Shown here: one piece after another, positions 1 through 64,000 of the stretch
Layout of the letters: the number at the start of each line of letters is the position of its first letter
Numbering within the stretch: position 1 is the stretch's first letter
DNA from: Thermodesulfobacteriota bacterium
GTDB lineage: Bacteria; Desulfobacterota_D; UBA1144; Nemesobacterales; UBA2774
Direction: 5' to 3'
NCBI GenBank assembly: GCA_041753155.1
Contig: JBGSVA010000041.1
Span: 7,583-71,582 of the forward strand
Length of the DNA: 64,000 nt
Position numbers and translations under genes: made by a program
Notes under the pieces: generated by a model
What the model was told of the DNA's origin: nothing
Seen by the model: the letters and a program-made list of their open reading frames with translations, nothing else
Database searches by the model: none

Positions 1-1
1 C

Positions 2-715
2 GAGCACCTGAGCTTCCGTGAACGATTTTTATACTCTGTGAGCGAGCTCTTTATGGCCGGCGACAGGTACATCAGGAGGATGGACCCTTCCGGGAGCATG
101 GACATGCGGCCGGACTTTACACTCTTGAGCCCTTTTTATTACGGTTTCCTCCATTATAAAACGCAGATGGAGAACAGCGTAACGTTCATCGAAAAACAGC
201 TCTGGGACCCGGAGCTGGGCATGATAATGAGGTACCTCCCGTATTACAGGGATTTCTCGACTCACGTCCACGCGGGCAACGGCCCCTGGCTCCAATACAC
301 TGCCGTGCTCGCCCAATATCACTATTGGAACGGGAACACGAAACGCGGCGACGAGATAATGGCCATAATCGACTCGTTCAGGAGCGATACGGGGGAGATC
401 CCGGAACACCTCTCGACGCTCAGGAGGTTCGAGGAATTCATGGAGAGGGAATGGAAGACCGGGATCGATTTCCGGAAGGAGTTCTATAAGGACATTCTTC
501 TCGACGACGTGGACTTTAACAAAATCCTCGAAGAAGCGAATAACATGCACCACTCATACGAAGAGTGCAGAAAGCGGCGCATGGTCAGAAAAGATAAAAA
601 GTCAGGCGGCGGATACATCCAGTTCGCCGCGCCTCTCATGTGGTCGCATGTGGAATACGCGAGAGCACTCCTCGTAAGGGCCGGGGACTGGTGGAAGGTC
701 CACGGGGAAGAATAA
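2..715 (+). CDS. Glycoside hydrolase family 15 (glucoamylase-like), C-terminal portion. The reading frame is open from the window edge, so the CDS is 5'-truncated.
   Basis: The frame has no stop from position 2. The translation carries GH15 C-terminal signatures (GNGPWLQYTAVLAQY, PLMWSHVEYARAL). Confidence 0.65.
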   Translation, partial: EHLSFRERFLYSVSELFMAGDRYIRRMDPSGSMDMRPDFTLLSPFYYGFLHYKTQMENSVTFIEKQLWDPELGMIMRYLPYYRDFSTHVHAGNGPWLQYTAVLAQYHYWNGNTKRGDEIMAIIDSFRSDTGEIPEHLSTLRRFEEFMEREWKTGIDFRKEFYKDILLDDVDFNKILEEANNMHHSYEECRKRRMVRKDKKSGGGYIQFAAPLMWSHVEYARALLVRAGDWWKVHGEE

Positions 716-809
716 TCCGGCGCCCGTTAAATCCCGGCAATATAAAAACAAACGAATCCGCGTGTCACATTAAAGCGTATACTCCTATTAGTGCCGGAGC
801 ACTCGTACA

Positions 810-1601
810 ATGATAATCCGTCAATACATGCGGCAGCCCGCTCTCAAGATTCTTTGGACTTTTGTTTTGTCGCTAGTCATATGGACGGTTTCGGAGGCCT
901 CTTCCTCCGCGTTCGATAATTCACACGGCGCTTATGGAGAGGTGCTGTCCCTCTACGTCAGGGACGGCCTCGTAGATTACAGAGGACTTAAATCCGATCC
1001 CGGCGGTCTCGAGGCGTACCTTGAATCGACAGCGAAAGTAACCAGGAAGGATTTCGAGAGCTGGCCCGAGGATGAACAACTCGCCTTTCTCATCAACATC
1101 TACAACGCCCGGACGCTCGAGCTCATAGTCGATAATTACCCTGTAAAAAGTATCAGGGATATCGGAAGCAGCGGTAAAGGGCCGTGGGATGAGCCCGTTG
1201 TCAAACTCTTCGGCGAAACTATAACTCTTAACGCTCTTGAGAACTGGATGATACGCAGGAATTACAAAGACCCCAGGATACACTTCGCCCTCGTCTGCGC
1301 GGCAGTAGGGTGCCCTCCCCTTCTCGGTGAGCCGTACCTCGGGGGCAGTCTCGACAATCAGCTCGAAGCGCGGACAAAGAAATTCCTGTCCGATCCGGGA
1401 AAAAACTCGATCGACAGGGAAAATAAAATACTACGCCTCTCTCCGATATTCGAATGGTATGCGGAAGATTTCAAGGCTGAGGCGGGCTCGGTCCCGGGGT
1501 ATTTGAAAAAATATTACGGAAATGAACCGTTCAAAGGATATATTATTGTATATACGGACTACGACTGGTCGCTTAACGATATCTCCGCTAAAGAGAAATA
1601 G
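810..1601 (+). CDS. DUF547 domain protein
   Basis: The translation has LAFLINIYNA ... HFALVCAAVGCPPL, typical of the DUF547 family. The N-terminus is hydrophobic and signal-like. Confidence 0.65.
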   Translation: MIIRQYMRQPALKILWTFVLSLVIWTVSEASSSAFDNSHGAYGEVLSLYVRDGLVDYRGLKSDPGGLEAYLESTAKVTRKDFESWPEDEQLAFLINIYNARTLELIVDNYPVKSIRDIGSSGKGPWDEPVVKLFGETITLNALENWMIRRNYKDPRIHFALVCAAVGCPPLLGEPYLGGSLDNQLEARTKKFLSDPGKNSIDRENKILRLSPIFEWYAEDFKAEAGSVPGYLKKYYGNEPFKGYIIVYTDYDWSLNDISAKEK

Positions 1602-1671
1602 ACGCTCGATGTCGGATTTTAATTGAGAGCGCGGATAAAGACACGGCATTAATCCCGCCTGAGGAGACGAG

Positions 1672-4053
1672 ATGTTCGGATTGATAAAAAAATATACGAG
1701 GTGGCTCCACACCCAGTGGCCTGCGGGAATAGTGGAGAAGCTGCCGGAGGTAAAAGAGGACTACTCGACCAACGTCCCCGGTCTCTACATAGCCGGAGAC
1801 CTCACGGGGATACCGCTCCTGAAATTCTCCTCCGATTCGGGCGCCAGGGCTGTGATGAACATACTCATGGACGAGGGGTTCCTCAAAAGCCGTGAGGCGC
1901 TCAGGGATGGCGGCATACTCGACCTCGTGATAGTCGGGGCCGGTGTCTCGGGAATGGCGGCCGCGCTCGAAGCGAAGAGAAACGGGCTCAGGTTCGAGAT
2001 ACTCGAAGCGACCGAGCCCTTTTCAACCATCGTAAATTTCCCGAGAGGGAAGCCCATATACACATACCCGACGGACATGGTCCCTGCCGGAGACCTCCAG
2101 TTCACGAAGGACGTAAAAGAGCCCCTTGTCGAGGAGATAAAGGAAGAGACGCTCGGGAGAGGCATACAGCCGAAAATCCAGAGGGTCGAGAAGGTCGTCA
2201 ACAGGGGCGGTTTCATCGAAGTAGTAATCCCCAATGCCGAGAGCCTAAAGGCGCTGCGGGTGATAGTGGGCATCGGTCGCTCCGGCAACTTCAGGATGCT
2301 CGGCGTGCCCGGTGAGGACAAGGACAAGGTCTTCAACAGGCTCCACGACCCCAAGGACTACGAGGGCAAGAACGTCCTCGTCGTGGGCGGGGGGGACAGC
2401 GCTCTCGAAACGTCGATAGCGATAGCGAAGGCGGGCGGGAACGTAACCCATTCATACAGGAACGAGGAGTTTTCCCGTCCCAAGCCCGAGAACGTGGAAT
2501 ACATAAAGATGCTGATGGCAGACCCGATGGCGGAAGTCTCCGTCGAAACTCCGACGTCAGAGCGCGTAACGACGAGCACGGGCGGATTCATGCCGGGAGA
2601 GCACAAGCCCGGGAAGCTCAGCCTCATGATGAAGAGCCGCGTGAAAAACATAGGGGATACAGACGTCACACTCACAGACCGCGAGGGTAAAGAGATCACT
2701 ATCCCCAACGACGCGGTCTTTACCATGATAGGGCGCGAGGCCCCGCTCGATTTTTTCAGGAGAAGCGGCGTGAGAATCAAGGGCGAGATGGGCGCCAAGT
2801 CCATAACCGCCATGGTCCTCTTCCTTCTGTTCATGACTTTCATTTACAACTGGAAGGCGGGGGGCCCGCTGACGAAACTCTTCGAGAAGAATAATTGGTT
2901 CCCGTTCAACCTGCCGGGGTTCTTCAATAGCTTCGGAGAATCATTCACCGGCATGGTGAACGACCCTTCGACCCTCGTCGGGACACTTTCGATAACATTG
3001 AGCGAGCCCGGATTCTATTATTCGCTTCTGTATACGACCATAATCATAATCTTCGCCATTCTCCGCATAAGGAGGAGAAAGACGCCCTACATTACCGTAC
3101 AGACGATCTCTCTCGCAACGTTCCAGCTGATACCGTTATTTCTCCTGCCGTACATACTGCTCCCCTATCTCGGACACAACGGATTCTTCGACTCGGGGTT
3201 CATGAAGTCGGTCGGCGACGCACTCTTTCCCGCGGCGAATTACGGGCACGGCCGGGAGTACTGGCGGGCGTTCGGATTCATACTGGCGTGGCCGCTCTTC
3301 GTATGGAACGTATTCAGCAGCGAGCCCCTCTGGACCTGGCTGATTATCAGCCTGATTCAGACCTTTGTGCTGATCCCGCTCATAATTTACTTCTGGGGCA
3401 AGGGGGCGTACTGCGGGTGGATATGCTCTTGCGGGGCGATGGCCGAGACACTCGGCGACACGCAGCGCCACAAGATGCCCCACGGGGCCAGGTGGAACAG
3501 GCTCAACATGGTGGGGCAGATAATACTGGCGATCGCATTCATAATACTGATAGCCCGGGTATTGAGCTGGGGGTTTCCGAGCTCCGCGTTCGGACAATGG
3601 GTCTACAAATTCTACGAAGGAGCGTTTTACGGCTGGAAGCCCTTCGGCATCGAGCTTAACTACAAGTACGTAGTCGACCTCGTACTCGCCGGCATAGTCG
3701 GGTACGGGCTCTATTTCTGGTACAGCGGCAGGGTATGGTGCAGGTTCATGTGCCCGCTCGCCGCGCTTATGCACATATACGCGAGGTTCAGCCGCTTCGG
3801 GATCTTAGCCGACAAGAAGAAATGCATATCGTGCAACGTATGCACGTCTGTATGCCACCAGGGGATAGACATAATGAACTTCGCGAACAAGGGCCTCCCG
3901 ATGAGCGACCCCGAATGCGTCCGGTGCAGCGCGTGTGTCCAGTCCTGCCCCACGGGCGTGCTCATGTTCGGGCAGATAGACAGGAAGAGCGGAAGGGTTA
4001 TAAAAATCGACTCCCTCGCCGCCTCTCCCGTTCTTATGAGAGAAGGGAAATGA
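1672..4053 (+). CDS. Fusion protein. An FAD/NAD(P)-binding pyridine nucleotide-disulfide oxidoreductase domain is followed by a polytopic membrane domain and a NapH/NosR-type 2x[4Fe-4S] ferredoxin module.
   Basis: GAGGAG RBS 5 nt upstream. Two GxGxxG dinucleotide folds (LVIVGAGVSGMAAA, VLVVGGGDSALE). Long hydrophobic stretches. CGWICSCG motif plus CISCNVCTSVC and CVRCSACVQSCP ferredoxin motifs. Confidence 0.65.
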   Translation: MFGLIKKYTRWLHTQWPAGIVEKLPEVKEDYSTNVPGLYIAGDLTGIPLLKFSSDSGARAVMNILMDEGFLKSREALRDGGILDLVIVGAGVSGMAAALEAKRNGLRFEILEATEPFSTIVNFPRGKPIYTYPTDMVPAGDLQFTKDVKEPLVEEIKEETLGRGIQPKIQRVEKVVNRGGFIEVVIPNAESLKALRVIVGIGRSGNFRMLGVPGEDKDKVFNRLHDPKDYEGKNVLVVGGGDSALETSIAIAKAGGNVTHSYRNEEFSRPKPENVEYIKMLMADPMAEVSVETPTSERVTTSTGGFMPGEHKPGKLSLMMKSRVKNIGDTDVTLTDREGKEITIPNDAVFTMIGREAPLDFFRRSGVRIKGEMGAKSITAMVLFLLFMTFIYNWKAGGPLTKLFEKNNWFPFNLPGFFNSFGESFTGMVNDPSTLVGTLSITLSEPGFYYSLLYTTIIIIFAILRIRRRKTPYITVQTISLATFQLIPLFLLPYILLPYLGHNGFFDSGFMKSVGDALFPAANYGHGREYWRAFGFILAWPLFVWNVFSSEPLWTWLIISLIQTFVLIPLIIYFWGKGAYCGWICSCGAMAETLGDTQRHKMPHGARWNRLNMVGQIILAIAFIILIARVLSWGFPSSAFGQWVYKFYEGAFYGWKPFGIELNYKYVVDLVLAGIVGYGLYFWYSGRVWCRFMCPLAALMHIYARFSRFGILADKKKCISCNVCTSVCHQGIDIMNFANKGLPMSDPECVRCSACVQSCPTGVLMFGQIDRKSGRVIKIDSLAASPVLMREGK

Positions 4054-4221
4054 GTCAAGGATTCACGGCCCGCTCCCGGCTCCGAGATCCAGCAGATCCC
4101 CACGAAAACCCCCGGTAAAAAATCTGGAGCACGTCTCATGAACGTGCGGGAGAATAACTTGCGACTTTCACACGCCGCGAGTGTACGGGTACTATGTTCA
4201 TATCCCGGCGCAGGTAAGCCC

Positions 4222-4923
4222 ATGACTCCCAGAATCCTCGTTATAATCCCCGCACTTAATGAAGAGATGTCAATCGGAAAAGTGATCGCCGATATCCCGC
4301 GTGATCTCGTGAGCGAGGTAGTCGTAACGGATAACGGCTCGACCGACAGGACGGCCGGGGCTGCAGCGGGCGCGGGTGCGACCGTGCTAACGGAAAAGAG
4401 GCGCGGATACGGCTACGCGTGCACGAAGGGCATAGAATACGCGCTCTCAAAACCCGCGGGCGAAAGGCCCGACATCGTCGTATTCCTCGACGGCGATTAC
4501 TCCGACTACCCCGGGGAGATGCGCTCACTCGTAAGACCGATTATCGAGGACGGCTTCGACATGATCATCGGCTCAAGAACATCGGGCGAGCGAGAGAGAG
4601 GGGCGCTTCTCCCTCAGGCCCTGTTCGGCAACGCGCTCGCGACGACGCTAATAAAATGGCTCTACGGGGTCAGCTTCACGGACCTCGGCCCTTTCCGCGC
4701 GGTGAGGTTCGATAAGCTCCTGGGACTCGGGATGTCGGACATGACATACGGCTGGACCGTGGAGATGCAGATAAAGGCGGCTAAACAAGGTCTCAGGTGC
4801 GGGGAGGCACCCGTAAGCTACAGGAAGCGTATAGGTGTCTCGAAGGTAACGGGGACCCTCGGGGGCACGGTCAAGGCCGGCTATAAAATACTTTGGACGA
4901 TATTTAAAAACATGAGGGACTGA
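4222..4923 (+). CDS. Glycosyltransferase family 2 (DPM1-like polyprenol-phosphate glycosyltransferase). The ORF could start at 4138, but the ATG at 4222 gives the typical short N-terminus.
   Basis: ILVIIPALNEE...VVVTDNGSTDRT...FLDGDYSD motifs are seen in the translation. Confidence 0.7.
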   Translation: MTPRILVIIPALNEEMSIGKVIADIPRDLVSEVVVTDNGSTDRTAGAAAGAGATVLTEKRRGYGYACTKGIEYALSKPAGERPDIVVFLDGDYSDYPGEMRSLVRPIIEDGFDMIIGSRTSGERERGALLPQALFGNALATTLIKWLYGVSFTDLGPFRAVRFDKLLGLGMSDMTYGWTVEMQIKAAKQGLRCGEAPVSYRKRIGVSKVTGTLGGTVKAGYKILWTIFKNMRD

Positions 4924-4978
4924 AACGGGCGGGCGAAAGTTTCCTTTCGGAAGTGACAATAGCGGATGCAGGTTTCAA

Positions 4979-6088
4979 TCAATAAACAAAATCGACGAGG
5001 CTTCCTATGCGGAGCCACAATTTGGCGAGCGGGTTTAGTATTATATTCTCACCCGTGAACACAGCGACGCTCACGGACGCCCCTATCCTGAGCTTGTACT
5101 TATCGTGGTCGATGTTCGAGATCTTGAGCCGCACGGGGAAACGCTGAGCGAGCTGCACCCAGTTCTCCGAGTCCTGAACGACGGGAAGGAACCCCGAGGG
5201 GACCCCCTGCCCCGTGCTCACGCCCCAGTCGGTGCTTTCGACGACGGCTTTGAATATCGTCCCAGGGTATAGCGCCAGGCTTACTTCGGCTTCCTGACCC
5301 GCCTTGATCTGTCCCACGCTGTTCTCCCTGAAGTTCGCGACCACCCACCAGCTGTCGTCGTCCACGAACGTTAGCACGGGCTCTCCCGTTTTTATATAGG
5401 ACCCGACCGTAAGCTGCAGGTTGGTGATATATCCGTCGGTCGGGGCATAGAAGGTTGTCTGCGTGAGGTTATATTCGGCGGTAGCGAGCGCGGCCTCTAC
5501 TTCCTTTATAATCGCGTAATCGCCGTCGATCTTATATTCGAGGGCCTGCGTCGCCTTATCATAATCTGCCCTCGACTGATTCAATTGCGCCAGGGTCGAG
5601 TTCAGCTGTTCCGTGGCCTGGTCGAATTCGAGCCTGGCTATGTAATTTTTCTCGACGAGCGGCTCGAGGTCCCGATAACGCTGCGCCGCATAGGCGTGGT
5701 CCGCCTGGGATTTCTTCACGGCCTGCCCGGCGGCCGCTATATCGCTCTTGAGCTCGTCGATGTTCTGCCTCGTCTGGACGAGCTTCGCTCTCAACTGCTG
5801 CACCTGGTATTCGTAGGGCCTCTGGTCGAGGCTGAACAGCTTCCGGCCTTTGTCGACGTACTCGTTGTTTCTTACATAAACTTCATCTACCTGCCCGTCC
5901 ACCTGAGGCGCCACCTGGAGCACGTAGGCCTGAACGTAAGCGTCGCTCGTATAGGGCGTGTACCTGTCGAGCAGGATATAGTAGACGATCAGCAGCACGA
6001 TCAGGGAGATTATGAAAATCACCCAGAACTTCGCCGTATAGGTCAATTTGCCCGGCTTGAATCTGGAGGCGATGTCTTTAAGGTTCAT
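4979..6088 (-). CDS. HlyD-family membrane fusion protein (EmrA/AaeA-like efflux adaptor)
   Basis: N-terminal TM anchor, a long coiled-coil region and a beta-barrel C-terminus are seen. YVQAYVLQVAPQVDGQVDEVYV matches the MFP biotinyl-lipoyl-like fold. Confidence 0.8.
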   Translation of the reverse strand: MNLKDIASRFKPGKLTYTAKFWVIFIISLIVLLIVYYILLDRYTPYTSDAYVQAYVLQVAPQVDGQVDEVYVRNNEYVDKGRKLFSLDQRPYEYQVQQLRAKLVQTRQNIDELKSDIAAAGQAVKKSQADHAYAAQRYRDLEPLVEKNYIARLEFDQATEQLNSTLAQLNQSRADYDKATQALEYKIDGDYAIIKEVEAALATAEYNLTQTTFYAPTDGYITNLQLTVGSYIKTGEPVLTFVDDDSWWVVANFRENSVGQIKAGQEAEVSLALYPGTIFKAVVESTDWGVSTGQGVPSGFLPVVQDSENWVQLAQRFPVRLKISNIDHDKYKLRIGASVSVAVFTGENIILNPLAKLWLRIGSLVDFVY

Positions 6089-6153
6089 TGAATAATGGCA
6101 CCGGATACCGCGCTATAACCTGCATCGAAAAAATGGCCGATCTGTTATCAACC

Positions 6154-6558
6154 TCACCAGCCCCAGGGCCCTCCCGCCCATCCCCATAAGCCGGGCCCGA
6201 ATTCGGCCTGCTCGGCCATCATCGCGGCCTCTTCCTCTTCGTTGACGACGTTGGATTCGTACACCATCTGCTGGTATCTGTCATAAGCCGCCTGATCCCC
6301 GGTCCATATACATTGACAGTTATTCGGGTCGGTATACCAATAGAGGGGCTTGTTGTCCCTTACGCTGAACTGGATCTTGTAAGGTGTAACTGAGCTCAGC
6401 ATCTTCAGCTCCTCCGGCGTGTCAGCCGAGACGATCTGGAACCCCGCGGCGGCAAGCAATTCCTCGGTACTCTTCGCCTGCTCGCCCTGTATCGCCGCGC
6501 ATCCGCTCAAAATAAAAATCGCCGCCAATAAGGATAAAACCATTCTGACCTGTATCAT
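6154..6558 (-). CDS. Small lipoprotein, hypothetical. The likely start is MIQVRMVLSLLAAIFILSGC, which carries a lipobox.
   Basis: Signal peptide plus LSGC lipobox. The C-terminus is Trp/Gly-rich. Confidence 0.4.
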   Translation of the reverse strand: MIQVRMVLSLLAAIFILSGCAAIQGEQAKSTEELLAAAGFQIVSADTPEELKMLSSVTPYKIQFSVRDNKPLYWYTDPNNCQCIWTGDQAAYDRYQQMVYESNVVNEEEEAAMMAEQAEFGPGLWGWAGGPWGW

Positions 6559-6671
6559 AAAATCGTTCCTCCTTTCCAATCTCGCCGATCGGGCGGGGCC
6601 GGGCGCCCCGCCGCCAGACAGCGGACGATGTAAAACTAACACCTAAATCCATATAATTAAATAGCCGGCTG

Positions 6672-7937
6672 TTATTTGGAATTCGTCCTGGACCTGTTCC
6701 ACCGGAGGGCGTTCTCGAGCGTGAGACCCTGCACGGTGATGGAAAATACCACGACGACATACGTCATGAGCACTATCAGGTCCCTGTGCGGGGAATCGGT
6801 CAATGCCAGAGCGAGCGCGATCGAGACCCCACCCCTGATCCCGCTCCAGGTCATGATAAAACCGGAGAGGGAAGGGATATTCCTGAATAGTTTCAGGAAT
6901 ACGAGCGGAAGCTCGACGCTTACGTACCGCGCCCCGGTGATAAGGGGTATGGATATCAGTCCGCAGATTATATAAGGCTCCTCGAGGTCGAGCACCAGGA
7001 CCTCCAGACCGATTAGAACAAAGAGAATTGCGTTAAGCACGTCGTCGATCACTTCCCAGAGGCTCGACACATACGACCTTATGTGATCGGCGGAGCTCGG
7101 TATGAACCTTCTCCTCCTGGCCAGGAATAGACCCGCCACGACGCACGTAAGGGGAGCCGAGACTTCGAGCGTCTCGGCCAGGAGATATCCGCCCGATACA
7201 AGCGACAGTGTTAACAGCGCCACGACGATCCTGCCGTCCGCGCCCCGCTTGATTATCTCGAATATCATCCGGTGGGTGATATAACCGAGTGCGATTCCCA
7301 GGAAAAGCCCGCCCAAAGCTTCTTTCAAGAAGAACTCGCCAATATGGATAAATGACACCTGCGTTTCCCCCGATGCTATCTCTGCGAAGAGAACGAAGAG
7401 CACGACAGCGACAGCGTCGTTGAAAAGGGACTCTCCCGATATTATCGATTCAAGAGTCTTGCCGGGCTGAATGCGCCTGAAAAGCTTGAGGACGATAACC
7501 GCGTCTATGGGGGATATGATCGCGCCGAAAATGAGTGCATATATCAAAGGCAGATCCACCCCTATCGCGCCGAACACCCACCAGACTACCGCGCCCGTCA
7601 GGAAAGTGGCGATGATCATACCCAGCGTCGCCAGGTACGAGATCGTCCACTTGTATTCCCCGAGATCATCGATATTCACGCTTGAAGCCCCGGCGAATAG
7701 CAGGAAGCTCAGCATACCGTTCATGAAGAGGTGGTCGAAATCGGCCGCCTGCACAAGCTCGACCGCCCAATCCACGCTGCCGAACCCCAGATACCCGAAG
7801 GCGATTATCAGGACGGAGGACGCGAGGGACGCGAGCATTACCCCGATAGTCGTCGGGAGCTTGACGAATGCCTCGTTGACGAAACTGAAGAGAGCCGTGA
7901 GGGTTATTAGTATTGTGAATACCGCGAATAAGTTCAT
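6672..7937 (-). CDS. Na+/H+ antiporter, CPA1 (NhaP-type) family
   Basis: About 12 predicted TM helices. The layout follows a sodium/hydrogen exchanger (ATLGMIIATFLTGA ... FAEIASGE). Confidence 0.75.
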   Translation of the reverse strand: MNLFAVFTILITLTALFSFVNEAFVKLPTTIGVMLASLASSVLIIAFGYLGFGSVDWAVELVQAADFDHLFMNGMLSFLLFAGASSVNIDDLGEYKWTISYLATLGMIIATFLTGAVVWWVFGAIGVDLPLIYALIFGAIISPIDAVIVLKLFRRIQPGKTLESIISGESLFNDAVAVVLFVLFAEIASGETQVSFIHIGEFFLKEALGGLFLGIALGYITHRMIFEIIKRGADGRIVVALLTLSLVSGGYLLAETLEVSAPLTCVVAGLFLARRRRFIPSSADHIRSYVSSLWEVIDDVLNAILFVLIGLEVLVLDLEEPYIICGLISIPLITGARYVSVELPLVFLKLFRNIPSLSGFIMTWSGIRGGVSIALALALTDSPHRDLIVLMTYVVVVFSITVQGLTLENALRWNRSRTNSK

Positions 7938-8050
7938 AGAGCTCTTGTTCCGGAGACAGAACGCATGACCGGAATTCGAATCCCGATTCTAATCCGGCAT
8001 TATACAAAGTGCGGCGGTAGTTGTCCAGAAGATAACCGGCCGCAGTACCT

Positions 8051-10282
8051 CTAGGCTTTAGAAGCCGCGAGCCCGGTCCCCGGAGCCTCCTCCGCTATGT
8101 TTATCCCGCTGATCGAGACCGTTATCTTATGCAGGGAGGCAAGCACCGTATCGACGCTCGCAGCAACGAGCACGTCTTTTTCCAGGTCCTCGAGCGGGAA
8201 CTGTTTCCAGAACCCGGTCTCACGAAACTCCTGTCTGTGCTCTTGTATCTGCAGGGTTAACTGCAGCGCCGCAGGCGCCGGATCGTCTTTGGTGTAGAAT
8301 TGCCGCGAAACCCTGTCGAACAATCCGCAGAGCGCACTGTAATCGGGACCCATGTGTTCGAGGTATTTTATCAATAGCGGATTGTTTGCTTCCGAGTACA
8401 TGGTTTTTTTCAGTGTCTCGAGCTCCGCGTAGATAACTTCGAGCGACTCGATTATGTCTACGAAGTCCTCGGCGTGGAGCTTCTCGTCGCTGATGATATA
8501 CTGGGCGTCGAAAAGCAGCGAGCTGCTCGTGGGCATGGCCGCGGCGAGCGGGTTCACGAGGGATTCTATCCTGCCCTTCTCGCTCTCGTCTAACATCAGG
8601 AGCTTGCCGAATATAGTCCCGCTGATCGCTATCGCGGACGATATCTTCTTTTTGAGCTCGCGATAAGGACTGACGGGCCAGATATTGTGCAGCACGAGAA
8701 GGCCGATAGCTGACGCCATGAGCAGGGCGAACATCCTCATCATTGCGAGCGTGAGGCTTATCTCGGGCCCCGGGCTCGAGAGAAAAACGTAGGGGAGCAT
8801 TAAACCCGCCTGGAGACCTGAGTAAGCTATTCTCTGGCTGCCGCTGGCGACATAGGCGGAGACAAAAGTCCCCAACGCGAAAATAAGTATGAGCAATAAG
8901 AAATGAGGTATGAGCGAGATTGCAAATAGACCTGTTATGCCGTAGAGGAGACCTGCGCCCACACCTACGATAGCGAGCTTACCCCGGAGGTGGGCCTGGC
9001 CGGTATTCGGTATAGAGCCGAAGAGCACGCCGTAAAAAGAGGCCTGATAACCGCCCGGCAGTTTCAGTAGAAGCTCGCCGAAGAGAAGAAGCATGATCAC
9101 TATCACTGATTTTACGGACTGGCGGGCCGATTCCCTGGTGATTTGAGGCAGCCATCCGGATTTTATGCTCTCCACAGTGGGAGACCTGGTAACCCTGTCA
9201 CTCACGAGCTTATCATATTCGCCGCTGTTGACCAGATTCCACGTCCTGCCTGCTTTACCGAGAATTTCGAGCGTGTCTTCGAACAAGGGAAGTATGGCTC
9301 CGAAAGCGAGCAGGTCCTCGAAATAGTCCTGGTCTTTCCCTTCCGCCGAATGCATGGCTTCATAGAGATTCTTCAGCTCCCCGATTTTTGTTCCGAGATT
9401 GTCCTGATACGACCCGGCAGAACGGACTTCGACAATAGCTGAAGCCAGGTCTGTAAAACCCTCAGACAATAAAGCGAACAGACCGTTTAACTCGTCCGAA
9501 ACATTTTTATCCTCCAGGCATTTGTGCCCGGCTCTCATAAACCCGTCCAGAACGTCGAGCTTGATATAAATGCTCTTGGCATAGGCGACGAGCATAAGCA
9601 CAGGCTCCGCGTGGAAGCTGCCGCCCCTCGCCTCGCGCTCGGTACGCCTGACGAGATTGACCAGGTTATTGAAAACATCCATGGACGCAGATTCGAATTT
9701 CCCGTCCTTCGCTTCTTGCGTTTCAGTGCGGATATAGGACTCGAACTTCGCGGCATAATCTTTATATACTGTGGACAGTGTAAGACAGAGGGCTCCGCCG
9801 CTCCTGTGTGGCCATATTATCTCGTCGACGAGCCACGAGACAGCCGCGGCGACGAATAGCTGAACCATGTAATTTTCTACGGAGGCCGTTGTCTGGGCCA
9901 CCGTGCCGAAAACCGCGACGAACATGCTCATGGCTGTCAGGATAGCGCTCAGCACCGAGGCGATGGGGTATTTACCGATGAAAGTTATACAGCCGAATAT
10001 CCATACCGCCGCAAGTATGAGGTAAACCGGAATCGAATCGAGAAAATAGTAGATTATGAATAACGAATAGATGCCGCTCACGAGGCACCCTATCAGCGAC
10101 TGGACGCCGACCTCGAACGTCTTACCGTGATAGCCTGCCATAATCATGTAAAGTATCACGGGGGCTAGAAATCCCGACGGGAGATGGAAGAAATTGCAGA
10201 TAAGGGCCGCGATTACGCCGCCGAGCGTAATCTTGAGCGCGATCTTGACGCGGAACACGGAGAGATAATGTTTAAGGTCCAT
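8051..10282 (-). CDS. FUSC-family (fusaric acid resistance / AaeB-like) efflux membrane protein, paralogue 1
   Basis: Two hydrophobic 6-TM blocks are separated by a long cytoplasmic domain. The architecture and length match the FUSC family. Confidence 0.7.
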   Translation of the reverse strand: MDLKHYLSVFRVKIALKITLGGVIAALICNFFHLPSGFLAPVILYMIMAGYHGKTFEVGVQSLIGCLVSGIYSLFIIYYFLDSIPVYLILAAVWIFGCITFIGKYPIASVLSAILTAMSMFVAVFGTVAQTTASVENYMVQLFVAAAVSWLVDEIIWPHRSGGALCLTLSTVYKDYAAKFESYIRTETQEAKDGKFESASMDVFNNLVNLVRRTEREARGGSFHAEPVLMLVAYAKSIYIKLDVLDGFMRAGHKCLEDKNVSDELNGLFALLSEGFTDLASAIVEVRSAGSYQDNLGTKIGELKNLYEAMHSAEGKDQDYFEDLLAFGAILPLFEDTLEILGKAGRTWNLVNSGEYDKLVSDRVTRSPTVESIKSGWLPQITRESARQSVKSVIVIMLLLFGELLLKLPGGYQASFYGVLFGSIPNTGQAHLRGKLAIVGVGAGLLYGITGLFAISLIPHFLLLILIFALGTFVSAYVASGSQRIAYSGLQAGLMLPYVFLSSPGPEISLTLAMMRMFALLMASAIGLLVLHNIWPVSPYRELKKKISSAIAISGTIFGKLLMLDESEKGRIESLVNPLAAAMPTSSSLLFDAQYIISDEKLHAEDFVDIIESLEVIYAELETLKKTMYSEANNPLLIKYLEHMGPDYSALCGLFDRVSRQFYTKDDPAPAALQLTLQIQEHRQEFRETGFWKQFPLEDLEKDVLVAASVDTVLASLHKITVSISGINIAEEAPGTGLAASKA

Positions 10283-10329
10283 TGATTATCTACGGGGCGG
10301 CAGAACGGTCATTCATTTCCAGATCCGTT

Positions 10330-12579
10330 TCAGCGCGCCCCGGCGAATTTGTAATCATTAGCGGATCGATCGCTTTCATCGATTTCATTCACCGCGTGCG
10401 AGATCGTGGCAATTGATCCCAGTATCCCGTCTATCCCGGTAAGGACGAGAGAAAACCTTTCGAGCTCCTCGCTCCCGTATGCAAACGTCGCCCTCCTGGA
10501 CCTGAATTCGTCTCTGGCTTTGCGAATTTCCTCGACGACCGCGACCGTGTCCTGCGAGCCTGCAATTTTACCCGGACTCACGAGCTTCGATGCCGCATCG
10601 GCGAAGCAATCCGTCATTTTCTCGTAATGTCCGCCCATGTACTCCATATACTTGTCGATCAGACTCTGGTCAGGCCCCTCATATATAGCGCGCTTGAGTG
10701 ATTCCGACTCGACGTATATCTTTTCGAGGGACTCGATGATCGTAAGGTACTGGCCTGCGTGCTTATAATCGCCGAACAGTATATATCCCGCATCTTTAAG
10801 AAGCGCGGAGCTCGAGGGGAGCTTCGACTCCAGGGAATCTATTTCCCGGCCGAGCTCCTCCATGTCTCCGGCCCTGCGTCCCAGAATAAGATTAAGTATA
10901 AGACCGGAGTCGGAGATCGCTGCCGACAATTTTTGTTTCAATAACTTTATCGGGTCCTGAGGCCATATGAAATGAAGGACAAATAAAACGACCAGGCAGC
11001 CCAGTATGATCCCGAGGAACCTGTCGAGAGCCAGGTTCAATGACACGGGAGGTCCGTTCGTTATAAGAAGCGACAGGGGCAGGACCAGACCCGCCTGTAC
11101 CCCCGCATAAGAAACCCTTTCGCTCCCGAGCGCAACGTAAGTCGCGAGGAAAAGGCCGAGAAAGAGGAGCATCACGAGTATCGGCATGTGGGGGGACTGG
11201 CTCAATATGTATAGACCCGCGAGTCCGTATAATCCGCCGAAGAGACACCCGAGAAACCTCAGCCTGGCTTTCAGGTGGGACATCCCCAGATTAGCCTGGT
11301 AGGAGATAACGAGGATCGTAATAATCGCCGAAAGCCCCACACCGGACGGAAGCGAGAGATACAGATACCCGAACACTATGACCATCACAGCCAAACCCGT
11401 CTTTATCCCTTTCTTGAGACTCTCGATATTGAGTTTAAATTCCCGCCGTGCAATATATGACCCATCTTTCGGCGGGGCTGATAGTGGTCGAGGGGATTCA
11501 CTGGAAACGATATGGGACTGAATCGCCCTCCATGCCGCCGAGATCTCATCAAGGTCTTCAGCCGCATTTTTCAGGAGACTGATAAAAGAACCGAGCTCGA
11601 GGACTTCCTCATATTCCCAGTCCGAGAAAGCCGCTTCCTTCCTCATGGCGATATATTTTTCTTCGAGTGCGCGCAGCCTTTCATGTATTTCGCCTCCCCC
11701 GTATTCGAAGGAGCTCTTTCTCAGGATCGAATCTTCGAGGTCGGAAAAGGTGCTCTCCGTGGCTTCGAGAACTCCGTAGATTCCCGACGACAGCTCGCCT
11801 TCGGATAAAAACGGCGCGTCCTTATGCAGCATTACGTCGATCGATTCGAGCTTTACGAAGAGGCTCTTCGAATGCGCGATTAATTTAATGTACAGGTCGC
11901 CGGGAAAGAGCCCTTCTCTCTCTTCTTTTTCCGCACGCGTTATCAGAGAGGAGATGCTGCTAATAGTGTCGAGCGTAAGCCTATTCCTGACCGGCCCGGG
12001 GCTCTCGCCTTCCTTCGCTTTCGAAATGAGGGCGTGAACGGTATCCCTGAACCCGCCTGCGACTCTGGACATGCTCTCCTTTATGGATGTCAATGTTTTC
12101 GGAGGCCATAGTAAATAGTCGATCAGCCAGACGACGAGGACGCCCAACGCTATCTGTATTATCCAGTCGACGGTCAAAGCCTCCGCGGCGCCGATGGAAA
12201 CGAGCCCGGTGTACATCACGCCCGCGGTCGCTACCGAGACCATCAGCGACGCGTATGAAAACTTTTGTTCGACGTAAAGGTATGTGCTGAGACACAGCCA
12301 GAAAAAGATGGTAAACAGATACAAGGGCAGCATGTTGTGAAAAATGTATACCGATATAAGGCCTATTACGGCGCCTAAAGAGCGCCCGAGCCATCTCTCG
12401 ATCCCCTGCTCGAAGGTATTGTCCCTGTGCACGGTCATCATGATGTGCACGGTCATAACCGCGAAATAGGGCGCCGGTATATGGAGGAACGCGCTCAGTA
12501 TCACACAGAGAGACCCCGCAAGGGCGACCTTGAGCGAATGCCTTACCCTGTAGGATTTGATATGCTCCTCGATTGTCAT
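10330..12579 (-). CDS. FUSC-family efflux membrane protein, paralogue 2, in tandem with paralogue 1
   Basis: Same architecture as paralogue 1 and alignable by eye (HSLKVALAGSL.. versus KIALKITLGGV..). Confidence 0.7.
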   Translation of the reverse strand: MTIEEHIKSYRVRHSLKVALAGSLCVILSAFLHIPAPYFAVMTVHIMMTVHRDNTFEQGIERWLGRSLGAVIGLISVYIFHNMLPLYLFTIFFWLCLSTYLYVEQKFSYASLMVSVATAGVMYTGLVSIGAAEALTVDWIIQIALGVLVVWLIDYLLWPPKTLTSIKESMSRVAGGFRDTVHALISKAKEGESPGPVRNRLTLDTISSISSLITRAEKEEREGLFPGDLYIKLIAHSKSLFVKLESIDVMLHKDAPFLSEGELSSGIYGVLEATESTFSDLEDSILRKSSFEYGGGEIHERLRALEEKYIAMRKEAAFSDWEYEEVLELGSFISLLKNAAEDLDEISAAWRAIQSHIVSSESPRPLSAPPKDGSYIARREFKLNIESLKKGIKTGLAVMVIVFGYLYLSLPSGVGLSAIITILVISYQANLGMSHLKARLRFLGCLFGGLYGLAGLYILSQSPHMPILVMLLFLGLFLATYVALGSERVSYAGVQAGLVLPLSLLITNGPPVSLNLALDRFLGIILGCLVVLFVLHFIWPQDPIKLLKQKLSAAISDSGLILNLILGRRAGDMEELGREIDSLESKLPSSSALLKDAGYILFGDYKHAGQYLTIIESLEKIYVESESLKRAIYEGPDQSLIDKYMEYMGGHYEKMTDCFADAASKLVSPGKIAGSQDTVAVVEEIRKARDEFRSRRATFAYGSEELERFSLVLTGIDGILGSIATISHAVNEIDESDRSANDYKFAGAR

Positions 12580-12623
12580 CCAGATTCAGATTATCACACG
12601 CGGCGCCAAAACATGTCAAACTG

Positions 12624-12653
12624 TTGACAAAACCTCGATACTGATGGGATAAT
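12624..12653 (+). promoter_or_regulatory. Sigma70-like promoter (TTGACA-N18-GATAAT) for the downstream membrane-protein gene
   Basis: TTGACA at 12624-12629 and GATAAT at 12648-12653. The -10 overlaps the first ATG of the ORF track, which argues the real start is the ATG at 12706. Confidence 0.45.
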
Positions 12654-12705
12654 GGCTTCATTACGAGCATTTGCAGGCCGATATCACAATAACCCGGGGA
12701 AAAAC

Positions 12706-13539
12706 ATGATAATACCGGATACGATGACTGGGGGCGCGCTTGTCCTCTGGTACATACTCACCGCGGCGTCGCTCGTCTTCCTAATATACGACCTCGAGAC
12801 GAATACCCCTGCCCAGTGGGTGATGAAGCTCGCCTGGATATTGATAGTCCTCTACACGGGTCCCCTCGGGCTTTTTATATACATGCTCTCCTGCCGGGAG
12901 CCCCTTCCGGGGACGCACGACGCATTCATTGCGCCTCACTGGAAGCAGTCCGTGGGCTCTCTCATGCACTGCGTCGCGGGGGACGCGACCGGGATCATAT
13001 TGGGCGCAATCGTCACGTACCATCTCGCTCTCCCTAACGGCATAGACCTGATAATCGAATACGCGGCCGCTTTCGTCGTGGGGCTCCTCATATTCCAGGC
13101 CCTGTTCATGAAATCCATGGCCGGGGGGAACTACCTGGAAGCCGTAAAAAAGACGTTCTTCTCCGAGACCGTATCGATGAACTTCGTAATGGTCGGCATG
13201 ATCCCCGTGATGGCGATAATGAGGATGAAGATACCGGGCGGGGACGACCCGAAGGGCCTCATGTTCTGGGGGATATCCGCAATTGCGACGATAGCGGGGG
13301 CGATAACCGCGTACCCTGTAAATTCCTGGCTCGTCGGGAGCGGGCTCAAGCACGGGATGATGTCGGCCGTATCGGGCAAGCCTTCGATGGAGGGAATGCC
13401 CGGAATGCCGGGAGATATGAAGCATAAAACCCCGCATGTGACGTTCATGAAAAAACTGGGCGTGTTTTTCCTATCGGCGGGGTTTCTTCTGGCAGCCGTA
13501 TGGATTACGTCGCAGTTCATCGAACTTAAGCTTCGCTGA
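12706..13539 (+). CDS. Integral membrane protein (DUF4396-like). The ORF-track start at 12652 is probably too far upstream.
   Basis: Multiple TM helices. The start is chosen at MIIPDTM, downstream of the putative promoter. Confidence 0.5.
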   Translation: MIIPDTMTGGALVLWYILTAASLVFLIYDLETNTPAQWVMKLAWILIVLYTGPLGLFIYMLSCREPLPGTHDAFIAPHWKQSVGSLMHCVAGDATGIILGAIVTYHLALPNGIDLIIEYAAAFVVGLLIFQALFMKSMAGGNYLEAVKKTFFSETVSMNFVMVGMIPVMAIMRMKIPGGDDPKGLMFWGISAIATIAGAITAYPVNSWLVGSGLKHGMMSAVSGKPSMEGMPGMPGDMKHKTPHVTFMKKLGVFFLSAGFLLAAVWITSQFIELKLR

Positions 13540-13573
13540 TACTATTGAGGCCGGTCCGCATAACCCCGGCGAA

Positions 13574-14245
13574 TTGCATGCTAGAATTACTTCAATGGTC
13601 AAAGGCAACACACTCGAAGAATTGAAATCCGAATATGCCCGCAGGAAGGACACGATCGAGGCGCAGCTCGGTGAGTTCAGGAAGATACGCGAGAGTGCCG
13701 ACGACAGGAAGATATTCGAAGAGCTCGCGTACTGCATCCTGACGTCCGCCGTAGGGCCTAAGGTCGGTCTCAAATCGCTCGAAGCGATAAGAGATATTCT
13801 TCTCGACGGGACGGCGGAGTACACCGAAAGTACACTAAAAGGTATCCATAAGTACCCCGAAAAAGCATATTTTATCGTCCACACGCGCGAATACCTTAAA
13901 AAGGAATACGGTTTCAAGCTCCGGGAGCTCGTCGATTCGTTCCCGGGCCCCGAGGAAAGGAGGGACTTCTTCGCGCTGAATAAAGATATAAAGGGACTCG
14001 GCTATACGCAGACGAGCCATTTTCTGAGGAACATCGGATTCCAGGGGTATGCCATACTCGATAAAAACGTCATTAAATCGCTCTACGATTTAGGTATAAT
14101 AGACTCCCCGAAGCCGCCTTCGACCGGAAAGAAGTACAAGGAGATAGAAGACAGGATGAAATCTTTGGCCGGTGAGCTCGGAATAGGTCTCGACGAGCTC
14201 GACATGCTCCTCTGGAGCCTCAAAACCGGACGAATACCCATATGA
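13574..14245 (+). CDS. ogg: N-glycosylase/DNA lyase (Ogg2-type 8-oxoguanine DNA glycosylase, HhH-GPD). The start is TTG at 13574 or ATG at 13595.
   Basis: HhH-GPD region LNKDIKGLGYTQTSHFLRNIG and an overall Ogg2-like sequence. Confidence 0.7.
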   Translation: MHARITSMVKGNTLEELKSEYARRKDTIEAQLGEFRKIRESADDRKIFEELAYCILTSAVGPKVGLKSLEAIRDILLDGTAEYTESTLKGIHKYPEKAYFIVHTREYLKKEYGFKLRELVDSFPGPEERRDFFALNKDIKGLGYTQTSHFLRNIGFQGYAILDKNVIKSLYDLGIIDSPKPPSTGKKYKEIEDRMKSLAGELGIGLDELDMLLWSLKTGRIPI

Positions 14246-15318
14246 CGCTGATATTTTTCGCAATCGGAATTATTATTCTGATCGCGGGCGCCGAGGCCCT
14301 GATAAGAGGGGCGTCGAGGCTCGCTTCCACGGTAGGAATATCCCCCCTCGTAGTCGGCCTGACAGTGGTCGCGTTCGGGACGAGCTCTCCCGAGCTCGCA
14401 GTGAGCGTAATCGCAAGCGTGAACGATAAGGCGGATATCAGCCTCGGCAACGTAATCGGAAGCAACATCTTAAACGTGCTCTTCATTCTGGGCTTATCCG
14501 CAGTCATAGTCCCCCTCGCCGTATCGCGGCAAATCATCAGGTTAGACGTCCCAATTATGATCATCTGCTCGGTCCTCGTGCTCCTCATGGGGCTCGACGG
14601 GAGCATCAGCCGGACGGACGGTATACTTTTTACGGCGGGTATTGTTGCATATACAACCTTCTTAATACTGCAGAGCAGAAAAGAAAAGGAGAGGCCTTCA
14701 GACGAGTTCGTAAAGGAATACAAAGCAAACGGGAAAAAAACGCTCCTCATCGACATTGCGCTCGTAGCGGCGGGTCTAGGGCTGCTCGTGCTCGGCTCGC
14801 GCTGGCTCGTGAACGGGGCAGTAATGATAGCGACTTACCTCGGATTGAGCGAGCTGATAATAGGGCTTACCATCGTAGCCGCGGGAACGTCTCTCCCCGA
14901 AGTCGCGACTTCAGTCATCGCCAGCATACGCGGGGAGCGGGACATAGCCGTGGGGAACATCGTCGGGAGCAATATATTCAATATTCTGGCAGTGTTAGGA
15001 ATCTCGAGCATAGCGGCGCCCGATGGGATCACGGTACCGGAATCGGCCCTGAGGTTCGACATACCGGTTATGACTGCCGTCGCAGTCGCCTGTCTGCCGA
15101 TCTTCTTCACGGGGAACGTGATCGCCCGCTGGGAAGGAAAACTCTTCCTGCTCTACTATGCGGCCTATACGACCTACATCGTGCTCGATTCGACCGACCA
15201 CTATTTCGAGAGGACCTTCGCTTTCGGGATGATCTGGTTCGTTATACCGCTCACCGCCATTACCCTCGCCGTACTGGTAATCCGTTCTATCCGGCGTAAC
15301 CGGAAGGGATATGCGTAA
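14242..15318 (+). CDS. Ca2+/Na+ antiporter, CaCA family (YrbG-like)
   Basis: Duplicated alpha-repeat motifs GTSSPELAVS and GTSLPEVATS. About 10 TM helices. Confidence 0.8.
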   Translation: MTLIFFAIGIIILIAGAEALIRGASRLASTVGISPLVVGLTVVAFGTSSPELAVSVIASVNDKADISLGNVIGSNILNVLFILGLSAVIVPLAVSRQIIRLDVPIMIICSVLVLLMGLDGSISRTDGILFTAGIVAYTTFLILQSRKEKERPSDEFVKEYKANGKKTLLIDIALVAAGLGLLVLGSRWLVNGAVMIATYLGLSELIIGLTIVAAGTSLPEVATSVIASIRGERDIAVGNIVGSNIFNILAVLGISSIAAPDGITVPESALRFDIPVMTAVAVACLPIFFTGNVIARWEGKLFLLYYAAYTTYIVLDSTDHYFERTFAFGMIWFVIPLTAITLAVLVIRSIRRNRKGYA

Positions 15319-15420
15319 CGGGGAGGCGCTTCCCATTTATCAGCGCACATTGTGTGTTGCTGATTCCGTGCATGTCGGGGAAAAAAAAGAGATTGCCGCG
15401 CTGAGCTCGCAGTCATAATT

Positions 15421-15710
15421 GTAGGAGCGGCTTCCAGCCGCGAATGGTAAAGACAAAGAAAAGGCAAGAATAATTCTCTTCTTTTCCTTGATGAAAAGAA
15501 GCAAAAATCATCCGACGCACATAATTTGCTAAAAATATCATATTAAGGCTAAAATCTTTCAATTCCACCCCATCCCTGAAAGATTTTCACGCCTTAATAA
15601 TCTATTTTCTTAACGCAAATTCTGTAATGTCGGGAAAGGAAAAAGATAGATTTCTCGCCTGCGGCTCGAAATGACAGATAAAATGAATCGCGGCTGGAAG
15701 CCGCTCCTAC
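15421..15710. repeat. Copy A of a structured intergenic repeat family. The core is ~15476-15637. It is bounded by perfect 23-bp terminal inverted repeats (gtaggagcggcttccagccgcga / tcgcggctggaagccgctcctac).
   Basis: The TIRs are exact reverse complements. The core is shared with copies at ~20728 and ~30088. Confidence 0.8.
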
Positions 15711-15737
15711 GGTTTATTATTGCCGCGTTCCGCATAA

Positions 15738-16406
15738 TCAGAGAGTGAGACCGATGAATACCTCGGCGTATTCCATTACCGTAATTCCGTCAGTCTCGTC
15801 GAAGACTGCCCTGTACCTGTTGAGACCCGTGATCCCACCGGTGTAATCCTTATAATCGATCTGGCTCTTGTGGGCGTCGATAGCTGCTGTTTTTAGGTGC
15901 ATTTGAAGCGATATGTCTTCGATCCTGTCGTAGGCCGGGAAAGGGGTCCAGACTTCGTAGCACCAGATCCCGGGCCGGACAGGCATTTCATCAGCCGGCA
16001 TACCCTTGATGGTTTCGAGCGCTATTGATGACACCGCCCTGTGTGTCGGGTGCTTGTCGATTTCCGGATGAGGCATATAAACCTCTTCGGGCTTGAACCT
16101 TCTTAACGCTACTCTCAGCTCCTTTTGAAAGTGATCCCTGTTTTCCCCGCTCTTCACGTCCCCGAGCCCGAGGAGTATCAGGTACTCGACGCCCAGAATA
16201 CCGACCGCTTCCCTGACCTCCGACTCCCGGAGCCGGGCGACCTCGTCCTCGCTGAGACCGTATACGCTCGTACTCCTCCTCCCGTCGGTCACGACGAGGG
16301 ACACGACGTCTATGCCGCTGTCGATAAGCTTGGCGGCCGTACCGCCCATGCCTATCTCCATGTCGTCGGGGTGGGGCGAAATTATGAGGACGTTCCTCTC
16401 CGGCAT
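15738..16406 (-). CDS. PIG-L/LmbE-family N-acetylglucosaminyl deacetylase (BshB-like)
   Basis: VLIISPHPDDMEIGMGGT and HxxH motifs. The start at MPERNVL has an AAGGA RBS; the longer ORF start lacks an SD sequence. Confidence 0.75.
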   Translation of the reverse strand: MPERNVLIISPHPDDMEIGMGGTAAKLIDSGIDVVSLVVTDGRRSTSVYGLSEDEVARLRESEVREAVGILGVEYLILLGLGDVKSGENRDHFQKELRVALRRFKPEEVYMPHPEIDKHPTHRAVSSIALETIKGMPADEMPVRPGIWCYEVWTPFPAYDRIEDISLQMHLKTAAIDAHKSQIDYKDYTGGITGLNRYRAVFDETDGITVMEYAEVFIGLTL

Positions 16407-16476
16407 GGCTTTAGTATTCCTTGACAATTCAATCTTATCAATCACCATTAATTTGTCTGAAAGGAGACCCGACGAA

Positions 16477-17943
16477 ATGGATTACGAACCGGTTATAGGG
16501 CTCGAGGTGCACGCGCAGCTCAAGACCAAGTCGAAAATATTCTCACCGGCCCCGACTGAGTTCGGCGCTCCGCCCAACTCCCAGGTCAACCCCATATGCC
16601 TCGGGATGCCGGGCGTGCTCCCTGTGCTGAACGGGAAGGCCCTGGAATACGCGGTGAAGGCCGCGCTCGCAGTCAACTGCGAGATACACGGCCGGTCCCG
16701 GTTCGCCCGGAAAAACTACTTCTACCCGGACCTGCCGAAGGGCTATCAGATTTCGCAGTACGAAGAGCCCTTTTCCACCGGGGGATGGCTCGACATCGGC
16801 GCAAACGGCGCGGCGAAGAAAATAAGGATAACCAGGATACACATGGAAGAGGACGCCGGGAAGCTCGTCCACGAAAACGCAGGCGGGTCGAGCTACGTCG
16901 ACCTCAACCGCGCCGGGGTCCCGCTCATCGAGATCGTGAGCGAGCCCGATATCGCGAGCGCCGAGGAAGCGGTGCTATATCTGAAAAAGCTCCGCTCGAT
17001 ACTGATGTATATAGGGGTGTGCGACGGCAACATGGAGGAAGGGAGCCTGAGGTGCGACGCTAACGTGTCCGTCCGTCCTAAGGGAAGCAAAACGCTCGGC
17101 ACTAAGGTCGAGATAAAGAACGTGAATTCGTTCAAGTTCATACAGAAAGCCATAGTGTATGAGATAAGGAGGCAGGTCTCGGTCATCGAAGGGGGCGGGA
17201 ATATAGTACAGGAAACGAGGCTGTTCGACGCCGACAAGGGCATCACATTTTCGATGAGGACGAAGGAGGAAGCGCACGACTACAGGTATTTCCCCGACCC
17301 CGATCTGCTGCCGGTCGTTATAGAGAAGGAGAAAATCGAAGAGCTGCGCGCGTCTCTCCCCGAATTGCCCGATCAGAGACTTATGCGATTTACGGAAGAG
17401 TATAAGCTCCCCGAGTATGACGCGTCCGTGCTTACGGCGTCGAAAGAGATCGCCGACTACTTCGAGAAATGCCTCGGCGCTTACAACAACCCGAAAGCGG
17501 TGAGCAACTGGATAATGACAGAAGTCATGAGAGAGCTTAAAGATGAAGATGAAATTAAGGATTTTTCTGTACCGCCTAAAATGGTCGCTGTGCTGGTTAA
17601 GTTTATAGACGACGGCACGATAAACCGTAATATGGCCAAGGAAGTATTTGGAGAAATGGTTACAAAAAAAATAATACTTACTGAAAAAATTGGATTCGAA
17701 GAGTCAATCAAAATAACCAGAGAAATAATCGAGGAAAAAGGGATAGAACAGATATCCGACAGAGGGGAGCTTGAAAATATCATATCCGGAATCCTTAAAG
17801 ACCACCCGGCGGAAATATCGAGGTATAAAGCGGGTGACGAGAAGCTTATAGGGTTTTTCGTCGGCAAGGTGATGAAAGCCACTCAGGGGAAGGCGAACCC
17901 GAAGGTCGTGAACGAGATATTGACCGCGGAGCTCTCGAAATAA
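16477..17943 (+). CDS. gatB: Asp-tRNA(Asn)/Glu-tRNA(Gln) amidotransferase subunit B
   Basis: MDYEPVIGLEVHAQL... is the canonical GatB N-terminus. AAAGGAG RBS upstream. The ORF-track N-extension is an artefact. Confidence 0.9.
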   Translation: MDYEPVIGLEVHAQLKTKSKIFSPAPTEFGAPPNSQVNPICLGMPGVLPVLNGKALEYAVKAALAVNCEIHGRSRFARKNYFYPDLPKGYQISQYEEPFSTGGWLDIGANGAAKKIRITRIHMEEDAGKLVHENAGGSSYVDLNRAGVPLIEIVSEPDIASAEEAVLYLKKLRSILMYIGVCDGNMEEGSLRCDANVSVRPKGSKTLGTKVEIKNVNSFKFIQKAIVYEIRRQVSVIEGGGNIVQETRLFDADKGITFSMRTKEEAHDYRYFPDPDLLPVVIEKEKIEELRASLPELPDQRLMRFTEEYKLPEYDASVLTASKEIADYFEKCLGAYNNPKAVSNWIMTEVMRELKDEDEIKDFSVPPKMVAVLVKFIDDGTINRNMAKEVFGEMVTKKIILTEKIGFEESIKITREIIEEKGIEQISDRGELENIISGILKDHPAEISRYKAGDEKLIGFFVGKVMKATQGKANPKVVNEILTAELSK

Positions 17944-17992
17944 TACAAGCCCGGTATTCTACGGGATTCAGTACAGGATTTACGGTATAGAC

Positions 17993-19153
17993 TCAGAACT
18001 TATACTTACTCAACTCGAACATTAGCTGCTTCAGGTACTCAGAACTCGAGCCGGCGATGCGCCTCTTGATGCCCTTCCATTCCTCGACAGGGATTGTCGC
18101 GAACACTTCGATCACTTCGGGATCGAACTGGGAGCCCGATGCCTCAGTTATAATCTGCACCGCATCCTCGAAAGGTACCGCTTTCCTGTAAGCCCTGCGC
18201 GAGGTCATCGCGTCTAACGCGTCGACCACCGAGAATATCCTCGCGCCTAACGGTATCTCGTCTCCGGAAAGCCCGGACGGATAACCCTGCCCGTCATACC
18301 TCTCGTGGTGCGTATGGACTATCCTTGCCGATGCCTCCAGGAAATCTATCCTTTTAAGGAGGTCGTATCCGAATTGCGCGTGCTTCCTCATATGCTCCCA
18401 TTCCTCTTCCGTGAGCTTGTCGGGCTTGAGGAGAATGTGATCGGGCACGCCTATTTTGCCGATGTCGTGGAGCAGTGCCCCTTTCGCTATTACCGAGAGC
18501 TCCTCTTCGCTCAGGTTCATATGCTTCCCGAGATTGATCGCGAACTCGGTAACCCTGTAGGAGTGATAACCCGTTTCATGCTCCCTCAGGTCGAGCGCCA
18601 GGATCATCGCCTCGAGAGTGCCTGAATACGCCCTCACCAGCTCTTCCGTCTGCTGAATGACCTTCTTTTCGAGATTTTTCTGGTAATCCTTATTCGCTTT
18701 TATGAGATTCGAGCGCTCGATCGCCCGCCTTATCACAGTATCGACGTCCGTCACGTGGAAAGGCTTGAAGACGTAATCATAAGCCCCCTCCTTCAGTGCG
18801 GCCCTTACGTTCTCTATATCGCGAGACGCGGAAACCATTATTATCGAGAGGTCGGGTGAGTAATTTTTCAGCTTCTTTAGCGTCTCTATGCCGTTTAACT
18901 TAGGCATCTGTATATCGAGGAGGACGACGTCATAGTCCTTTACCCTGTAGAACTTCTCCAGAGCCTCGAGACCGTTCGCGGCGACATCGCACCTGTAGCC
19001 GAGCTCTTCGAGCGCCTCGACGAAGAGACTCCTTATCGCATCCTCATCATCTACGATAAGGATTTTTTCTCCGGTGTTTCTCACCGTATCATGTGAGATT
19101 TTTTTAGCCATTTCCATATTATCTATTATCCATGAAGCTGATGCCCCATCCAA
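17993..19153 (-). CDS. Response regulator with receiver plus HD-GYP c-di-GMP phosphodiesterase domains (RpfG-like)
   Basis: REC domain (ILIVDDEDAIR...DVVLLDIQMP) and HD-GYP motifs (HHERYDGQGYPSGL). Confidence 0.8.
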   Translation of the reverse strand: MDGASASWIIDNMEMAKKISHDTVRNTGEKILIVDDEDAIRSLFVEALEELGYRCDVAANGLEALEKFYRVKDYDVVLLDIQMPKLNGIETLKKLKNYSPDLSIIMVSASRDIENVRAALKEGAYDYVFKPFHVTDVDTVIRRAIERSNLIKANKDYQKNLEKKVIQQTEELVRAYSGTLEAMILALDLREHETGYHSYRVTEFAINLGKHMNLSEEELSVIAKGALLHDIGKIGVPDHILLKPDKLTEEEWEHMRKHAQFGYDLLKRIDFLEASARIVHTHHERYDGQGYPSGLSGDEIPLGARIFSVVDALDAMTSRRAYRKAVPFEDAVQIITEASGSQFDPEVIEVFATIPVEEWKGIKRRIAGSSSEYLKQLMFELSKYKF

Positions 19154-19296
19154 GCAGAGTTTTTGCCTGATCTCATACGTTCGGCTTTTTCAGATTAAAC
19201 GGGAGTGATCCACTACCCATCACCCCGATGAGTACCGCATCTAACCCCCATTACATATAAATATACAGTCAAAAGTTTGACACAGGCATTTTTAGT

Positions 19297-20442
19297 ATGT
19301 ATTTTCCAACCAAATTCATGAAAAAAGCGACTCTGGTAATCGAAGACGGTACTGTTTTTGAGGGTTTCAGCTTCGGCAGAGAGGGTGAAGCTTATGGGGA
19401 GGTGGTATTCAACACCTCGATAACCGGTTACCAGGAAATACTCACCGACCCCTCCTACAACGGTCAGATCGTTGCGATGACCTACCCCGAGATAGGGAAT
19501 TACGGGGTCAACCCCGAGGACGTCGAATCGAGAAAGCCTTTCTTAAGGGGCTTCATCGTTAAAGAATATTGGAAAGAGCCCTCGAACTGGCGCTCCCGAG
19601 GCAGCCTCGGGAAATACCTCTCGGATAACGGGGTCGTGGGTATAGAAGGGGTCGATACGAGGTCCCTGACCAGGCTCATACGCTCGAAGGGGGCCCAGAA
19701 GGCAGTAATATCGACGACGGAGTCCGACCCCGAGAAGCTTCTCAGGAAGGTGCGCGCCTCGCAGGGGATAGTGGGAATAGACCTTGTAACGGAAGTAAGC
19801 TGCGATAACCCTTATAAATGGAGTGAGGGGACAGGGGCCTGGAGACCGGCCTCAGATACACTGTCCGGAGAGAAAAAACGCTTCAGGGTGGTCGCTTACG
19901 ATTACGGACTTAAACAAAACATACTCCGAAAGCTAGTCGACCACGGCTGCGAGGTGACAATCACCCCTTCGAGGACACCGCCGCACGAAATACTCTCGAT
20001 GAAGCCCGACGGAATTTTCCTCTCGAACGGCCCCGGCGACCCGGCGGCTGTGGCTTACGCGGTCGAGAGCGTGAGGACGCTCATAGGGAAGAAACCGATA
20101 TTCGGCATCTGCCTGGGACACCAGATACTGGGCCTCGCCCTCGGGGGGTCGACGTACAAGCTCAAGTTCGGACACAGGGGGGCGAACCAGCCGGTCAAGA
20201 ACCTGAGAACCGGCAAGGTCGAGATCACTTCACAGAACCACGGCTTCGCAGTGGACGCCGACAGTCTAGGCGGAGACGTGGAGATAACGCACATCAACCT
20301 GAACGACAATACGGTGGAAGGGCTCAGGCACAGGGAGCACCCCGTGTTTTCGGTGCAGTACCATCCCGAGGCCTCGCCCGGCCCCCACGACTCGTCTTAC
20401 CTTTTCAAGGAATTCATCGACCTCATGGAAGAGCGCGGGTAA
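19297..20442 (+). CDS. carA: Carbamoyl-phosphate synthase small (glutamine amidotransferase) subunit. The likely start is MKKATLV at 19318.
   Basis: CarA N-terminal domain plus a class-I GATase catalytic triad region (GICLGHQ). Confidence 0.85.
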
Positions 20443-20539
20443 GGGAGCGTTTGCTCCGTCCGTCTCCGGTTATTATCTCATCTCACGCTCGTGAATTGAG
20501 TCTTATTGCTTCTTGATGACATCCTTCGACCCTTCGACT

Positions 20540-20700
20540 GCACACTTCGTGTGCACTCAGGACAGGCGGGTTTGGCTTCATTGCTGGTTTGAGTAGGAGA
20601 GGGATGGAAAGATCATAAAACACACATTGTGTGTGTTCTTCTTTGTCTTGATGAACACACGTAGTGTGGTCTATGAACTACTGCACACACAAAGTGTGTT
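20540..20700. repeat. Cluster of four CACAC-N3-GTGTG mini-hairpins at 20540-54, 20619-37, 20656-68 and 20684-99. A partial repeat-core start is also present.
   Basis: Perfect short inverted repeats read directly. A fifth similar hairpin sits at ~15347-15365 next to copy A. Confidence 0.6.
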
Positions 20701-20727
20701 TTATGAAAAGACAACTACAAAATTATT

Positions 20728-20935
20728 TTCTTCTTTGTCTGGATACAAAGAAGCAAAAATCATCCGACTACATAATTTGCTAAAAATCTTGTGTTGAAGC
20801 TAAAATCTTTCAATTAGAAAGCTGAAAGATTTTTATACGCTTAAACACGCGATTTTCTTAACGCAAATTCTGTAATGTCGGGAAGAGAAAAGCAAAAGAT
20901 AGATTTCTCGCGCTGCTCGAAATAACAAGATAAAG
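20728..20935. repeat. Copy B of the structured intergenic repeat family (core 20728-20884 plus tail)
   Basis: About 85% identical to copies A and C. Substitutions in the stems are compensatory. Confidence 0.8.
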
Positions 20936-21074
20936 ATGATATTGCCGCGGTCCGCTAACTTCGTTTGCTGCACTCGCAACGACAGAATAAAGCTCCGTCC
21001 TTCGACAGGCTCACGACGAACGGTGTGGGGGATCACTTGTCGGACGGTGGTGGTAGGGTTGCTGCGCTGTTAAT

Positions 21075-22679
21075 TCAAGCTGCTCTTCTTTCCAAAACTT
21101 CCCGGGCTAACTTCTCCGCCTTGTCTATGCCGTCCACGGTTTCTCCGGATATGAGCTTAAGGGCCTCCTCCCCGATCTCGAGCGTTATATCGTAGTTCTT
21201 CCTCTTACTTTTCTCGAACTCGGCGAGCGGGAATATTACGTTGTCGATAAACCTCGAGAACGCGCTCATCGTTCTCCTTCTGACCTTGCCGTAGCCCTTG
21301 ACCATGGAGACGCTCTTCGCTACGAGACATCCGACCCTGTAATCGAGGGACGCATAGTATTTCACGGATTCCCTGTACTTCTTTATTAATACATGCTCTT
21401 TTCTGTACCGGAACGAGTGTCTCCTCATGTATTTCATCTTGGTAAGGAGCCAGAACATCGCGTATCCCGAGAACGACGTGGTAGTCGGGGTCTGGCCGAA
21501 CGTAAGCGGTTTTTTCCTGGGCCATATTTTTTTGAATAAACCTGTTTGAGTAAACCGCACTATCGGGGCGACGAGGAAATAGGGCAAGAGCCCGTATATC
21601 TCTTCGGCGTCGGGCTTTAGGTAATCTATAACCTTGAAGACCTGGTCGTCCCGGAGCCTCATCTCTTCCTTGATCCTTTTGAACCTGTCCGATTTTATCT
21701 TGAGATCGGCCACGCGTATCCCGTCTTCGTAGCTCATGAGTAAAGCCAGGTTCTTCGCGTAGTGCTCCGTAAGCTTGGACCCTCCGCTTTTCGTCCTCTC
21801 GTCAATTTCATAGACGGCCCTGACCTCTTCCATGTATTCGTCAGCGTATCCGGCGTCCTGGTATTCGAGCAGCCTGAATACCGACTCCGCCAGTATCTCT
21901 CTCAGGTTGGGGGGGAACTCGGATTCGATCCTCGAGACCTTTCCGAGGTATTCCTCCCTGTCGTAATCCTCGAGCTTGTCGGCCCTCTCCCGGATGAAGC
22001 TGTCCCAAACCAGGGCGGGTTTCTTCTGATCGGGGCTCTTCCGGGAGGACACATGCTCGTATCCGACTTCGAACGCTCTTAGACTCGCCTTTACCGAAAC
22101 CCCTACCTTCTCGATCGATTCAACGAACGATTCCTTCCTGAGCGGCAGCACGCCCGAAGCGGAAACCGCGCCGAGGAGGATCGCGTTGACCGCGAGCTCG
22201 TCCATGCCGTTTTTCCTGGATAGTTCGAGTGCGTCGAGCTCTATGAATCTCGACGAAAACGAGGAGGCTATCTTTCTCAGGTTCTCGTCCGCATATATAC
22301 CGCTCCCGACAGGCATTTTCTCGAGAGTCGAGAATACCCTGTGCGTGCTCGTAACTATGGTCGTTTTATCCGACCCGTAGCCCAATTGAAGCGCCCTGCC
22401 GAGCTCGAGGAATTCCTGCGAGATAATTACGTCCACCTCGCCTGGGACCGGGAATTGCGCGAAGATAACCTGCCTCTTCCCGGAGGCCGACCTGGGGTGC
22501 GCCTCCATGTAGTAAACCGTAGACCCTCCCCTCTGAGAGAGGCCGGGGAGGCTTATTCCCTGCACGTCATAATCCTCGAGGAAGAATGCCTGAACCAGCC
22601 ATTCCGTGAGTACCCCGCCGCCCTGTCCGCCGACAGCAGGGATGAATATTTTTATTAAATCGCTCTTATTCTGCATCAC
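21075..22679 (-). CDS. iorB: Indolepyruvate/2-oxoacid:ferredoxin oxidoreductase beta-like subunit (gamma-domain family) with a C-terminal extension
   Basis: IFIPAVGGQGGGVLTEWL is the PFOR gamma-domain signature. It sits downstream of iorA. Confidence 0.65.
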   Translation of the reverse strand: MMQNKSDLIKIFIPAVGGQGGGVLTEWLVQAFFLEDYDVQGISLPGLSQRGGSTVYYMEAHPRSASGKRQVIFAQFPVPGEVDVIISQEFLELGRALQLGYGSDKTTIVTSTHRVFSTLEKMPVGSGIYADENLRKIASSFSSRFIELDALELSRKNGMDELAVNAILLGAVSASGVLPLRKESFVESIEKVGVSVKASLRAFEVGYEHVSSRKSPDQKKPALVWDSFIRERADKLEDYDREEYLGKVSRIESEFPPNLREILAESVFRLLEYQDAGYADEYMEEVRAVYEIDERTKSGGSKLTEHYAKNLALLMSYEDGIRVADLKIKSDRFKRIKEEMRLRDDQVFKVIDYLKPDAEEIYGLLPYFLVAPIVRFTQTGLFKKIWPRKKPLTFGQTPTTTSFSGYAMFWLLTKMKYMRRHSFRYRKEHVLIKKYRESVKYYASLDYRVGCLVAKSVSMVKGYGKVRRRTMSAFSRFIDNVIFPLAEFEKSKRKNYDITLEIGEEALKLISGETVDGIDKAEKLAREVLERRAA

Positions 22680-22884
22680 GAATCAGAAAAGCTCTATCAG
22701 AGAAATACTACAACAATTTTTACGCCTTCCACAAACTTAAAATCCGTTTAAACAAATTCTATACCATTAAAAAAAGAACGGAGAAACTATAATTAATGTT
22801 CGGCGAGAGAAACGAAAGGATTATAGTCATGGTCAGCCTGCCTTTGGGACTCCGGTATAAGATGCCTTGACGGGGGCTGTCTAT

Positions 22885-25014
22885 CTAACCCGACCAGCCG
22901 TTCCGTGAAACCAGGTGAAGCAGCGAGCGGTTTATTTTAGCCCCGAGCCGGTCGAAGAGCGACGGGTTGTCTATTATCTCCACTCTGTAGAAGGAGGGGC
23001 AGAGAACGGCCGCATGCGCTATCTCTCCGCAGAGTCCGCAGCCCACGCACGAGTGCTCTATATGCGCTACCGGGTCGTCCCTGAGTATCGTGGGGCTCGG
23101 CTTGAGCGTGAGCGAAGGGCATCCGTTGAACCTCATGCACGAGTGGTCGCCGGTGCAGACGTCGGGATCGACGCCTAATTTCTTCTGCACAATGCGCCTG
23201 CCATCTTTTATATTCGTTTTCAGAACTATTTTTTCCCTTCTGGTCTTCTCAAGCTGGCACTCGCCCCTCGAAATTATAACTCTTAGCCCCTCGTCCTCTT
23301 CGTACGCTTCACTCAGCACTTCCATGGATTCCCTGAGGTCGTAAGGATCGACCGTTTTAATCCACCTGACTCCTGCTCCTCTCAGCGCTTTCTCTATGTC
23401 CATCCCGACCCCTTCCTGCCTCATGTTCTTGCCCGACGCGGGGTTCTCGTGATGCCCTGTCATGGAGGTCCAGAAATTCTCGAGAATGATCAATATGGCG
23501 TTCTGGTTGTTGTACACGGCGTTCGCGATGCTCGACGTGAGGCCGCTGTGCCAGAACGTGCCGTCTCCCATGAACGATATGACCCTCTTGTTCGCCATTC
23601 TCGAGAGCGCGCCAGCGGACGCGAGACCTATGCCCATGCCCGTGATCGAGTTGCTGAGGTCGAACGGCGGGAGACCGCTCATCGAATAACAACCTATGTC
23701 GGACGCGTAGTACGACCTGCCGAAGTCCTCTTCGAGTATTTTTATCGCGGTGAAAATCGGCCTTTCAGGACAACCCGTACAGAAAACGGGGTTCCTCTTC
23801 GTGACGCGCTGCTTTAAAAAGTTGGCGGCCCTGTCCTTGTGTTTCTCCGTGAATTCGCTTCTCTCTTTTATCCTCTCTTTCTCGTAATCGGAGAGGGTAT
23901 TCTTGAGCAGGAACTGCCCGACGCCCTTTGCGATATGGTCGGGCGTATATTCCCCGGCCTGAGGGAGAATATCCTTTCCGAATATATCGAGACCCAGCTT
24001 AGCCCTCTGTGCGATAGCCCTTATATGTTCTTCCATGAGATTGGGCATGCCTTCTTCGACGATGAGCACGGCCTTCTTGTCCCGGAGGAAGAGTATTATT
24101 TCCTCGGGTACGAGCGGGTTAGTAACGTTCAGGTTGAGTATCGGTATCCTGCACTCGCCGTAAAGGCTCGCCTCTCCCAGGTTATAGAGGCACCTCATCA
24201 GGGAATTGTATATCATTCCGTGAGTGATAATCCCCATACTGCTGTCGGCGCCTTCGAAGAACTCGTTCAGCTTCCTCTCGAGTATGAACCTTTTCGCGGC
24301 CGGCAGCCTCTCGTGGTATTTCTTCTTTTCATGGTCGAACGTGAAAGGAGGGAGAGGGATTTTTTCGAGATCGGTTATGAGGTCGTCCAGCCGGTTGATC
24401 ATGCTGATTTTGGGCTCCTTGTTGTCCCGGCAGGTCATCTTGTTCATTATGTGGGCTACCCTGGTGGACAGAAGATACATGACCGGCATGTTCGAGTATT
24501 CCGAAAGCTCGAAACCGGCCTCGATCATCTTGACCACCTGATCGAGGTCCCCCCTCGGATCGATCACTGCCATCGTTGACTTAAGTGCGAACGGGAGCGC
24601 CCTTTCGGCCACGCACGTGCTGTCGCAGCCGTAATCTTCCCCAACTATAATCATAGCCCCGCCCGTGACCCCGGATGAGGATATGTGTGAAAGGGCGTCC
24701 GAAGCGACGTTCGTGCCCACTATCTTCCAGTTAACGGAGCCTCGTATCGGATAGCTGATCGACGCTGACAACAGCGACGCGGCAGACGCCTCGTTGCCGG
24801 AACAGTCGAAGTATATTCCCTTCTTTTTGAGCACCGGTTCGTATGCGTCGGAGATGACATCGATGAGCCCGGCCGTAGGAGAGCCCGGGTATCCCCCGAG
24901 GTAGCTCACCCCCGACTGGAGGAAAGCCTTCAGTATCGCAAGCGGTGTATCCCCGTAAAGAGTTTCCCCTTCGCCGTAATTCAACTGTTCGAGCAGTTCT
25001 TTCGAGTAACCCAT
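22885..25014 (-). CDS. iorA: Indolepyruvate/2-oxoacid:ferredoxin oxidoreductase alpha subunit (TPP-binding, 2x[4Fe-4S])
   Basis: TPP motif GDGTFWHSGL. Ferredoxin motifs CVGCGLCGE and CTGCPERP. Confidence 0.75.
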   Translation of the reverse strand: MGYSKELLEQLNYGEGETLYGDTPLAILKAFLQSGVSYLGGYPGSPTAGLIDVISDAYEPVLKKKGIYFDCSGNEASAASLLSASISYPIRGSVNWKIVGTNVASDALSHISSSGVTGGAMIIVGEDYGCDSTCVAERALPFALKSTMAVIDPRGDLDQVVKMIEAGFELSEYSNMPVMYLLSTRVAHIMNKMTCRDNKEPKISMINRLDDLITDLEKIPLPPFTFDHEKKKYHERLPAAKRFILERKLNEFFEGADSSMGIITHGMIYNSLMRCLYNLGEASLYGECRIPILNLNVTNPLVPEEIILFLRDKKAVLIVEEGMPNLMEEHIRAIAQRAKLGLDIFGKDILPQAGEYTPDHIAKGVGQFLLKNTLSDYEKERIKERSEFTEKHKDRAANFLKQRVTKRNPVFCTGCPERPIFTAIKILEEDFGRSYYASDIGCYSMSGLPPFDLSNSITGMGIGLASAGALSRMANKRVISFMGDGTFWHSGLTSSIANAVYNNQNAILIILENFWTSMTGHHENPASGKNMRQEGVGMDIEKALRGAGVRWIKTVDPYDLRESMEVLSEAYEEDEGLRVIISRGECQLEKTRREKIVLKTNIKDGRRIVQKKLGVDPDVCTGDHSCMRFNGCPSLTLKPSPTILRDDPVAHIEHSCVGCGLCGEIAHAAVLCPSFYRVEIIDNPSLFDRLGAKINRSLLHLVSRNGWSG

Positions 25015-25122
25015 GACAACTCCCGCTCCGAAGCCTGTTCTGAACCCCGGCGTCTATAATCTACCAGATAAGGGGCGGATATACCAGATTACCGACCCCC
25101 CGCGCAGCACTGCATATCCCGT

Positions 25123-25599
25123 CTATTCCTGGAGCACTAAACTGTCCCTTATCATGAAGAAATAATCCCTGAGCGCTTCTTCCTGCTCCAAGGTGACTAC
25201 GTGAAATGGCCTTTTCATCTTTACGACGTCGAGAGCCGTACCGGGGTCTATCCTCATATGATGCATAAGAAAGCATGCGAGCATTAAATTAGTCCTCCCC
25301 ATCCCCGCATAACAATGAACTGCCACACGCCTTCTTTCGGCGAGCCGGTCATTGACGAAATCCACGAATTCCCTGAAATCCTCGAACCCGGGGGCCTGGA
25401 AGTCGTTGACAGGTATGTGCTTCACTATAAAGCCTTCGTATTCCCTGGCATACTCTTGTTCCTCGAGGTTCACTATTACGCTGATCCCCTCCCTTCTCAG
25501 GAACTCGAGGTCGTCCTCAAAGCTGTTGAACTGCCCCGGCCTTTCCATACCCGCAATCACACCCTCGACTACCCAGGAGAACCTTTCAGGCACTGTCAC
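25123..25599 (-). CDS. Dual-specificity (Cys-based) protein phosphatase
   Basis: HCYAGMGRT is the CX5R P-loop. The start overlaps the nfi stop (ATGA). Confidence 0.75.
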   Translation of the reverse strand: MTVPERFSWVVEGVIAGMERPGQFNSFEDDLEFLRREGISVIVNLEEQEYAREYEGFIVKHIPVNDFQAPGFEDFREFVDFVNDRLAERRRVAVHCYAGMGRTNLMLACFLMHHMRIDPGTALDVVKMKRPFHVVTLEQEEALRDYFFMIRDSLVLQE

Positions 25600-26288
25600 G
25601 ATCTCCTTTTCTTAAGCTCGGTAACGTATATATCGGCCCGTCTGGTCGGCTCGGGTATCCTGTATCCCCTCGCGCACAGAAGGGCGATCTCCCTCGCCGA
25701 GTCCGTATCGAGCCTGTGGCCCGGAGAAACGAAGACGGGCTTCGTATTATCCCTCGTCCTCAGGACCGAGCCAATCACGCCCCCCTCCTTCGACATCAAA
25801 GGGCTGGAGGAACCCCTTTTCTCCCCCGGCGCGTCGTAATTGCCGTAAAGCCTCTTTTTTGCGATCCCCATGGCGGGAATATCCAGTAATACCCCCACGT
25901 GGCATGCGATACCGAAGCCCCTCGGATGCGCTATCCCCTGGCCGTCAATAATAAGGAGGTCGGGCCTCTGTCCCAGTTTTTTGAACGTCTCTATAATAGC
26001 CGGCCCTTCTCTGAAGGCGAGTAAACCGGGTATGTAGGGGAACCTTTCGTCGCTCACGGTATAAACCCGCTCGATCTCGGCGAGGTCGGGGTATGAAAAC
26101 AATATAATCCCGCATATGAGTTTATTCTCGCTCGTGAGAATCGAAAGATCGGCCCCCGCGACCGTCTTCAACTCTCCGAACTGCCTCTCTCTTATAACTA
26201 TTTTGCTTAATTCTCTCTGGACGTCGAAGGCGCGGGCGGGCCGAGTGCGGGCCTCCCCGGTAAAGGTCTTCGAGCAGGCCGGCGTCAA
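25596..26288 (-). CDS. nfi: Endonuclease V (deoxyinosine 3' endonuclease)
   Basis: Nfi-like sequence (VAGADLS ... YIPGLLAFREGP ... LIIDGQGIAHPRGFG). Confidence 0.8.
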   Translation of the reverse strand: MTPACSKTFTGEARTRPARAFDVQRELSKIVIRERQFGELKTVAGADLSILTSENKLICGIILFSYPDLAEIERVYTVSDERFPYIPGLLAFREGPAIIETFKKLGQRPDLLIIDGQGIAHPRGFGIACHVGVLLDIPAMGIAKKRLYGNYDAPGEKRGSSSPLMSKEGGVIGSVLRTRDNTKPVFVSPGHRLDTDSAREIALLCARGYRIPEPTRRADIYVTELKKRRS

Positions 26289-26545
26289 TGATACCCATAG
26301 ACATCCCCTATTACCCTCTTGAACCTGGGGGCGTAAATAAGCTCGAAGGCGAGCTCTTTCCCCGGAAAGAGCCTGAGCGCAAAACTCCTGACTTTTTCAA
26401 AATGCTCGAGAGCCTCCTCCCTCGTCAAATTTGTCTGATACATGAGGGATATGGTGAGGTCGACCATCAGGCGGAGGAGTCTCAGCTTCCTGTTTTCTTC
26501 GGCTATTTCTTCGGGTTTGGGAATCTGCTTTTCCATGGTAAACAC
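26285..26545 (-). CDS. Hypothetical small protein (86 aa) translationally coupled to nfi
   Basis: ATGA stop/start overlap with nfi. No recognisable motif. Confidence 0.4.
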   Translation of the reverse strand: MFTMEKQIPKPEEIAEENRKLRLLRLMVDLTISLMYQTNLTREEALEHFEKVRSFALRLFPGKELAFELIYAPRFKRVIGDVYGYH

Positions 26546-26699
26546 CGCCTGAGGATTATCGATTGACTATAGAAGTATACATGAAGCGCTCCGACGGATT
26601 AACTTATTTTCTATGCCTTCCGAAGCGCCTGTATTTGTCCGTGACAATAAAATTCGGTAGAATCAAACGGCATCAACTAAAACCTTCAGGATATATGAA

Positions 26700-27650
26700 A
26701 TGAAGCTCAGAATGGCTTTCGTCATGGACCCGGTAGGGGACATAAATACGGAAAAGGACACGACCTACGTCCTCATGCTCGAAGCCCAGGCGAGGGGGCA
26801 CGAGGTCTATTACCTGGAGCTTAAAGACCTCTACGTAAAAAATGCGAAGGCGTACGGTAACGCCGCCCGGATAAGCCTTAAGAGGGGCGCCGACTACTAT
26901 AAGCTCGGTGGGGGCGAAACGGTCGAGATGGAGACATTCGATGCGGTGTGGATGAGGAAGGACCCGCCGTTCAACCAGGACTACATATACGCGACTTATA
27001 TACTGAGCCTCATAGACCCGGGTAAAACGAAGGTGATAAACGACCCGAGGGGTATAAGGGAGTCGAACGAGAAGCTCTACACGCTCTATTTCCCCGAATG
27101 GATACCGAGCTCGGTAGTGACCAAGGATATCGGGCAGCTGAGTAAATTCCTGACCGAGGCGGGTGGGGAAATCGTCGTGAAGCCGCTCGACGGTCACGGG
27201 GGCGAAGGGGTCTTCTACGTCCGGGAGGGCGACAGGAACTCGAACGTGATACTCGAGACCATTACCAATTTTGGAAAACAGTACGTGCTGGCTCAAAAAT
27301 TTATTAAAGAAGTGAGCGAGGGCGACAAGAGGATAATACTCTTAAACGGAGAGCCGCTCGGAGCGGTGCTGAGGGTGCCGAAGCCGGGCGGAGAATTCAG
27401 GTGCAACTTCCATTCGGGGGGGAGCCCGGCCAAATCGGAGCTCACCGGGAGGGATCTGAAAATCTGCAAAGCCCTCTCCCGGAGGCTCAGGAAGGACGGC
27501 CTCTATTTTGTAGGCATAGACGTCATCGGGGGATATATAACGGAGATTAATACGACGAGCCCCACGGGTGTGCAGGAGATAAACAGGCTCAACGGAGTGA
27601 AGCTCGAAGAGGACGTAATCGATTTCGCAGAAGGTCTATGCTCGCGTTGA
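26700..27650 (+). CDS. gshB: Glutathione synthetase (ATP-grasp)
   Basis: MKLRMAFVMDP... N-terminus and an ATP-grasp C-terminus are typical of GshB. Confidence 0.8.
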   Translation: MKLRMAFVMDPVGDINTEKDTTYVLMLEAQARGHEVYYLELKDLYVKNAKAYGNAARISLKRGADYYKLGGGETVEMETFDAVWMRKDPPFNQDYIYATYILSLIDPGKTKVINDPRGIRESNEKLYTLYFPEWIPSSVVTKDIGQLSKFLTEAGGEIVVKPLDGHGGEGVFYVREGDRNSNVILETITNFGKQYVLAQKFIKEVSEGDKRIILLNGEPLGAVLRVPKPGGEFRCNFHSGGSPAKSELTGRDLKICKALSRRLRKDGLYFVGIDVIGGYITEINTTSPTGVQEINRLNGVKLEEDVIDFAEGLCSR

Positions 27651-27708
27651 GTCTTTGATTATTCCCCGCCGCATACCGATGCCGGGACAGAATTATCGGG
27701 AGGATCGA

Positions 27709-27999
27709 ATGAAAATCACTAGAGACGACGTCATTAAGGTTGCGGAGCTGGCAAGGCTCGAATTCAAAGAGGATGAGCTCGATAAATTCACGGAGCAGCT
27801 CGGAAATATTCTTACATACATCGGAAAGCTGAACGAGCTCGACACAAAAGACGTCGAACCAACGTCCCACGTGCTCGACCTCGCAACGCCCCTCAGGGAA
27901 GACGCGGTAGAGGAATGGCTCACCGCAGGAGAAGCGCTCGAGAACGCGCCCGAAGAGGAAGACGGGTTCTTTGTCGTCCCGCAGGTAATAGAAGACTAA
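27709..27999 (+). CDS. gatC: Asp-tRNA(Asn)/Glu-tRNA(Gln) amidotransferase subunit C
   Basis: MKITRDDVIKVAELARLEFKEDEL is the GatC signature. It lies directly upstream of gatA. Confidence 0.85.
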   Translation: MKITRDDVIKVAELARLEFKEDELDKFTEQLGNILTYIGKLNELDTKDVEPTSHVLDLATPLREDAVEEWLTAGEALENAPEEEDGFFVVPQVIED

Positions 28000-28011
28000 G
28001 GAGAGATTTGA

Positions 28012-29472
28012 ATGGAACTCCCGTTTTTATCGATAGGGGAAGCCTCCAGGCTTATAAGGAATAAAGAGATTTCCCCGAAGGAGCTTACCGAGTCGGTCCT
28101 CGATAGAATCTCGAAGCTCGACGGAAAGCTCAATTCCTATATCACAGTCATGGGCGAGAAGGCGATTGATGCGGCGAGGACGGCGGAAGAGGAAATCTCA
28201 TCGGGCTCATACCGCGGCCCCCTTCACGGCATACCAATCGGACTTAAAGACATATTCGTCATGAAGGGCGTCCCCGCTACGTGCGGGTCGAAGATGCTCG
28301 AGAACTTCTTTCCACCCTACGATGCCACGGTAACGAAAAAACTCCGGGACGCCGGCGCGGTTATTGTCGGCAAGAATAACATGGACGAGTTCGCAATGGG
28401 CTCGTCGACCGAGACCTCCTACTTCGGCCCGTCGAAGAATCCCTGGGACGTAGAGAGAGTGCCCGGAGGCTCGAGCGGCGGGTCAGCGGCGGCTACTGCA
28501 GCCTCACTCTGCCTGGGGTCCGTAGGTACCGACACCGGGGGCTCTATAAGGCAGCCGGCCTCCTACTGCGGCGTCGTCGGAATGAAGCCTACCTACGGGC
28601 GCGTGAGCAGGTTCGGCATGATAGCGTTCGCGTCGTCGCTCGACCAGGCGGGCCCCATAACGAAGACAGTCGAGGATACAGCCCTGATCCTGAACGCTAT
28701 ATCGGGACACGACCCGAGGGACTCGACGTGCGTTAATACCCCGGCGCCTGATTTGACTCTGAGCCTGAAAGACAGCATAAAAGGCGTGAAAGTGGGGGTG
28801 CCCGGGGAGTACTTCATTCCCGGCATGGACAGAGAGGTGGAAGAGGCCGCGAAAAAGGCGATCGCGCTCGTCGAAGACCTCGGCGGCGAGATAATCGACA
28901 TATCCCTCCCGCATACGGAATACGCGGTCCTGACTTACTACATAATCGCCCCTTCCGAGGCGAGCTCGAACCTCGCACGATACGACGGCGTGAAGTACGG
29001 CTTCCGGGCGGGCGGCGCCGGGACGCTCCGGGACATGTACTTGAAGACCAGGGCCGAAGGGTTCGGGAACGAGGTCAAGAGGAGGATAATGCTCGGAACC
29101 TATGCCCTGTCCGCGGGCTACTACGACGCCTATTACCTGAAGGCCCAGAGGGTGAGGACCCTCATAAAAAGGGACTTCGACGAGGCTTTCAAAAAGGTAG
29201 ATGTGATCATGGCTCCTACTGCACCGGAGGTCGCGTTCAGGTTCGGCGAAAAAACTGGCGACCCGATAAAGATGTACTTGTCCGACGTCCTGACAATACC
29301 GTGCAACATCGCGGGGCTCCCGGGGATATCCGTCCCCTGTGGATTTTCCGGGGACGGGCTCCCGATCGGGATTCAGGTGCTGGGTAAACCTTTCGACGAA
29401 GGCTCGGTTATCCATGTCGCCCACGCGTATGAACAGCACGCCGGATGGAAAGAAAGAAGGCCTCCCCTCTGA
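28012..29472 (+). CDS. gatA: Glutamyl-tRNA(Gln) amidotransferase subunit A (amidase signature)
   Basis: Amidase signature [10 protein letters not shown]. The catalytic Ser-cisSer-Lys context is present. Confidence 0.9.
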
Positions 29473-29548
29473 TGTTCGTGATAAATCTCGTATAGACTTA
29501 TTGCCGTATGCGTCATCTTAAGCGGAGTTTATAAATCAGGAGAACGAA

Positions 29549-29737
29549 ATGGCCGAGAAGAAAAAGGTATGCATGATATGCGGGAAGCCGTCCGATTCGT
29601 CTATCTGTGATGAGTGCAAGGCGAAGATTCAGGGAGAAGCGGCGGGGGAGAAGCAGAAAATAGAGAAGCAGGTGAAAGTCGGCTCTGAAGTGGAGAAAGA
29701 CAAGATAGTGAAGAAGCATATAGATAAGAAAGAGTGA
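29549..29737 (+). CDS. Small zinc-ribbon protein (CxxC...CxxC) with a Lys/Glu-rich tail
   Basis: AGGAGA RBS. CMICGK...CDEC motif. Confidence 0.5.
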   Translation: MAEKKKVCMICGKPSDSSICDECKAKIQGEAAGEKQKIEKQVKVGSEVEKDKIVKKHIDKKE

Positions 29738-30087
29738 ACGAGCCAACGCTGAACGTGATTCAGGGTTCAGGATGACTGAAATTATTGAGTGAAATGTAAC
29801 ACCCCCATCCTGACCTAATTTGGTTTAAGCAGCCTTGAGCCAGAAGTTAAGTTGCTTCGGCACCTTTGTTGGTAAGGCGACCTGTTGCTCATTTATTCGC
29901 AACAGTTCCCCCGCCTCGGGGGAAGGAATTAAAAGCTCAAAAAGATAAATTTCTCGTTTTGGTTTGTGCAGATCATATACGATGTCAATGCGAGTTATTT
30001 GCAATCAGCAAAGAGCGACCAATTCTTACGCTCGCTCAGAACTGTTGCTCGAAATGACAAAGAAAAGGCAAATATAGGCAACTATTA

Positions 30088-30247
30088 TTTCTTCTTTTCC
30101 TTGATGAAAAGAAGCAAAAATCATCCGACTGTACATAATTTGCTAAAAATCTTATGTTGAAGCTAAAATCTTTCAATTGGAAAGCTGAAAGATTTTCACG
30201 CTTCAACACGCGATTTTCTTAACGCAAATTCTGTAATGTCGGGAAAT
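30088..30247. repeat. Copy C of the structured intergenic repeat family. It is preceded (29935-30087) by head/tail fragments of the same family.
   Basis: Near-identical to copy A's core. The upstream flank shares aaaagataaatttctcg and gctcgaaatgaca...aagaaaaggcaa with the other copies. Confidence 0.8.
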
Positions 30248-30366
30248 ATAAATCCCACAGAATCCCAGCCTCGAATTACTTGACATCTACCGCAATGACA
30301 TATAAAAAGTAAATCCTCTCTCCCGAGATCGAGCCGTTATACTGTTCCCGCAGTTTGTATATTAAT

Positions 30367-31206
30367 TTACCGCTGGTCCCAGATTACGAGAGCACGCTTG
30401 TAAGTCTTACTCTTCGAATATCCGGATTCCCCGGAAACTTTTTTGACAGCATCTTTAAGACTGAGCCCGCTTTTTTTATAGGAGATGAGAAGCTCGTCTA
30501 TGCTTTCTTCAGTAGCTTCACCGCTTTCAGCCGAAGCTCCCTCGACCACTATCGTTACCTCGCCCTTTATCTTATCCCGCTTTCCGAGCGTTTCGAGCAC
30601 ATCCGAGACCTTGCCCCTCAAAGTCTCCTCATACAGCTTCGTCATCTCGCGGCTGACGGAAATATTACGGTCTCCGAGGACTTCGGAAATTGCATCGAGC
30701 GACTTCGTGACCCTGTTGGGGGATTCATAAAACACGAGCGTTTCCGGATAATTTTTTATACGCGAGAGATAGTCGGTCAAGTGCTTCCTCGTCCTCGGCA
30801 GGAAGCCGAAGAAAGCGAAGCTTGAAGTGGGCAGCCCCGACACGCTCAATGCCGATACGGATGCCGATGGTCCCGGTATCGACAGCACCTCGATACCGTG
30901 CCCGGACGCGAGTTTGACGAGCCTGTATCCTGGGTCCGAAATGCACGGGGTTCCGGCGTCCGAGACGAGCGCGACGCTCCTTCCCTCCCGCAGGAGCGAG
31001 AGGAGCTCTTTTGACTTCTCGATCTCGTTATGCTCGTGGTAGCTGACGAGGGGTGTTTCGATCGCGTAGCGGGAAAGGAGCTTTCTCGTGGTCCTCGTAT
31101 CCTCGCAGGCGACGACGTCCGCTTCTTTCAATATCTTGAGCGCCCGAAGTGTTATGTCTTCGAGGTTTCCTATGGGGGTTGAAACGATATAAAGCCTTCC
31201 GCTCAT
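30367..31206 (-). CDS. rsmI: 16S rRNA (cytidine1402-2'-O)-methyltransferase
   Basis: GRLYIVSTPIGNLEDITLRAL...EDTR is the RsmI signature. Confidence 0.85.
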   Translation of the reverse strand: MSGRLYIVSTPIGNLEDITLRALKILKEADVVACEDTRTTRKLLSRYAIETPLVSYHEHNEIEKSKELLSLLREGRSVALVSDAGTPCISDPGYRLVKLASGHGIEVLSIPGPSASVSALSVSGLPTSSFAFFGFLPRTRKHLTDYLSRIKNYPETLVFYESPNRVTKSLDAISEVLGDRNISVSREMTKLYEETLRGKVSDVLETLGKRDKIKGEVTIVVEGASAESGEATEESIDELLISYKKSGLSLKDAVKKVSGESGYSKSKTYKRALVIWDQR

Positions 31207-31315
31207 CTGATCCGAGAACAAGCCGTTAACGGGAAATCAATAATTCCAATTACGCTATATAGTGCGTCAACCCTTTATACGCGCCGGGAAATTTATCAGG
31301 TTGATTACGGCAGCG

Positions 31316-31804
31316 TTAATCCACGTTACATCTCTGATGAGACTCGTAGTTGATACATTTATCCTGATCCTTCCCGCCGTCGATGCTGTCGGTGCCCATT
31401 CCTCCATCGAGGAAGTCCTCACCGTCGTTCCCTTCGAGGTAATCATCTCCGTCACCGCCGTATACGACATCGTCGCCCTTACCACCCCTCAGGTCGTCGT
31501 TCCCGGCGTCTCCGTATATTATATCCTCTCCCGCCCCGCCGGTAATCGTATCTGCGCCGTCGCCGCCGCAAATTACGTCGTCCCCGTCGAGACCCTTTAT
31601 CTGGTCGTTCCCTCCGAGCCCTACTATTACGTCAGGTCCGAGCGACCCGTTCAGGGTATCGTTCCCGTTCGTTCCCACGATTGTCGGCGTTTTACCCTGG
31701 CATGTAGGCGGAGGCTGCGGCGCCGGGCTAGGCGCGGCGTATGAATTTAAAGCAAAAAGCGACATTGCGACTAAAGCGGAAATGCTCAATAATATCCTTT
31801 CCAT
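31316..31804 (-). CDS. Small secreted calcium-binding protein with RTX-like GGxGxD nonapeptide repeats
   Basis: Signal peptide. Tandem GGNDQIKGLDGDDVICGGDGADTITGGAGED repeats. Confidence 0.7.
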   Translation of the reverse strand: MERILLSISALVAMSLFALNSYAAPSPAPQPPPTCQGKTPTIVGTNGNDTLNGSLGPDVIVGLGGNDQIKGLDGDDVICGGDGADTITGGAGEDIIYGDAGNDDLRGGKGDDVVYGGDGDDYLEGNDGEDFLDGGMGTDSIDGGKDQDKCINYESHQRCNVD

Positions 31805-31939
31805 ATCATTCCTCCTTAACGTATGTATGTAATCTCAATTTAACTATTTCGACCGAAGAAAGTCAAGCCGTGTATTGCGGTTATGACTAAGATTAAAATA
31901 CCTACGTTACCTGGCCGGACAGGCGGCTCTTTATGCCGG

Positions 31940-32055
31940 AGGGCGGGGGATTCGAACCCCCAAGTCCTTGCGGACGCAGGTTTTCAAGACCTATACCGCG
32001 CACGTTCTTAAGTCTCCAGAATTGTTGATATATTTTTAATTCCCTTTAACATACG
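31940..32055 (-). repeat. tRNA-Ser(UGA) 3'-half fragment (31940-31997) plus a conserved ~55-bp arm. This is copy T1 of a direct-repeat family.
   Basis: The minus strand reads GGTCTTGAAAACC..variable arm..GGGGGTTCGAATCCCCCGCCCTCCGGCA. No 5' half can be folded. Confidence 0.7.
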
Positions 32056-32118
32056 ATTACCAAAACAACCCCTGACACAAGTCCTGGTTTGTACATATAT
32101 TCACACATGCTCTTCCGA

Positions 32119-34353
32119 TCAGCGAGTAAAACGCCTTTGTCCGCAATAAGTTATAAAAGCGGAAATGACCAGCAGCGAAAGTCCCGCCAGGGAAATTAGA
32201 ACACCCGGAATCAAGCCATAGGGAATGTAACGGAGCTCTAACTGCCCCAATCCGGGACCTACACGGATGCCCATCAGAACCCCGTCCGCGACTTCCGGTG
32301 TAAACCATCCGCCGGGGCCGTGCCCGAATCTTACTCTCCAACCCCTGTCCCAAGTCTCCGCTACGACCAATGTCTTTTCCCGAGGTGTATCCCACGAAAT
32401 ACGCCAGTAGCCCGGCAGCCGCTCGTCAACTCTAAGCCCAATCTCCAGGTCTTCATCCGTATCGCCGGTCTCAAGCCATCGTACAACCGGCAGTCCATCA
32501 ACTAACCGGTATATAGAAGCATCCTCTCCATCATATACCTTTTTCAATCCTTCTACAGGAGCTCCATACCCGGGAGGGGTCAATATCCACCTCACCCCCA
32601 GTTTTCGAATCATCGGGGAGTTCCAGTCCGCTACCGGACTAAAATAGACCGGATTGTATCCGGCTGAGAATGCAGAATATGCCCTTTCATACCTCTCAAG
32701 CTTCACCACGTTATCGCCCCGAATATCATAGAGTCCGTATACCATGGCGGCGTTAGGATGGAGCGCCCCCCCTACCCCGGCGACGCGGCCGGGCTTATCC
32801 CGGAGGAACTCAATCGCCGGGGTGACGGGATAGAGCTCGTTCAGGGACAATCCCGGATTGATATTGCCGTGAGCGGCCAGGAGATCGAGAACCAGGATCA
32901 CCGGAATGGCAGGCCATATGTATTTTCTATAGGCGGGCTTGAAGAACAGAGTAAATGAAAAAATAGTAGCCGATCCGAGGACCCAGATTGTCCAATATAC
33001 CTGAGTATCGACGGTCCCCCTTTGTTCCCAAAGTTCGATAAAACCGAACCAGGTCACCGCGATCAATACCGCGACCGCCGCCGTCCCGATCAACATGGTT
33101 TTACCCGAGCCCTCTATCCAGCGGTTAAATCCGTATCCCGCAAGCAGAGCGAGCGAAAGTCCAATGGCAAACCTGAGTCGATGATAGATCACTTTCCCGA
33201 AGACGGGAATATCCTTGATCAGATCGAATTCAAGCGGCAGGATATACACAGCGAGGAAAGAAATTATCAGAATAGCCGATACCGCAAGCCACCTCCGGTC
33301 TTTCCAAAAATCACTCAGCCCTGCAGAAGCCAGCAATAGCGTTAATACGCCCGCATACACCGTCGTTCCGATATAATTGAATGGCCCCCACCAGGTGCCC
33401 GAAGCCGGGTTCCCCGTCATCTCGGGGAGGACAATCCTCAGAGGCTGAACCAATATCTCAATCCATTCAATGGCAGCACCCTTACCGCTGCCCTCATAAA
33501 GCCACTTACTGCTTTCGAATAAGGTAAATAGAAAAGGCAGGGTCACGACAGCCGAGAGCGCCGCAGCCACAATCCAGCCGAAGGCAAAACCTGCCCACGA
33601 CCGCAGCAAATCTTGCGAACCCCTGACAAGCAAATATAGAGTAGATATCATCGCCGTGAGGATCACTGTCTCGGGATGTCCGGCTAAAAGCTCGAGCCCC
33701 GCGGTCACGCTCAACATCCGCCAGCCGCCTTTTCCGTTCGCAATCCGCTCTACAGACCAGAGGACCCAGGGAACGAGCGCAAAGGCGTTCGACATGGGAA
33801 CCAAAAGCCATGCGACGGGTAAGCCCGAGAGCGGGTAAATGAGACAGGCTACGAGAGAGCCGCGCTGTCCCAATCCAAGCTCTCTCGCAAGATACCACAC
33901 GCCGAGGCCCGCTATCACGAACCTGAGCCACGGCAGCAAAACGAACGACAATTGAAGGGGCAACACCACGAACAACAGATGTAAAGGGAATAAAGGAGCA
34001 CCGGAGCCGTTACTCCAGTAAGGGGTTCCCGAGAACTGATGAGGATCCCAGAACGGAAGCCTCCCCTGCCTCATCTCGTGACGGAGAAACAAGAGCCACG
34101 GCTGAACCTGATGAGTCACGTCCCGCAGGTGGGGGTTACCCTTCCCTGCATCCGCAACACCTTCCCAGGGTGCGAATTGCGCCATTGTCGCAGCGGGGCT
34201 CGGAATTCCGTCGGGGATAGTGAGTGCAGGCATCAATAGCGCTGCTCCCGAGATTCCCAAAGCGAAAAATGCGATCCCAAAACCCCTTCTTTTATATATC
34301 AATCCGATGCAGCTGAGGGCAAGGAGAAGCGGTAAGATCGGGTTAATGTTCAA
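32119..34353 (-). CDS. Large polytopic membrane protein, YfhO/GT-C-like (putative membrane glycosyltransferase)
   Basis: About 20 TM helices with large periplasmic loops. The size and topology fit the YfhO family. Confidence 0.5.
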   Translation of the reverse strand: MNINPILPLLLALSCIGLIYKRRGFGIAFFALGISGAALLMPALTIPDGIPSPAATMAQFAPWEGVADAGKGNPHLRDVTHQVQPWLLFLRHEMRQGRLPFWDPHQFSGTPYWSNGSGAPLFPLHLLFVVLPLQLSFVLLPWLRFVIAGLGVWYLARELGLGQRGSLVACLIYPLSGLPVAWLLVPMSNAFALVPWVLWSVERIANGKGGWRMLSVTAGLELLAGHPETVILTAMISTLYLLVRGSQDLLRSWAGFAFGWIVAAALSAVVTLPFLFTLFESSKWLYEGSGKGAAIEWIEILVQPLRIVLPEMTGNPASGTWWGPFNYIGTTVYAGVLTLLLASAGLSDFWKDRRWLAVSAILIISFLAVYILPLEFDLIKDIPVFGKVIYHRLRFAIGLSLALLAGYGFNRWIEGSGKTMLIGTAAVAVLIAVTWFGFIELWEQRGTVDTQVYWTIWVLGSATIFSFTLFFKPAYRKYIWPAIPVILVLDLLAAHGNINPGLSLNELYPVTPAIEFLRDKPGRVAGVGGALHPNAAMVYGLYDIRGDNVVKLERYERAYSAFSAGYNPVYFSPVADWNSPMIRKLGVRWILTPPGYGAPVEGLKKVYDGEDASIYRLVDGLPVVRWLETGDTDEDLEIGLRVDERLPGYWRISWDTPREKTLVVAETWDRGWRVRFGHGPGGWFTPEVADGVLMGIRVGPGLGQLELRYIPYGLIPGVLISLAGLSLLVISAFITYCGQRRFTR

Positions 34354-34512
34354 CTAGACATGACCGTGAGAGCCGACATTCCATACGATCGATATACGCC
34401 GGACCTCACATATTAATAATTGGAATAATTTCTAATTTACACCATCGATCGGAGAAAAACCAGCCTGCCCGCTTTACTGTTATCGAGGAGCTTGTAAAGT
34501 TATACATTACAC

Positions 34513-35271
34513 ATGAAAAATGAGCTGGTCAGACTCCAGGAAACGCTCTATAACTCCAGGAACCCCACAAGACGCTGGCTCCACCGAACACGCAAGGACT
34601 GGATAGTTCACAAACTCAGACGATTTGCCGGCGAGGAGGGAAAAGGAAAAGTCCTCGAAGTCGGGATAGGCTCCGGAATTTACCTTCCTGTGCTAGCCGA
34701 GTTATTTGAGAATGTAGTTGCGATCGACATAGAGGATTCCTATATCGATAACGCAATGACCATGACAAAGGATTTGACCAACGTATCCATAATCAAGGAC
34801 GATATTACCGAAACCGGACTGGTTGAGAAGAGCTTCGATCTTGTCCTGTGCTCGGAAGTAATCGAGCATATATATGATTCGAACAAAGCGTTTGCTGGGA
34901 TGCAGAGGCTCCTCAAAAACGGATGTCCGCTGATATTGTCGACCCCGCAGCCGTGGAGTCCGCTGGAGCTTCTTTCCAGAATCGCATTCCTGCCGGGTGT
35001 TATAGATATTGTGAGATATATATACAAAGAGCCTATTCTGAAAACGGGGCATATCAATCTGATGACGGAAAAAGAGATTACAAGGCAGCTCGCAGAAAAC
35101 CGTTTTCGTATACGGGAACGTCATAAATCAGGCTTATATCTCCCGTTGATAGCCGAGTTTGCCGGGGAAACGGGCCTGAGACTCGAGAAATGGGTGGAAT
35201 CCCGTATCCGCAAACAACCCCTCGATTGGGCCCTATGGACGCAATACTACGTCGCCGAGCCTGAGTCCTGA
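34513..35271 (+). CDS. Class I SAM-dependent methyltransferase
   Basis: VLEVGIGSGIY...DIED (motifs I/II). Confidence 0.7.
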   Translation: MKNELVRLQETLYNSRNPTRRWLHRTRKDWIVHKLRRFAGEEGKGKVLEVGIGSGIYLPVLAELFENVVAIDIEDSYIDNAMTMTKDLTNVSIIKDDITETGLVEKSFDLVLCSEVIEHIYDSNKAFAGMQRLLKNGCPLILSTPQPWSPLELLSRIAFLPGVIDIVRYIYKEPILKTGHINLMTEKEITRQLAENRFRIRERHKSGLYLPLIAEFAGETGLRLEKWVESRIRKQPLDWALWTQYYVAEPES

Positions 35272-35286
35272 GATTCGTACCGGTTT

Positions 35287-36075
35287 CTAAAATTCAGATG
35301 ACGGAGAACGGCGGACGTATTTCCCAGACCTCAACCTGCTTCTTATCGCCGCTAAATCGGCGAGAGCCTTCACCGTCCCCTTTATAACGCTCACATTACT
35401 CTCCGGGTAATGCTTCCAGGTAATAGGCACCTCTTTCACCTCATATCCCAACTCTCTTGCAATCACCAGGAGCTCCACATCGAAAATCCAGCCCGGGATC
35501 GTTTGCAGGGGAAAAACGTTATCGGCTGAAGACCCCGTAAATATTTTGAAGCCCGCCTGAGTGTCCTTAAATGGAAGGCCGGCAAACAGCTTAACGAAGT
35601 ATATAAACACCTTCCCCATGCTCTCCCTGATCCACGGCTGGCGAGAGGTTATATTGGCGCCCTCTACGCCCCTCGAACCGATAATTATGTCGTATCCCTG
35701 GTCGAAATAGGGCATCATATGACGTATCTCTTCTATCGAGGTGGAATTGTCCGCGTCCATAAATAGCCGGCAGGTCCCCCGCGCCTTGAGCATCCCTTCC
35801 TTCACCGCCGTCCCCTTACCCCTGTTCTCGGGCAGGGTGATCAGCACGAGCTCCGGCATCGCGTCCATCAGGGACGAGACGGTCTCGGCGGTTTTATCCA
35901 TAGACCCGTCGTCAACGACTATAACTTCATGCTTGAATTTCATGTCCGCAAAAAAATGATGAACGGAAAGCAGGGTCGATTCGATGATACTCTCTTCGTT
36001 ATAAGCAGGGATGATCACCGAAAGGATTATTTCATCGTCTATGGATCGATCCCTCACATGGGCGGGAATTAGCAT
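35287..36075 (-). CDS. Glycosyltransferase family 2 (polyprenol-phosphate sugar transferase-like)
   Basis: LSVIIPAYNEE...VVDDGSMD...MDADNS motifs. Confidence 0.75.
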   Translation of the reverse strand: MLIPAHVRDRSIDDEIILSVIIPAYNEESIIESTLLSVHHFFADMKFKHEVIVVDDGSMDKTAETVSSLMDAMPELVLITLPENRGKGTAVKEGMLKARGTCRLFMDADNSTSIEEIRHMMPYFDQGYDIIIGSRGVEGANITSRQPWIRESMGKVFIYFVKLFAGLPFKDTQAGFKIFTGSSADNVFPLQTIPGWIFDVELLVIARELGYEVKEVPITWKHYPESNVSVIKGTVKALADLAAIRSRLRSGKYVRRSPSSEF

Positions 36076-36346
36076 TCCTGTTATCCGCCTAAACCCGGAT
36101 TCACAGGTTTCATTCCGATTATCCTGCTGCTCCGATAAGCCGTGCTCCCGTCCGACATGAGAATAAAGATACAGTATTCTCTCACCCTCATAAAGTAGGT
36201 TGCAGGACTCGTCTGAGTCTATACTTATCAGATTTATAATTACAATTCCGGCTCTTGTAAACTTTCATCGGCTCTTTCGAAACTTCGGTAATAAGATATA
36301 ATGAAACTACAAAAACAGAACTTTTACTAAACATCCGTGAAGGAAA

Positions 36347-37216
36347 TTGAAAGGAATAATCCTCGCCGGGGGTTCCGGCAAAAGACTCTTTCCCCTGACC
36401 CGTGCCGTAAGTAAGCAGCTGCTGCCGGTATTCGACAAGCCGATGATTTATTATCCGCTCTCGCTTCTGATGCTCGCAGGCATAAGGGAGGTACTGATAA
36501 TTTCGAGCCCTCACGATCTCCCGAGATTCAGGGAGCTCCTGCGGGACGGCTCTCATCTAGGAATGTCCTTTTCGTACGCTCCCCAGACAGAGCCCCGGGG
36601 TCTTGCCGAAGCGTTTCTTATAGGCAGGGATTTCGTGGGATGCGATGCCGTATGTCTCGTTCTGGGGGATAATTTGTTTTACGGCCATGGGCTGAGGGAC
36701 CTGCTCAAAAAGAGCGCGGGTCCAGGTCAGGGCGGGATCGTTTTCGGTTATCCCGTCAGAGACCCCGGCCGATACGGGGTTCTGGAATTCGGCGGGAACG
36801 GCAGCGTTATCGGGATTGAGGAAAAGCCGACGAAACCCAAGTCAAGGTATGCGGTCACGGGAATCTATTTTTACGATAATAATGTTTTGGAAATAGCGTC
36901 CGGGCTCTCCCCTTCTCACCGCGGAGAGCTTGAGATAACGGACATCAACCGGGAATATTTAACGAACGGGAAACTGACCGTAGAGCTTTTGGGGAGGGGG
37001 TTTTCGTGGCTCGATATGGGTACATACGAGTCCCTTCAGCAGGCATCCCAATACGTTCAGACCATTCAGGAGCGTCAGGGACTCAAGATAGCGTGTATCG
37101 AAGAGATAGCGTACAGGGAAGGATTCATAGACAGGGCGCGCCTGCGGGAGCTGGCCCTCGAGATGTCCGGGAACGAGTACGGGGCGTATCTGGACGAAAT
37201 ACTGGACCAGGGATAA
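36347..37216 (+). CDS. rfbA: Glucose-1-phosphate thymidylyltransferase (TTG start)
   Basis: [18 protein letters not shown] is the RmlA signature. Confidence 0.9.
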
Positions 37217-37221
37217 CGGGT

Positions 37222-37782
37222 ATGGCGATAAGCGTAATAGAGACATCCCTTCAGGGGGTATTCGTGATCGAATCCGACGTCCATACCGACGACAGGGGCT
37301 TCTTCAAAGAGATATACCGCTACGATAAATACCTGTCAGCGGGACTGGGCATGAAGTTCGTTCAGGATAATCACTGCCACTCGAAAAGGGGTGTTTTGAG
37401 GGGACTCCACTATCAGCTCAATTCACCGCAGGGGAAGCTCGTTATGGCCGTGACGGGCGAGGTGTTCGACGTAGCGGTGGATATAAGGAAGGGGTCTCCC
37501 GGCTACGGCAGATGGACAGGCGTATATCTATCCCCTTTAAATAACAGGCAGGTATATATTCCCGAAGGGTATGCTCACGGATATTGCGTACTGAGCGAGA
37601 GTGCGGACGTTATCTACAAATGCACCTCATTATTCGACCCCGGCGACGAGTACGGAATATTATGGTCGGACCCCGACATAAACATTGAATGGCCCGTAGT
37701 CAATCCGGTTCTTTCAGTGAGGGACGCGGGTAACCCGGCGCTCGGGGAGATAAGCGACGACGATCTGCCCGTGTATATGTAA
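37222..37782 (+). CDS. rfbC: dTDP-4-dehydrorhamnose 3,5-epimerase
   Basis: RmlC cupin motifs (DDRGFF ... RGLHYQ). The ORF-track N-extension is out of context. Confidence 0.85.
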
Positions 37783-37829
37783 ATTACCGGATAGTCGATA
37801 AAAGTATCGGGGGCTCGCGGTCACGTAGA

Positions 37830-38882
37830 ATGGAAAATTTGCTAGTAACAGGCGGCGCAGGTTTTATAGGCGTCAACTTCATCAGGTATCTTCTCACGGA
37901 GACGGGCTTCAGGGGACGCGTTATCAACGTGGACAAGCTTACCTATGCCGGGAACCCTGAAAGTCTTGACGGAATCGATAAGCGTTTTTCGGACAGGTAT
38001 GAGTTTATCAAAGCGGACATCTGTGATAGAGAGAAGCTTGCGCGTGTATTCGACGAGCACGATGTGGATTCGGTGTGCCATTTCGCCGCCGAATCCCATG
38101 TGGACAGGTCGATAGTCAGCGCCGAGGATTTTATCAAAACGAATATCCTCGGCACATACAACCTATTAGAGCTCGCCAGAGAGCGTACGGATCGCATTCG
38201 TCTATTCCATCATATAAGCACCGATGAAGTGTTCGGGGACCTGGACGCCGGGGGTTATTCCGCCGAGGACGCTCCCTACAGACCAAACAGTCCCTACTCG
38301 GCGTCTAAAGCCTCATCCAACCACCTTGCCAGAGCCTATTATAAAACTTACGGGCTTCCGGTGACGATCTCGAACTGCTCTAACAATTATGGACCTTATC
38401 AGTTCCCCGAAAAGCTTATCCCGCTTATGATACTGAACGCACTCGAGGGCAAGCCTCTTCCCATTTACGGAGACGGTATGAATGTGAGAGATTGGTTATA
38501 TGTGCACGACCACTGTGCAGCCGTAAAGACAATTATGGATAAGGAAAGCGGGGGGGAAACGTATAACATAGGCGGAGGGAATGAAATAACAAATATCCGG
38601 GTTGTCGAGATGATTTGCGATATGCTGGATGAGATTTTAGGCCGTCTTCCCGACGGGAAGCCCCGGAGAGACCTCATCACGCTCGTTCCCGACCGACCCG
38701 GTCACGACAGACGTTATGCAATTGAATGGAGGAAGATAAACTCCGAGCTGGGCTGGAGACCGACCGAGAGTTTTGAAAGCGGCCTCCGGAAGACCGTCGA
38801 CTGGTATCTCACCAATAAGGCCTGGGTTGACAGGGTCAGAAGCAGCGAATACAGAAAGTGGATTGATGCGCATTACGGATAA
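37830..38882 (+). CDS. rfbB: dTDP-glucose 4,6-dehydratase
   Basis: Rossmann fold TGGAGFIG. Catalytic YxxxK (YSASKAS). Confidence 0.9.
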
Positions 38883-38954
38883 TTAACCGGAGCGCATTAA
38901 CAGCACTCCCCGTTCTCCTTTGTCTTTCCATATATAGACCTGTGCTGAACCATG

Positions 38955-38973
38955 TCCTGAATTTATTTCAGGA
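38955..38973 (+). terminator. Candidate hairpin (7-bp stem tcctgaa/ttcagga) followed by a T-rich tract after rfbB
   Basis: The inverted repeat is read directly. The stem is AT-rich and therefore weak. Confidence 0.25.
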
Positions 38974-39042
38974 TTGATTTGGTATTCAGGACGCAGGGCG
39001 AAGGGGTTTTCTTGTCGCGGCTGGTAGCTGCCTCAATATCAC

Positions 39043-40146
39043 CTAGCGGTAAAAACTTAAGCTTTCTAACTCCTGTCCCTCACCATCTACAATACGGAAA
39101 TTATATGTGCCCGGTTCCATGTTCATCCAGATATCCCTCGGAAAGCGCCATGATTTAGTTCCGCCGTCGCAAATCCTGACCGCTGCCGCAGGAATACCAA
39201 GATCATTATTCGAAATCTCGACCCATAACGGCAAGCTGCGTATCATTCCCATAGAACTGAACTCGAGAGTAGGAACGCCACACCACGGAAACGAACGCCC
39301 ATGAGCCCCCAAACCACAGTGAAATGCCAGCCGTCTCATCAGCGGGATTAGATATGAAATAAAAGTATCGAAGACTATCCCGTAGTAGCGTTTCCTGAAC
39401 ATACGGCCCGATTCCTCGAACCACTTTTTCGCCCTGGGCTCTTTTACCGCACTCCGGTTATATGCGTGCACAACTTGAGCGTCCGGCACATAGTAAGATT
39501 TCAGTCCGTTTTTCTCAAGCCTCCTGAGCCAGTCCGCCTCTTCATAATATAGCTTGTAGGCCTCGTCGAACGGCCCGACTCTGTTCCAGGTGTCCCTCCT
39601 CACAGCCAGGAGGGCGCCGCTTAAGGAGTAGCTCTCAAAGGCATCTCCGGCTTCCCAATGCCTCCTCGCGTGCACCCTCCATATACTCCTCACCCACCTG
39701 GCCCAGTCTTCCCCGAGCGCAGATGTCCTCCATATCAATTCGTTCCGCCTCTTAAGCTCCATGAGAGGCGGGAGCAGTATTATGCGTTCCGGGTCGAGAA
39801 AAAACTTCGGGCCTGCCGCGGGAGCACCTTTACAGAGCACCGACACGAGGGCGCCTAATGACCCAGGCATCACTTGAACGTCGGGGTTCATAAATATCAT
39901 GATATCAGCATTTGTGGCGCCGGCACCCAAATTGATACCCCCTGCATAGCCGAGGTTCACCCCCGGATCGAGGAGCCTTGCCGGGAGGGATCCGATAAGT
40001 CCCTTATCACGGTCGCCGCTCCCGTTATCTACTATTATTATCTCCCCTTCTATCCCGCTCGATCGCATATCGGAGCGGATTGCCTCTACAGCTTTCCGCA
40101 GCAGGTCGGGGGTGTGGTAATGAACGAGTATTAGAGCCACTTTCAT
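39043..40146 (-). CDS. Glycosyltransferase family 2
   Basis: ILVHYHTPDLL...IIVDNGSGD... motifs. Confidence 0.7.
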   Translation of the reverse strand: MKVALILVHYHTPDLLRKAVEAIRSDMRSSGIEGEIIIVDNGSGDRDKGLIGSLPARLLDPGVNLGYAGGINLGAGATNADIMIFMNPDVQVMPGSLGALVSVLCKGAPAAGPKFFLDPERIILLPPLMELKRRNELIWRTSALGEDWARWVRSIWRVHARRHWEAGDAFESYSLSGALLAVRRDTWNRVGPFDEAYKLYYEEADWLRRLEKNGLKSYYVPDAQVVHAYNRSAVKEPRAKKWFEESGRMFRKRYYGIVFDTFISYLIPLMRRLAFHCGLGAHGRSFPWCGVPTLEFSSMGMIRSLPLWVEISNNDLGIPAAAVRICDGGTKSWRFPRDIWMNMEPGTYNFRIVDGEGQELESLSFYR

Positions 40147-40213
40147 ATTAGAATTAACCTGTTTGTAAAAGGCCGCATATCATATATATGCGGCGGAATA
40201 CAGCCTGGCCGGG

Positions 40214-41218
40214 TCATGCCAGGAGACCCGTGAAAAACCGTAGGAGCGACTTTTCCGTTTCCTCTTCCGAGTACCTGAGAGCGGTCTTGTGGGCGTTCTC
40301 CCTTATCCGGTCGAGCTCGTACTGAATATTGTCGTAATTCTCGATAAGACTGAAGAGTTTATCTATGAGCGGGTAAACGTAGTTGTTCGGAAACACATAC
40401 GCATTCCGACCGTCCTCGAGATAATCCATACCGCCGTAAGCCTCGTAGCAAAGCGGGATGCATCCCGCGGCCATCGCTTCGGGGACAGTCACGTTAAACC
40501 CCTCTATCAAGTTTAGATTTACGAAAAAAGAAGACCCCTTCATAAGCTCCGAAACCCCCCGGTGAGTCATACCGTTTAGCTTCACAACATCCCAATTATC
40601 CCCGGACCTCCGTTCCCATTGTCCCGGAGACTTCGTTCCGACCGTCTCTGCTCTCTTTATCAGCAGCTTGAGGGCAATATCATAATCAACGCACCCTGCT
40701 CCGGCGTATGCGGGGTTTTGGAACAATAAAATTCTCCTTTGACGGTCTCCGGAACGGGCACCCTCATCATGGGCGAAGAAGTAAGGCGCAATAAACGGGG
40801 GGATAACTTCCGATTGAGCGCCGAAGTAAGTGTCAACGATCTTCTTTATATTGGGCATGGTGACGATTACATGGCCGTAACCGAGTTCGTCATAATTTAC
40901 GGCTTTTTCCAGCCTGTGGAGGATAAGGAACCCACCCTGAACAAACACAATCTTTTTACAGCCGGCGCTTCTCGGGAAGTCGTCGAGTACATTGACTTCG
41001 GGGACTACAAGAAAATCATTTTCTCTGATTTTGAAAGAACTGTCATTTAAATATGAAACAGGTACATCCGACTCGAACCATCGGTAGCGGTAGGGCCTTT
41101 TATGATGCAGGACAGCCGCATCGATTCCGTTTCGATTCAGTAATTTCACGTGGCCGTACAACATGCCGATGCCCCAGCTCGGCTTATCGTATTCAGGGGC
41201 AAGATAATAAATCGTCAC
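40214..41218 (-). CDS. Glycosyltransferase family 4 (GT-B, retaining)
   Basis: The C-terminal FFVNLNLIEGFNVTVPEAMAAGCIPL matches the GT4 EX7E region. Confidence 0.65.
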   Translation of the reverse strand: MTIYYLAPEYDKPSWGIGMLYGHVKLLNRNGIDAAVLHHKRPYRYRWFESDVPVSYLNDSSFKIRENDFLVVPEVNVLDDFPRSAGCKKIVFVQGGFLILHRLEKAVNYDELGYGHVIVTMPNIKKIVDTYFGAQSEVIPPFIAPYFFAHDEGARSGDRQRRILLFQNPAYAGAGCVDYDIALKLLIKRAETVGTKSPGQWERRSGDNWDVVKLNGMTHRGVSELMKGSSFFVNLNLIEGFNVTVPEAMAAGCIPLCYEAYGGMDYLEDGRNAYVFPNNYVYPLIDKLFSLIENYDNIQYELDRIRENAHKTALRYSEEETEKSLLRFFTGLLA

Positions 41219-41249
41219 GGTCTACTCACTATTAAATTCATATTGTCAG

Positions 41250-42446
41250 TCAACGGTCCGAACCGGATACGCCCTGAGCAATGTGTCTCAGTAAAGAAAG
41301 AGACTTGTAAATCAAAGAGACCGGTAATTTTGACACATGCCAGGAATCGGGAGCGGTTATTGCGTCTCTGCATCCTCGGCATATAAAATCCGCAGGAGCC
41401 TCTTCGATCCCGTATATCCAGCGCCTCATCTTTGCAAATTCCGGCCCGGTAAGGACCTCGTCCACTGTTTGTCTGTTAAGATCGCCTACTATGTAGGCAT
41501 TATTGTAGTCCTGACAGCAGAGGAAACACTCCCCCTTCGGGTTGATATGCAGGTGCTGTAGGGGGCGGGAACCTAATAACGAACAGCCCCGCAGCTTTTT
41601 ATGCGGGTTATCTGTCTTCAACCCGAGACTGAGATAACCTGCCCGGTTAGTCAAAATAGAATATTTAACATTGAAATATGATTCCGAGAAGTGTTCCGCT
41701 ATCTCTCTGAAGCTGCGGATATGGTCTTCATCCCCCATGCCCAGCACCGCTATATCCATATATTCAGCAATTTTCTTGTCTTTAATATAATCGAGGTTCC
41801 TGATAACCGTACCGACGTGGTCACCTCCGCGGTCTTTCTTATATCGTTCGCGATCCATTGTCGAAAGATTTACGGAAAGATAACCCAGCCCGCCCATGTC
41901 AATGATCTCGTCCGACCTCGATGGCGTAAGACCGGTCGCGTTCGTGTTCACCGCAGGACGGAAGCCGTGTTTCTTAATAAGTCTTATCTGATCCACAAAC
42001 CGCTTGTCGGCTGTAGGCTCGTTGTAGCTGATCATGAAAACGAGCTCCACGGTATTGCGGTAAACCGACAGCTGCCTCAATATATCTTCATAAAACTCGA
42101 TGGGCATAAAATATTCTTCTCTCGGATTTATCGAAACGGGACAGAAATAACACGCCTGATTGCATACCGTATTCGCTTCGATCGATACGAATTTAAGATA
42201 AAAGCGTTTTGACAATTCCTCATTGCTTATATGCGGGATTATCCACCCCTCACTCTCAAGGAGATGTTTTAAATCCGGGGACAAAGAATCCACAGAACGT
42301 TTTCCCGATGCCATAGCCCTCAATTCCCCGTATCCCAGGTCATTAGGCAGGATAGTACGGTTTGTCAAAGGGTTATAGATACGGTCCCGATGTAAATTCA
42401 GATAAGGTTCCGCAATCGACCTCTTACTCGCCTCTTCTCCATCCAT
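41250..42446 (-). CDS. Radical SAM enzyme with a C-terminal SPASM/twitch Cys cluster and a ~95-aa N-terminal extension
   Basis: CNQACYFC (CX3CX2C). The C-terminus has CSLLGS...ECFLCC...CRGC. GGAGGAG RBS. Confidence 0.75.
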   Translation of the reverse strand: MDGEEASKRSIAEPYLNLHRDRIYNPLTNRTILPNDLGYGELRAMASGKRSVDSLSPDLKHLLESEGWIIPHISNEELSKRFYLKFVSIEANTVCNQACYFCPVSINPREEYFMPIEFYEDILRQLSVYRNTVELVFMISYNEPTADKRFVDQIRLIKKHGFRPAVNTNATGLTPSRSDEIIDMGGLGYLSVNLSTMDRERYKKDRGGDHVGTVIRNLDYIKDKKIAEYMDIAVLGMGDEDHIRSFREIAEHFSESYFNVKYSILTNRAGYLSLGLKTDNPHKKLRGCSLLGSRPLQHLHINPKGECFLCCQDYNNAYIVGDLNRQTVDEVLTGPEFAKMRRWIYGIEEAPADFICRGCRDAITAPDSWHVSKLPVSLIYKSLSLLRHIAQGVSGSDR

Positions 42447-42562
42447 TAACTTATTAATCTCTCCTCCATATATATAGTTTTTACATAATGCCGTTCACTT
42501 TAATTACGACATCACCTACTTTATCCACACCACTGGTATACGCGAAAGTTAAAGCCTCATTT

Positions 42563-43384
42563 TTATCTAAACAGTGCATCCCTCACCCTAAACACGATAG
42601 GCGGTACGAATAATGCGACTGCATCTTTTAATTTTTGCGCCCTTTCGGCTTTCCTCAGCGTCTGCCCGGGTTTCAGTTTAAATAAGGTAGTATGATCTTC
42701 GAGCCCTATTTTTATCTCCTCCTCCGGTCTGCCGTTCGTGTAATAGTAGAGCGCGAGGGATTTCCTGCTTCCGCCGTTGGGGCAGTTTACAGGAGTAGGG
42801 TTGCCGTGGTACGAAAAATCCGTTGTAGAAAACACGACTGCCGTATTGTATGCGGGTACAACCATTCTGTGACACACTTTCATTTCCCTGTCCCAGAGTT
42901 CGAGCTGTCCGCCGTTTTCGTCCGTCCACCCTTTATTCAGATAAATGAGAAGATTGAGCCTCCTGTCGAGTCTCATCTTAGGGTGCCTGTTAAAATCTGC
43001 GTGTATGTTGAGAAACCCTCCGTGCTTCAGCTCGTGCAGCCCGCCGCCGAAAAAGTGAGGGTCGGGGACGAGGCCGTCTATGCCCGTCATCCCTTCCAGG
43101 AAATCTATAAACGGTTTTGAATTCAGGAAATGGAGGAACAATGTTGTGCGTGGGCCGAAATGGTCTTCGCCGATACTTGCAAGCTTGACTTCATGCTCAT
43201 TATCGTACTCCAGCTTCATCCGAGACCTGCTCAAATCGGGAAACTCATCAAGCACTGCGTCGAGTATCTCTTCATTAAAAAGACCCTCTATTACGATGTG
43301 GGGAAAAGGAGGATTGTTTTGGTATTCATCCGCCTTTTCCTTTCCAAGTCCGCCGAGATCGGTCTTTAACCAGTGCATATACAC
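42563..43384 (-). CDS. 2-oxoglutarate/Fe(II)-dependent oxygenase (prolyl-hydroxylase-like fold)
   Basis: HxD...H facial triad candidates (NIHADFNRH ... SYHGN). Confidence 0.55.
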   Translation of the reverse strand: MYMHWLKTDLGGLGKEKADEYQNNPPFPHIVIEGLFNEEILDAVLDEFPDLSRSRMKLEYDNEHEVKLASIGEDHFGPRTTLFLHFLNSKPFIDFLEGMTGIDGLVPDPHFFGGGLHELKHGGFLNIHADFNRHPKMRLDRRLNLLIYLNKGWTDENGGQLELWDREMKVCHRMVVPAYNTAVVFSTTDFSYHGNPTPVNCPNGGSRKSLALYYYTNGRPEEEIKIGLEDHTTLFKLKPGQTLRKAERAQKLKDAVALFVPPIVFRVRDALFR

Positions 43385-43740
43385 TATTTATTTAACCTCC
43401 TGTGCCGCTTCGATTTATCATCGAAGTATTTCATCCGGATTTAGTTATTTCGTCACCGGAGCTGAAATTAATGAACTCCACTTATTTTTTTCGAAAATGC
43501 TCAACAGGATTACATTGGAGAACAAAATCACAGTATCCATCCTCTGCGGGGCTTTTGTGGTTATTTTTAAGGCCTCTCCAATATATTTTGCTAGACCAGT
43601 ATACCTTGAAAACACACTTACAATAACATGCACATACATTATTGAAGCATTATACATATATTAATGTATTCGCGCAATTATAATCTCCTACTGTGCCGGA
43701 TATATAACATGAGAATTGTCTGAGGATATATAAGCTTTTC

Positions 43741-43935
43741 TCAGCCGAGGAGGCTCGAAAAAAAACTCCTCATTTCTTGAGAGAATTGCTTTCTTGAATA
43801 ACACCTTAGGGCAATGGACTGCATTTGTTCTATCTCCATAGCGAGCTCATCGGCGCTTTTATTATAAACTTCAATAATGCTTCCGGGAATATCCCTGCGC
43901 TTGATATATGTGTACTCACATCTTTGACCTATCAT
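43741..43935 (-). CDS. Candidate small protein (64 aa) translationally coupled to the upstream sulfotransferase
   Basis: ATGA stop/start overlap with the sulfotransferase. GGAG sits 8 nt upstream of the ATG. No homology is recognised. Confidence 0.3.
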   Translation of the reverse strand: MIGQRCEYTYIKRRDIPGSIIEVYNKSADELAMEIEQMQSIALRCYSRKQFSQEMRSFFSSLLG

Positions 43936-44813
43936 TCAGAAAACTCCGGCCAAAGGGAAGTATCAATTTCCGGAAACATCTTTATCATCGCCTGGACGTC
44001 CGGTGAATAATATCTTGCAAGACGTTCTCTTTCCTCTTTCGTGATATCCGGAATTTTATGCACTATACGATTGACGGGTCTCTCGGGGTTTGCGGGCTTA
44101 TACCCGTCATCAATTCCCAGAAATCTGTACGTTCGCGAAATCTCCGTATAAATATCCAGCTTGCACTTTTCATACTGCAATATCAGAATTTGATCGCGTT
44201 CGAAAAGGGATAAGAGCCTTGAAAGAGAAAACGAGAGGGAACTTTGCGTTATTGAATCAGGAAATACCCAAAACAATTCTACCATATGATTGAGGTCGGT
44301 TCCGAGATCAAAACGCTCGGAATATACAGATGTGAATTGATTTAAATGTGAGATAAACCTATCGATAGGGTTTCTGAGAACTATGAGAATTTTAGTCTCG
44401 GGAGCGGCTCCGGCCAAATAATCCAGGGCTAACGGGTACCAGAGATAACTCGGGGACCATTCTCCGCTTATACAGTTGTCGGGGGAGGCAAAGGCCTGAC
44501 GGTAAACGGAAATATCTTCCTTACTTATCCCATGAGTGCCGAAATGGTAGAAATAAGCGAGTTCCTTTTCTTTCAGTCTGTTCTCCACCACTTGTGGATG
44601 TTCCAGGAGCAACGAATACCACCAGGTAGTGCCAGCCTTAGGACTGGCGACACCTACGAAATCAGGGCCTTTGATCTTCCAGTTATCCGGTATCCGACAG
44701 AGATCCGACGTCCTGAAAGGGCGCGTCATAGGGGTATAAGCAGGGGGTCCGCCGGATTTTCCGGTCCTCGATGTTTTATTCCAAACGCTCTTTAATAAAT
44801 TCTTCATGACCAA
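43932..44813 (-). CDS. Sulfotransferase (PAPS-dependent, Sulfotransfer_3-like)
   Basis: 5'-PSB motif PKAGTTW and 3'-PB motif RNPIDR. Confidence 0.75.
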   Translation of the reverse strand: MVMKNLLKSVWNKTSRTGKSGGPPAYTPMTRPFRTSDLCRIPDNWKIKGPDFVGVASPKAGTTWWYSLLLEHPQVVENRLKEKELAYFYHFGTHGISKEDISVYRQAFASPDNCISGEWSPSYLWYPLALDYLAGAAPETKILIVLRNPIDRFISHLNQFTSVYSERFDLGTDLNHMVELFWVFPDSITQSSLSFSLSRLLSLFERDQILILQYEKCKLDIYTEISRTYRFLGIDDGYKPANPERPVNRIVHKIPDITKEERERLARYYSPDVQAMIKMFPEIDTSLWPEFSE

Positions 44814-44955
44814 TATCCGATTACCGGGAAATAACCTCGATCAAGTCTTCTAAATCGAAATTCATTGCAGCTTCATTTAGGTTCATGTAATTCTTATCGA
44901 ACATTTATCTCCACCCATTCGGTGGTGTAAAAAGCCCAATTTCTCATCTTTCACG

Positions 44956-45801
44956 TTAGCCATATCCCTTTCTTCTGCTGACCGTTCTTTTAATATATCC
45001 AGTGCAGTGCTCAGAACTTATGGTCCTTTTGTCACCCAGACTCCAGTCGTTTGCATAACCGTATCTCTCCATATATTCGGCAAACAACGGTTTGAAAAAA
45101 TCAACATCCTCCGGGAGGAACCAGTTCCTCCAGTCGCCATACCCCCTTGTCCTCGGGACATGGCTGTTTTCCTCGCCGACTTCAGCCTCGCCGGTCAGCC
45201 TGAACCCGAGGTACTGTTCAAGTCCCTGAAGGTCTCCGTCCACAAAATTCTCGTACCTGATCCTGCAATGCTCCCCCATCCTGCCCTCGAATCCATAGAT
45301 CCAATTTTGTTGACTTTTCATCCAATCGGCAACCTTACCTAGCGACTCGCCGGGTATTAAATTCAGAACCTGTTGTAATAATGAAACGAATGAGATACTT
45401 TCCGGGTTCTCTTCCTTTTTTTTGAACAGGGTTAATACAAAATCGAGATTGTCGTCATTTTCATATATAGACGGCGACTGTTGTATTAAGAACAGCAAGC
45501 CGCTTACGACCCAGTCCCTCGGGTCTCTGACTATGTAGATTTTTTTGTCGAATCCCATGAACGATGTGTAATTCGCGACCTCCCGCCCGTCCACGAATCC
45601 GAGAATAACCTTGGCTAATTCGGCCGGATAGGATTTAAGCGGTTCAGGAATGTAATTCACAGGTTCATTAAGAAGCCTGGCTCCGGCAGGGAGAGAGTTA
45701 TAAATTTTGTAGCATAATGCCGTAGTGCCTGATTTGTATTGGCCGAATATAACAATTCTTATCTTATCTGAAAAAGGTACAGTGAGTATCGTCCCAGCCA
45801 T
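44956..45801 (-). CDS. Sulfotransferase family protein (second paralogue)
   Basis: GQYKSGTTAL P-loop-like 5'-PSB motif. IVRDPRD 3'-PB motif. Confidence 0.65.
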   Translation of the reverse strand: MAGTILTVPFSDKIRIVIFGQYKSGTTALCYKIYNSLPAGARLLNEPVNYIPEPLKSYPAELAKVILGFVDGREVANYTSFMGFDKKIYIVRDPRDWVVSGLLFLIQQSPSIYENDDNLDFVLTLFKKKEENPESISFVSLLQQVLNLIPGESLGKVADWMKSQQNWIYGFEGRMGEHCRIRYENFVDGDLQGLEQYLGFRLTGEAEVGEENSHVPRTRGYGDWRNWFLPEDVDFFKPLFAEYMERYGYANDWSLGDKRTISSEHCTGYIKRTVSRRKGYG

Positions 45802-45870
45802 AATTGAATTTTACTATATTCGGAGTGAGGCTGATACCTTCAAATACTAAGGAGATGAATCCCAGCCTGC

Positions 45871-47874
45871 TCACGTAATCGTTCTTCGCCTAAAAAAATT
45901 CAATATCCTGAGAGGAACGATTTTTCTTACGGTGCTGTAGATTGTCCAGATAAAATAATTATTAATCAATGAGTTGCCGGTGGCCGGTTTACGTACTCCC
46001 GCATGTCTTTCAGCCAGGGCTCTCCTCAAATATCGGTTCTCCTCGTAAACCTCATCGATCCGCTTGATAAACCATTTTTCATAATCCCCGGTCTTGAAAT
46101 AGTCGCTGTATTTATCGTATATCTTAAAGCGCCACTCGTTGTAATTATAATCGCGCTCGGCGAATACCCTGTATTCCGCGGTGATACCGGGAAGTCTCTG
46201 TATATAGGTATGAGTCGCTATTCTGAGCCACAGGTCCCAGTCCTCATATATCTCGAGCCCTTCATCCGGATAATCAATCTCTTCGAGCAAAGCCTTCGCA
46301 AACATGAGGGTCATGTTTGGGATGTAGTTAAAGACATGCAGCTGATCGAGATCATGATCCACTCCTCTGAAAGGCTTCTTCTCACCTTTAAGTATGAACT
46401 CGCTGCCGTGCCACTCGTAACCGGCTATTTCGCAATCGCTGTATGCGGCTTTCTCGCCCGTCGTTTCAAGATATCTTGCCAGCTTCTCCACATGACCGAC
46501 ATGAAACAGGTCATCGTCGTCAAGAAAATTGATATATTTCCCCCCGGCAGCTCTAATCCCCTCGTTCCCGGCTGCTGACCGTCCCCTGGGTTCGTCGAAT
46601 TTGATATACCTTACGGGAATATATTTCTGGAATTCCTCTACGACCCCCGTAACATCCTCCCCTCCGTCATTTACAATGACGGCCTCGATGTTCGGATAAG
46701 TCTGCATAACGATGCTCGATAGAGTATCCCTAAGCAAAAGCGGCCTGTCTTTCGTACGCACTATTACAGAGACGAGAGGCGTATCTTCCTTAAACCGGTT
46801 AAAAGCGGACAAAAACTGTTCCCGTGAGAATTTCTCCACGTGATTATCAATCAGCTCTCCGCTCTTCATCAGAAAGAAACCCTCGGCGTAAGCGGCGGAG
46901 CTAAGCGTAAGGGAGCGGAAACGGTTAAGGGAGAGCGCTATGTCGGAGTAGGGAACATTTTCCAGCTGACTCTTGTACGCTTCACAGGCTTTCCGCTTGC
47001 GCTCGACCGCGGATGTGATATCGACAAGCGCGTTCACCCTGATCGCCGTGTTGATTTCACAGAATGCAATTACGCAGTCAGCACATGCTTTTTGCGCGGA
47101 ACGACAGACTATTTCGGCCGCTGCACGGTGGTCGGGATGGAATTCAAACGGCGACGGGACATAAATAAGGTCCGGTCTGTAGTTCTCCAGGAGCACGGAA
47201 AGACGGTCTATATTCCGGTTGTCAGGTTCGAGGCCCCTATCGGGGTTCCTCCAGAACTCGAGATCCGAAACTCCCAGTATTTCGCATGCCCTCCTGGCCT
47301 CGGATTCTCTCAATTCGACATAGTCCTCTTTCCTGTGCTTTCCGGAAAAATCGGCCTTCGACCCGTCGGTGAGGAAAACAACTTTTACAGGGTCACCGCT
47401 TTTCCGATGATGTATGATACTCCCGCCGCAGCCGAAGCATTCGTCATCAGGGTGGGGAGCGATCACCAGAACTTTGTTGCCTGTAAGCTCAGCCGCTTCA
47501 TACGGTATGATCTTCTCCTCGTGGAGGGTATTAAGAACGACAGGGCTGCCCGCCAATTCTTGCCCCGTCTCCCCGAAAATAAACTGTAATTCATGCCTCA
47601 CCCCGTCGAGATACCCGGAAGATATCCGGTATATGAACCCGTGATATCCCCTCCCATACCCTTTTTCCTTGAGGTCCCATCTGTAATAAGAAGGTGTGAA
47701 CCCGTCGACAGGATTCCCGCCTTCCTTCACGATAACACGTAAAGGCTCGTCCGGGCAGGACTTATCAAGCGCCCATCCCTTCACAATGGAATCGTCGTGA
47801 TATTCGATCTCGCCGATGTAATCGGATTCGGCCGCAGGCATGGACTTTCCAAATCTTTCCTTGATATATTTCAT
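45871..47874 (-). CDS. Three-domain protein: N-terminal unknown region, PIG-L/LmbE deacetylase and GT2 glycosyltransferase
   Basis: LVIAPHPDDECFGCGGS (PIG-L). VSVIVRTKDRP...VIVNDGGED...FLDDDD (GT2). Confidence 0.75.
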   Translation of the reverse strand: MKYIKERFGKSMPAAESDYIGEIEYHDDSIVKGWALDKSCPDEPLRVIVKEGGNPVDGFTPSYYRWDLKEKGYGRGYHGFIYRISSGYLDGVRHELQFIFGETGQELAGSPVVLNTLHEEKIIPYEAAELTGNKVLVIAPHPDDECFGCGGSIIHHRKSGDPVKVVFLTDGSKADFSGKHRKEDYVELRESEARRACEILGVSDLEFWRNPDRGLEPDNRNIDRLSVLLENYRPDLIYVPSPFEFHPDHRAAAEIVCRSAQKACADCVIAFCEINTAIRVNALVDITSAVERKRKACEAYKSQLENVPYSDIALSLNRFRSLTLSSAAYAEGFFLMKSGELIDNHVEKFSREQFLSAFNRFKEDTPLVSVIVRTKDRPLLLRDTLSSIVMQTYPNIEAVIVNDGGEDVTGVVEEFQKYIPVRYIKFDEPRGRSAAGNEGIRAAGGKYINFLDDDDLFHVGHVEKLARYLETTGEKAAYSDCEIAGYEWHGSEFILKGEKKPFRGVDHDLDQLHVFNYIPNMTLMFAKALLEEIDYPDEGLEIYEDWDLWLRIATHTYIQRLPGITAEYRVFAERDYNYNEWRFKIYDKYSDYFKTGDYEKWFIKRIDEVYEENRYLRRALAERHAGVRKPATGNSLINNYFIWTIYSTVRKIVPLRILNFFRRRTIT

Positions 47875-47898
47875 CGGATATCAGATCAAAAAATCGAT

Positions 47899-48942
47899 TC
47901 AGAACATATCGGTATCGCCCATTGTAAAATAAAGTCTCCTCGATAATTCATATGAATCCACATTTGAGTCCAAAGGTGTTGTTGTTATAAACAGCGCATA
48001 TGGATTCCCGCCTTCGCTCATATCTCTTGATTTCAGCACCTCTTTTGCTTCCTCATCATTACATAGCCACATTTCCACTTTTCTTGCCCCCAAAAGAACA
48101 GCCAGATTCCAGATCCGCCGCTCTAGTTCCGTAATAGTCGATGGATCCTTTCCATCCCATATCAAATCCACCCACTTAAGAATTCTGTCATCAAGGCTAA
48201 GCACAGCAAAACCATGCGGAACGCCATTGTCTACAACTATTAAATAATAGTATTTTTTTAGCGGATGGCTCAAATACCGCCGATGTATATATTCCATGTC
48301 TCTCACAGCCGAAACGGGGTAACGGACCGAAGCCCTCGACCACAACTCACCGATATAACTTAAATCTACATAGCTGCGGGAGGTAAGAAAACTCCATATT
48401 ATTCGACTCATTACGAGCCCGCGCACCCTATGAAATAAATTCAACCGTTTGCTGAGATATACGATAGGTACGCATTCCGTATAATTCATCATCAATCTGC
48501 CCAATTTCAGATGCCTCTCTCCCAGGCAGCCGTATAATAATGCAATGTTATCCTTGGCTCCGAATTGTGCGCGGAAAGCATCAAACGTTTTTATATATAG
48601 TTTTTTCCTGACTACATATTCCCTTTGAAGAGAATAGCAATCCACGGCCTGAGCGCAGTTCAGAATCTTTCCATTCATCTGTATTCTGGAAAGGAGGGTG
48701 GAGAAATTGACCAGAACCTCGTTATTTTCGTCAACAGCCAGCATTATGCGAGAGCCGGCGTCGCTGTCACGGCCGAATTTCCAGTACCATTCCTCTATAG
48801 TGCGATTCGCACCGAAGACCTCGTTGAAACCCCGGTTGATTGAGATTTCATCCCCTGTCTCATACGGCCGTATTGTCTGGCTATCCATTTGCATCAAGTG
48901 AGCCGACCGAGAATTTCTTAATCCTGTCCATAAGTGCTTCAC
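47899..48942 (-). CDS. Hypothetical protein, GNAT-fold/FemAB-like acyltransferase candidate
   Basis: It sits in the operon context. Weak resemblance to Acetyltransf_6-type proteins. No firm motif. Confidence 0.35.
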   Translation of the reverse strand: MKHLWTGLRNSRSAHLMQMDSQTIRPYETGDEISINRGFNEVFGANRTIEEWYWKFGRDSDAGSRIMLAVDENNEVLVNFSTLLSRIQMNGKILNCAQAVDCYSLQREYVVRKKLYIKTFDAFRAQFGAKDNIALLYGCLGERHLKLGRLMMNYTECVPIVYLSKRLNLFHRVRGLVMSRIIWSFLTSRSYVDLSYIGELWSRASVRYPVSAVRDMEYIHRRYLSHPLKKYYYLIVVDNGVPHGFAVLSLDDRILKWVDLIWDGKDPSTITELERRIWNLAVLLGARKVEMWLCNDEEAKEVLKSRDMSEGGNPYALFITTTPLDSNVDSYELSRRLYFTMGDTDMF

Positions 48943-48945
48943 GGA

Positions 48946-50085
48946 TCAAGTTTTTATAATCACATAAAAACCCTTGGTTTCCAAGCTGTCCATATCTGTC
49001 TCGAATAGACTCGATAGCTTTCTGAACCGCGCCGGGAGCTCGGTCTTCTGGGGGATTATTTTGTAAGAACTTATCCCGGACCTTTCTACCCAGTCTTCCA
49101 ATGTTCTTCTCGTGAAAAAGCGGAAATGCGTATAGCACAAAAGACCGATCGGGACATAATCCCATCTCCCTGCCAAGAGGTCTTCCACGACGGAGTAATG
49201 TCCGACGTTCGGCACGGATAGAACTATACGTCCCCCTGGTCTCAGTACCGATTTCATTTTTAAAAGAAAGTCTTCCGGGTAGTTCAGGTGCTCGAACAGC
49301 TCCGTAGCAAGGACGACGTCGTACTTCTCATCTATGTCCAGCTCCTGAATATCCCCGCAGATAACACGCGAAATGTGACTCCGCGCATCCGACGCGATGT
49401 CGGAGTTGAGTTCAACCCCCGTGACGCGGCATCCAAGCTTATTCTGTAGGAATTCGCCGGTAAGCCCACGCCCGCAACCTATTTCAAGAATCTCTTCGGC
49501 GCCTTCCGGAATATAGGGTAGTATGTCCTCCCTAATCTCGCCGTAATAGTCGATAAACTGATGGAATACGCCCGCATGGGTCGTCCGGTTTCCGAGCCTG
49601 AGGTTCTTGAAAAGCTCTTTGTCCGTCAATACCTCTTCCACGGATGTTCTATTCAATACTTCACGGAATGAATCTGCAGAGAAAAGGGATATCGGGAGGT
49701 GCGAGTCGTTCAATTCAAAGGGCTTATGGAATTCGTTGAATATGCGTTTTTCTATTAGCTCGTAACCGCGAATCGTATAGATAGGCGATTCACCCGTTAC
49801 TTTAAATTTAGATATAGAATTAGGTAATACGGCAGAGACCCGTGTATTCAGCGCATTTGTCATATGAATTAAGGTTTCCGCAGTGAAAAACAAATTCTCC
49901 TTACCCAGAACCAGAACGTAATCGGCTGCCGGCAGTAGAGGCTCTCCGCTGCCTTCACGCCAAACGAGTGTTTCGACCTCGAAGGCTTTTCTTGCCCGAT
50001 TAACGCAATATGAGAAGAGATACCTGAATTCAGGGGATTCGGCGTTTTCAGAGGTCAGATGTTTAAGAACCACCAACTTGGACAT
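48946..50085 (-). CDS. Two-domain protein with a C-terminal class I SAM-dependent methyltransferase
   Basis: ILEIGCGRGLTG ... LRPGGRIVLSVPN. Confidence 0.7.
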   Translation of the reverse strand: MSKLVVLKHLTSENAESPEFRYLFSYCVNRARKAFEVETLVWREGSGEPLLPAADYVLVLGKENLFFTAETLIHMTNALNTRVSAVLPNSISKFKVTGESPIYTIRGYELIEKRIFNEFHKPFELNDSHLPISLFSADSFREVLNRTSVEEVLTDKELFKNLRLGNRTTHAGVFHQFIDYYGEIREDILPYIPEGAEEILEIGCGRGLTGEFLQNKLGCRVTGVELNSDIASDARSHISRVICGDIQELDIDEKYDVVLATELFEHLNYPEDFLLKMKSVLRPGGRIVLSVPNVGHYSVVEDLLAGRWDYVPIGLLCYTHFRFFTRRTLEDWVERSGISSYKIIPQKTELPARFRKLSSLFETDMDSLETKGFYVIIKT

Positions 50086-50185
50086 TTGTCTCCGGTGACT
50101 GCTCTAACGATTATCAGATGTTACCAGCAGGCGTCGAAATTTAAACCAATTAAGTATTATATTCAACCGTTCTCCGAATCGTTTT

Positions 50186-51073
50186 TTAAGGCTTGGGAAC
50201 GGCTTTCCGGCCGTGTCTTATAGAAATATATTCCCCGAGGGCTTCCTCCCATTGCCTGAGCCTTCTTATTCCTGCGCTTTCCAGTTTTGCATTATCGAGG
50301 ACGGAATATCGGGGCCTTTCGGCTCTTGCCCTGTATTGTTCCGATGTGACCGGGACTACATCGGGGCTCACACCCGCCGCATCGAAGATAGCCGTCCCAA
50401 ACCGATACCACGAGCATTCCCCGGAATTCGTGATGTGGTAGGTACCGTAGTCTTCTTCTTCAAGCAGTTCCGCAATCTTTAAGGCAAGGTCCCGCGTGAA
50501 TGTGGGAGACATCACCTGATCGTCGACTATCTTTATCCGTCCCCCATTCTCAGCGAGTCTTATCATGGTCTCTACAAAATTATGTCCGCGTTTTGCCGGA
50601 AGCCCCAGGCCGAAAAGCCCCGAAGCACGGATGATGAAATGCCGGTCGCACTTACCCATTACCAATCTCTCGCCATCGAGCTTTGAAATACCATAGGCGT
50701 TCAGGGGATGAGGCTCGTCTGTCTCCGTATACGGCTTTCCCTTTTTTCCGTCGAACACATAGTCGGAGCTGATATAAACACAAACCGCACCTGCCCCGGA
50801 GCAAGCGTCCGCGACATGACCCGCGCCCTCCGCATTTAGCAGCATCGCATACGCAGAATCAATTTCACAGCCGTCTACATCTGTATGCCCCGCCGCGTTG
50901 ATTACTATGTCGGGCGTGTGATGACCGATAGTGCTAAATACCGAGTCCCTGTCAGTCAGGTCGAGTTCAAGCCTTCCGGCAGAAATAACACCATAGCTCT
51001 CTTTTTCACGGAACACGTGTACGAGGTCAGCGCCTAGCTGTCCTGTCGGACCGATTATCAATACCTTTTTCAT
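50186..51073 (-). CDS. rfbD: dTDP-4-dehydrorhamnose reductase
   Basis: MKKVLIIGPTGQLG plus an RmlD-like sequence. YxxxK is present. Confidence 0.85.
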   Translation of the reverse strand: MKKVLIIGPTGQLGADLVHVFREKESYGVISAGRLELDLTDRDSVFSTIGHHTPDIVINAAGHTDVDGCEIDSAYAMLLNAEGAGHVADACSGAGAVCVYISSDYVFDGKKGKPYTETDEPHPLNAYGISKLDGERLVMGKCDRHFIIRASGLFGLGLPAKRGHNFVETMIRLAENGGRIKIVDDQVMSPTFTRDLALKIAELLEEEDYGTYHITNSGECSWYRFGTAIFDAAGVSPDVVPVTSEQYRARAERPRYSVLDNAKLESAGIRRLRQWEEALGEYISIRHGRKAVPKP

Positions 51074-51209
51074 CCCGGGAATCTAGTTTAACAGATACCG
51101 TATAAACCTGTCTCATTCGATTGATGATAACCTGGCTCTAAATCGAAAAAACAAGTAACTAATATTATCTACAAGCCAGCCGCATCCGATCACAATCGAT
51201 GAATAATTG

Positions 51210-51412
51210 TGGCGGAGGGCGAGGGATTCGAACCCCCAAGTCCTTGCGGACGCCGGTTTTCAAGACCTATATCGCGCACGTTCTTAAGTCTCCAGAATTG
51301 TTGAAATATTTCTAATTCCCCTTTAATAAACGAATTCCATCTATTCCATATGGTCTACTGAGTATATATGATTCGAATAATTACGGATGGTTCTTAGAAA
51401 ATGCTTGGAAAG
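51210..51412 (-). repeat. tRNA-Ser(UGA) 3'-half fragment (51210-51267) plus a ~145-bp conserved arm. This is copy T2.
   Basis: The minus strand reads ...GGGGGTTCGAATCCCTCGCCCTCCGCCA. The arm shares ctttaataaacgaattccatctattccatatggtcta and ggatggttcttagaaaatgctt with T3. Confidence 0.75.
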
Positions 51413-51532
51413 AAAAGACGCAACTCTATCCCGCATAGATACCGGGACACCTCGATGATTACAGTCGACGTGAGCATATTAATTGGAGCCTGATAGAGGC
51501 CTATCGTTATATCTTTCTACAAAAGTTTTCAC

Positions 51533-51561
51533 TTGACATTATACCTACTAGTAGATAGAAT
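51533..51561 (+). promoter_or_regulatory. Sigma70 promoter (TTGACA-N17-TAGAAT). A CTACTAGTAG palindrome (51545-51554) sits in the spacer. The downstream TetR transcript is predicted to be leaderless.
   Basis: The hexamers and palindrome are read directly. The ATG at 51569 lies ~7 nt after the -10 and has no SD sequence. Confidence 0.6.
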
Positions 51562-51568
51562 ATTTGTC

Positions 51569-52135
51569 ATGAGCAACGAAGTGTCTGACAAAATATTAGA
51601 TGTTGCGCTGGATTATATAATGGGAAGAGGTTATAAAGCCTTCAGCTATAAAGACATTTCCAAGGAAATCGGCATTAAAACGTCGAGTATTCACTATTAT
51701 TTCCCAACCAAGGGCGATCTCGGCAAAACATTGGCCCAAAGATTCTTCCAATACATTACAGAGGCGTTAGAGTTAATCGATAAGACCACCGAAGATCCAA
51801 AAGAAAAAATCAGAAAATTCATACGTATTTTTTATGAAAACTTAAAATCAGGCAATAGGGCGTGCCCGGTTGCAATGCTATCATCAGACTATGAAAATCT
51901 GCCGGAGGAAGTTAAACGAGAAGTAATTAACCTTATTCAATTGCAGGAAACATGGCTTGCGAAAGTGTTGGAATCGGGTATCAAAAAGAAGGTCTTTAAA
52001 TTTTCGGGCAAGCCGAACGATAAAGCTAAAGCGATCTTTTCCGCCATTGAAGGCGCAACAATAGCATCCAGAGCATTTTCTGATCCGGGCAGAATACTTA
52101 TAACGGAAGATTTGATCATGAATAGCATTACCTAA
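51569..52135 (+). CDS. TetR/AcrR-family transcriptional regulator
   Basis: N-terminal HTH (YKDISKEIGIKTSSIHYYFPTKGDL). Confidence 0.85.
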   Translation: MSNEVSDKILDVALDYIMGRGYKAFSYKDISKEIGIKTSSIHYYFPTKGDLGKTLAQRFFQYITEALELIDKTTEDPKEKIRKFIRIFYENLKSGNRACPVAMLSSDYENLPEEVKREVINLIQLQETWLAKVLESGIKKKVFKFSGKPNDKAKAIFSAIEGATIASRAFSDPGRILITEDLIMNSIT

Positions 52136-52150
52136 AAAATTTTAAAACCC

Positions 52151-52178
52151 GTATCTATCTAGTGCTAGATAGATACGA
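52151..52178. promoter_or_regulatory. Perfect 13-bp-arm palindrome CGTATCTATCTAG-tg-CTAGATAGATACG. It is a probable TetR operator upstream of the hydrolase gene.
   Basis: Exact inverted repeat. The half-sites resemble the palindrome inside the TetR promoter. Confidence 0.5.
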
Positions 52179-52290
52179 ATATGCGTACAGGAGGGAATTA
52201 AATGAAGACAAAAATATATAGGTAACATTTGACGAAATTTTATTGTGCTTTCGGCAACAGCAAATTATCAAATTTAAGGAGACAATAAAA

Positions 52291-53319
52291 ATGAGCATAT
52301 TAACCATAAGTAGAATCGCAATGTATGCAGTACTCATATTAACGTGGACAGTAAGCCCACTTGTTATCAATGGTAGTAATCTATTTAGTTCACCTGTAAT
52401 AGCAAAAGAGCAGTCCATAAATAATTACCCCATTCTATATAAAACCGTGAAAATCGACGGACTCGATATATTTTATCGAGAAGCCGGACCGAAAGATGCT
52501 CCGACTATTATTCTGCTTCACGGCTTTCCCACATCATCACATATGTTTCGGAATCTAATTCCTGAACTCTCGGACACATACCATGTGATCGCCCCCGATT
52601 ACCCAGGATTCGGATACAGCTCAATGCCTAGTGTCGATCAATTCGAATACACATTCGACAATCTGGCCTTGGTAATTGAGAAGCTTATAAACAAATTAGA
52701 GCTAGGAAAATATAGCTTATACCTTCAGGACTACGGTGCCCCGGTGGGATTTCGTATTGCTGAAAAGAACCCGGATAAAGTCGAGGCTCTTATTATTCAA
52801 AACGGCAATGCTTACGATGAAGGTCTACGTGATTTTTGGATTCCGCTCAAATCCTATTGGAAAGAAAGGACTCCAGCTAATGCAGAACCCCTTAAAGCAT
52901 TTCTGACTCTGGATGCAACTAAGTGGCAGTTCACGCACGGAGTTCGGAATGTTGACACAATTAGTCCCGACAATTGGAACCACGTTCAACCGCTTCTTGA
53001 CCGTCCCGGTAATCAGGAAATACAGCTGCAACTTTTTTATAGTTATGGTTCGAATCCGCCCCTGTATCCTTCCTGGCAAGCTTATCTAAGAAAATATCAG
53101 CCTCCGACTCTAATAGTTTGGGGTAAGAACGATCAGATATTCCCGGCTGAGGGCGCATACCCGTACAAGCGTGATTTAAATAATCTTGATTTCCATTTGC
53201 TCGATACAGGACACTTTGCTCTCGAAGAAGATTTGCATGTAATTGCTTCTCTAATCAGGAGTTTCCTGGATAAAAACGTTATTCAGAAATCCACAATGGA
53301 AAAACAGGCCGAGAAATGA
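52291..53319 (+). CDS. Secreted alpha/beta-hydrolase (epoxide hydrolase/haloalkane dehalogenase-like)
   Basis: AAGGAG RBS and a signal peptide. [11 protein letters not shown] is the oxyanion region. The nucleophile elbow is LQDYGAP. Confidence 0.75.
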
Positions 53320-53416
53320 TGGTCTAATCAGACAGTGCTAAAGAGAGACGTCAGAGTGTGTAATTAAAGCATGAGAGGTGGCGAATAAAATAAGAATTAT
53401 CAAATAAGTAGATTAT

Positions 53417-53620
53417 TGGCGGAGGGCGAGGGATTCGAACCCCCAAGTCCTTGCGGACGCCGGTTTTCAAGACCTAATTAGTATCCATTCTTAACTTTCC
53501 GGGATCATTGAAATATTTTTAACTCCCATTTAATAAACGAATTCCATCTATTCCATATGGTCTATTGATTCTATATGGTGGCAAGAATTACGGATGGTTC
53601 TTAGAAAATGCTTAGAAAAT
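53417..53620 (-). repeat. tRNA-Ser(UGA) 3'-half fragment (53417-53474) plus conserved arm. This is copy T3.
   Basis: Fragment identical to T2. The arm is diverged proximally but conserved distally. Confidence 0.75.
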
Positions 53621-53744
53621 AAGACAGGCTAAATATCAGCTCCATGGCAAACACGCAATTGTATGTCGTTTACCAGAGATGATCTGCCGTCATCATTTTT
53701 CAAGGATAACAAGCTCATTAAGTGACTGAATCGAGTTACCTAGG

Positions 53745-56700
53745 CTACCGCGGGTTATCGCTTTTTGAGGAAACGAAGCCGGTTCGCGGAGATACATAAT
53801 AACGAAATGTAATGCCTGCAGACCATTCCGTAAAATCTGCCGACTGATTCACGTCCCCGAAGACACCTAACGCTGTATGATGAGTTAGCAGTTTGAGGGC
53901 CTCTATATTGAAATCGTACCCGATACGGGAGGTGCTTTCTCCCTTGAATTCCCCAACGGAATCTTTTCCTCCGAGCGGGAGGAAGGGGGAGTCCTCGGTG
54001 CGGAAATAGAGATAGCCTACCGCAGCTTCTGCATTCAAATAGTAGGATTTGTAGGGTTTCGTCTTTATGCCGAGTGTGGGGCCGGCCATCAGGAATACAT
54101 CGGGACTGAAGTAGCCTCCGTGTCCGAAGGTGAAGAAATTCGAGTTCCGTTCGAAATGCTGTGTGGTGAAAAAGAGTCCGAGAGAATAATCCAGGACATT
54201 CCGTGAAAAAGTCTTGCCCGCGGATACCGTTCCGTTGATTGCGTTGTTGCCCTTCACGTTATCGCCCCAGTAATAATCATAGCCCGCTAGGAGGGTCAAC
54301 CAATAAGGGGAGGAAGGTATGATGTTGAGCTCGGCTTCCGCGCCTGTCTGCAACACCCTCCCCCATTCTCTCCCGCCATAAGGGTCTTTCAGGCCCGTGT
54401 AGGACAGTATGGACTCCATTACCGGATACTGGTGAAGGTTTATCCGCCACCTGTCCTGTTTCATTTCAAAGGTAAGGGTGGGAAGAGGATATACGGGCCC
54501 GTTAAGAGGAGTCGTTCCGACTTCGATATCGAGATTTATAACTCCCTCCTTCTCGAAACTAATATTAGGGGTCAAGACCCATAAGGAATTAATCAGACTC
54601 CTTATCTGCGGATTCCCCTTAGGGGCGGTCCCGACGAATGGGGCTTCCGGTGTGCGGCCCGAATATAGCCATTGAGTCGTGAACGAAAACCGGACGTCGT
54701 TACCCCATTTGAACGGATATGAGAATCCGGCAGACAATGAAAACACGCTTAGTTCGGATATCCCGGAATCGCCGGTCTTGTGACCGAACCACGGTCGGAA
54801 TTCGAAGTACAATTTGTCGGAATTACTATACGGGGCGTCGGAATCGGGGTTGATTTGGGCGGCGGTAAGGAACATATTGTGTGAAGCGAAGTATGAACCT
54901 GACACCTCCCGGAAGTCTTTGCCTCCTCCTTTGCCCGCCACATAGCTGAATCTGATGGCGTCATTTCGTCTTCCGAGCTTCTCATAGGTATTGAGGATCG
55001 CTTCCGCGATTTTTGCTTCTTTCTCACTCTCATAAACAGATAGGAATATATCGAGCGCCCGGTCATATTCCCCTTTGCCGTACAATGTCCAGGCCAGCAG
55101 CGTCTGTGCATCCTTATTTTCGGGAGCAATGCTTAACACCCTTTCCAACATCCTCTCCGACCCGGCATAATCTTTTTGTTCGTACAACCTGTTCCCGATT
55201 TTAAGATATATTTGAGATTCAATCTTGTTCTTCTCCGCTTGCTCCAAATCGGACTCTCTTAATAATCCAAGGGCCTTGTCTTCCTCGTTAAGTGCTATGA
55301 GGACGTATATCAGGCCCAGCGTGGAATCGTCATTTGCCGGGTGCTGTTCGTGAAGATACGAAAATATTTCATAAGCCTCCCAGTAGTTCTTTGCATTGTA
55401 GTACTTCCAAGCTTTCGTCAGGAGCGCATCCGGGTCCTGCGGGTCGATAGCTAATATTTCATCCGCCAGTTCTTCGGCCTGAGCAGTATCATCTAAAGCA
55501 ACAGAAAGCCGTTCCTTTAAAACATTCAGGTACAGCTCCGACAGCTGCTCCTTGTATTTAGGAAGCAAACCAGCCCGCTTCATCTCCTCGCCTATGAGTG
55601 GTTTTATTTCGGAATACACGGAATTGGATTTCAGTCCGTAAAACGCGGCGATCCTCAAATCCCAATCATCGGCGCATGCCGAGAGGAGACTATAATAGAT
55701 TCTCCGGGCTTCTTCCTTCCTGCCGCTCTTGTCGAGTATGTTCGCAGCATCGTAAAAAATCCAAGGGTCGTTGCACCTGTCCAATCTGTTTTTATAGTCA
55801 TTGACGAAGCCGATCAGCGCTTCGGTATTGTGCGTCTTTTTCGCTCTTGCGAACTGCCGGGAGATGAGGGGCTGCTCCTGACGCCGGCTCTTCCTTTCCT
55901 CTATTATCTTCCTCCATTCTTCCCTCTCGCCCTCGCCGAGAGCCAATATATAAAGGGCCGCTTTATCATAGTCCTTCATTTCTATTAAGAGGTTGAGCAA
56001 GCTCGGGAGGGTTTCTTTGATTTGATAATTCTGCCCCACAATTAATTCGAGCAGTGCGGCAGCGTCTGCCTTTCTGTCAAGTTTAATATAGCAATATGCG
56101 AGCCCCAGTCTTGCCTCCGACAGGGTATCGGCGTTTTTCTCGGCTTCTTTGAAATAATTAAGCGCTTCGCTACACATGCCCGCCTTATACCCCCTCCATC
56201 CCCGGTCCAAATATTGTCTGGCCTCATCAAAAGAAACTACATCGGTAATTTCTTCGGAACTCGTTACTCGTCCTGTTCCAAGCTGTTCTTTCCTCAACAC
56301 GTCCATTAAGTTAGTCTGACCGCTTTTGCTCTCCGACACCGTGTCGGAACCCGGAGACTGCTCGATCGATTCCTGATTCGGACTTACACTCCTGACATCA
56401 GAAGAGTGCTGTTCCCGAGAAAGCGTCAGGACGTTTGAATTTCGGTTATTCTCCGGAGCGGTGTCCGCAGAGCGGCCGGAGGGAATTTCAAGGACTACGT
56501 GCCTTTCAGACTTAGGGAGGCTCACGATCGTGGCATCCCTGAATCCCGATTCCTTGAGTGTGCTTAAGTTGGAAACGAGAGCTCCTTTTATGCCGGAACT
56601 GCCCGCCCTCACGATATATGAGTTCCCGGACCTTTCTACCGTTACAGTTATGACGACCTTTTTCGACACAAGATTCGCAAATGCAGCTGCCGAATCGAGG

Positions 56701-56801
56701 TTTGCAAATGATGCGATTTCAATCGTGTATTCGTTCTGGGGTTCGGCTAAAGCTGGAAGGTCCACAGCTACGATAAACAATAAGATCAGAGCGGCTTTCA
56801 A
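53745..56801 (-). CDS. bcsC: Cellulose synthase operon protein C: signal peptide, SPOR-like N-terminal domain, TPR repeats and a C-terminal outer-membrane beta-barrel
   Basis: It is the last gene of bcsABZ-. Multiple TPR-like helical repeats. The C-terminal ~380 aa are beta-rich, with an aromatic C-terminus. Confidence 0.7.
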   Translation of the reverse strand: MKAALILLFIVAVDLPALAEPQNEYTIEIASFANLDSAAAFANLVSKKVVITVTVERSGNSYIVRAGSSGIKGALVSNLSTLKESGFRDATIVSLPKSERHVVLEIPSGRSADTAPENNRNSNVLTLSREQHSSDVRSVSPNQESIEQSPGSDTVSESKSGQTNLMDVLRKEQLGTGRVTSSEEITDVVSFDEARQYLDRGWRGYKAGMCSEALNYFKEAEKNADTLSEARLGLAYCYIKLDRKADAAALLELIVGQNYQIKETLPSLLNLLIEMKDYDKAALYILALGEGEREEWRKIIEERKSRRQEQPLISRQFARAKKTHNTEALIGFVNDYKNRLDRCNDPWIFYDAANILDKSGRKEEARRIYYSLLSACADDWDLRIAAFYGLKSNSVYSEIKPLIGEEMKRAGLLPKYKEQLSELYLNVLKERLSVALDDTAQAEELADEILAIDPQDPDALLTKAWKYYNAKNYWEAYEIFSYLHEQHPANDDSTLGLIYVLIALNEEDKALGLLRESDLEQAEKNKIESQIYLKIGNRLYEQKDYAGSERMLERVLSIAPENKDAQTLLAWTLYGKGEYDRALDIFLSVYESEKEAKIAEAILNTYEKLGRRNDAIRFSYVAGKGGGKDFREVSGSYFASHNMFLTAAQINPDSDAPYSNSDKLYFEFRPWFGHKTGDSGISELSVFSLSAGFSYPFKWGNDVRFSFTTQWLYSGRTPEAPFVGTAPKGNPQIRSLINSLWVLTPNISFEKEGVINLDIEVGTTPLNGPVYPLPTLTFEMKQDRWRINLHQYPVMESILSYTGLKDPYGGREWGRVLQTGAEAELNIIPSSPYWLTLLAGYDYYWGDNVKGNNAINGTVSAGKTFSRNVLDYSLGLFFTTQHFERNSNFFTFGHGGYFSPDVFLMAGPTLGIKTKPYKSYYLNAEAAVGYLYFRTEDSPFLPLGGKDSVGEFKGESTSRIGYDFNIEALKLLTHHTALGVFGDVNQSADFTEWSAGITFRYYVSPRTGFVSSKSDNPR

Positions 56802-57835
56802 TTATTTAATCCCGTGGCTAATAGATAAAGGGTGAAGGAATAATAATCGTCTTTCTCTTCAGTCAATTTGAGTTTCGCGTCGGTGAAAAGCTCATCGCTT
56901 AAACTATCATCGCCCATTATTTTAGCGGCGCGAGCCAGGACCGCGTAAAATCCTGCCGGCGCGGACTGTAATGATATGCTGTTATCCTCTAGATTTACCC
57001 ATATAGGTACGTAGCCGTTCTTCCGATATATGTTCAATATCCCCTTTATCCCCTTGGGGAACTCGTCCTTTGCATCCATGGATAGATAGAGAAGCACCCT
57101 GATTGCCTCATATCCGAAATACTCGCTCCTCTCCGCAAATACGGAAAAACCGGACCCATTCGTAATGATCCAATCGGCCGGAAGGTTGAGACTGGAAAAC
57201 AACGCCTCGGACAGAACCGAGCTGCTGCTTTTATATACTTTATCCCAAAAGGTCTTGTCGTCGACTCTTGAAAAGGCTCGGAACGCCGGAAGAATCAAAT
57301 ACGAAGGGTTTATTATAAAATCCTCACCCCTGGTGAATCCGTAATAAGCGGGCAGGAGAAGTGTGCGTCCCTTATGGGTAAAGGCGAGCTCCTCCCTGAT
57401 CGCTATAATGATATTTGATGCATTATCAGTATAGGATTTATCTCCCCACTTTTGCCCGGCCTCCAATAGTGCGTAGGCGATCAGAATGTCTCCGTCCGTG
57501 GCGTTGTTGTAATCGATGATCCCCCATGTCCCGTTCGCCCTCTTTCCCCAGAGCCAGCAGTGGAGTCCATCTTTTCTGGCACGGAGGTTATTATTTGTCC
57601 ACTGCCGAATTTTTTCGAACAACTCCCTATCATCGTGAATCACCGCCAATAGCATTACGTACCCCTGCCCTTCAGAATGAGATGCCTTATTCTGATAGTA
57701 GTCGATAACGCGTCCGTCCTCGCTTATGAAATGCTCCTTATATAATTCCCAGCCGTACTGCTCCCCGGCGCTGTAACTGGCGTGAATAAAGAGGAGCAAC
57801 AAGCAACTGATTATAGGATAGCTTTTAACTGCCAA
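56798..57835 (-). CDS. bcsZ: Endoglucanase, glycoside hydrolase family 8
   Basis: Signal peptide. SEGQGYVM (GH8 catalytic Glu region). DGD motif. Confidence 0.8.
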   Translation of the reverse strand: MAVKSYPIISCLLLLFIHASYSAGEQYGWELYKEHFISEDGRVIDYYQNKASHSEGQGYVMLLAVIHDDRELFEKIRQWTNNNLRARKDGLHCWLWGKRANGTWGIIDYNNATDGDILIAYALLEAGQKWGDKSYTDNASNIIIAIREELAFTHKGRTLLLPAYYGFTRGEDFIINPSYLILPAFRAFSRVDDKTFWDKVYKSSSSVLSEALFSSLNLPADWIITNGSGFSVFAERSEYFGYEAIRVLLYLSMDAKDEFPKGIKGILNIYRKNGYVPIWVNLEDNSISLQSAPAGFYAVLARAAKIMGDDSLSDELFTDAKLKLTEEKDDYYSFTLYLLATGLNN

Positions 57836-60068
57836 CTCTTCCGCTCCTGTTTCTCCTCAGTACATAGTAGATGCTGAAGGTTAAAGCCACGAATGCAAGA
57901 ACCAGCAATACGAAGTAAGCTGATCTCGAACTGTTGAATAATGATTTTAGTTTGTCACCGCTTTTCTGATTACCAGCATAGTAGCTATTCCCCAGGGTCT
58001 GTGACATGACATTATACTCGCCGTCCTTAAAATCGACCAGAACTAAGTCACCGTTAGCCCCGCCTTGCACCGACGTCTTCCCGAGTGCTCGGCTCAAGGC
58101 GAGCAAATCGTTCGGCGTGGCTGCTGTAACGAGGAGCAGGGAGCGACCGGACTGGTAGGGGGACTGGAATTCCATTACCGACCCCTGGCCTTCTCCTAGC
58201 CCGCCTGTCTGTTCCATATAGACCGTCTCATCAGCGAGGGCAAGTTTCTGCTCCGAGTTTCCGGATATATAATTCCTTATTCGTTTCCAGGCGGGAACGG
58301 ACCCGTCCAAACTCATGCTTTTAACCAGCGGGTAAGGCGCGGTCACCATAGAGCCGTACTTTAACGGCGCTCTATCCTTGATGTCTTCCGGCATGTTCCC
58401 TATGTCTCCGACTGCGATGATCTCTCCCTTCCAGTCCCGAGGATTGTCGATGACAACGTTTAACCGCAGCTGCGGGTAACCGATCTTCTGTGTCATGATC
58501 CCTATAAGGTTCAAAGCCGAGCCAACCGTATCGTCGTCTGCTGATGCCACATACAGTGCAGTCTCCCTACCGTCGGGCCACCTCGTAAAGGGGAAGCCGT
58601 CCTGGAAGAACAGTTCGATCTTAGGCAATCCTATCCAGTGAGACAATGAGGGGAACCGAAACGTGGAGTCACCGAATATCGTTAAAAAAAGATTCTCGAC
58701 CCGGATCAATTCGCAGCGCCCGCTAACTGAAGGCGTCAGCACCGGTTCAAACCTGATTGCGTTGTCGCCATTATTAAAGAGATATATCGGGATCGAAATC
58801 TTATAATCGCTGAATACTGCACCGTTTGGATTATTAAGTGGTATGGCGGCAGCCAGTTGGTTATTCAAGCGGATGTTGAGAACAGAATCAGAACGCATTC
58901 CCGCTCCGTACGCGAGATGGAGATAAAGGTCCGCGTATTGATTCTGCTCGAGAAGAAGGTCAGCCGGCAATCTAACCGGCAGGTTCTTCGGCTCGGGTGT
59001 AAATCCGGTGAAAGTGGCGCTAGAGAATCCCATGTCGCTAAATGCGTAAGTCTCTCCAGGATCAAGAATTGACTTTCCCGAATACGGTGTGACTTCAGGT
59101 AGTATTACCTGTGTTATGTCAACCCTGTCGGCATCCGGGAATGGGAACGAAAGTACTGCCAGCGATGTTGCAGCCAACTTCATCTCCTCAAAATTATTGC
59201 CGGATACAATAATGAGCGCTGCTGTACCATTTGGAGCAGGATTGTCGAGAGTGCGGCCCGTAGGTGCATCTTGGGAAGCCAGGACATGTGCTATCTGGAG
59301 ATAGGGTCCGTCAATACTTATATCGCTATCGCCCAGAATACTTTCGACAAACTCTTTTCTTCCTATCACAATATTATCCACTCCGGGCATAATATTTTTG
59401 GAAAAATTGAAATCGACCTGCCTGTAATCGAACCTGAGAGCTATACCAGAGGCTACAATGCTTGCGAGAGAAATTGATTCCTGAGACCCGTCTTCGGTAA
59501 CAATATTTATTTTTCCATAAGGGAGGATCTTCGGGTCGAAAAGGAAACCGGGTATGGACGACAGCTTAAGTGGAACGGGCTTCATATCGTATTCAAGCTC
59601 TATGAATGCCTTGTCTAGCGATAGCGTAGTCCAGAGCTCAGGCGCACACGGCACCTCACAGTCCATTGTATAATGCTGCGAGACGTAGAAAGTCAGGTCG
59701 TTATAGCCCGAGTCCAGAAGCTCCCCGGGAAGACGAACCCTTGCCTTCCCCTCGGGGGCCAAAGGATTTAACTCTATCTGTGCTAGTGGATAGCCGTTCA
59801 ATTTCAGAACCAGACGTGAGTTCTGCGGTAGAAGCGCCGAGGAGTTGACGTAGCTGAAATCGATGAAACCACTTTTGATTCTCCATCTCTCGGGTATAGG
59901 AAGCTTAATATTGAACTCTGCTTCCGAACATTTGAGGTTGGTAATCCCGACCGGCGCTACTTCATGAAGGGGTATTTTAACGGCAGCCGCTCCGGCTCCG
60001 AAGACAGGATACAACAGTGTTGTAAATAGGAAATATTGAACGAATTTTATTACTCTCACTTTATTCAC
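57825..60068 (-). CDS. bcsB: Cellulose synthase periplasmic regulatory subunit B
   Basis: Signal peptide, a ~720-aa periplasmic region and a C-terminal TM anchor. It lies immediately downstream of bcsA. Confidence 0.75.
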   Translation of the reverse strand: MNKVRVIKFVQYFLFTTLLYPVFGAGAAAVKIPLHEVAPVGITNLKCSEAEFNIKLPIPERWRIKSGFIDFSYVNSSALLPQNSRLVLKLNGYPLAQIELNPLAPEGKARVRLPGELLDSGYNDLTFYVSQHYTMDCEVPCAPELWTTLSLDKAFIELEYDMKPVPLKLSSIPGFLFDPKILPYGKINIVTEDGSQESISLASIVASGIALRFDYRQVDFNFSKNIMPGVDNIVIGRKEFVESILGDSDISIDGPYLQIAHVLASQDAPTGRTLDNPAPNGTAALIIVSGNNFEEMKLAATSLAVLSFPFPDADRVDITQVILPEVTPYSGKSILDPGETYAFSDMGFSSATFTGFTPEPKNLPVRLPADLLLEQNQYADLYLHLAYGAGMRSDSVLNIRLNNQLAAAIPLNNPNGAVFSDYKISIPIYLFNNGDNAIRFEPVLTPSVSGRCELIRVENLFLTIFGDSTFRFPSLSHWIGLPKIELFFQDGFPFTRWPDGRETALYVASADDDTVGSALNLIGIMTQKIGYPQLRLNVVIDNPRDWKGEIIAVGDIGNMPEDIKDRAPLKYGSMVTAPYPLVKSMSLDGSVPAWKRIRNYISGNSEQKLALADETVYMEQTGGLGEGQGSVMEFQSPYQSGRSLLLVTAATPNDLLALSRALGKTSVQGGANGDLVLVDFKDGEYNVMSQTLGNSYYAGNQKSGDKLKSLFNSSRSAYFVLLVLAFVALTFSIYYVLRRNRSGRVGS

Positions 60069-60086
60069 CTTGTGTTTAATAATGTT

Positions 60087-62357
60087 TTATGTTTTCTGCA
60101 GCGTTTTGCCGAATCTTATACCGAACACGTTTTTAATTTCCGGCATGAGATACGATTCAGCCAAACCCTTGAAATTTTCCAAGCTACCCTCAAGCCCCTT
60201 TTTCACAAAGAACCTCAATCCCTCTCGTATGCCGACATTTTGAAGTCTTTCCTCTCTCAAATCGTTCCACCTATTGCTGTCACCGTAAAAGAACTTTACG
60301 AGGTCAGCGAATGTTTTTTTGTCTTCAAGCAGCTCATATTCGATTCCGGCTACTGTATATTCTCGTTTGGTACTGGTATGCACTACGCTGCATCTGAACG
60401 TGTATTCTGCACCGTAACCGTCCTTTAAATCTATCAGCGCTTCTTCCCCCTGCCGGATGCTCGGACCCATCGCACTGGACGCGAATTCGACTCTCGCGCC
60501 GCCGAGAGACAGATCTTTAATTTTTGCATCGACGGAATTATTAAATCGAGGGAAGTAGATCTTTGCGGGCATAGTGATCGGGAGTCTGTGATACTTTCTT
60601 ATATGTCTTTTCTCCCATACCACACCGAGGCACGCCAGAACGATGAAAAGGTTGTAAACGCTCCACGCACCGCAAATAGCAATGACATCGCGATAAGCCG
60701 GGTGTGAGAACCATTTGACCGCGGCTATCGGCAAGCTTATAAGGATCAATAGAAACAATAAATAAAAAGGCTTTGCCAATGAACTTAGCGATCCACTGAC
60801 GATATTAGTTCCCTTCGGGGTAATTTTGAAGCTCGGGGACTTAGGTTTTACAACTGCTGACACGACGGCGGGCAGGATGAATATAGATTGGACTGTCTCA
60901 TAAAGCTCCGAGAAAAATGCCCACCTCACCCGGCCATAGAGATAGTCAGTTACCATCAATGTACCGATCACATGCGGGAGCGCATAAGCCAGGACCTGCT
61001 CGAAAGAGGCGTTATAGATTTTGAGACCGAAGAAAATAAAAGCCATGGGCGCAAGATAAAAAACAATCCGAGTAAAACCGAAAAACCAGAATAGGCACGA
61101 GTTCGTGTAGCATAACTTTTGATATAAAGACAACCCCTTTTTGAGTAAAGGGTTTTTTAACATGAAAATCTGAGTCATTCCCTGCGACCAGCGGCTTCTT
61201 TGCAGTATAAAATCATTAAACGTTTCCGGGGACAGACCGCATGACATTGGTCTGGATATATATGCGCTGTTATATCCCTTAGCATGCAATTCGAGCGCTG
61301 TCTCAGCATCTTCGGTTATCGTTTCACCTGATATTCCGCCAACCTCTTCCAAATATTTCCTTCTCAAGACAGCGGCGGACCCGCAGAAGAATGCCGAGTT
61401 CCAGAAATCCAGGCCGAGCAGTATTGAGCCGAAGAACATTTCGTTCTCCATAGGGGCCTGCTCAAAGGTGGCCAGGTTCTTCTCGACCGGATTCGGGTTA
61501 ATAAAGAAATGAGGGGTCTGGACTAAGAATAGTTTCTTGTCCCTAAGAAAAAGACCGACGGTATTTTTCAGAATATCTCTCGAGGGCACATGGTCACAAT
61601 CCAGAATAAGGATCAGCTCTCCGGCCGTTTGCTTCAGAGCGTTATTTATATTTCCGGCCTTGGCTTTTTCGTTACGCTCCCTTGTTATATACTGGACCCC
61701 GAGCTGTTCCGCCAGTTCCGTGAGGTTTCTATACCTGTCACGTGCGTGTTTGCATGTCCTTAGGTCATTCCTTCGCACCTCAGTCGAACCATCGTCCAAT
61801 ATATAGATATTGAGCTTCTCTCTGGGGTAATCTATCTGTGTGCACGCCAGTGCAGTGATATGGACTATGTCTTCGTGTTCGGTGTACGTTGGGATTAGAA
61901 TATCGACTGTCGGAAGGTCAGCCTCGGGAGGTATGGGGACGGGCGCCCGTTTGAGTGGCCATATATTAACAAAAATACCCAAAAGATGAACAACCAGACT
62001 ATAACTTTCTGCTGCATAAAGTATGAGTGCCGCAATAAAATCAAACAAACCAAGGTAAAACAGCGTGCTGTTAGTTCTCCAGAACCAGTACCTGACGGAA
62101 ATGAATGAGGCAATCAGAAGAAATAAGATCCTGACCGGCACCTTGTTTAGTATGTATTGTTTTTGTCTCAGGAAAATGAGTGGGATGAGCAATCCCCAGC
62201 CGAAAATAAATTGGTCCGTTATAGGAAGATATATAGCGGACAGATAAAGGAATACCGTCGCGCCGAAAATAGCCGAGACAATGGCCGCCGCAAACGCATA
62301 ATTTTTATTCGCAGTCGTATGAACTAAATCCGTTGATATAGGAATCGACTTTTCCAT
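60087..62357 (-). CDS. bcsA: Cellulose synthase catalytic subunit (GT2) with a C-terminal PilZ domain
   Basis: DDGS, DCDH, TED and QRSRW motifs. PilZ RKYHR ... DLSLGG. Confidence 0.9.
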   Translation of the reverse strand: MEKSIPISTDLVHTTANKNYAFAAAIVSAIFGATVFLYLSAIYLPITDQFIFGWGLLIPLIFLRQKQYILNKVPVRILFLLIASFISVRYWFWRTNSTLFYLGLFDFIAALILYAAESYSLVVHLLGIFVNIWPLKRAPVPIPPEADLPTVDILIPTYTEHEDIVHITALACTQIDYPREKLNIYILDDGSTEVRRNDLRTCKHARDRYRNLTELAEQLGVQYITRERNEKAKAGNINNALKQTAGELILILDCDHVPSRDILKNTVGLFLRDKKLFLVQTPHFFINPNPVEKNLATFEQAPMENEMFFGSILLGLDFWNSAFFCGSAAVLRRKYLEEVGGISGETITEDAETALELHAKGYNSAYISRPMSCGLSPETFNDFILQRSRWSQGMTQIFMLKNPLLKKGLSLYQKLCYTNSCLFWFFGFTRIVFYLAPMAFIFFGLKIYNASFEQVLAYALPHVIGTLMVTDYLYGRVRWAFFSELYETVQSIFILPAVVSAVVKPKSPSFKITPKGTNIVSGSLSSLAKPFYLLFLLILISLPIAAVKWFSHPAYRDVIAICGAWSVYNLFIVLACLGVVWEKRHIRKYHRLPITMPAKIYFPRFNNSVDAKIKDLSLGGARVEFASSAMGPSIRQGEEALIDLKDGYGAEYTFRCSVVHTSTKREYTVAGIEYELLEDKKTFADLVKFFYGDSNRWNDLREERLQNVGIREGLRFFVKKGLEGSLENFKGLAESYLMPEIKNVFGIRFGKTLQKT

Positions 62358-62916
62358 TTCTACCTGAGAAGCATGAATCAGCTTTAAGATGCATTTGCTG
62401 CATTATAATTATCTTTATTGTGTAACGTGCAAAAACTGTGCCAGAGTTTGTTTTTGGATGCAATTGGTTGTAAGCAAAGGATATTTTCACCGGAATGTCC
62501 AAAAACCGTCATATTGATTGACAAATTTTGCCAGTAATACTCAATGAGTGACCTAAAGACGTTTTCTGTTCGCCGGATAAATTTCTTCTCGATTCGGAAT
62601 AAGTGAAAAAGTAGTTATTTAAATTATATGTCGCCCATGTTCTTTAGAGAGATATAGCGTGCCTGGAGGGAGTTGACCACCAAAGCTTTGTATCCTTAAC
62701 ATGATTTGAGGATATGTCCCGTACTTCAGGAAGAACTTCACAGCTTTCCTCAGATGCATCTAAATCACCCTCAATTTGTATGACAATCTTATAAAATAGA
62801 TTTTATTAATTGTCGCAGGGAATTATAACTCATTGAGATGATTGGTATTATATTACGAATTAACGCCGCCGACTCCAGCCATATGATCTTTTTATCATGC
62901 ATGGAAGAAAGAATGA

Positions 62917-62950
62917 TGGATGGTTCTTAGAATATTCTTAGAAAAAATAA
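62917..62950. repeat. Remnant (T4) of the distal arm of the tRNA-fragment repeat (ggatggttcttagaa.a.tcttagaaaa)
   Basis: A ~30-bp match to the distal arm of T2/T3. Confidence 0.4.
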
Positions 62951-63074
62951 TGAGGAGTTTGAACTAGATCAGAGAAGACTATATAACCTAAAATAGAAGT
63001 ATATTTTACTCATGATGTTCCCTTTTTTAACTCAAGACCACATGTGAAGGGCGTGAGTGGGGGTGGAAGATAAA

Positions 63075-64000
63075 GTGGATGATATAGATAAATCAAAAGA
63101 GCAACTCATACATGAGTTAACCAAACTTCGTGATACCGCTTCTTGCCTTAGCGATGTCTCTACTCATGAGCAGTTCGGTGACAACTTCCAAGAAGCCCTT
63201 TCTCTTCTCCGTGCAACGCTTGAATCAACTGCGGACGGCATTCTTGTAGTGAACAGAGAAGGAAAGGTAACGAGTTTTAACCGAAAGTTTTTCGAGATGT
63301 GGCAGATACCCGAGTCTATTGCATCGTCACGAGATGATAACAAGTTGCTGGAGTTTGTGCTGAACCAGTTAAACAACCCTCAATGCTTTATCTCAAAGGT
63401 GAGAGAACTCTACAACAATCCTGAGGCGGAGAGCCTTGATATCCTCGAATTCCGCGATGGAAAGATATTCGAGCGTTATTCTCGGCCCCAGAGAATCGAG
63501 AATACGATCGTCGGACGAGTATGGAGCTTTCGCGACATAACCGAACACAAGAAAGCGGAAGAGGAGTTGATACTACTTAATACGCTAATGAAAGCAGTAC
63601 ACAGGTTTCTCGACCTGAAAGATGTTTATAAGGTCGCATTAGACATGGTCACTAGTATGGATAATGTAGATATGGTGATGATTTATATTGTAGACAAAGA
63701 CAAAAAGGAGGCGGTACTTCAAGCCGAGAGAAACCTTCCCGAATTTTATATAAAAAGGGCAGGAAGAATACCGTATCCAAGGGGGATTACTTGGAAAGCG
63801 ATTAATAGCGGCACTGTAATAAATATCGAAGACGCCCAGAAAGACCCTGAAATAGGACCTGCAGGCAGAGACCTTGGACACCATAGCCTCTTAGGTGTTC
63901 CTATACTTTTAGAAAATGATGTCATCGGCGTTGTATGGTTTACGAGTTATAAAGAACGCAAGTTTAGTGAGAGAGAAGTACGTTTACTTTCAGCTATGGG
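63075..64000 (+). CDS. PAS-GAF sensor protein, 5' portion. It is open to the window end with a probable GTG start; the output domain lies beyond the window.
   Basis: Manual translation shows a PAS domain (ADGILVVNREGKVTSFNRKFFEMWQ...VWSFRDITEHKKAEEEL) followed by a GAF-like domain. It is absent from the ORF track because no stop falls within the window. Confidence 0.65.
   Translation, partial: MDDIDKSKEQLIHELTKLRDTASCLSDVSTHEQFGDNFQEALSLLRATLESTADGILVVNREGKVTSFNRKFFEMWQIPESIASSRDDNKLLEFVLNQLNNPQCFISKVRELYNNPEAESLDILEFRDGKIFERYSRPQRIENTIVGRVWSFRDITEHKKAEEELILLNTLMKAVHRFLDLKDVYKVALDMVTSMDNVDMVMIYIVDKDKKEAVLQAERNLPEFYIKRAGRIPYPRGITWKAINSGTVINIEDAQKDPEIGPAGRDLGHHSLLGVPILLENDVIGVVWFTSYKERKFSEREVRLLSAM

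Follow-up and report, generated by a model that had tools for sequence, protein, structure and literature searches.

Background

Separation of rmlD from rmlABC is a known arrangement, as seen for instance in the rhamnose-polysaccharide loci of streptococci. Nod factors (NodC/B/A/S/H/PQ), GPI anchors and mycothiol provide a second point of comparison, to whose logic that of a glycolipid alternative considered below may be likened. Here, we report a 12-kb minus-strand block situated between rmlACB and rmlD within a 64,000-nucleotide stretch of DNA (the window) from an uncultured Thermodesulfobacteriota lineage. From gene order and homology we assign a probability of about 0.7 to the block forming the conserved core of a locus for a rhamnose-linked cell-surface glycoconjugate, with the rml genes at both ends belonging to that locus too and no insertion having taken place. 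The product would very probably be a sulfated, methylated and re-acylated rhamnose-linked sugar structure of the cell surface. We regard the whole as an uncharacterised, mosaic surface-glycoconjugate locus.

Organization of the locus

The features of the locus are as follows, in order of position.

31934..32135, no strand: direct repeat copy 1, about 200 nt, starting with a 57-nt reverse-complemented tRNA-Ser-like 3' fragment
32119..34353, minus: YfhO-like GT-C membrane glycosyltransferase, about 10 TM segments by hydropathy (Pfam YfhO, 72.7 bits)
34513..35271, plus: class I SAM methyltransferase upstream of the block (Pfam Methyltransf_11/23/25)
35287..36075, minus: upstream GT2, polyprenyl-phosphate sugar synthase-like (PgfS/PpgS/ArnC-like; Pfam GT2, 101.7 bits)
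36347..37216, plus: rmlA, glucose-1-phosphate thymidylyltransferase (TIGR01207, 452 bits, cut-off 360.65)
37222..37782, plus: rmlC, dTDP-4-dehydrorhamnose 3,5-epimerase (TIGR01221, 226 bits, cut-off 155.75)
37830..38882, plus: rmlB, dTDP-glucose 4,6-dehydratase (TIGR01181, 482 bits, cut-off 365.1)
39043..40146, minus: GT2a, soluble GT2 of the WbbL/GlfT1/rhamnosyltransferase-like group, core gene (Pfam GT2)
40214..41218, minus: GT4-type glycosyltransferase, core gene (Pfam Glycos_transf_1)
41250..42446, minus: radical SAM/SPASM enzyme, core gene (Pfam Radical_SAM, 66 bits; SPASM, 40 bits)
42563..43384, minus: 2OG-Fe(II) oxygenase of the prolyl-4-hydroxylase-like superfamily, core gene (Pfam 2OG-FeII_Oxy_3, 64 bits)
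43385..43931, no strand: AT-rich gap, 547 bp, 37% GC, containing a 70-aa ORF (43445-43657)
43747..43905, minus: pseudogene remnant of a GT4-like gene, comprising its final 53 codons (tblastn against the slot GT4 of L086)
43932..44813, minus: ST1, PAPS-type sulfotransferase of heparan-sulfate-like carbohydrate type, in the variable slot (Pfam Sulfotransfer_1, 58 bits)
44956..45801, minus: ST2, divergent SULT-fold sulfotransferase, near-core gene (Pfam Sulfotransfer_1, 24.3 bits, cut-off 22)
45871..47874, minus: three-part protein with an unassigned N-terminal domain (about residues 1-115), a PIG-L de-N-acetylase (Pfam, 116 bits) and a GT2 (Pfam, 87 bits)
47899..48942, minus: tandem-GNAT (Eis/N-myristoyltransferase-like) putative N-acyltransferase, 347 aa, assigned by fold only
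48946..50085, minus: methyltransferase with an unassigned N-terminal domain of about 180 aa and a class I SAM methyltransferase domain (Pfam Methyltransf_23, 75 bits)
50186..51073, minus: rmlD, dTDP-4-dehydrorhamnose reductase (TIGR01214, 299.7 bits, cut-off 224.05)
51210..51411, no strand: direct repeat copy 2, in the rmlD-TetR intergenic region

An earlier note, made from this DNA alone, had placed rmlA-C-B on the plus strand and rmlD on the minus strand, and all four scored above their NCBIfam equivalog cut-offs; the true start of rmlC was read from the sequence as the ATG at 37222. Its ten large minus-strand ORFs were recovered by Pfam at their positions and with their domains, apart from the GNAT-like gene discussed below, as were the upstream YfhO-like GT-C, methyltransferase and GT2. 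The tight packing that it described holds for gaps of 3-142 bp but is broken by the AT-rich gap at 43385-43931, which probably holds an internal promoter. With this gap, which also carries a pseudogene remnant, a single operon for the whole block is unproven, and promoter and terminator scans gave results at chance level. The small ORF counted among the genes of the block is probably no gene: the 70-aa frame is broken in L001, an 86%-identical relative, and had no family match.

Synteny, composition and gene exchange

The same layout of rmlD, block and rmlBCA is present in L084, where the order rmlD, GNAT-like, PIG-L::GT2, ST2, fatty-acid hydroxylase, 2OG, rSAM, GT4, GT2a is followed by rmlB-C-A and the upstream GT2 (72%) on the opposite strand. 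Amino acid identity to the window locus is 67-81% in this relative, with the GNAT-like allele at 38%. Four closer loci (L171, L172, L001 and L004) match at 88-98%, except for GNAT-like allele swaps at 41%, while L003, L086 and L169 repeat the core order at 53-73% identity (about 60%). The order GNAT-like, PIG-L::GT2, slot, 2OG, rSAM, GT4, GT2a is kept from 90% down to about 60% identity, and in L003, L086 and L006 the core cassette also has rml genes close by. In L087 the core genes are present but rearranged, at 44-52% identity. An APS kinase gene lies immediately upstream of the cassette in L003, L086 and L169, and a Bac_transf initiating transferase does so in L003 and L169. Among more scattered observations, KAS III fragments adjoin the GNAT-like gene in L088, an MBOAT gene occurs in L087, and a Methyloprofundus plasmid carries Wzm/Wzt genes close to a distant homologue.

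These comparisons bear on the proposal of the earlier note that horizontal acquisition of an operon had split the rml locus. In that proposal a foreign, lower-GC 12-kb operon was inserted into a once-contiguous rmlACBD operon, inside an island with T1 and T2 as its borders, T2 being probably the tRNA-fragment repeat at 51.2 kb. The lower GC is real, as the block has 47.1% against 52.3% in rmlACB, 52.3-52.4% in the rml genes and 53.2% in the housekeeping part, but at about 5 points below its rml flanks the difference is modest and other neighbours are low too (bcs operon 47.9%, TetR/hydrolase pair 39.4%). Block GC moreover follows that of each host genome (34-36%, 47% and 61% across hosts): it is down to 34-36% where the host is low in GC and up to 61% where the host is GC-rich, which makes the block long-resident everywhere. 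The direct repeats with their tRNA-Ser-like 3' fragment, at 31.9 and 51.2 kb, would favour an insertion, yet they flank the entire 19-kb locus with its rml genes, and not the block, and the 51.2-kb copy is missing in L001, L004, L171 and L172, although the cassette sits at the same place in all four. Neither an integrase nor an intact tRNA was found within the window. Together with the layout shared with L084 at about 70-80% amino acid identity, the nearby rml genes of L003, L086 and L006, and the streptococcal precedent for a separate rmlD, this leaves the insertion highly improbable, and synteny may be said to have largely refuted it already. The block is, for the most part, ancestral, syntenic in relatives and host-like in composition.

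Gene-level exchange in the locus is nonetheless clear, with the slot gene and a small number of accessory genes being swapped among near-identical strains. Such exchange is confined to single genes, namely ST1, the methyltransferase and the allele of the GNAT. The block methyltransferase (48946..50085) is an accessory gene that varies between strains, being present in L004, L171, L172, L003 and L169 and absent in L001 and L084.

The variable slot

The position between ST2 and the 2OG gene is filled differently in near-identical strains: some have ST1, others a GT4-like gene, and others again a membrane fatty-acid hydroxylase. ST1 is found in L172-L174 (92% in L173/L174) and L003 (57%), and other genes take its place in L001, L084 and L171. 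The GT4-like gene is intact in the slot of relatives, and beside ST1 the window keeps its 53-codon remnant, which has 47% identity to the slot GT4 of L086 (E 1.6e-9, tblastn) and is homologous at the DNA level to the 3' end of the 394-aa gene of L171. The DNA breakpoints of the slot lie at about 44981 and at 43883/43712. Through its slot allele (ST1, GT4-like GT or hydroxylase) the product would vary from strain to strain, as in serotype variation.

Enzymes and proposed pathway

The enzyme set comprises the glycosyltransferases GT2a and GT4, the PIG-L::GT2 fusion, the tandem GNAT, both PAPS-type sulfotransferases and the methyltransferase, together with the 2OG oxygenase and a radical-SAM/SPASM enzyme resembling BtrN. 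Catalytic motifs were intact on inspection of the sequences, and in the NCBIfam search no cassette enzyme passed an equivalog cut-off. GT2a has weak NCBIfam matches to rhamnosyltransferase, GlfT1 and MftF; it is kept at 42-72% in L003, L006, L084, L086, L088 and L169 and at 97% in L171 over the covered part. The core GT4 is 45-91% conserved among relatives. The radical-SAM/SPASM enzyme has a CNQACYFC motif at residue 95 and six C-terminal Cys, and its closest PDB relative is BtrN (E 6e-10). Most conserved of the core genes is the 2OG oxygenase (H-A-D at residue 128, RKS at 207), at 70-73% identity where its neighbours have 53-63%.

Both sulfotransferase calls hold by profile and motif, and that of ST2 also by fold, and the 5'-PSB and 3'-PB motifs are present in both. 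ST1 has PKAGTT at residue 58 and RNPIDRFIS at 147, with PDB matches to 3rnl (1e-8), the NDST1 N-sulfotransferase domain (1e-4) and 3-OSTs. ST2 has KSGTT at 23, RDPRDWVVS at 92 and GDWRNWF at 222, the motifs KxGTT, RDPRD..S and W..WF being invariant across its family; every one of the top 46 PDB fold matches of its model (pLDDT 92.6) is a PAPS sulfotransferase. The anchor gene of the cassette, PIG-L::GT2, has more than 3000 homologues; its motifs HPDD at 141, HPDH at 246 and DDDD at 452 are invariant or nearly so in the family. For the 347-aa protein the GNAT-like call stands on a predicted fold, as its AlphaFold model (pLDDT 87) has matches among both tandem GNATs of the Eis type and N-myristoyltransferases (E~1e-11), while profile searches gave no Pfam or NCBIfam match; it aligns over its full length with the C-terminal domain of PIG-L::GT2::X fusions bearing PF13527.

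Fusion proteins in homologues join PIG-L::GT2 to GNAT (P0046, P0064), to ST2 (P0232, P0237) and to a methyltransferase (P0074), and ST2 to a methyltransferase (L005). Because fusions join them elsewhere, PIG-L::GT2, GNAT, ST2 and the methyltransferase are taken to act on one glycan substrate. Other ST2 homologues are joined to GT2, GT4 or WbsX, and some to a Wzt_C glycan-binding domain.

The earlier reading of a sulfated, methylated and acylated glycan pathway is supported as far as sequence goes. A phosphoglycosyl transferase encoded elsewhere would prime a lipid-linked acceptor (a Bac_transf gene adjoins the cassette in two relatives), and the acceptor would be extended with L-rhamnose (RmlABCD, via GT2a), other sugars (GT4) and HexNAc (GT2 domain). 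The fused PIG-L domain would remove the N-acetyl group, and the free amine would be re-acylated by the tandem GNAT or sulfated by ST1. Sulfate from PAPS may be added by ST2 and ST1, methyl groups by the methyltransferase, and oxidative tailoring may fall to the 2OG oxygenase and the radical-SAM enzyme. A further sugar would probably be added outside the cytoplasm by the upstream GT2 and its likely partner, the YfhO-like GT-C; the best NCBIfam matches of the former are PgfS and PpgS, both under cut-off, and that of the latter is PgfM2, a weak one. Searches within the window turned up neither an initiating phosphoglycosyl transferase nor a flippase, polymerase, ABC transporter, exporter or APS kinase.

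Nature of the product

The product could instead be a membrane glycolipid or lipo-oligosaccharide and not a polysaccharide, with the GT2 domain placing GlcNAc on a lipid or short glycan, PIG-L deacetylating it, the NMT-like tandem GNAT N-acylating it with a longer acyl chain, and sulfate, methyl and hydroxyl groups being added last. By hydropathy analysis the block proteins are all soluble, which together with the lack of a polymerase or exporter in the window is in keeping with such a product, as are the matches of the GNAT fold to N-myristoyltransferases, which are as good as those to Eis, the KAS III fragments of L088 and the MBOAT gene of L087. The hydroxylase in the slot of close relatives, an integral-membrane protein with three His boxes, is likewise easier to reconcile with a product that bears lipid than with a plain polysaccharide. 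The Bac_transf transferases of L003 and L169, the Wzm/Wzt genes on the Methyloprofundus plasmid, the Wzt_C domains of ST2 homologues and the three to four GTs plus rml genes of the cassette argue against it, and no Nod, Msh or GPI family was matched above its NCBIfam cut-off. We consider the glycolipid unlikely, and the surface glycoconjugate remains the preferred reading.

It is more doubtful still, and indeed improbable, that the radical-SAM/SPASM and 2OG pair acts with the GTs and sulfotransferases on a peptide or protein, giving a RiPP-like compound or a surface protein bearing hydroxyl, sugar and sulfate groups. Peptides are frequent substrates of SPASM enzymes, and YydG is a weak PDB match of this one, but its closest solved relative, BtrN, is a sugar/aminocyclitol dehydrogenase and its N-terminus had no detectable RRE/PqqD domain. 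The PDB neighbours of the 2OG enzyme are prolyl 4-hydroxylases and the curated entry that it matches best is YhhC, the cyclophane-peptide oxygenase, at 44 bits, far under the cut-off of 150. A small ORF does lie directly upstream of the 2OG gene, yet L001 does not conserve it and L003, L086 and L169, where the genes abut, lack it. Although the upstream GT2/GT-C pair is closest to Pgf protein-glycosylation proteins, the fusion partners of ST2 are glycosyltransferases and not peptide-modifying domains.

Gene content of the locus

The genes for dTDP-rhamnose synthesis lie on either side of a block of minus-strand genes (39043-50085, here also called the cassette), and this layout, described in the earlier note, was confirmed by an ORF map together with Pfam and NCBIfam searches.

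Genes of the locus, with position, strand, assignment and bit score against the model cut-off
32119-34353: YfhO-like GT-C protein, upstream of the block; weak best NCBIfam match PgfM2
35287-36075: upstream GT2; best NCBIfam matches PgfS/PpgS, weak
36347-37216, plus: rmlA; NCBIfam equivalog, 452 against 361
37222 (ATG) to 37782, plus: rmlC; NCBIfam equivalog, 226 against 156
37830-38882, plus: rmlB; NCBIfam equivalog, 482 against 365
39043-40146, minus: GT2 (GT2a); Pfam
40214-41218, minus: GT4; Pfam
41250-42446, minus: Radical_SAM and SPASM enzyme (rSAM); Pfam
42563-43384, minus: 2OG-FeII_Oxy_3 oxygenase (2OG); Pfam
43932-44813, minus: sulfotransferase ST1, Sulfotransfer_1; Pfam, 58.3 against 22
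44956-45801, minus: sulfotransferase ST2, Sulfotransfer_1; Pfam, 24.3 against 22
45871-47874, minus: PIG-L and GT2 fusion (PIG-L::GT2); Pfam
47899-48942, minus: GNAT-like protein of 347 aa; without Pfam match
48946-50085, minus: methyltransferase; Pfam
50186-51073, minus: rmlD; NCBIfam equivalog, 300 against 224

A methyltransferase gene beside the YfhO-like GT-C and GT2 genes upstream of the block was likewise confirmed by Pfam. The genes of the block are separated by gaps of 3-142 bp, the sole exception being an AT-rich gap of 547 bp from ST1 to the 2OG gene. A 70-aa ORF in this gap gave no family match and its frame is lost in a relative with 86% identical DNA there; it is not counted as a gene. 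Transmembrane segments are absent from all ten block proteins, and a Pfam scan of the window ORFs revealed no initiating transferase, flippase, polymerase or ABC transporter. The window accordingly lacks the combination of Wzx/Wzy or Wzm/Wzt with an initiating transferase by which a self-contained polysaccharide locus is recognized, and no APS kinase was found within its 64 kb by tblastn. Soluble block proteins and the lack of initiating, export and APS kinase genes in the window argue that the cassette would be a cytoplasmic assembly-and-tailoring module relying on genes elsewhere. None of the cassette proteins reached an NCBIfam equivalog cut-off, exact matches to ST1 or PIG-L::GT2 of the window were not found in the protein collection, and scans for promoters and terminators gave no excess over shuffled controls.

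A complete cellulose synthase operon (53745-62357, minus), consisting of bcsA (with PilZ), bcsB, a GH8 endoglucanase gene (bcsZ) and bcsC, directly adjoins the glycan locus. Just outside the YfhO gene lies a gene for a 162-aa protein with RTX calcium-binding repeats (31316-31804, minus), which could be secreted or located at the surface. Among the housekeeping genes of the window, gatB has as its neighbour a second gene for a PIG-L family deacetylase, in this case stand-alone (15738-16448, minus).

The cassette in related genomes

The closest public relatives of PIG-L::GT2 are found in uncultured Thermodesulfobacteriota, with 88% identity to the MAG SMAG_U16376 and about 60% to other MAGs. Contigs of relatives carrying PIG-L::GT2 homologues were compared gene by gene. 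Contig L084 (70-80% amino acid identity) harboured rmlD, the GNAT-like gene, PIG-L::GT2, ST2, a fatty-acid hydroxylase gene, 2OG, rSAM, GT4 and GT2, and continued on the opposite strand with rmlB, rmlC, rmlA and the upstream GT2, which is the "split" architecture of the window. The cassette with its TetR-rmlD flank is common to the window and contigs L171, L172, L001 and L004 (88-98%). The core has the same order as in the window also in L003, L086 and L169 (53-73%), where an APS kinase gene is located immediately upstream of the cassette; L003 and L169 in addition carry a Bac_transf initiating transferase, L086 an rmlD-type reductase gene immediately upstream, and L003 rmlA downstream of the core. 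At 44-52% identity, the 3.3-Mb contig L087 harboured ST2, a PIG-L::GT2::GNAT fusion, rSAM, GT4 and 2OG. The Dadabacteria contig L006 contained PIG-L::GT2, GT2 and rmlA.

The GC content of the block is 34-36% in low-GC hosts, 46-47% in the clade of the window and 61% in L087, equal to or a few points below that of its flanks. In the window a GC of 47.1% for the block compares with 52.3% for the rml genes and 53.2% for the housekeeping part; the neighbouring cellulose operon and TetR/hydrolase pair have 47.9% and 39.4%, respectively.

The earlier note had read the block as a horizontally acquired insertion that splits the rml genes. The lower GC that would favour this reading holds as a measurement, the block being 5 points below its rml flanks, but GC follows the host in every lineage and the bcs operon is equally low. 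The block is not absent from the same site in relatives, being present in all five of the contigs L084, L171, L172, L001 and L004, no integrase gene was found among the scanned ORFs, and repeats occur at 31.9, 51.2 and 53.4 kb but not at the 39.0-kb border. An ancestral and syntenic block, named there as the finding that would speak against insertion, is essentially what the comparison revealed. With the same layout in L084 and a block GC that tracks its hosts, an insertion splitting rml is very unlikely, and neither the separation of the rml genes nor the lower GC between them is evidence of an island here. Synteny in relatives and host-tracking GC argue instead that the cassette is probably long-resident and inherited together with the rml genes.

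A megablast search of rmlACB against plasmids gave no match. Distant GT2 or PIG-L matches only were obtained with PIG-L::GT2 against phages and plasmids (tblastn), including one 34% homologue on a Methyloprofundus plasmid, and a metagenome scan with the family alignment gave, among the matches listed, mostly distant PIG-L-only loci. The names of cluster members gave no information. In L087 (1-9000; ENA ERZ25039495 contig_45140) the cassette directly follows phage-tail-like genes encoding a tape-measure protein (TMP_3) and large unannotated proteins, and may there be carried by, or adjoin, a prophage.

Repeats with a tRNA-like fragment

A direct repeat of about 200 nt occurs in three copies (31934-32135, 51210-51411 and 53417-53618), each starting with 57 nt that correspond, as reverse complement, to a tRNA-Ser(UGA)-like 3' portion extending from anticodon loop to CCA. 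Neither the window nor any of five relatives yielded a tRNA with ARAGORN, no Rfam family was found in the window, and the repeat gave no RNA fold signal (z = +1.0). These repeats are probably the T1-T2 island boundaries of the earlier note, where the position of the block within that island was taken to be consistent with horizontal acquisition. They are not markers of such an acquisition: copies 1 and 2 enclose the whole 19-kb locus including the rml genes, rather than the block, and copy 2 is missing in L001, L004, L171 and L172, which have 23 bp instead of about 188 and the cassette in the same place. The repeats resemble remnants of the att type, left by integrative elements once active at a degenerate tRNA site.

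A degenerate tRNA-like sequence with intact T-arm and acceptor 3' end, uncalled by ARAGORN, is located in the rmlD-TetR gap of L001 (2500-2630) and L004 (870-1000); at the same spot the window has the extra 188 bp or so of repeat copy 2. GC is lowest, for this region, in the genes for a TetR regulator and an alpha/beta hydrolase (51533-53319; 39%, GC3 0.40-0.42), which are placed exactly between repeat copies 2 and 3. This placement suggests a small islet of its own, although L001, L004 and L172 carry the pair too.

An exchangeable gene position

DNA comparison of strains 89-95% identical delimited a replacement slot from the 3' end of ST2 (about 44981) to 43883/43712. The window and L172-L174 have ST1 in the slot (92% amino acid identity in L173/L174), L171 has a 394-aa GT4-like gene, seen also in L086 and L169, and L001 and L084 have a gene for an integral-membrane fatty-acid hydroxylase with three His boxes. 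Just downstream of ST1 the window retains a remnant of the GT4-like gene, consisting of its last 53 codons (43747-43905; E 1.6e-9), which suggests that the slot formerly held a GT4-like gene that was replaced by ST1 in this lineage.

For the methyltransferase (48946-50085) the protein identity to L004 and L172 is 98%, compared with 88-95% for the genes next to it, and the gene is absent from L001 and L084; this distribution points to a putative recent recombinational transfer of a single gene. The GNAT-like gene occurs as two alleles, 41% identical, and both are found in tandem in L003 and L169. The variation of the locus is a mosaic pattern typical of surface-antigen loci, and the exchange of ST1, glycosyltransferase and hydroxylase among near-identical strains constitutes a clean natural experiment in surface-structure diversification.

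Two sulfotransferases and their relatives

The two sulfotransferase calls made from the sequence were upheld, as both proteins scored above the Pfam cut-off and carry PAPS motifs and ST2 has a sulfotransferase fold. P-loop kinases had been named as a possible source of error; profile, motifs and the fold matches of ST2 all indicate sulfotransferases, and that objection therefore fails. ST1 also matched Sulfotransfer_3 (39.1 bits against 27) and has a 5'-PSB motif (PKAGTT at residue 58) and a 3'-PB motif (RNPIDRFIS at 147). In the PDB it matched the bacterial sulfotransferase 3rnl (E 1e-8), in an alignment spanning both PAPS motifs, the N-sulfotransferase domain of NDST1 (E 1e-4) and heparan-sulfate 3-O-sulfotransferases.

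ST2 is far more divergent than ST1; its Pfam pass is marginal and sequence searches reach only cytosolic sulfotransferases, and these weakly. Its motifs are KSGTT at 23, RDPRDWVVS at 92 and GDWRNWF at 222, in which G25, R92-D96, S100 and W224 are invariant in 38 homologues and K23, T26, G222 and W227 nearly so. An AlphaFold model from the homologue alignment (pLDDT 92.6) gave PAPS sulfotransferases for all of the first 46 PDB fold matches, with TM-scores of about 0.45. A full profile search of 1.84 billion representatives identified about 800 clusters (at 50% identity) with E<=1e-30, none of which was functionally named in the collections searched, the source names given being "hypothetical protein".

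In homologues ST2 is joined to GT2, GT4 or WbsX glycosyltransferases, to a Wzt_C glycan-binding domain, to a methyltransferase (L005 14-1696) or, as a further type, to a Sulfotransfer_2 domain (fusion set P0232, P0237, P0228, P0233, P0263, P0295, P0352, P0187-P0198 and L005). The context of the Wzt_C::ST2 fusion (L175) was uninformative. Fusions of PIG-L::GT2 with GNAT, with ST2 (P0232, P0237) and with a methyltransferase (P0074) also exist. Judging from such fusions, a single substrate would be shared by glycosyl transfer, de-N-acetylation, N-acylation, sulfation and methylation, and ST2 is predicted to belong to a rich, uncharacterised family of glycan sulfotransferases.

The predicted tailoring enzymes

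Catalytic motifs are intact in the remaining enzymes. The metal-binding motifs of the PIG-L domain (116.5 bits against 28.2, Pfam), HPDD at 141 and HPDH at 246, hardly vary among 21 homologues, and its GT2 fusion retains DDDD. The CxxxCxxC motif of rSAM is present as CNQACYFC at residue 95 (Radical_SAM 66.1 against 29.5 and SPASM 40 against 21.5 bits, Pfam), and its closest solved relative in the PDB is the aminocyclitol dehydrogenase BtrN (E 6e-10). GT2a resembles WbbL/rhamnosyltransferases. The N-terminal domains of rSAM, PIG-L::GT2 and the methyltransferase gave nothing usable in Pfam, the sole match being a sub-threshold one to 2C_adapt.

The 2OG oxygenase has the motif HxD; it matches YhhC with 44 bits, where the cut-off is 150, and resembles P4H-like folds. 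It is by these weak similarities only that a peptide or protein substrate is suggested, and no PqqD/RRE match or conserved precursor gene was found; the 70-aa ORF, tried as a RiPP precursor, was rejected for its unconserved frame, and L003, L086 and L169 have no small gene.

The 347-aa protein had no Pfam or NCBIfam match even at E 0.1, and in the PDB matches were obtained by fold search only, with nothing from sequence or profile searches. In Foldseek its model (pLDDT 87) resembled Eis-like tandem GNATs and N-myristoyltransferases (E 8e-12 to 8e-10, TM 0.5-0.6). Over its entire length the protein can also be aligned with the C-terminal domain in PIG-L::GT2::X fusions of 1000-1100 aa, several of which carry Acetyltransf_9 (PF13527) in that domain. 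The earlier designation "GNAT-like" was thus right, on the strength of fold and fusion evidence in place of a profile match.

Proposed function and comparison with known systems

The locus is best described as one predicted to make a surface glycoconjugate, with a tailoring core that is conserved and unusual. What was observed are domain assignments, motifs, folds, fusions and synteny; from these we infer the following step order, substrates and product class. A glycan would be built on a lipid carrier from dTDP-rhamnose (by GT2a) and other donors; the GT2 domain of PIG-L::GT2 would add a HexNAc, which the fused PIG-L domain would de-N-acetylate. The amine could then be re-acylated by the tandem GNAT or sulfated by ST1. 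Sulfation by ST2 and ST1, methylation by the methyltransferase and oxidative tailoring by the 2OG oxygenase and rSAM/SPASM enzyme would complete the cytoplasmic steps, while the upstream GT2 and YfhO GT-C would add a sugar outside the cytoplasm.

A bolder proposal is that PIG-L::GT2, tandem GNAT, ST2, 2OG and rSAM form the core of a multi-phylum, undescribed pathway in which glucosamine loses its N-acetyl group and receives sulfate or an unusual acyl group instead. We consider this unlikely, at roughly one chance in eight; if true, bacteria would have a counterpart of heparan-sulfate NDST chemistry, and the radical-SAM and oxygenase reactions on the sugar would be without characterised precedent in the making of surface glycans. 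The best characterised solved relatives of ST1 are the NDST1 sulfotransferase domain and 3-OSTs, and a de-N-acetylase is encoded two genes away, following the same deacetylate-then-sulfate logic. The deacetylase here, however, is of the PIG-L family and fused to GT2, and ST1 is a slot gene, not a core gene. N- and O-sulfation by ST1 are indistinguishable from sequence.

The systems MshA-MshB-MshD, BshA-BshB and BtrM-BtrD-BtrN share with the cassette a GlcNAc-transferring glycosyltransferase, a PIG-L-family deacetylase and tandem-GNAT N-acylation (as in MshD), and butirosin synthesis also the closest solved relative of rSAM, BtrN. The scores for BshB1, BshB2, MshB and Mca are nevertheless far below cut-offs (e.g. 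92.8 against 182.5), and the cassette is without a Cys ligase, inositol-phosphate or 2-deoxystreptamine gene. Nod-factor synthesis (NodC/NodB/NodA/NodS/NodH, NodPQ) similarly combines a GT2, de-N-acetylation, N-acylation, methylation and PAPS-dependent sulfation, to which the APS kinase gene adjoining the cassette in relatives may be compared. This likeness is an analogy only: NodB belongs to CE4, NodA forms a separate family, and the matches to NodS and NodC are generic and fall short of the NCBIfam cut-offs. A serious alternative is a glycolipid or lipo-oligosaccharide made by the logic of Nod factors or mycothiol, favoured by the membrane fatty-acid hydroxylase allele in relatives, the NMT-like fold of the GNAT protein and, in distant loci, the presence of KAS III and MBOAT among the neighbours; the rml genes, several extra glycosyltransferases and the sulfotransferases point to a glycan rather than a mycothiol-, bacillithiol- or butirosin-type product.

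For such a surface glycan, rhamnose cell-wall and O-polysaccharide loci offer a precedent in that dTDP-rhamnose genes flank, or are scattered around, the glycosyltransferase genes using their product. The streptococcal Group A carbohydrate locus starts with gacA, the rmlD gene, set apart from rmlABC. These loci have ABC transporters or polymerases but are not known to carry sulfotransferase, PIG-L, rSAM or 2OG genes. The upstream GT2 and YfhO-like GT-C resemble the PgfS/PgfM, PpgS/Rv3779 and CsbB/YfhO pairs through weak best matches, although the scores are far below cut-offs (69.7 against 500 and 32.5 against 1500), and no GtrA-type flippase was seen.

By gene content the locus resembles the synechan xss cluster of Synechocystis sp. 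PCC 6803, in which two sulfotransferase genes are likewise set among many glycosyltransferase genes and which directs synthesis of a sulfated exopolysaccharide with its own Wzx/Wzy (PMC8205485). The xss product contains rhamnose and sulfate, and cytoplasmic modification of a lipid-linked unit is presumed. The xss cluster encodes its own Wzx, Wzy, PCP and priming glycosyltransferase, whereas the window encodes none of these; PIG-L, GNAT, radical-SAM and 2OG genes are absent from xss. Sulfotransferases in bacterial polysaccharide clusters are few, comprising those for synechan in cyanobacteria (PMC8205485) and for some marine capsules, and no description of the cassette was found in the literature searched. 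The ST2 family would be a new source of glycan sulfotransferases. The sulfotransferase-bearing cassette is kept across distant, mostly uncultured lineages, namely Thermodesulfobacteriota and Anaerolineae, with a partial locus in Dadabacteria.

Follow-up and report, generated by a model that had tools for sequence, protein, structure and literature searches.

Gene content of the locus

The 64-kb window, i.e. the whole stretch of DNA analysed, carries a minus-strand run of glycan genes (39043-51073) in which a radical SAM (rSAM) protein of 398 aa (41250..42446) and a 2OG-Fe(II) oxygenase of 273 aa (42563..43384) are embedded, in agreement with the glycan operon of the original prediction. Downstream of the rSAM gene lie genes for a GT4 (334 aa, 40214..41218) and a WbbL-like GT2 (367 aa, 39043..40146), a rhamnosyltransferase by automated naming; both were assigned by Pfam. 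Upstream of the oxygenase gene, again on the minus strand, Pfam identified a PF00685 sulfotransferase (293 aa, 43932..44813), a second sulfotransferase-like protein with a weak PF00685 match (281 aa, 44956..45801; 24 bits, cutoff 22), a PIG-L de-N-acetylase fused to a GT2 (667 aa, 45871..47874; also by NCBIfam), a SAM-dependent methyltransferase with an N-terminal extension of ~180 aa (379 aa, 48946..50085) and the dTDP-4-dehydrorhamnose reductase RmlD (50186..51073; RmlD_sub_bind, 300 bits). Between the PIG-L fusion and the methyltransferase, a 347-aa GNAT-like (Acetyltransf_9-like) protein is encoded (47899..48942, minus strand). This window copy has no Pfam match; its assignment comes from weak Acetyltransf_9 matches in orthologues, and it is homologous to an Acidobacterial 306-aa gene.

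Beside this run, rmlA, rmlC and rmlB for dTDP-L-rhamnose synthesis (36347..38882, plus strand) were recognised as ORFs with 58-71% identical orthologues flanking the module in loci L001 and L007. They are accompanied by a small GtrB/CsbB-like GT2 (35287-36075, minus strand), a methyltransferase (34513-35271, plus strand) and a YfhO GT-C enzyme (32119-34353, minus strand) that shares 49% identity with its Acidobacterial counterpart, all three assigned by Pfam. These genes (32119..36075) form an extracytoplasmic glycosylation sub-module. No Wzm/Wzt, flippase or initiating transferase was detected within the 64-kb window. Promoter and terminator scans gave nothing above chance, and Rfam and tRNA scans were empty.

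Cysteine motifs of the rSAM protein

The 398-aa protein exceeded the gathering cutoffs of both Pfam Radical_SAM (PF04055, 66.1 bits against 29.5, residues 93-241) and SPASM (PF13186, 40 bits against 21.5, residues 294-359). The CX3CX2C motif predicted near residue 95 was located at C95-X3-C99-X2-C102 (42141..42164, minus strand); it is invariant in 33 sequences and would provide the ligands of the SAM-cleaving [4Fe-4S] cluster. Six cysteines were found in the C-terminal part: C288, C310, C356 and C359 are invariant in an alignment of 33 family members, and C307 and C311 are kept at ~90%. The seven-Cys motif of full SPASM domains (CX9-15GX4C...CX2CX5CX3C...C) was not found, its CX2CX5CX3C block being absent. 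This Cys complement indicates a predicted single-cluster twitch domain (residues 288-359; 41370..41585, minus strand) rather than a full seven-Cys SPASM: with four invariant C-terminal cysteines and not seven, the protein would therefore hold one auxiliary cluster. Thus, of the SPASM/twitch-like cluster initially proposed, the SPASM profile and the twitch assignment stood and the full SPASM did not; the contrary possibility raised at the same time, that the cluster is not SPASM by profile, was not borne out.

No NCBIfam model was reached above its cutoff by the protein, nor by any of ten distant relatives. Judged from its sequence, it is a member of a large, unnamed BtrN-like family that has no curated model. 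The AF2 model of the full-length protein had a mean pLDDT of 83.6.

Resemblance to BtrN

BtrN (PDB 4M7T/4M7S), the 2-deoxy-scyllo-inosamine dehydrogenase of butirosin biosynthesis, is the archetypal twitch rSAM acting on a carbohydrate. It was the best match of our protein in a profile search of the PDB (E 1e-12), the alignment extending over the core as well as the C-terminal Cys region; entries of the epimerase YydG/EpeE came next (E 1e-4). In the HMM alignment, C310 faces the Cys of the BtrN 'PCFEDF' stretch and C356/C359 face its 'CKNC', ligands numbered C188 and C232/C235 in BtrN. From its spacing, C288 would match the fourth Cys of the BtrN auxiliary cluster. Both proteins thus have a single auxiliary-cluster site with four similarly arranged cysteines. 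By Foldseek, the model of our protein covered BtrN with TM 0.64-0.71 (normalised to BtrN length), with E-values that do not set BtrN apart from anSME, SuiB or MoaA.

The resemblance extends to the pathway, since BtrM and BtrD of butirosin biosynthesis are a GT4 and a PIG-L-family deacetylase, family types that match those of the window module. In contrast, the identity of the two rSAMs is only ~17%, BtrN (~250 aa) has no N-terminal domain, and the near-invariant C307 and C311 are additional in the window family. The contexts also differ: BtrN belongs to an aminocyclitol antibiotic cluster, whereas the window family is found with surface-glycan assembly, rhamnose genes and Wzt, in a module that, in the window, contains neither inosose synthase nor aminotransferase.

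The N-terminal domain

The N-terminal extension of ~95 aa noticed originally is real. It corresponds to a conserved domain of ~85 aa ahead of the core (residues ~9-86; 42189..42422, minus strand) of beta-beta-beta-alpha-alpha-beta, RRE-like topology, in which P14, L16, P26, T31, G38, Y39, L63, G67 and W68 are strongly kept in the family. It was confidently modelled, with pLDDT >90 within the AlphaFold model of the whole protein and 85.7 when modelled alone.

A comparison with the RRE fold, suggested in the original prediction, gave a mixed answer. The topology is RRE-like and RRE domains were the top-ranked Foldseek matches of the isolated domain, at a non-significant level (TM ~0.5, all E >2, probability <=0.28). 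These non-significant matches included the lasso-peptide B1 protein 6jx3 (TM 0.52), TbiB1 (0.50) and ThcOx (0.55), as well as MibB and TigE. By sequence, the domain matched no PqqD/RRE in Pfam or the PDB, and at E <=10 nothing at all in these databases except a sub-threshold Pfam 2C_adapt, which was seen in 7 of 16 family members; a viral-protein fold search following this lead found nothing. In one family member, P0287, GT domains replace the N-terminal domain. The domain probably docks the rSAM to a partner protein (a glycosyltransferase or the methyltransferase) or to a carrier-bound substrate.

A recurring glycan module

The rSAM family comprises >1,700 proteins from at least 277 species-level genomes, nearly all of them MAGs, and all close relatives are known from MAGs of uncultivated organisms. 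Analysis of gene neighbourhoods, as originally recommended, revealed a conserved module present in at least five phyla: GT4, WbbL-like GT2, PIG-L deacetylase/GT2, GNAT-like protein, methyltransferase and often Wzt. This core set recurs with shuffled gene order in Thermodesulfobacteriota, Acidobacteriota, Obscuribacterales, Multivoradales and Anaerolineae. Among 40 well-flanked loci, the GT2 was the tightest neighbour (38/40, usually adjacent), followed by Wzt (36/40, adjacent), GT4 (33/40; also found in L096 and L098), the small GT2 (27/40) and YfhO (19/40), a sample dominated by one class, Thermoanaerobaculia, so that some of these counts reflect shared ancestry.

The other core genes were traced individually. 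The PIG-L/GT2 fusion recurs in L001, L003, L004, L007, L060, L063, L064, L067 and L098, and its relatives in the PDB are the diacetylchitobiose and BshB deacetylases. Orthologues of the 379-aa methyltransferase were found in L001, L007 and L096. The WbbL-like GT2 belongs to a family of 942 matches carrying JGI rhamnosyltransferase names, and it occurs without the rSAM in L097. PDB searches with this GT2 and with the GNAT-like protein were uninformative. The sulfotransferases behave as variable cassette genes: the 293-aa protein is present in L007 and is replaced by a methyltransferase and a GT4 in L001, and the 281-aa protein has no counterpart in the other loci compared.

Gene fusions were also observed. 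A GT4-GT2-rSAM fusion has its motifs intact, and methyltransferase-rSAM fusions exist on at least three contigs, the fused methyltransferase domains not being close to the 379-aa window protein (28% identity over 108 aa). A GT2-rSAM fusion, P0255, was discounted owing to the loss of its CX3CX2C motif. Distant relatives likewise occur together with sugar enzymes; one lies within an NRPS cluster, where it overlaps a PIG-L gene by 4 bp.

Distant relatives were further recognised on the Brachyspira hyodysenteriae plasmid pBHWA1 (21% identity, E 3e-10). Similarly to our locus, these published rSAM genes are found inside a rhamnose/glycan cluster, among rfbC, rfbF, glycosyltransferase and rhamnan-synthesis genes, a case linked to virulence (PMC4267127). 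In contrast, the N-terminal domain is missing from them (the match begins at residue 87), and they form a tandem array of seven rSAMs that are not orthologues of the window protein.

The 2OG-Fe(II) oxygenase is an optional accessory

The oxygenase gene, as initially noted, lies immediately upstream of the rSAM gene, 116 bp away and in the same orientation. The 273-aa protein matched Pfam 2OG-FeII_Oxy_3 (PF13640) with 64 bits (cutoff 27). Its H128-x-D130, H193 and R207-x-S209, the complete HxD...H and RxS set, are invariant in 21 relatives, and from these residues it is predicted to be catalytically intact. Membership of the prolyl 4-hydroxylases or of the YhhC peptide oxygenases was not supported by the profiles: prolyl 4-hydroxylases in the PDB were matched at E 0.01-0.06 only, the NCBIfam model of YhhC, a cyclophane-peptide oxygenase, at 44 bits (cutoff 150), and neither family was reached above its cutoff.

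Only 15 of the 40 well-flanked rSAM loci contain the oxygenase gene. The oxygenase family itself is far larger (>7,800 matches, ~50% identity across phyla), usually sits beside a GT4, and is common in rSAM-free Wzx/Wzy glycan clusters of Bacteroidota and cyanobacteria. An obligate rSAM and 2OG pair was therefore rejected, given these 15 loci and the independent distribution of the family. We propose that the oxygenase is a separate O2-dependent tailoring enzyme acting on the same glycan without being obligatorily tied to the rSAM. A literature search brought up no member of this oxygenase family with a characterised function; with its >7,800 members, the family may pose the broader question.

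A probable sugar-tailoring rSAM

The rSAM family travels with glycosyltransferases and amino-sugar-modifying genes, and sugar tailoring is therefore its most likely role, rather than peptide modification. Together with the BtrN match and the fusions, this leads us to favour, with reasonable though not strong confidence, a carbohydrate-acting, BtrN-like twitch rSAM with a sugar-tailoring role in a conserved pathway for a cell-surface glycan. The oxidation or epimerisation of a sugar, originally offered as one option for the rSAM and oxygenase as a pair, is retained as a candidate reaction of the rSAM without the pairing.

A simple model can be proposed for the reaction. [quoted passage not shown] This sugar could be a nucleotide-sugar or form part of a lipid-linked glycan. 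The most plausible target would be a hexosamine that is de-N-acetylated and re-acylated by the PIG-L/GNAT part of the module. The auxiliary [4Fe-4S] cluster could then accept an electron to yield a keto-sugar, a two-electron oxidation of the BtrN type; or the radical could be quenched to give an epimer.

Alternative functions of the rSAM

The main alternative is a peptide- or protein-modifying maturase, whose RRE-like domain would bind a peptide segment and whose neighbouring glycosyltransferases would decorate the same peptide or protein. The substrate might be a glycosylated peptide, a partner or a secreted protein, and the reaction might be crosslinking, epimerisation or oxidation. Several observations point this way. 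The best Foldseek match of the full-length model was the RRE-bearing SuiB, and SuiB, CteB and TigE, with the lowest E-values, share with our protein a small N-terminal beta/alpha domain, an rSAM core and a C-terminal Fe-S domain. The RRE ranking of the N-terminal domain, the second place of the peptide epimerase YydG/EpeE and the weak YhhC resemblance of the oxygenase go in the same direction, as do large secreted PKD, FG-GAP and 432-aa proteins encoded upstream in ~30/40 Acidobacterial loci.

However, SuiB, CteB and TigE are full SPASM enzymes with two auxiliary clusters and a precursor peptide gene alongside, whereas the window rSAM has four invariant cysteines, no precursor ORF and an all-glycan neighbourhood. 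The RRE matches stay below significance and were not reproduced by sequence, the YhhC score is far under its cutoff, the PKD and 432-aa proteins are absent from the window, and P0287 bears GT domains in place of the N-terminal one. Moreover, the gaps of 8-37 bp flanking the rSAM gene in the called loci leave no room for a small ORF, and when 506 small ORFs from 77 loci were compared all against all, gene fragments were the only outcome, with no conserved small-ORF family. The sequence around the sole candidate in the window (43741-43935, 64 aa) is not conserved in L005, a relative with 92% identity. The nearby-encoded peptide or protein substrate initially envisaged thus received no positive support, and we regard a maturase of this kind as unlikely.

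The RRE-like topology can be accommodated differently, if an RRE-type recognition domain was recruited into glycan biosynthesis for a radical transformation without precedent in polysaccharide assembly; this appears to us doubtful at present. The domain might bind a partner glycosyltransferase, or a ligand other than a peptide; in another version, the glycan would be assembled on or beside a peptide or protein that the rSAM recognises. Conceivable reactions include a tunicamine-like C-C coupling and a radical-based epimerisation of an amino sugar attached to the polymer. If true, this would imply a conserved surface glycan common to Acidobacteriota, Thermodesulfobacteriota, Chloroflexota and relatives.

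We also considered a TunB-like enzyme that would form a C-C bond and act with a methyltransferase-like partner, giving a higher-carbon or branched amino sugar which is then glycosylated, de-N-acetylated and N-acylated. The tun cluster contains the rSAM TunB (337 aa), the methyltransferase TunM, the acetyltransferase TunC (333 aa), the glycosyltransferase TunD, the N-deacetylase TunE and the ABC-2 proteins TunI/J (PMC6965331, PMC5365060), family types shared with the core module of the rSAM family in a comparison of cluster composition. TunC is close in length to the GNAT-like gene (306-347 aa), and a scheme in which an amino sugar is first de-N-acetylated and then re-N-acylated fits the PIG-L and GNAT-like pair of the window. 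The methyltransferase-rSAM fusions agree with this scheme, as do an extra AMP-binding/PP-binding acyl-activating protein adjoining the GNAT-like gene in an Anaerolineae locus and a B. cereus rSAM relative found among an ACP, a histidine phosphatase and adenylating enzymes. Nevertheless, shared family types are weak evidence because all these families are common, the methyltransferase domains of the fusions do not closely resemble the window protein, and neither a TunA/TunF-type exo-glycal-forming pair nor TunH is evident in the window. In addition, tunicamycin is a secreted nucleoside antibiotic of actinomycetes, whereas the rSAM module has extra GT2s, GT-C enzymes (YfhO/PMT/TMEM260-like) and rhamnose genes. 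A reaction of the TunB type is accordingly quite improbable.

Finally, an anSME-like maturase activating a pathway partner, such as the PF00884 sulfatase-fold protein of 23/40 related loci and of L088, is largely refuted and was rejected: anSMEs resemble the window protein in their rSAM core with SPASM-profile C-terminus, similar length and good superposition (Foldseek TM 0.46-0.48), but no anSME was matched in NCBIfam (E <=0.01) or in the PDB profile search, the protein differs by its N-terminal domain and by 4-6 C-terminal cysteines, too few for two auxiliary clusters, the Acidobacterial sulfatase-fold protein reads T-L-P-S-V instead of the C/S-x-P-x-R required for formylglycine sulfatases, and the window and Thermodesulfobacteriota loci carry no sulfatase-fold gene. 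A canonical anSME score, which together with the lack of any sulfatase nearby or in the genome would have told against the original prediction, was not obtained.

Position among SPASM/twitch enzymes

To our knowledge, nearly all characterised SPASM/twitch rSAMs have peptides, cofactors or antibiotic intermediates as substrates. Our literature search retrieved no SPASM/twitch rSAM described in cell-surface polysaccharide assembly and none that has been characterised from a polysaccharide cluster. The present family, preferentially read here as sugar-tailoring, is tied to a recurring glycan module in hardly cultivated phyla dominant in soil and sediment. Its reaction, once worked out, would represent a new oxygen-independent sugar tailoring for glycobiology and would aid the prediction of surface glycans in Acidobacteriota and Thermodesulfobacteriota.

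Distant but clearly related rSAMs were also observed on actinobacterial plasmids of Streptomyces and Nocardia; Streptomyces sp. NBC_00105 and Nocardia sp. NBC_01377 each have a homologue. The cassette matched no PADLOC system and was therefore discarded as a defence system. It associates the rSAM with an arylsulfotransferase, a glycosyltransferase and a methyltransferase, and offers a genetically tractable way into the family.

The radical-SAM protein and its glycan gene run

Both predicted genes were confirmed as minus-strand ORFs, a 398-aa radical-SAM protein (hereafter rSAM; 41250-42446) and, 116 bp upstream, a 273-aa 2OG-Fe(II) oxygenase (2OG; 42563-43384). They belong to a run of ten glycan genes on the minus strand, from 51073 down to 39043, in the order RmlD, methyltransferase (379 aa), GNAT-like protein (347 aa), PIG-L deacetylase fused to a GT2 (PIG-L/GT2; 667 aa), two sulfotransferases, 2OG, rSAM, GT4 and GT2. 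Next to the run lie a YfhO GT-C, a methyltransferase, a small GtrB/CsbB-like GT2 and, on the plus strand, rmlA/C/B. No Wzm/Wzt, flippase, polymerase, initiating transferase or sulfatase-fold gene was found within the 64-kb window, nor did Rfam and tRNA scans of it return any Rfam family or tRNA.

Directly beside the YfhO gene we observed a gene (31316-31804) for a 162-aa protein that consists of little else than RTX calcium-binding nonapeptide repeats. The listed RmlC ORF (37006-37782) has a GTG start overlapping rmlA by ~210 bp; the ATG at 37225, near the onset of dTDP-sugar isomerase homology, is the more likely start. Just past the cluster lies a complete, separate and ordinary-looking cellulose synthase operon (53745-62357: BcsA with a PilZ domain, BcsB, GH8 endoglucanase and BcsC).

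In rSAM, the CX3CX2C motif expected near residue 95 was present as C95-X3-C99-X2-C102, and the protein passed the Pfam profiles Radical_SAM (66 bits, cutoff 29.5) and SPASM (40 bits, cutoff 21.5). Its C-terminal region carries six cysteines and lacks the seven-Cys SPASM signature. Alignment with family members (33 sequences, identity 53-78%) showed C288, C310, C356 and C359 to be invariant, and C307 and C311, each absent from some members, to be ~90% conserved. Judged from the sequence, this set would suffice for one fully ligated auxiliary cluster, i.e. a twitch-like one. The N-terminal extension proved to be a conserved domain (residues ~9-86) with motifs such as (E/N)P(Y/F)L and YNPLTxRT...GY..L...GW, modelled by AlphaFold as beta-beta-beta-alpha-alpha-beta with pLDDT >90.

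Closest known enzymes and extent of the family

No NCBIfam model came near its cutoff for rSAM (best 61 bits versus 380). HMM searches had been proposed as a check for anSME and SPASM: in contrast to the SPASM profile, no anSME model was matched at E <= 0.01, and an identity as anSME was rejected, rSAM having failed on the features that define it. Searching all PDB sequences with a profile of the rSAM family gave BtrN as top match (E 1e-12), with an alignment spanning the core and the C-terminal 'C(C)xDY...G(D/N)...C..C' stretch, then the peptide epimerase YydG/EpeE (E 1e-4), and no further match. With the full model (pLDDT 83.6), Foldseek returned SuiB, BtrN, TigE, anSME, DesII, MoaA and EpeE at similar E-values, hence the fold alone does not discriminate the type of enzyme; coverage was best for BtrN (TM 0.64-0.71 normalised to BtrN). 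Functional likeness is probably greatest to BtrN, the twitch features tested having been found in rSAM, but with ~17% identity, an extra domain and a different pathway it is not a BtrN orthologue.

The family counts 1,735 word-index matches and, by exhaustive search, 236 representatives at E <= 1e-30. Relatives occur in 277 species-level genomes, all MAGs with generic source names, mostly Thermoanaerobaculia, Holophagales and other Acidobacteriota, with a few Thermodesulfobacteriota, Obscuribacterales and Multivoradales. The window's organism has a close relative in a Thermodesulfobacteriota MAG (L005, 92% identity), and one of its GT2 orthologues bears the name Candidatus Dadabacteria. The family is real and well conserved, has no curated model and is not described in the searchable literature; rSAM is a twitch-kind enzyme, probably placed in cell-surface glycan assembly.

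A glycan module conserved across phyla

We counted neighbours in 40 rSAM loci flanked on either side by 8 kb or more. A ~360-aa GT2, mostly as the adjacent gene, was found in 38/40 and Wzt, directly upstream, in 36/40, followed by GT4 (33), a PKD protein (31), an unannotated 432-aa secreted protein (29), a small GT2 (27), a sulfatase-fold protein (23), YfhO (19) and 2OG (15). Since one class dominates this sample, these raw fractions overstate independence, and gene rearrangements across phyla are stronger evidence. Gene-order maps revealed the set rSAM, GT4, GT2, GNAT-like and PIG-L/GT2 in varying orders in Thermodesulfobacteriota (L001, L007), Obscuribacterales (L060, L063), Multivoradales (L064) and Acidobacteriota. 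Reciprocally, a search begun from relatives of GT2_367, the 367-aa GT2 of the window's gene run, recovered rSAM in L096, an Anaerolineae locus that also encodes GT4, methyltransferase, GNAT-like and an AMP-binding/PP-binding protein, and in L098, together with PIG-L/GT2, GNAT-like and GT4.

Locus L097 (8026-11549) is syntenic with L001 (1194-14797), but only the GT2 stands between APS kinase and aldehyde dehydrogenase; the eight L001 genes for methyltransferase, GNAT-like, PIG-L/GT2, methyltransferase, GT4, 2OG, rSAM and GT4 are absent. The module thus behaves as a cassette open to insertion or deletion, on which the GT2 is not strictly dependent.

Ahead of Wzt-rSAM, acidobacterial and related loci encode an FG-GAP protein, tandem secreted paralogues of ~430-480 aa (one to three copies) and a PKD-repeat protein of 1,600-1,800 aa (L003 834-7324, L009 5596-9900, L067 1423-8600, L089 656-7663; 29-31/40 loci). 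None of the three types occurs in the window. These proteins might be glycosylation targets, or conserved neighbours without a link to the glycan.

The 2OG oxygenase

The upstream oxygenase passed Pfam 2OG-FeII_Oxy_3 and keeps H128-x-D130, H193 and R207-x-S209, invariant in 21 relatives. Its family, with at least 7,800 matches, is much larger than that of rSAM and retains ~50% identity across Bacteroidota, cyanobacteria, Thermodesulfobacteriota, Acidobacteriota and a eukaryotic transcript. Resemblance to prolyl hydroxylases was marginal (E 0.01-0.06), the YhhC score fell far under cutoff, and no described function was found for the family. The 2OG and GT4 genes overlap in acidobacterial loci, at the end of the latter. 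The Bacteroidota and cyanobacterial loci inspected (L085-L087) are Wzx/Wzy-type polysaccharide clusters, where 2OG stands mostly beside GT4, sometimes among sulfotransferases, and where no rSAM was present. Its occurrence in such clusters and in a minority of rSAM loci speaks against a working pair, and 2OG is most plausibly a tailoring enzyme in its own right, which glycan clusters may have or lack.

Candidate substrate and mechanism

rSAM has two BtrN-type Fe-S sites and resides obligately in a module that adds and de-N-acetylates a hexosamine, probably re-acylates it, and adds rhamnose. We therefore favour, with some reserve, a carbohydrate-tailoring enzyme; of the sugar modification first envisaged for the glycan pathway, joint action with 2OG is the part left unsupported (15/40 loci). 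A 5'-deoxyadenosyl radical would abstract H from a sugar C-H, and the auxiliary cluster would then oxidise the substrate radical to a keto-sugar. Alternatively, the radical might be quenched to give an epimer, but the absence of C307 or C311 from some members makes a hydrogen-donating Cys, and with it an epimerase, somewhat less likely. By gene-family composition the nearest system, likened by family types alone, is the tunicamycin cluster, with the rSAM TunB beside TunM, TunC, TunD, TunE and TunI/J (PMC6965331, PMC5365060).

Methyltransferase-rSAM fusions, with the methyltransferase ahead of the N-terminal domain, were found among the representatives (P0243, P0244 and, on three contigs, P0251), and a single GT4-GT2-rSAM protein (P0287) has intact motifs and GT domains in place of the N-terminal domain. 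This domain probably mediates docking. A GT2-rSAM fusion from a metagenome (P0255, 629 aa), in which the C-terminal Cys signature persists, was discounted for its loss of CX3CX2C; either a pseudo-enzyme or faulty assembly could account for it.

Action on a nearby-encoded peptide or protein is the less likely reading, with nothing positive in its favour. Comparison of 506 candidates from 77 loci yielded no conserved small-ORF family near rSAM, the largest cluster being a C-terminal fragment of the 432-aa protein, and called loci leave gaps of only 8-37 bp beside the gene; the precursor gene expected of a RiPP maturase was not found at these loci. The 548-bp sulfotransferase-oxygenase gap of the window holds a ~390-bp AT-rich stretch (43525-43917, GC ~0.40) that L005, at 92% identity, does not share; the 64-aa ORF there is therefore not a conserved gene. 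The stretch might be the scar of an insertion or serve as an internal promoter region. GC of the segment at 40.8-46.4 kb is 0.43-0.48, below its flanks. The N-terminal domain had no PqqD/RRE sequence match, the sole match being a sub-threshold 2C_adapt (21.4 bits versus cutoff 22, 7/16 members). No fold match was significant, although RRE domains mainly headed the list (lasso B1, TbiB1, ThcOx, MibB, TigE; TM 0.38-0.55, E 2-5, probability <= 0.28), and the modelled topology may be RRE-like.

Distant relatives

Distant rSAM members retain sugar-enzyme partners. In L088, a methyltransferase-rSAM fusion accompanies GT4, a GNAT-like protein, a sulfatase-fold protein and a PMT-like GT-C. In L090 (3-10076), the gene of a member at 184 bits, flanked by NRPS modules, has a 4-bp overlap with that of a stand-alone PIG-L deacetylase, which indicates rSAM-deacetylase coupling also in a natural-product setting. 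Brachyspira hyodysenteriae pBHWA1 (L093 748-13506) carries seven rSAM/SPASM genes among rfbF, rfbC, GT and rhamnan-synthesis genes, in an rfb/rhamnan block tied to virulence, with the rSAM function left open (PMC4267127). On a B. cereus plasmid (L092), a distant relative sits in a cluster with ACP, adenylating-enzyme and NTP-transferase genes. Acyl-activating (AMP-binding/PP-binding) and ACP genes beside rSAM and GNAT-like (L096 12256-14388, L092 5571-8789) hint at N-acylation of the amino sugar by an activated acid in place of simple re-acetylation.

Finally, a common cassette was found on three plasmids, two from Streptomyces and one from Nocardia (L091 8845-15232, L094 8734-15210, L095 8722-15187), in the order divergent XRE regulator, rSAM/SPASM, rSAM-like, creatininase-family, arylsulfotransferase, GT-A, methyltransferase and AAA ATPase. 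Its rSAM (27% identity, E 1e-41) keeps the C-terminal signature. No PADLOC system was detected in the cassette, which is surrounded by mobile and defence-like genes. The cassette could offer the family a tractable model, or else constitute a separate system that modifies small molecules or nucleic acids.

Follow-up and report, generated by a model that had tools for sequence, protein, structure and literature searches.

The right half of the window (the whole 64-kb stretch of DNA analysed here) is filled by an array in which copies of a repeat module, T, alternate with gene segments, in the order T1, polysaccharide cluster, T2, TetR-hydrolase pair, T3, cellulose synthase (bcs) operon and T4 remnant (Table 1). 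The window array might extend past position 64000. The only Pfam domains found in the cassette between T2 and T3 are TetR_N/TetR_C and Abhydrolase, and the regulator reached no equivalog model. The hydrolase carries an HGFP motif and an LQDYG segment whose Asp is aligned with the nucleophile of DhaA, the PDB protein being matched with E=3.5e-22, chiefly over the N-terminal half. Against NCBIfam PRK03592 (haloalkane dehalogenase) it scores 105.8 bits for a cutoff of 241, that is, below equivalog level, and it is therefore regarded as a related Asp-nucleophile hydrolase with no substrate assigned. Its secretion is putative and has as its sole basis a hydrophobic N-terminus (residues ~9-27). A look-up of the exact hydrolase protein returned no record, and a BLAST comparison of the complete cassette with plasmids and phages gave distant matches (64-68%) to the hydrolase gene and none to T or TetR, which ruled out a known plasmid or phage module.

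Table 1. Features of the array and of its left flank in the 64-kb window
Feature	Position	Strand	Remarks
T1 left flank			RTX-repeat gene and rsmI backbone, collinear with L031, L094, L095 and L042
T1	31934..32062	-	Oldest copy; tRNA-Ser 3' fragment (31934-31991) and truncated proximal arm
Segment 1, polysaccharide-synthesis cluster	32063..51209		YfhO, glycosyltransferases, methyltransferases, rmlD; stops at T2; GC3 0.48-0.64
rmlD	50186-51073	-	Pfam
T2 core	51210..51267	-	58-nt tRNA-Ser(UGA) 3' fragment, CCA end at 51210
T2 arm	51268..51411	+	P'-type, belongs to the cassette; last part TTCTTAGAAAATGCTTGGAAA (51391-51411)
Promoter-like site, TTGACA-17-TAGAAT (11/12)	51533..51561	+	Conserved in L002 and L012
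TetR-family regulator, 188 aa	51569..52135	+	From likely ATG; PF00440, TetR_C_13
Perfect 13-nt inverted repeat, CGTATCTATCTAG nn CTAGATAGATACG	52150..52177		tetR-hydrolase gap; 100% conserved in L002 and L099
Alpha/beta hydrolase, 342 aa	52291..53319	+	From likely ATG; Asp-nucleophile, haloalkane-dehalogenase-like
Cassette right-end flank (X side)	53320..53416		Abuts core
T3	53417..53618	-	Core 53417-53474; the arm (53475-53618) belongs to the next unit
Segment 3, bcsC-bcsZ-bcsB-bcsA cellulose synthase operon	53745..62357	-	GC3 0.52-0.57
bcsC	53745-56801	-	Pfam; followed by bcsZ, bcsB and bcsA
T4 remnant	62879..62945	+	Distal arm only, 79% to T3, contains TTCTTAGAATATTCTTAGAAA

The control region of the pair suggests a simple regulatory circuit. 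The promoter-like site upstream of tetR is overlapped by a 24-nt imperfect palindrome (51538-51561), and together they are likely to represent the tetR promoter and operator. The perfect inverted repeat in the gap between the two genes has the TAGATAGA half-site in common with the tetR operator and is thus likely to be a second operator. Judging from these motifs, TetR would most likely act at the two related palindromes to repress the hydrolase gene as well as its own promoter.

T2 and T3, found in a repeat search over the 64-kb window, are direct repeats identical at 176 of 202 positions (87%), with a distance of 2207 nt from start to start. Each is composed of 58 nt from the 3' end of tRNA-Ser(UGA), present as the reverse complement and running from the anticodon stem to the CCA, and of an arm of ~145 nt. 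Exact counts by part give 58/58 for the core, 36/52 for the proximal arm and 82/92 for the distal arm. The same search located a third copy, T1, at 31934-32135, which agrees with T2 at 55/58 positions in the core and 49/52 in the proximal arm and is truncated beyond it, and a partial fourth copy, T4, reduced to 67 nt from the distal part of the arm. A 20-mer of the core and a 21-mer of the arm occur three times each in the window, where shuffles give an expectation of 0.00-0.01. The core is identical (58/58) to the intact tRNA-Ser(tga) of a relative, L089, and a sub-threshold alignment of T3 with the tRNA clan of Rfam also supports the tRNA origin of the core; at gathering score Rfam had no match in the window, and ARAGORN found no complete tRNA in the 64 kb. 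At the end of T3, CTTAGAAAAT occurs twice, 11 nt apart (53600-53620). The original prediction, which described T2 and T3 as direct repeats sharing a tRNA fragment and an arm of about 145 nt and the gene pair between them as markedly AT-rich, holds on both counts: in a windowed GC run the cassette body has a GC content of 0.396 versus 0.503 for the window, placing it in the lowest 0.24% of 2-kb windows. GC and GC3 of the pair (GC3 of 0.43 for TetR and 0.39 for the hydrolase) are the lowest in the window, the genes to the left of T1 having a GC3 of 0.60-0.77.

The history of the site was read from its relatives, which are metagenome contigs and MAGs, the closest of them labelled delta proteobacterium, Thermodesulfobacteriota or Candidatus Dadabacteria. 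In L089 (~91% identity), rmlD and an identical flank are followed by an intact tRNA-Ser(tga) (7738-7823), located exactly at the T2 position, and by a cupin gene; the TetR-hydrolase pair is absent. In L099, the end of TetR, the hydrolase, the matching right flank and the 58-nt core are followed, at the T3 position, by GGTGCATTAGC up to the contig end, and these nucleotides agree with the 5' half of the tRNA at 11/11 positions and are dissimilar to every arm. As the contig stops after 11 nt of the 5' half, a complete tRNA at this position is only inferred. The cassette is also present in L002-L007, with a different right neighbour after T3, which in the sister lineage L002 consists of copper genes in place of bcs. 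Arrays finish in an intact tRNA-Ser in L042+L030, L082 and L089, and the flank at the right end of the cassette also precedes the core in L099 and L103. Hydrolase homologues in L097, L098, L008 and L103 were left out of the junction evidence, as they lie in different contexts or are broken inside the core. A look-up of rmlD yielded a single 3.2-kb contig, broken inside T2, and this rmlD allele is present in SRR28170468; a search for homologues of the RTX-repeat protein to the left of T1 returned generic RTX proteins and no orthologues; and the arm motif had 0 matches in viral contigs.

A different arrangement is seen in L012/L011, where the pair is flanked immediately by the RTX gene on one side and a porin gene on the other, T and tRNA both being absent, and 19.6 kb corresponding to 31887-51531 are missing. 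This arrangement gave rise to our first working idea, in which the pair is a remnant of the ancestral chromosome and the true insertions are the T1..T2 and T3..T4 segments. The divergence of the cassette, which follows that of its neighbours (identity of 86% versus 89-93% in L002, and of 83% versus 84% in the more distant L012), is in keeping with this idea and means that the cassette is neither recent nor strain-specific. The pair is, however, compositionally atypical in L002 and L012 as well, and in all three lineages its GC3 is well under that of the backbone (0.47-0.48 against 0.65-0.72 in L012); L089 lacks the pair and has the intact tRNA at T2; in L099 the pair is followed by the tRNA core and part of its 5' half; and the orientation of core and arm places the T2 arm on the cassette side. 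Composition, together with L089 and L099, led to the rejection of the idea, and a backbone origin of the pair is regarded as very unlikely. The arrangement in L012/L011, without T or tRNA, nevertheless requires extra loss or rearrangement steps in the insertion model. L012 has no segment 1 in the interval from the RTX gene to TetR, L089 has a shorter form of it, and as regards the order in which segment 1 and the cassette were acquired, L012 and L089 point opposite ways. L089 could moreover be the result of a secondary deletion (between T2 and the tRNA) rather than an ancestral empty site, and the order of events given below is accordingly provisional.

On other contigs, T modules adjoin Xer-like tyrosine integrases, in the order intact tRNA-Ser(UGA), arm with the double CTTAGAAA motif also found in T, and integrase gene. 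The integrase of L092 (8318-9379) lies 116 nt from T, and CTTAGAAAATGCTTAGAAAG is present on either side of the core; just the first ~200 nt of the L092 element are within the locus. An intact tRNA-Ser(tga), the motif as in L092 and then an integrase are arranged in the same way in L101 and L100 (79% and 90% identical integrases, respectively), while the more distant integrases of L085 and L102 (49-52% identical) are located at different tRNAs and have paired 9-mers of their own. The L085 element, which starts at a T-type arm, encodes a coupling protein and a Replic_Relax protein. The T-associated integrases have their best scores with XerC/XerD/XerA models, under every curated cutoff. From their position and covariation only, we infer that the paired 9-mers may be arm-type sites bound by the integrase. 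With regard to att features, the cassette has both cores intact and a P'-type arm with the CTTAGAAA pair; its right flank contains no arm-type motif, the int-proximal one included, and no integrase remnant, and the lack of the int-proximal motif makes the present mobility of the cassette doubtful.

These associations also bear on whether T could be an autonomous small repeat (MITE-like, REP-like or a tRNA-derived SINE-like element) that landed on both sides of a pair that never moved. T is indeed a discrete module of ~203 nt, with sharp ends seen over 10 copies, several copies per genome and an arm common to units with unrelated cargo. Yet no terminal inverted repeats were found in it, and T3 folded as single-stranded DNA does no better than shuffles (z +1.43, with 185 of 200 shuffles folding at least equally well). 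Its copies are confined to a single locus and a single orientation, collinear with tRNA-Ser; at exactly these positions an intact tRNA is present in relatives (the core and 11 nt in the case of L099); and T adjoins integrases along with the matching motif. We consider an autonomous repeat scarcely credible.

The account that we favour, and regard as likely as a whole, is that an integrase-less unit of 2,207 bp was put into tRNA-Ser(UGA) by site-specific recombination, its entry as a discrete insertion following from the intact tRNA of L089 and from the core with 5'-half nucleotides of L099. The unit comprises the arm (51268-51411), the cargo, the right flank and a single copy of the 58-nt core. 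The target would have been the 3' part of a tRNA-Ser(UGA) gene then sited just to the right of rmlD. An integrase of the T-associated family, provided in trans from a co-resident element or formerly encoded in the unit and later lost, would have bound the paired 9-mers as arm-type sites. Recombination of attP (right flank, core and arm) with the tRNA would then have restored the tRNA on the right-hand side, with T2 staying behind on the left as an attR-type scar. An element carrying bcs would later have integrated into the regenerated tRNA, which thereby became T3. T2 and T3 are thus seen as attR-type junctions produced by successive integrations, each combining the tRNA core with the P'-type arm of the element to its right, and the cassette therefore belongs to a tandem array (T1, T2, T3 and partial T4), in which it represents an integrase-less, CIME-like unit.

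This account retains the core of what had been predicted, which is borne out by the comparison that the prediction itself had suggested, that of presence and absence in relatives. A minimal foreign islet had been proposed, and its absence from a relative with the intact tRNA-Ser in its place agrees with this, as does the lack of a mobility gene of its own: besides the TetR and Abhydrolase domains of the cassette, neither Pfam nor tblastn with the T-associated integrases revealed an integrase or a remnant of one in the 64-kb window. Recombination between att-like repeats had also been proposed; its att-type, site-specific nature stands, but T2 and T3 arose through successive integrations and were not the substrates of the cassette insertion, although they could now mediate its excision, as a 2.2-kb circle, via their identical cores. 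The placing of the insertion between rfbD and bcsC has to be abandoned, as the unit entered tRNA-Ser(UGA) and rmlD ends an older T-delimited segment; nor is bcs the original right flank, having been placed at T3 separately, where L002 has copper genes.

Several units are very small (0.9-2.4 kb; TetR-hydrolase, DUF1254/DUF1214, HTH+DUF2975 and cupin), and an integrase is contained in none of them. Between MAGs with backbones of 80% identity, one small neighbouring unit, S-cupin126, shows 98.3% identity, and no integrase lies near it. The cupin126 gene had been considered as native backbone beside tRNA-Ser, an idea that was dropped because the unit is headed by an 8-nt remnant of the tRNA end and is far better conserved than the backbone. 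The tiny size of the units, the lack of integrases and the contrast of 98.3% with 80% identity are hints that the T module might be a gene-cassette capture system, in which circles of one or two genes, bearing nothing but a T module besides and served by a trans-acting Xer-like integrase, build integron-like arrays on a tRNA gene; the small units would have been integrated, excised and exchanged across lineages, and would never have been decayed larger islands. We hold this reading to be unlikely. The conservation of S-cupin126 also fits a rival account in which the cassette and its neighbours were gained, lost and swapped by RecA-dependent homologous exchange with DNA of related strains, the integrases having made the first scars only and the T modules serving as portable homology. 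The modules are highly similar over 58-200 nt, T2 and T3 sharing 58 identical nucleotides and an 89% identical distal arm, and the contents of the segments are mosaic across relatives. Such exchange leaves unexplained the junctions exactly at the tRNA 3' fragment, the intact tRNA regenerated at the array end and the integrase-specific paired 9-mers of the arms, and it also requires homology beyond the far side of each unit, for which reasons we find it improbable.

Integrase-mediated insertion, as favoured here, can be compared with several known systems. Islands and prophages inserted into tRNA genes by tyrosine integrases have arm-type sites in a lambda or P4-type attP architecture. The present locus resembles them in that the core is the 3' part of the tRNA, the integrase gene lies beside the intact tRNA, and the arms flanking the core on either side contain paired direct repeats with helical spacing (L092, L085); the cassette differs in having a single arm and no integrase or excisionase. 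Among the hallmarks of tRNA islands, a boundary repeat formed by the tRNA 3' part and an unoccupied site (L089) are found, and an integrase of its own is missing. With integron cassettes the units share their one- or two-gene size, the lack of recombinase genes and the stacking at one site with a repeated module between them. In contrast to integron cassettes, T has no attC-like hairpin, the units are in mixed orientation, the cassette has its own promoter (the 11/12 site), IntI, attI and Pc are absent, and the 3' end of a tRNA serves as the site of recombination.

The ssrA islands of Dehalococcoides (McMurdie et al. 2011, PMC3146451), 15 of which are devoid of an integration module and have been proposed as CIMEs, likewise stand in tandem downstream of a gene for a small RNA. 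The 3' end of that gene recurs as a direct repeat bounding each island, the cargo is low in GC, and the islands vary between strains. Their target is tmRNA, with a 20-bp repeat and the serine recombinase DsiB, whereas here a 58-nt core and a conserved 145-nt arm are associated with Xer-like tyrosine recombinases. The definitions of CIMEs and of tandem accretion come from Streptococcus thermophilus islands related to ICESt1/ICESt3 (Pavlovic et al. 2004; Bellanger et al. 2011, as cited in PMC5704250). The three-step scheme of PMC5704250 (integration, decay to a CIME and new integration at the att site) fits the three states found here, namely an unoccupied site, the site holding the unit and the site after the next integration. 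As with CIMEs, the unit has no integration or transfer genes, appears to be bounded by putative att sites like those of a family of elements with integrases, and stands in tandem with others at the 3' end of the target gene. The target here is instead tRNA-Ser(UGA), in an uncultured lineage, and the unit measures only 2.2 kb; the P'-type arm alone is kept, so the functional attL/attR status of the cassette is only putative, as is its cis-mobilization.

All together, the locus offers a clean stepwise record of a chromosome accreting small foreign units at a tRNA gene, with the empty site, the inserted unit and the next inserted unit all in public metagenomes. An anonymous repeat of 200 nt is now tied to a family of Xer-like integrases and to probable arm-type binding sites, in a lineage that is uncultured and in which no genetic testing is possible. 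Current concepts are unchanged, tandem accretion and integrase-less CIMEs being already established; the collection of genes by integrase-less units at a tRNA gene is a known route in bacteria, and it is unusually clear here. From the point of view of the organism, the right half of the window, with its polysaccharide cluster, TetR-hydrolase pair and cellulose synthase operon, is acquired and exchangeable DNA, and this affects what can be inferred from it about core metabolism or surface biology.

The AT-rich TetR and alpha/beta-hydrolase gene pair, with rmlD to its left and bcsC-bcsZ-bcsB-bcsA to its right, is part of a tandem array of acquired segments extending from 31934 to at least 62945, and GC3 stays below that of the backbone throughout this interval. 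The cassette body has a GC content of 0.396 compared with 0.503 for the window (lowest 0.24% of 2-kb windows), and the GC3 values of TetR (0.43) and hydrolase (0.39) are the window minima, with 0.60-0.77 in the genes left of T1, the leftmost copy of the direct-repeat module T. The low GC, the bracketing by direct repeats that combine a tRNA fragment with an arm, and the lack of a mobility gene are as the original prediction described them; a search with the T-associated integrases detected neither an integrase nor an integrase remnant within the window. That prediction had also proposed an islet inserted between rfbD and bcsC through att-like repeats. The insertion was essentially right, but its target was a tRNA-Ser gene, and the islet has acquired segments of the same array as both neighbours; the repeats are indeed of att type, as scars of successive integrations.

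Features of the tRNA-Ser locus (window positions unless a contig handle is given)
Feature	Position	Remark
T1	31934-32135	copy of repeat family T
T2	51210-51411	copy of repeat family T
TetR-family gene	51569-52135	between T2 and T3
Alpha/beta-hydrolase gene	52291-53319	between T2 and T3
T3	53417-53618	copy of repeat family T
T4 remnant	62879-62945	partial copy of repeat family T
Second repeat family	15455-15637, 20707-20885, 30068-30246	intergenic copies
S-cupin126 unit	L042 7307-8000 with L030 1-199; L031 265-1147; L082 4358-5003	small unit in relatives

In reverse complement, the 58-nt core of T corresponds to the 3' portion of tRNA-Ser(UGA), from three anticodon-stem pairs through CCA. T2 and T3 align with 176/202 identities (core 58/58, proximal arm 36/52, distal arm 82/92). 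T1 shares 55/58 core and 49/52 proximal-arm positions with T2 and is truncated beyond; its three core mismatches and truncated arm both fit its being the oldest scar. Core motif and arm motif occur three times each in the window, against 0.00-0.01 expected from shuffles. When ten copies are aligned, the module boundaries are sharp: it opens at the CCA end and closes with ...GGTTCTTAGAAAATGCTTAGAAAG, and the sequences outside both ends are unrelated. All T copies have the tRNA orientation and lie between an RTX gene and the tRNA. T3 matches the tRNA clan of Rfam in a sub-threshold alignment; the 64-kb window contains no complete tRNA and no Rfam family at gathering score. An integron cassette can be rejected, since T lacks an attC-like fold (z +1.43), the unit has a promoter of its own, orientations are mixed and IntI is absent, and a MITE can be rejected given the lack of terminal inverted repeats in T and the confinement of every copy to one locus and one orientation.

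Two further intergenic features of the window were noted. Three copies of ~180 nt (74-97% identity) with a hairpin-like stretch make up another repeat family, which has no relation to T and gave spurious sub-threshold Rfam matches only. Positions 29918-30058, upstream of rsmI, are 97% identical to relative L012, versus ~84% in the adjoining genes; this interval matches no Rfam family and may represent a regulatory element or an RNA that lacks annotation.

Presence or absence in close relatives, which the original prediction had offered as a check, reveals different states of the locus. Related loci were found through hydrolase homologues, by scanning genome contigs with a 30-nt invariant part of the tRNA fragment and by scanning metagenome contigs with the arm motif. 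In L089 (~91% identity to the window in polysaccharide genes and rmlD), T is followed by GT2, YfhO, methyltransferase, GT2 and rmlD genes, the 60-nt flank found left of T2, an intact tRNA-Ser(tga) and a 119-aa cupin gene (cupin119); the position of T2 is thus an occupied tRNA-Ser site. In L099, 91.6% identical to the cassette, the TetR end and the hydrolase precede the right flank found left of T3, the 58-nt core and, up to the contig end, GGTGCATTAGC, 11 nt that continue the tRNA, agree with L089 at 11/11 positions and are unlike any arm. Because the core runs on into the tRNA, the cassette formerly adjoined it directly, and from these 11 nt we infer that the L099 tRNA is complete. L002-L007 (~91-93% identity in flanking genes) present rmlD, a T2 reduced to 27 nt, TetR, hydrolase and a full T3, right of which AT-rich small ORFs and copper genes take the place of bcs. 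In L012 and L011 (~83% identity), rsmI and the RTX gene are joined straight to TetR-hydrolase without T, followed by a porin gene. Since T2 has been cut to 27 nt in the sister lineage L002, scars decay quickly, which may explain the T-less arrangement of L012. Loci of more distant relatives are built alike around different cargo: rsmI, RTX, T, a DUF1254/DUF1214 gene, T, a 126-aa cupin gene (cupin126), intact tRNA-Ser and cupin119 in the contiguous L042 and L030, and RTX, HTH+DUF2975, an arm remnant, cupin126, intact tRNA-Ser and cupin119 in L082.

Within L002 5556-5604, the first 27 nt of T2 are followed by unrelated sequence and then by the tetR upstream region again. The polysaccharide segment (32063-51209) is itself a mosaic: L089 joins window position 36403 directly to 50325, L002 lacks the methyltransferase region 48993-50215, and L088 and L089 carry after T a GT2 gene and the full distal arm, both missing in the window.

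The tRNA at this locus is encoded by the minus strand. If an attP made of X (the right-end flank next to the core), core and arm integrates into the tRNA, the left product would consist of left flank, core, arm and cargo, that is, the attR-type scar T, and the right product of X, core and tRNA 5' half, a regenerated tRNA. As such a scar joins a tRNA core to the arm of the incoming element, each T would belong to the unit on its right. Passing from the L089 to the L099 state, the locus would have gained the arm (51268-51411), TetR-hydrolase, the flank (53320-53416) and one core, 2,207 bp in total; a further integration would have swapped the tRNA 5' half for the T3 arm and brought bcs, as in the window, while the L002 lineage would have taken up a different element at the bcs step. 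Regarding the order of arrival, the L089 arrangement argues for the polysaccharide segment before the cassette, and that of L012 for the cassette first, followed by integration into the attR scar; either order requires one extra loss. The int-proximal motif is absent from the right flank of the cassette, and the unit was either integrated in trans or is the remnant of a larger element that decayed before the L099 state.

In two metagenome loci, L092 and L085, the T module adjoins a tyrosine integrase (Pfam PF00589). The L092 integrase start codon lies 116 nt left of the core, and the interval holds AAGCTTAGAAAATGCTTAGAAAGC, a motif found again at the end of the arm across the core. The L085 integrase, 49% identical to that of L092, stands beside a different tRNA fragment (tRNA-Arg(CCU)-like, with a CCU-type anticodon loop), and the motif paired on both core sides is TTCTTTGAG instead (locus 6300-8951). 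Natural attL sites are seen among homologues of the L092 integrase: L101 (79% identical) shows an intact tRNA-Ser(tga), 115 nt with CTTAGAAAATGCTTAGAAAGG and the integrase gene, L100 (90%) the same arrangement, and L102 6037-7353 (52%) a tRNA-Arg(ACG), TTCAAAGAA twice and the integrase. These 9-mers, direct pairs 11 nt apart on both core sides that change along with the integrase, are candidate arm-type integrase binding sites. Relatives of the T-associated integrase thus occupy other tRNAs (L085, L102), each with its own 9-mer pair at that spacing.

L092, whose locus stops ~200 nt past T, and L085 share the same sequence just right of T. The L085 element opens with a T-type arm and, as its genes include those for a coupling-protein-like ATPase and a Replic_Relax protein, is mobilizable or conjugative; AbiU2 and PD-(D/E)XK genes are also present. 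The elements at tRNA-Ser that bear an integrase have restriction-modification genes as cargo, namely a type I system (HsdM, HsdS, large neighbouring ORF) with a YgjP-like peptidase in L092 (422-9379) and an N6_Mtase/HSDR_N fusion in L100 (1227-4558).

In a neighbouring unit, S-cupin126, two MAGs with 80.1% backbone identity agree at 98.3% over 893 nt, so small units without an integrase are exchanged horizontally at this locus. This unit comprises a spacer S, the 126-aa cupin gene and a flank next to tRNA-Ser, with 94-95% identity in a third MAG. At its head, the 8 nt TGGCGG(T/A)G are all that remains of the tRNA end, which suggests that a second, shorter type of att exists at tRNA-Ser.

Upstream of tetR there is a strong promoter-like site (TTGACA-17-TAGAAT, 11/12), overlapped by a 24-nt imperfect palindrome, and in the tetR-hydrolase intergene a perfect inverted repeat of 13 nt has the half-site TAGATAGA in common with the palindrome; both elements are kept in relatives. 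The simplest reading, judged from these sites, is that TetR is an autoregulated repressor with control over the hydrolase as well. An HGFP motif is present in the hydrolase, one Asp of which lines up with the nucleophile of the haloalkane dehalogenase DhaA (PDB 8oe6, E=3.5e-22), and its score is far below the NCBIfam dehalogenase cutoffs (105.8 vs 241 bits). It is a predicted Asp-nucleophile alpha/beta hydrolase and, given its hydrophobic N-terminus, possibly secreted, as the original prediction had it. Homologues with 84-85% amino-acid identity occur without TetR or T in L008 (357-3942) and L098, flanked by a sigma-54 activator gene on the upstream side and an isochorismatase gene on the downstream side; given these different neighbours, the hydrolase gene moves between regulatory contexts.

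Tandem accretion at the 3' end of tRNA or tmRNA genes and integrase-less units that keep their att sites (cis-mobilizable elements, CIMEs) are already established, the CIME definition and a three-step scheme having been reviewed (PMC5704250). A close parallel is found at ssrA of Dehalococcoides, where tandem islands with low-GC cargo are bounded by 20-bp ssrA repeats and 15 of the islands, having no integration module, were suggested to be CIMEs (PMC3146451). The present array differs from known cases in its tRNA-Ser UGA target, the Xer-like tyrosine integrases, the long core whose 145-nt arm is one-sided, and the very small size of the unit. That it represents a tRNA-anchored cassette-capture system working on one- or two-gene circles seems to us improbable. 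The stepwise states of the locus and the link between integrase and arm motif form a neat picture, although one that would not surprise a specialist.
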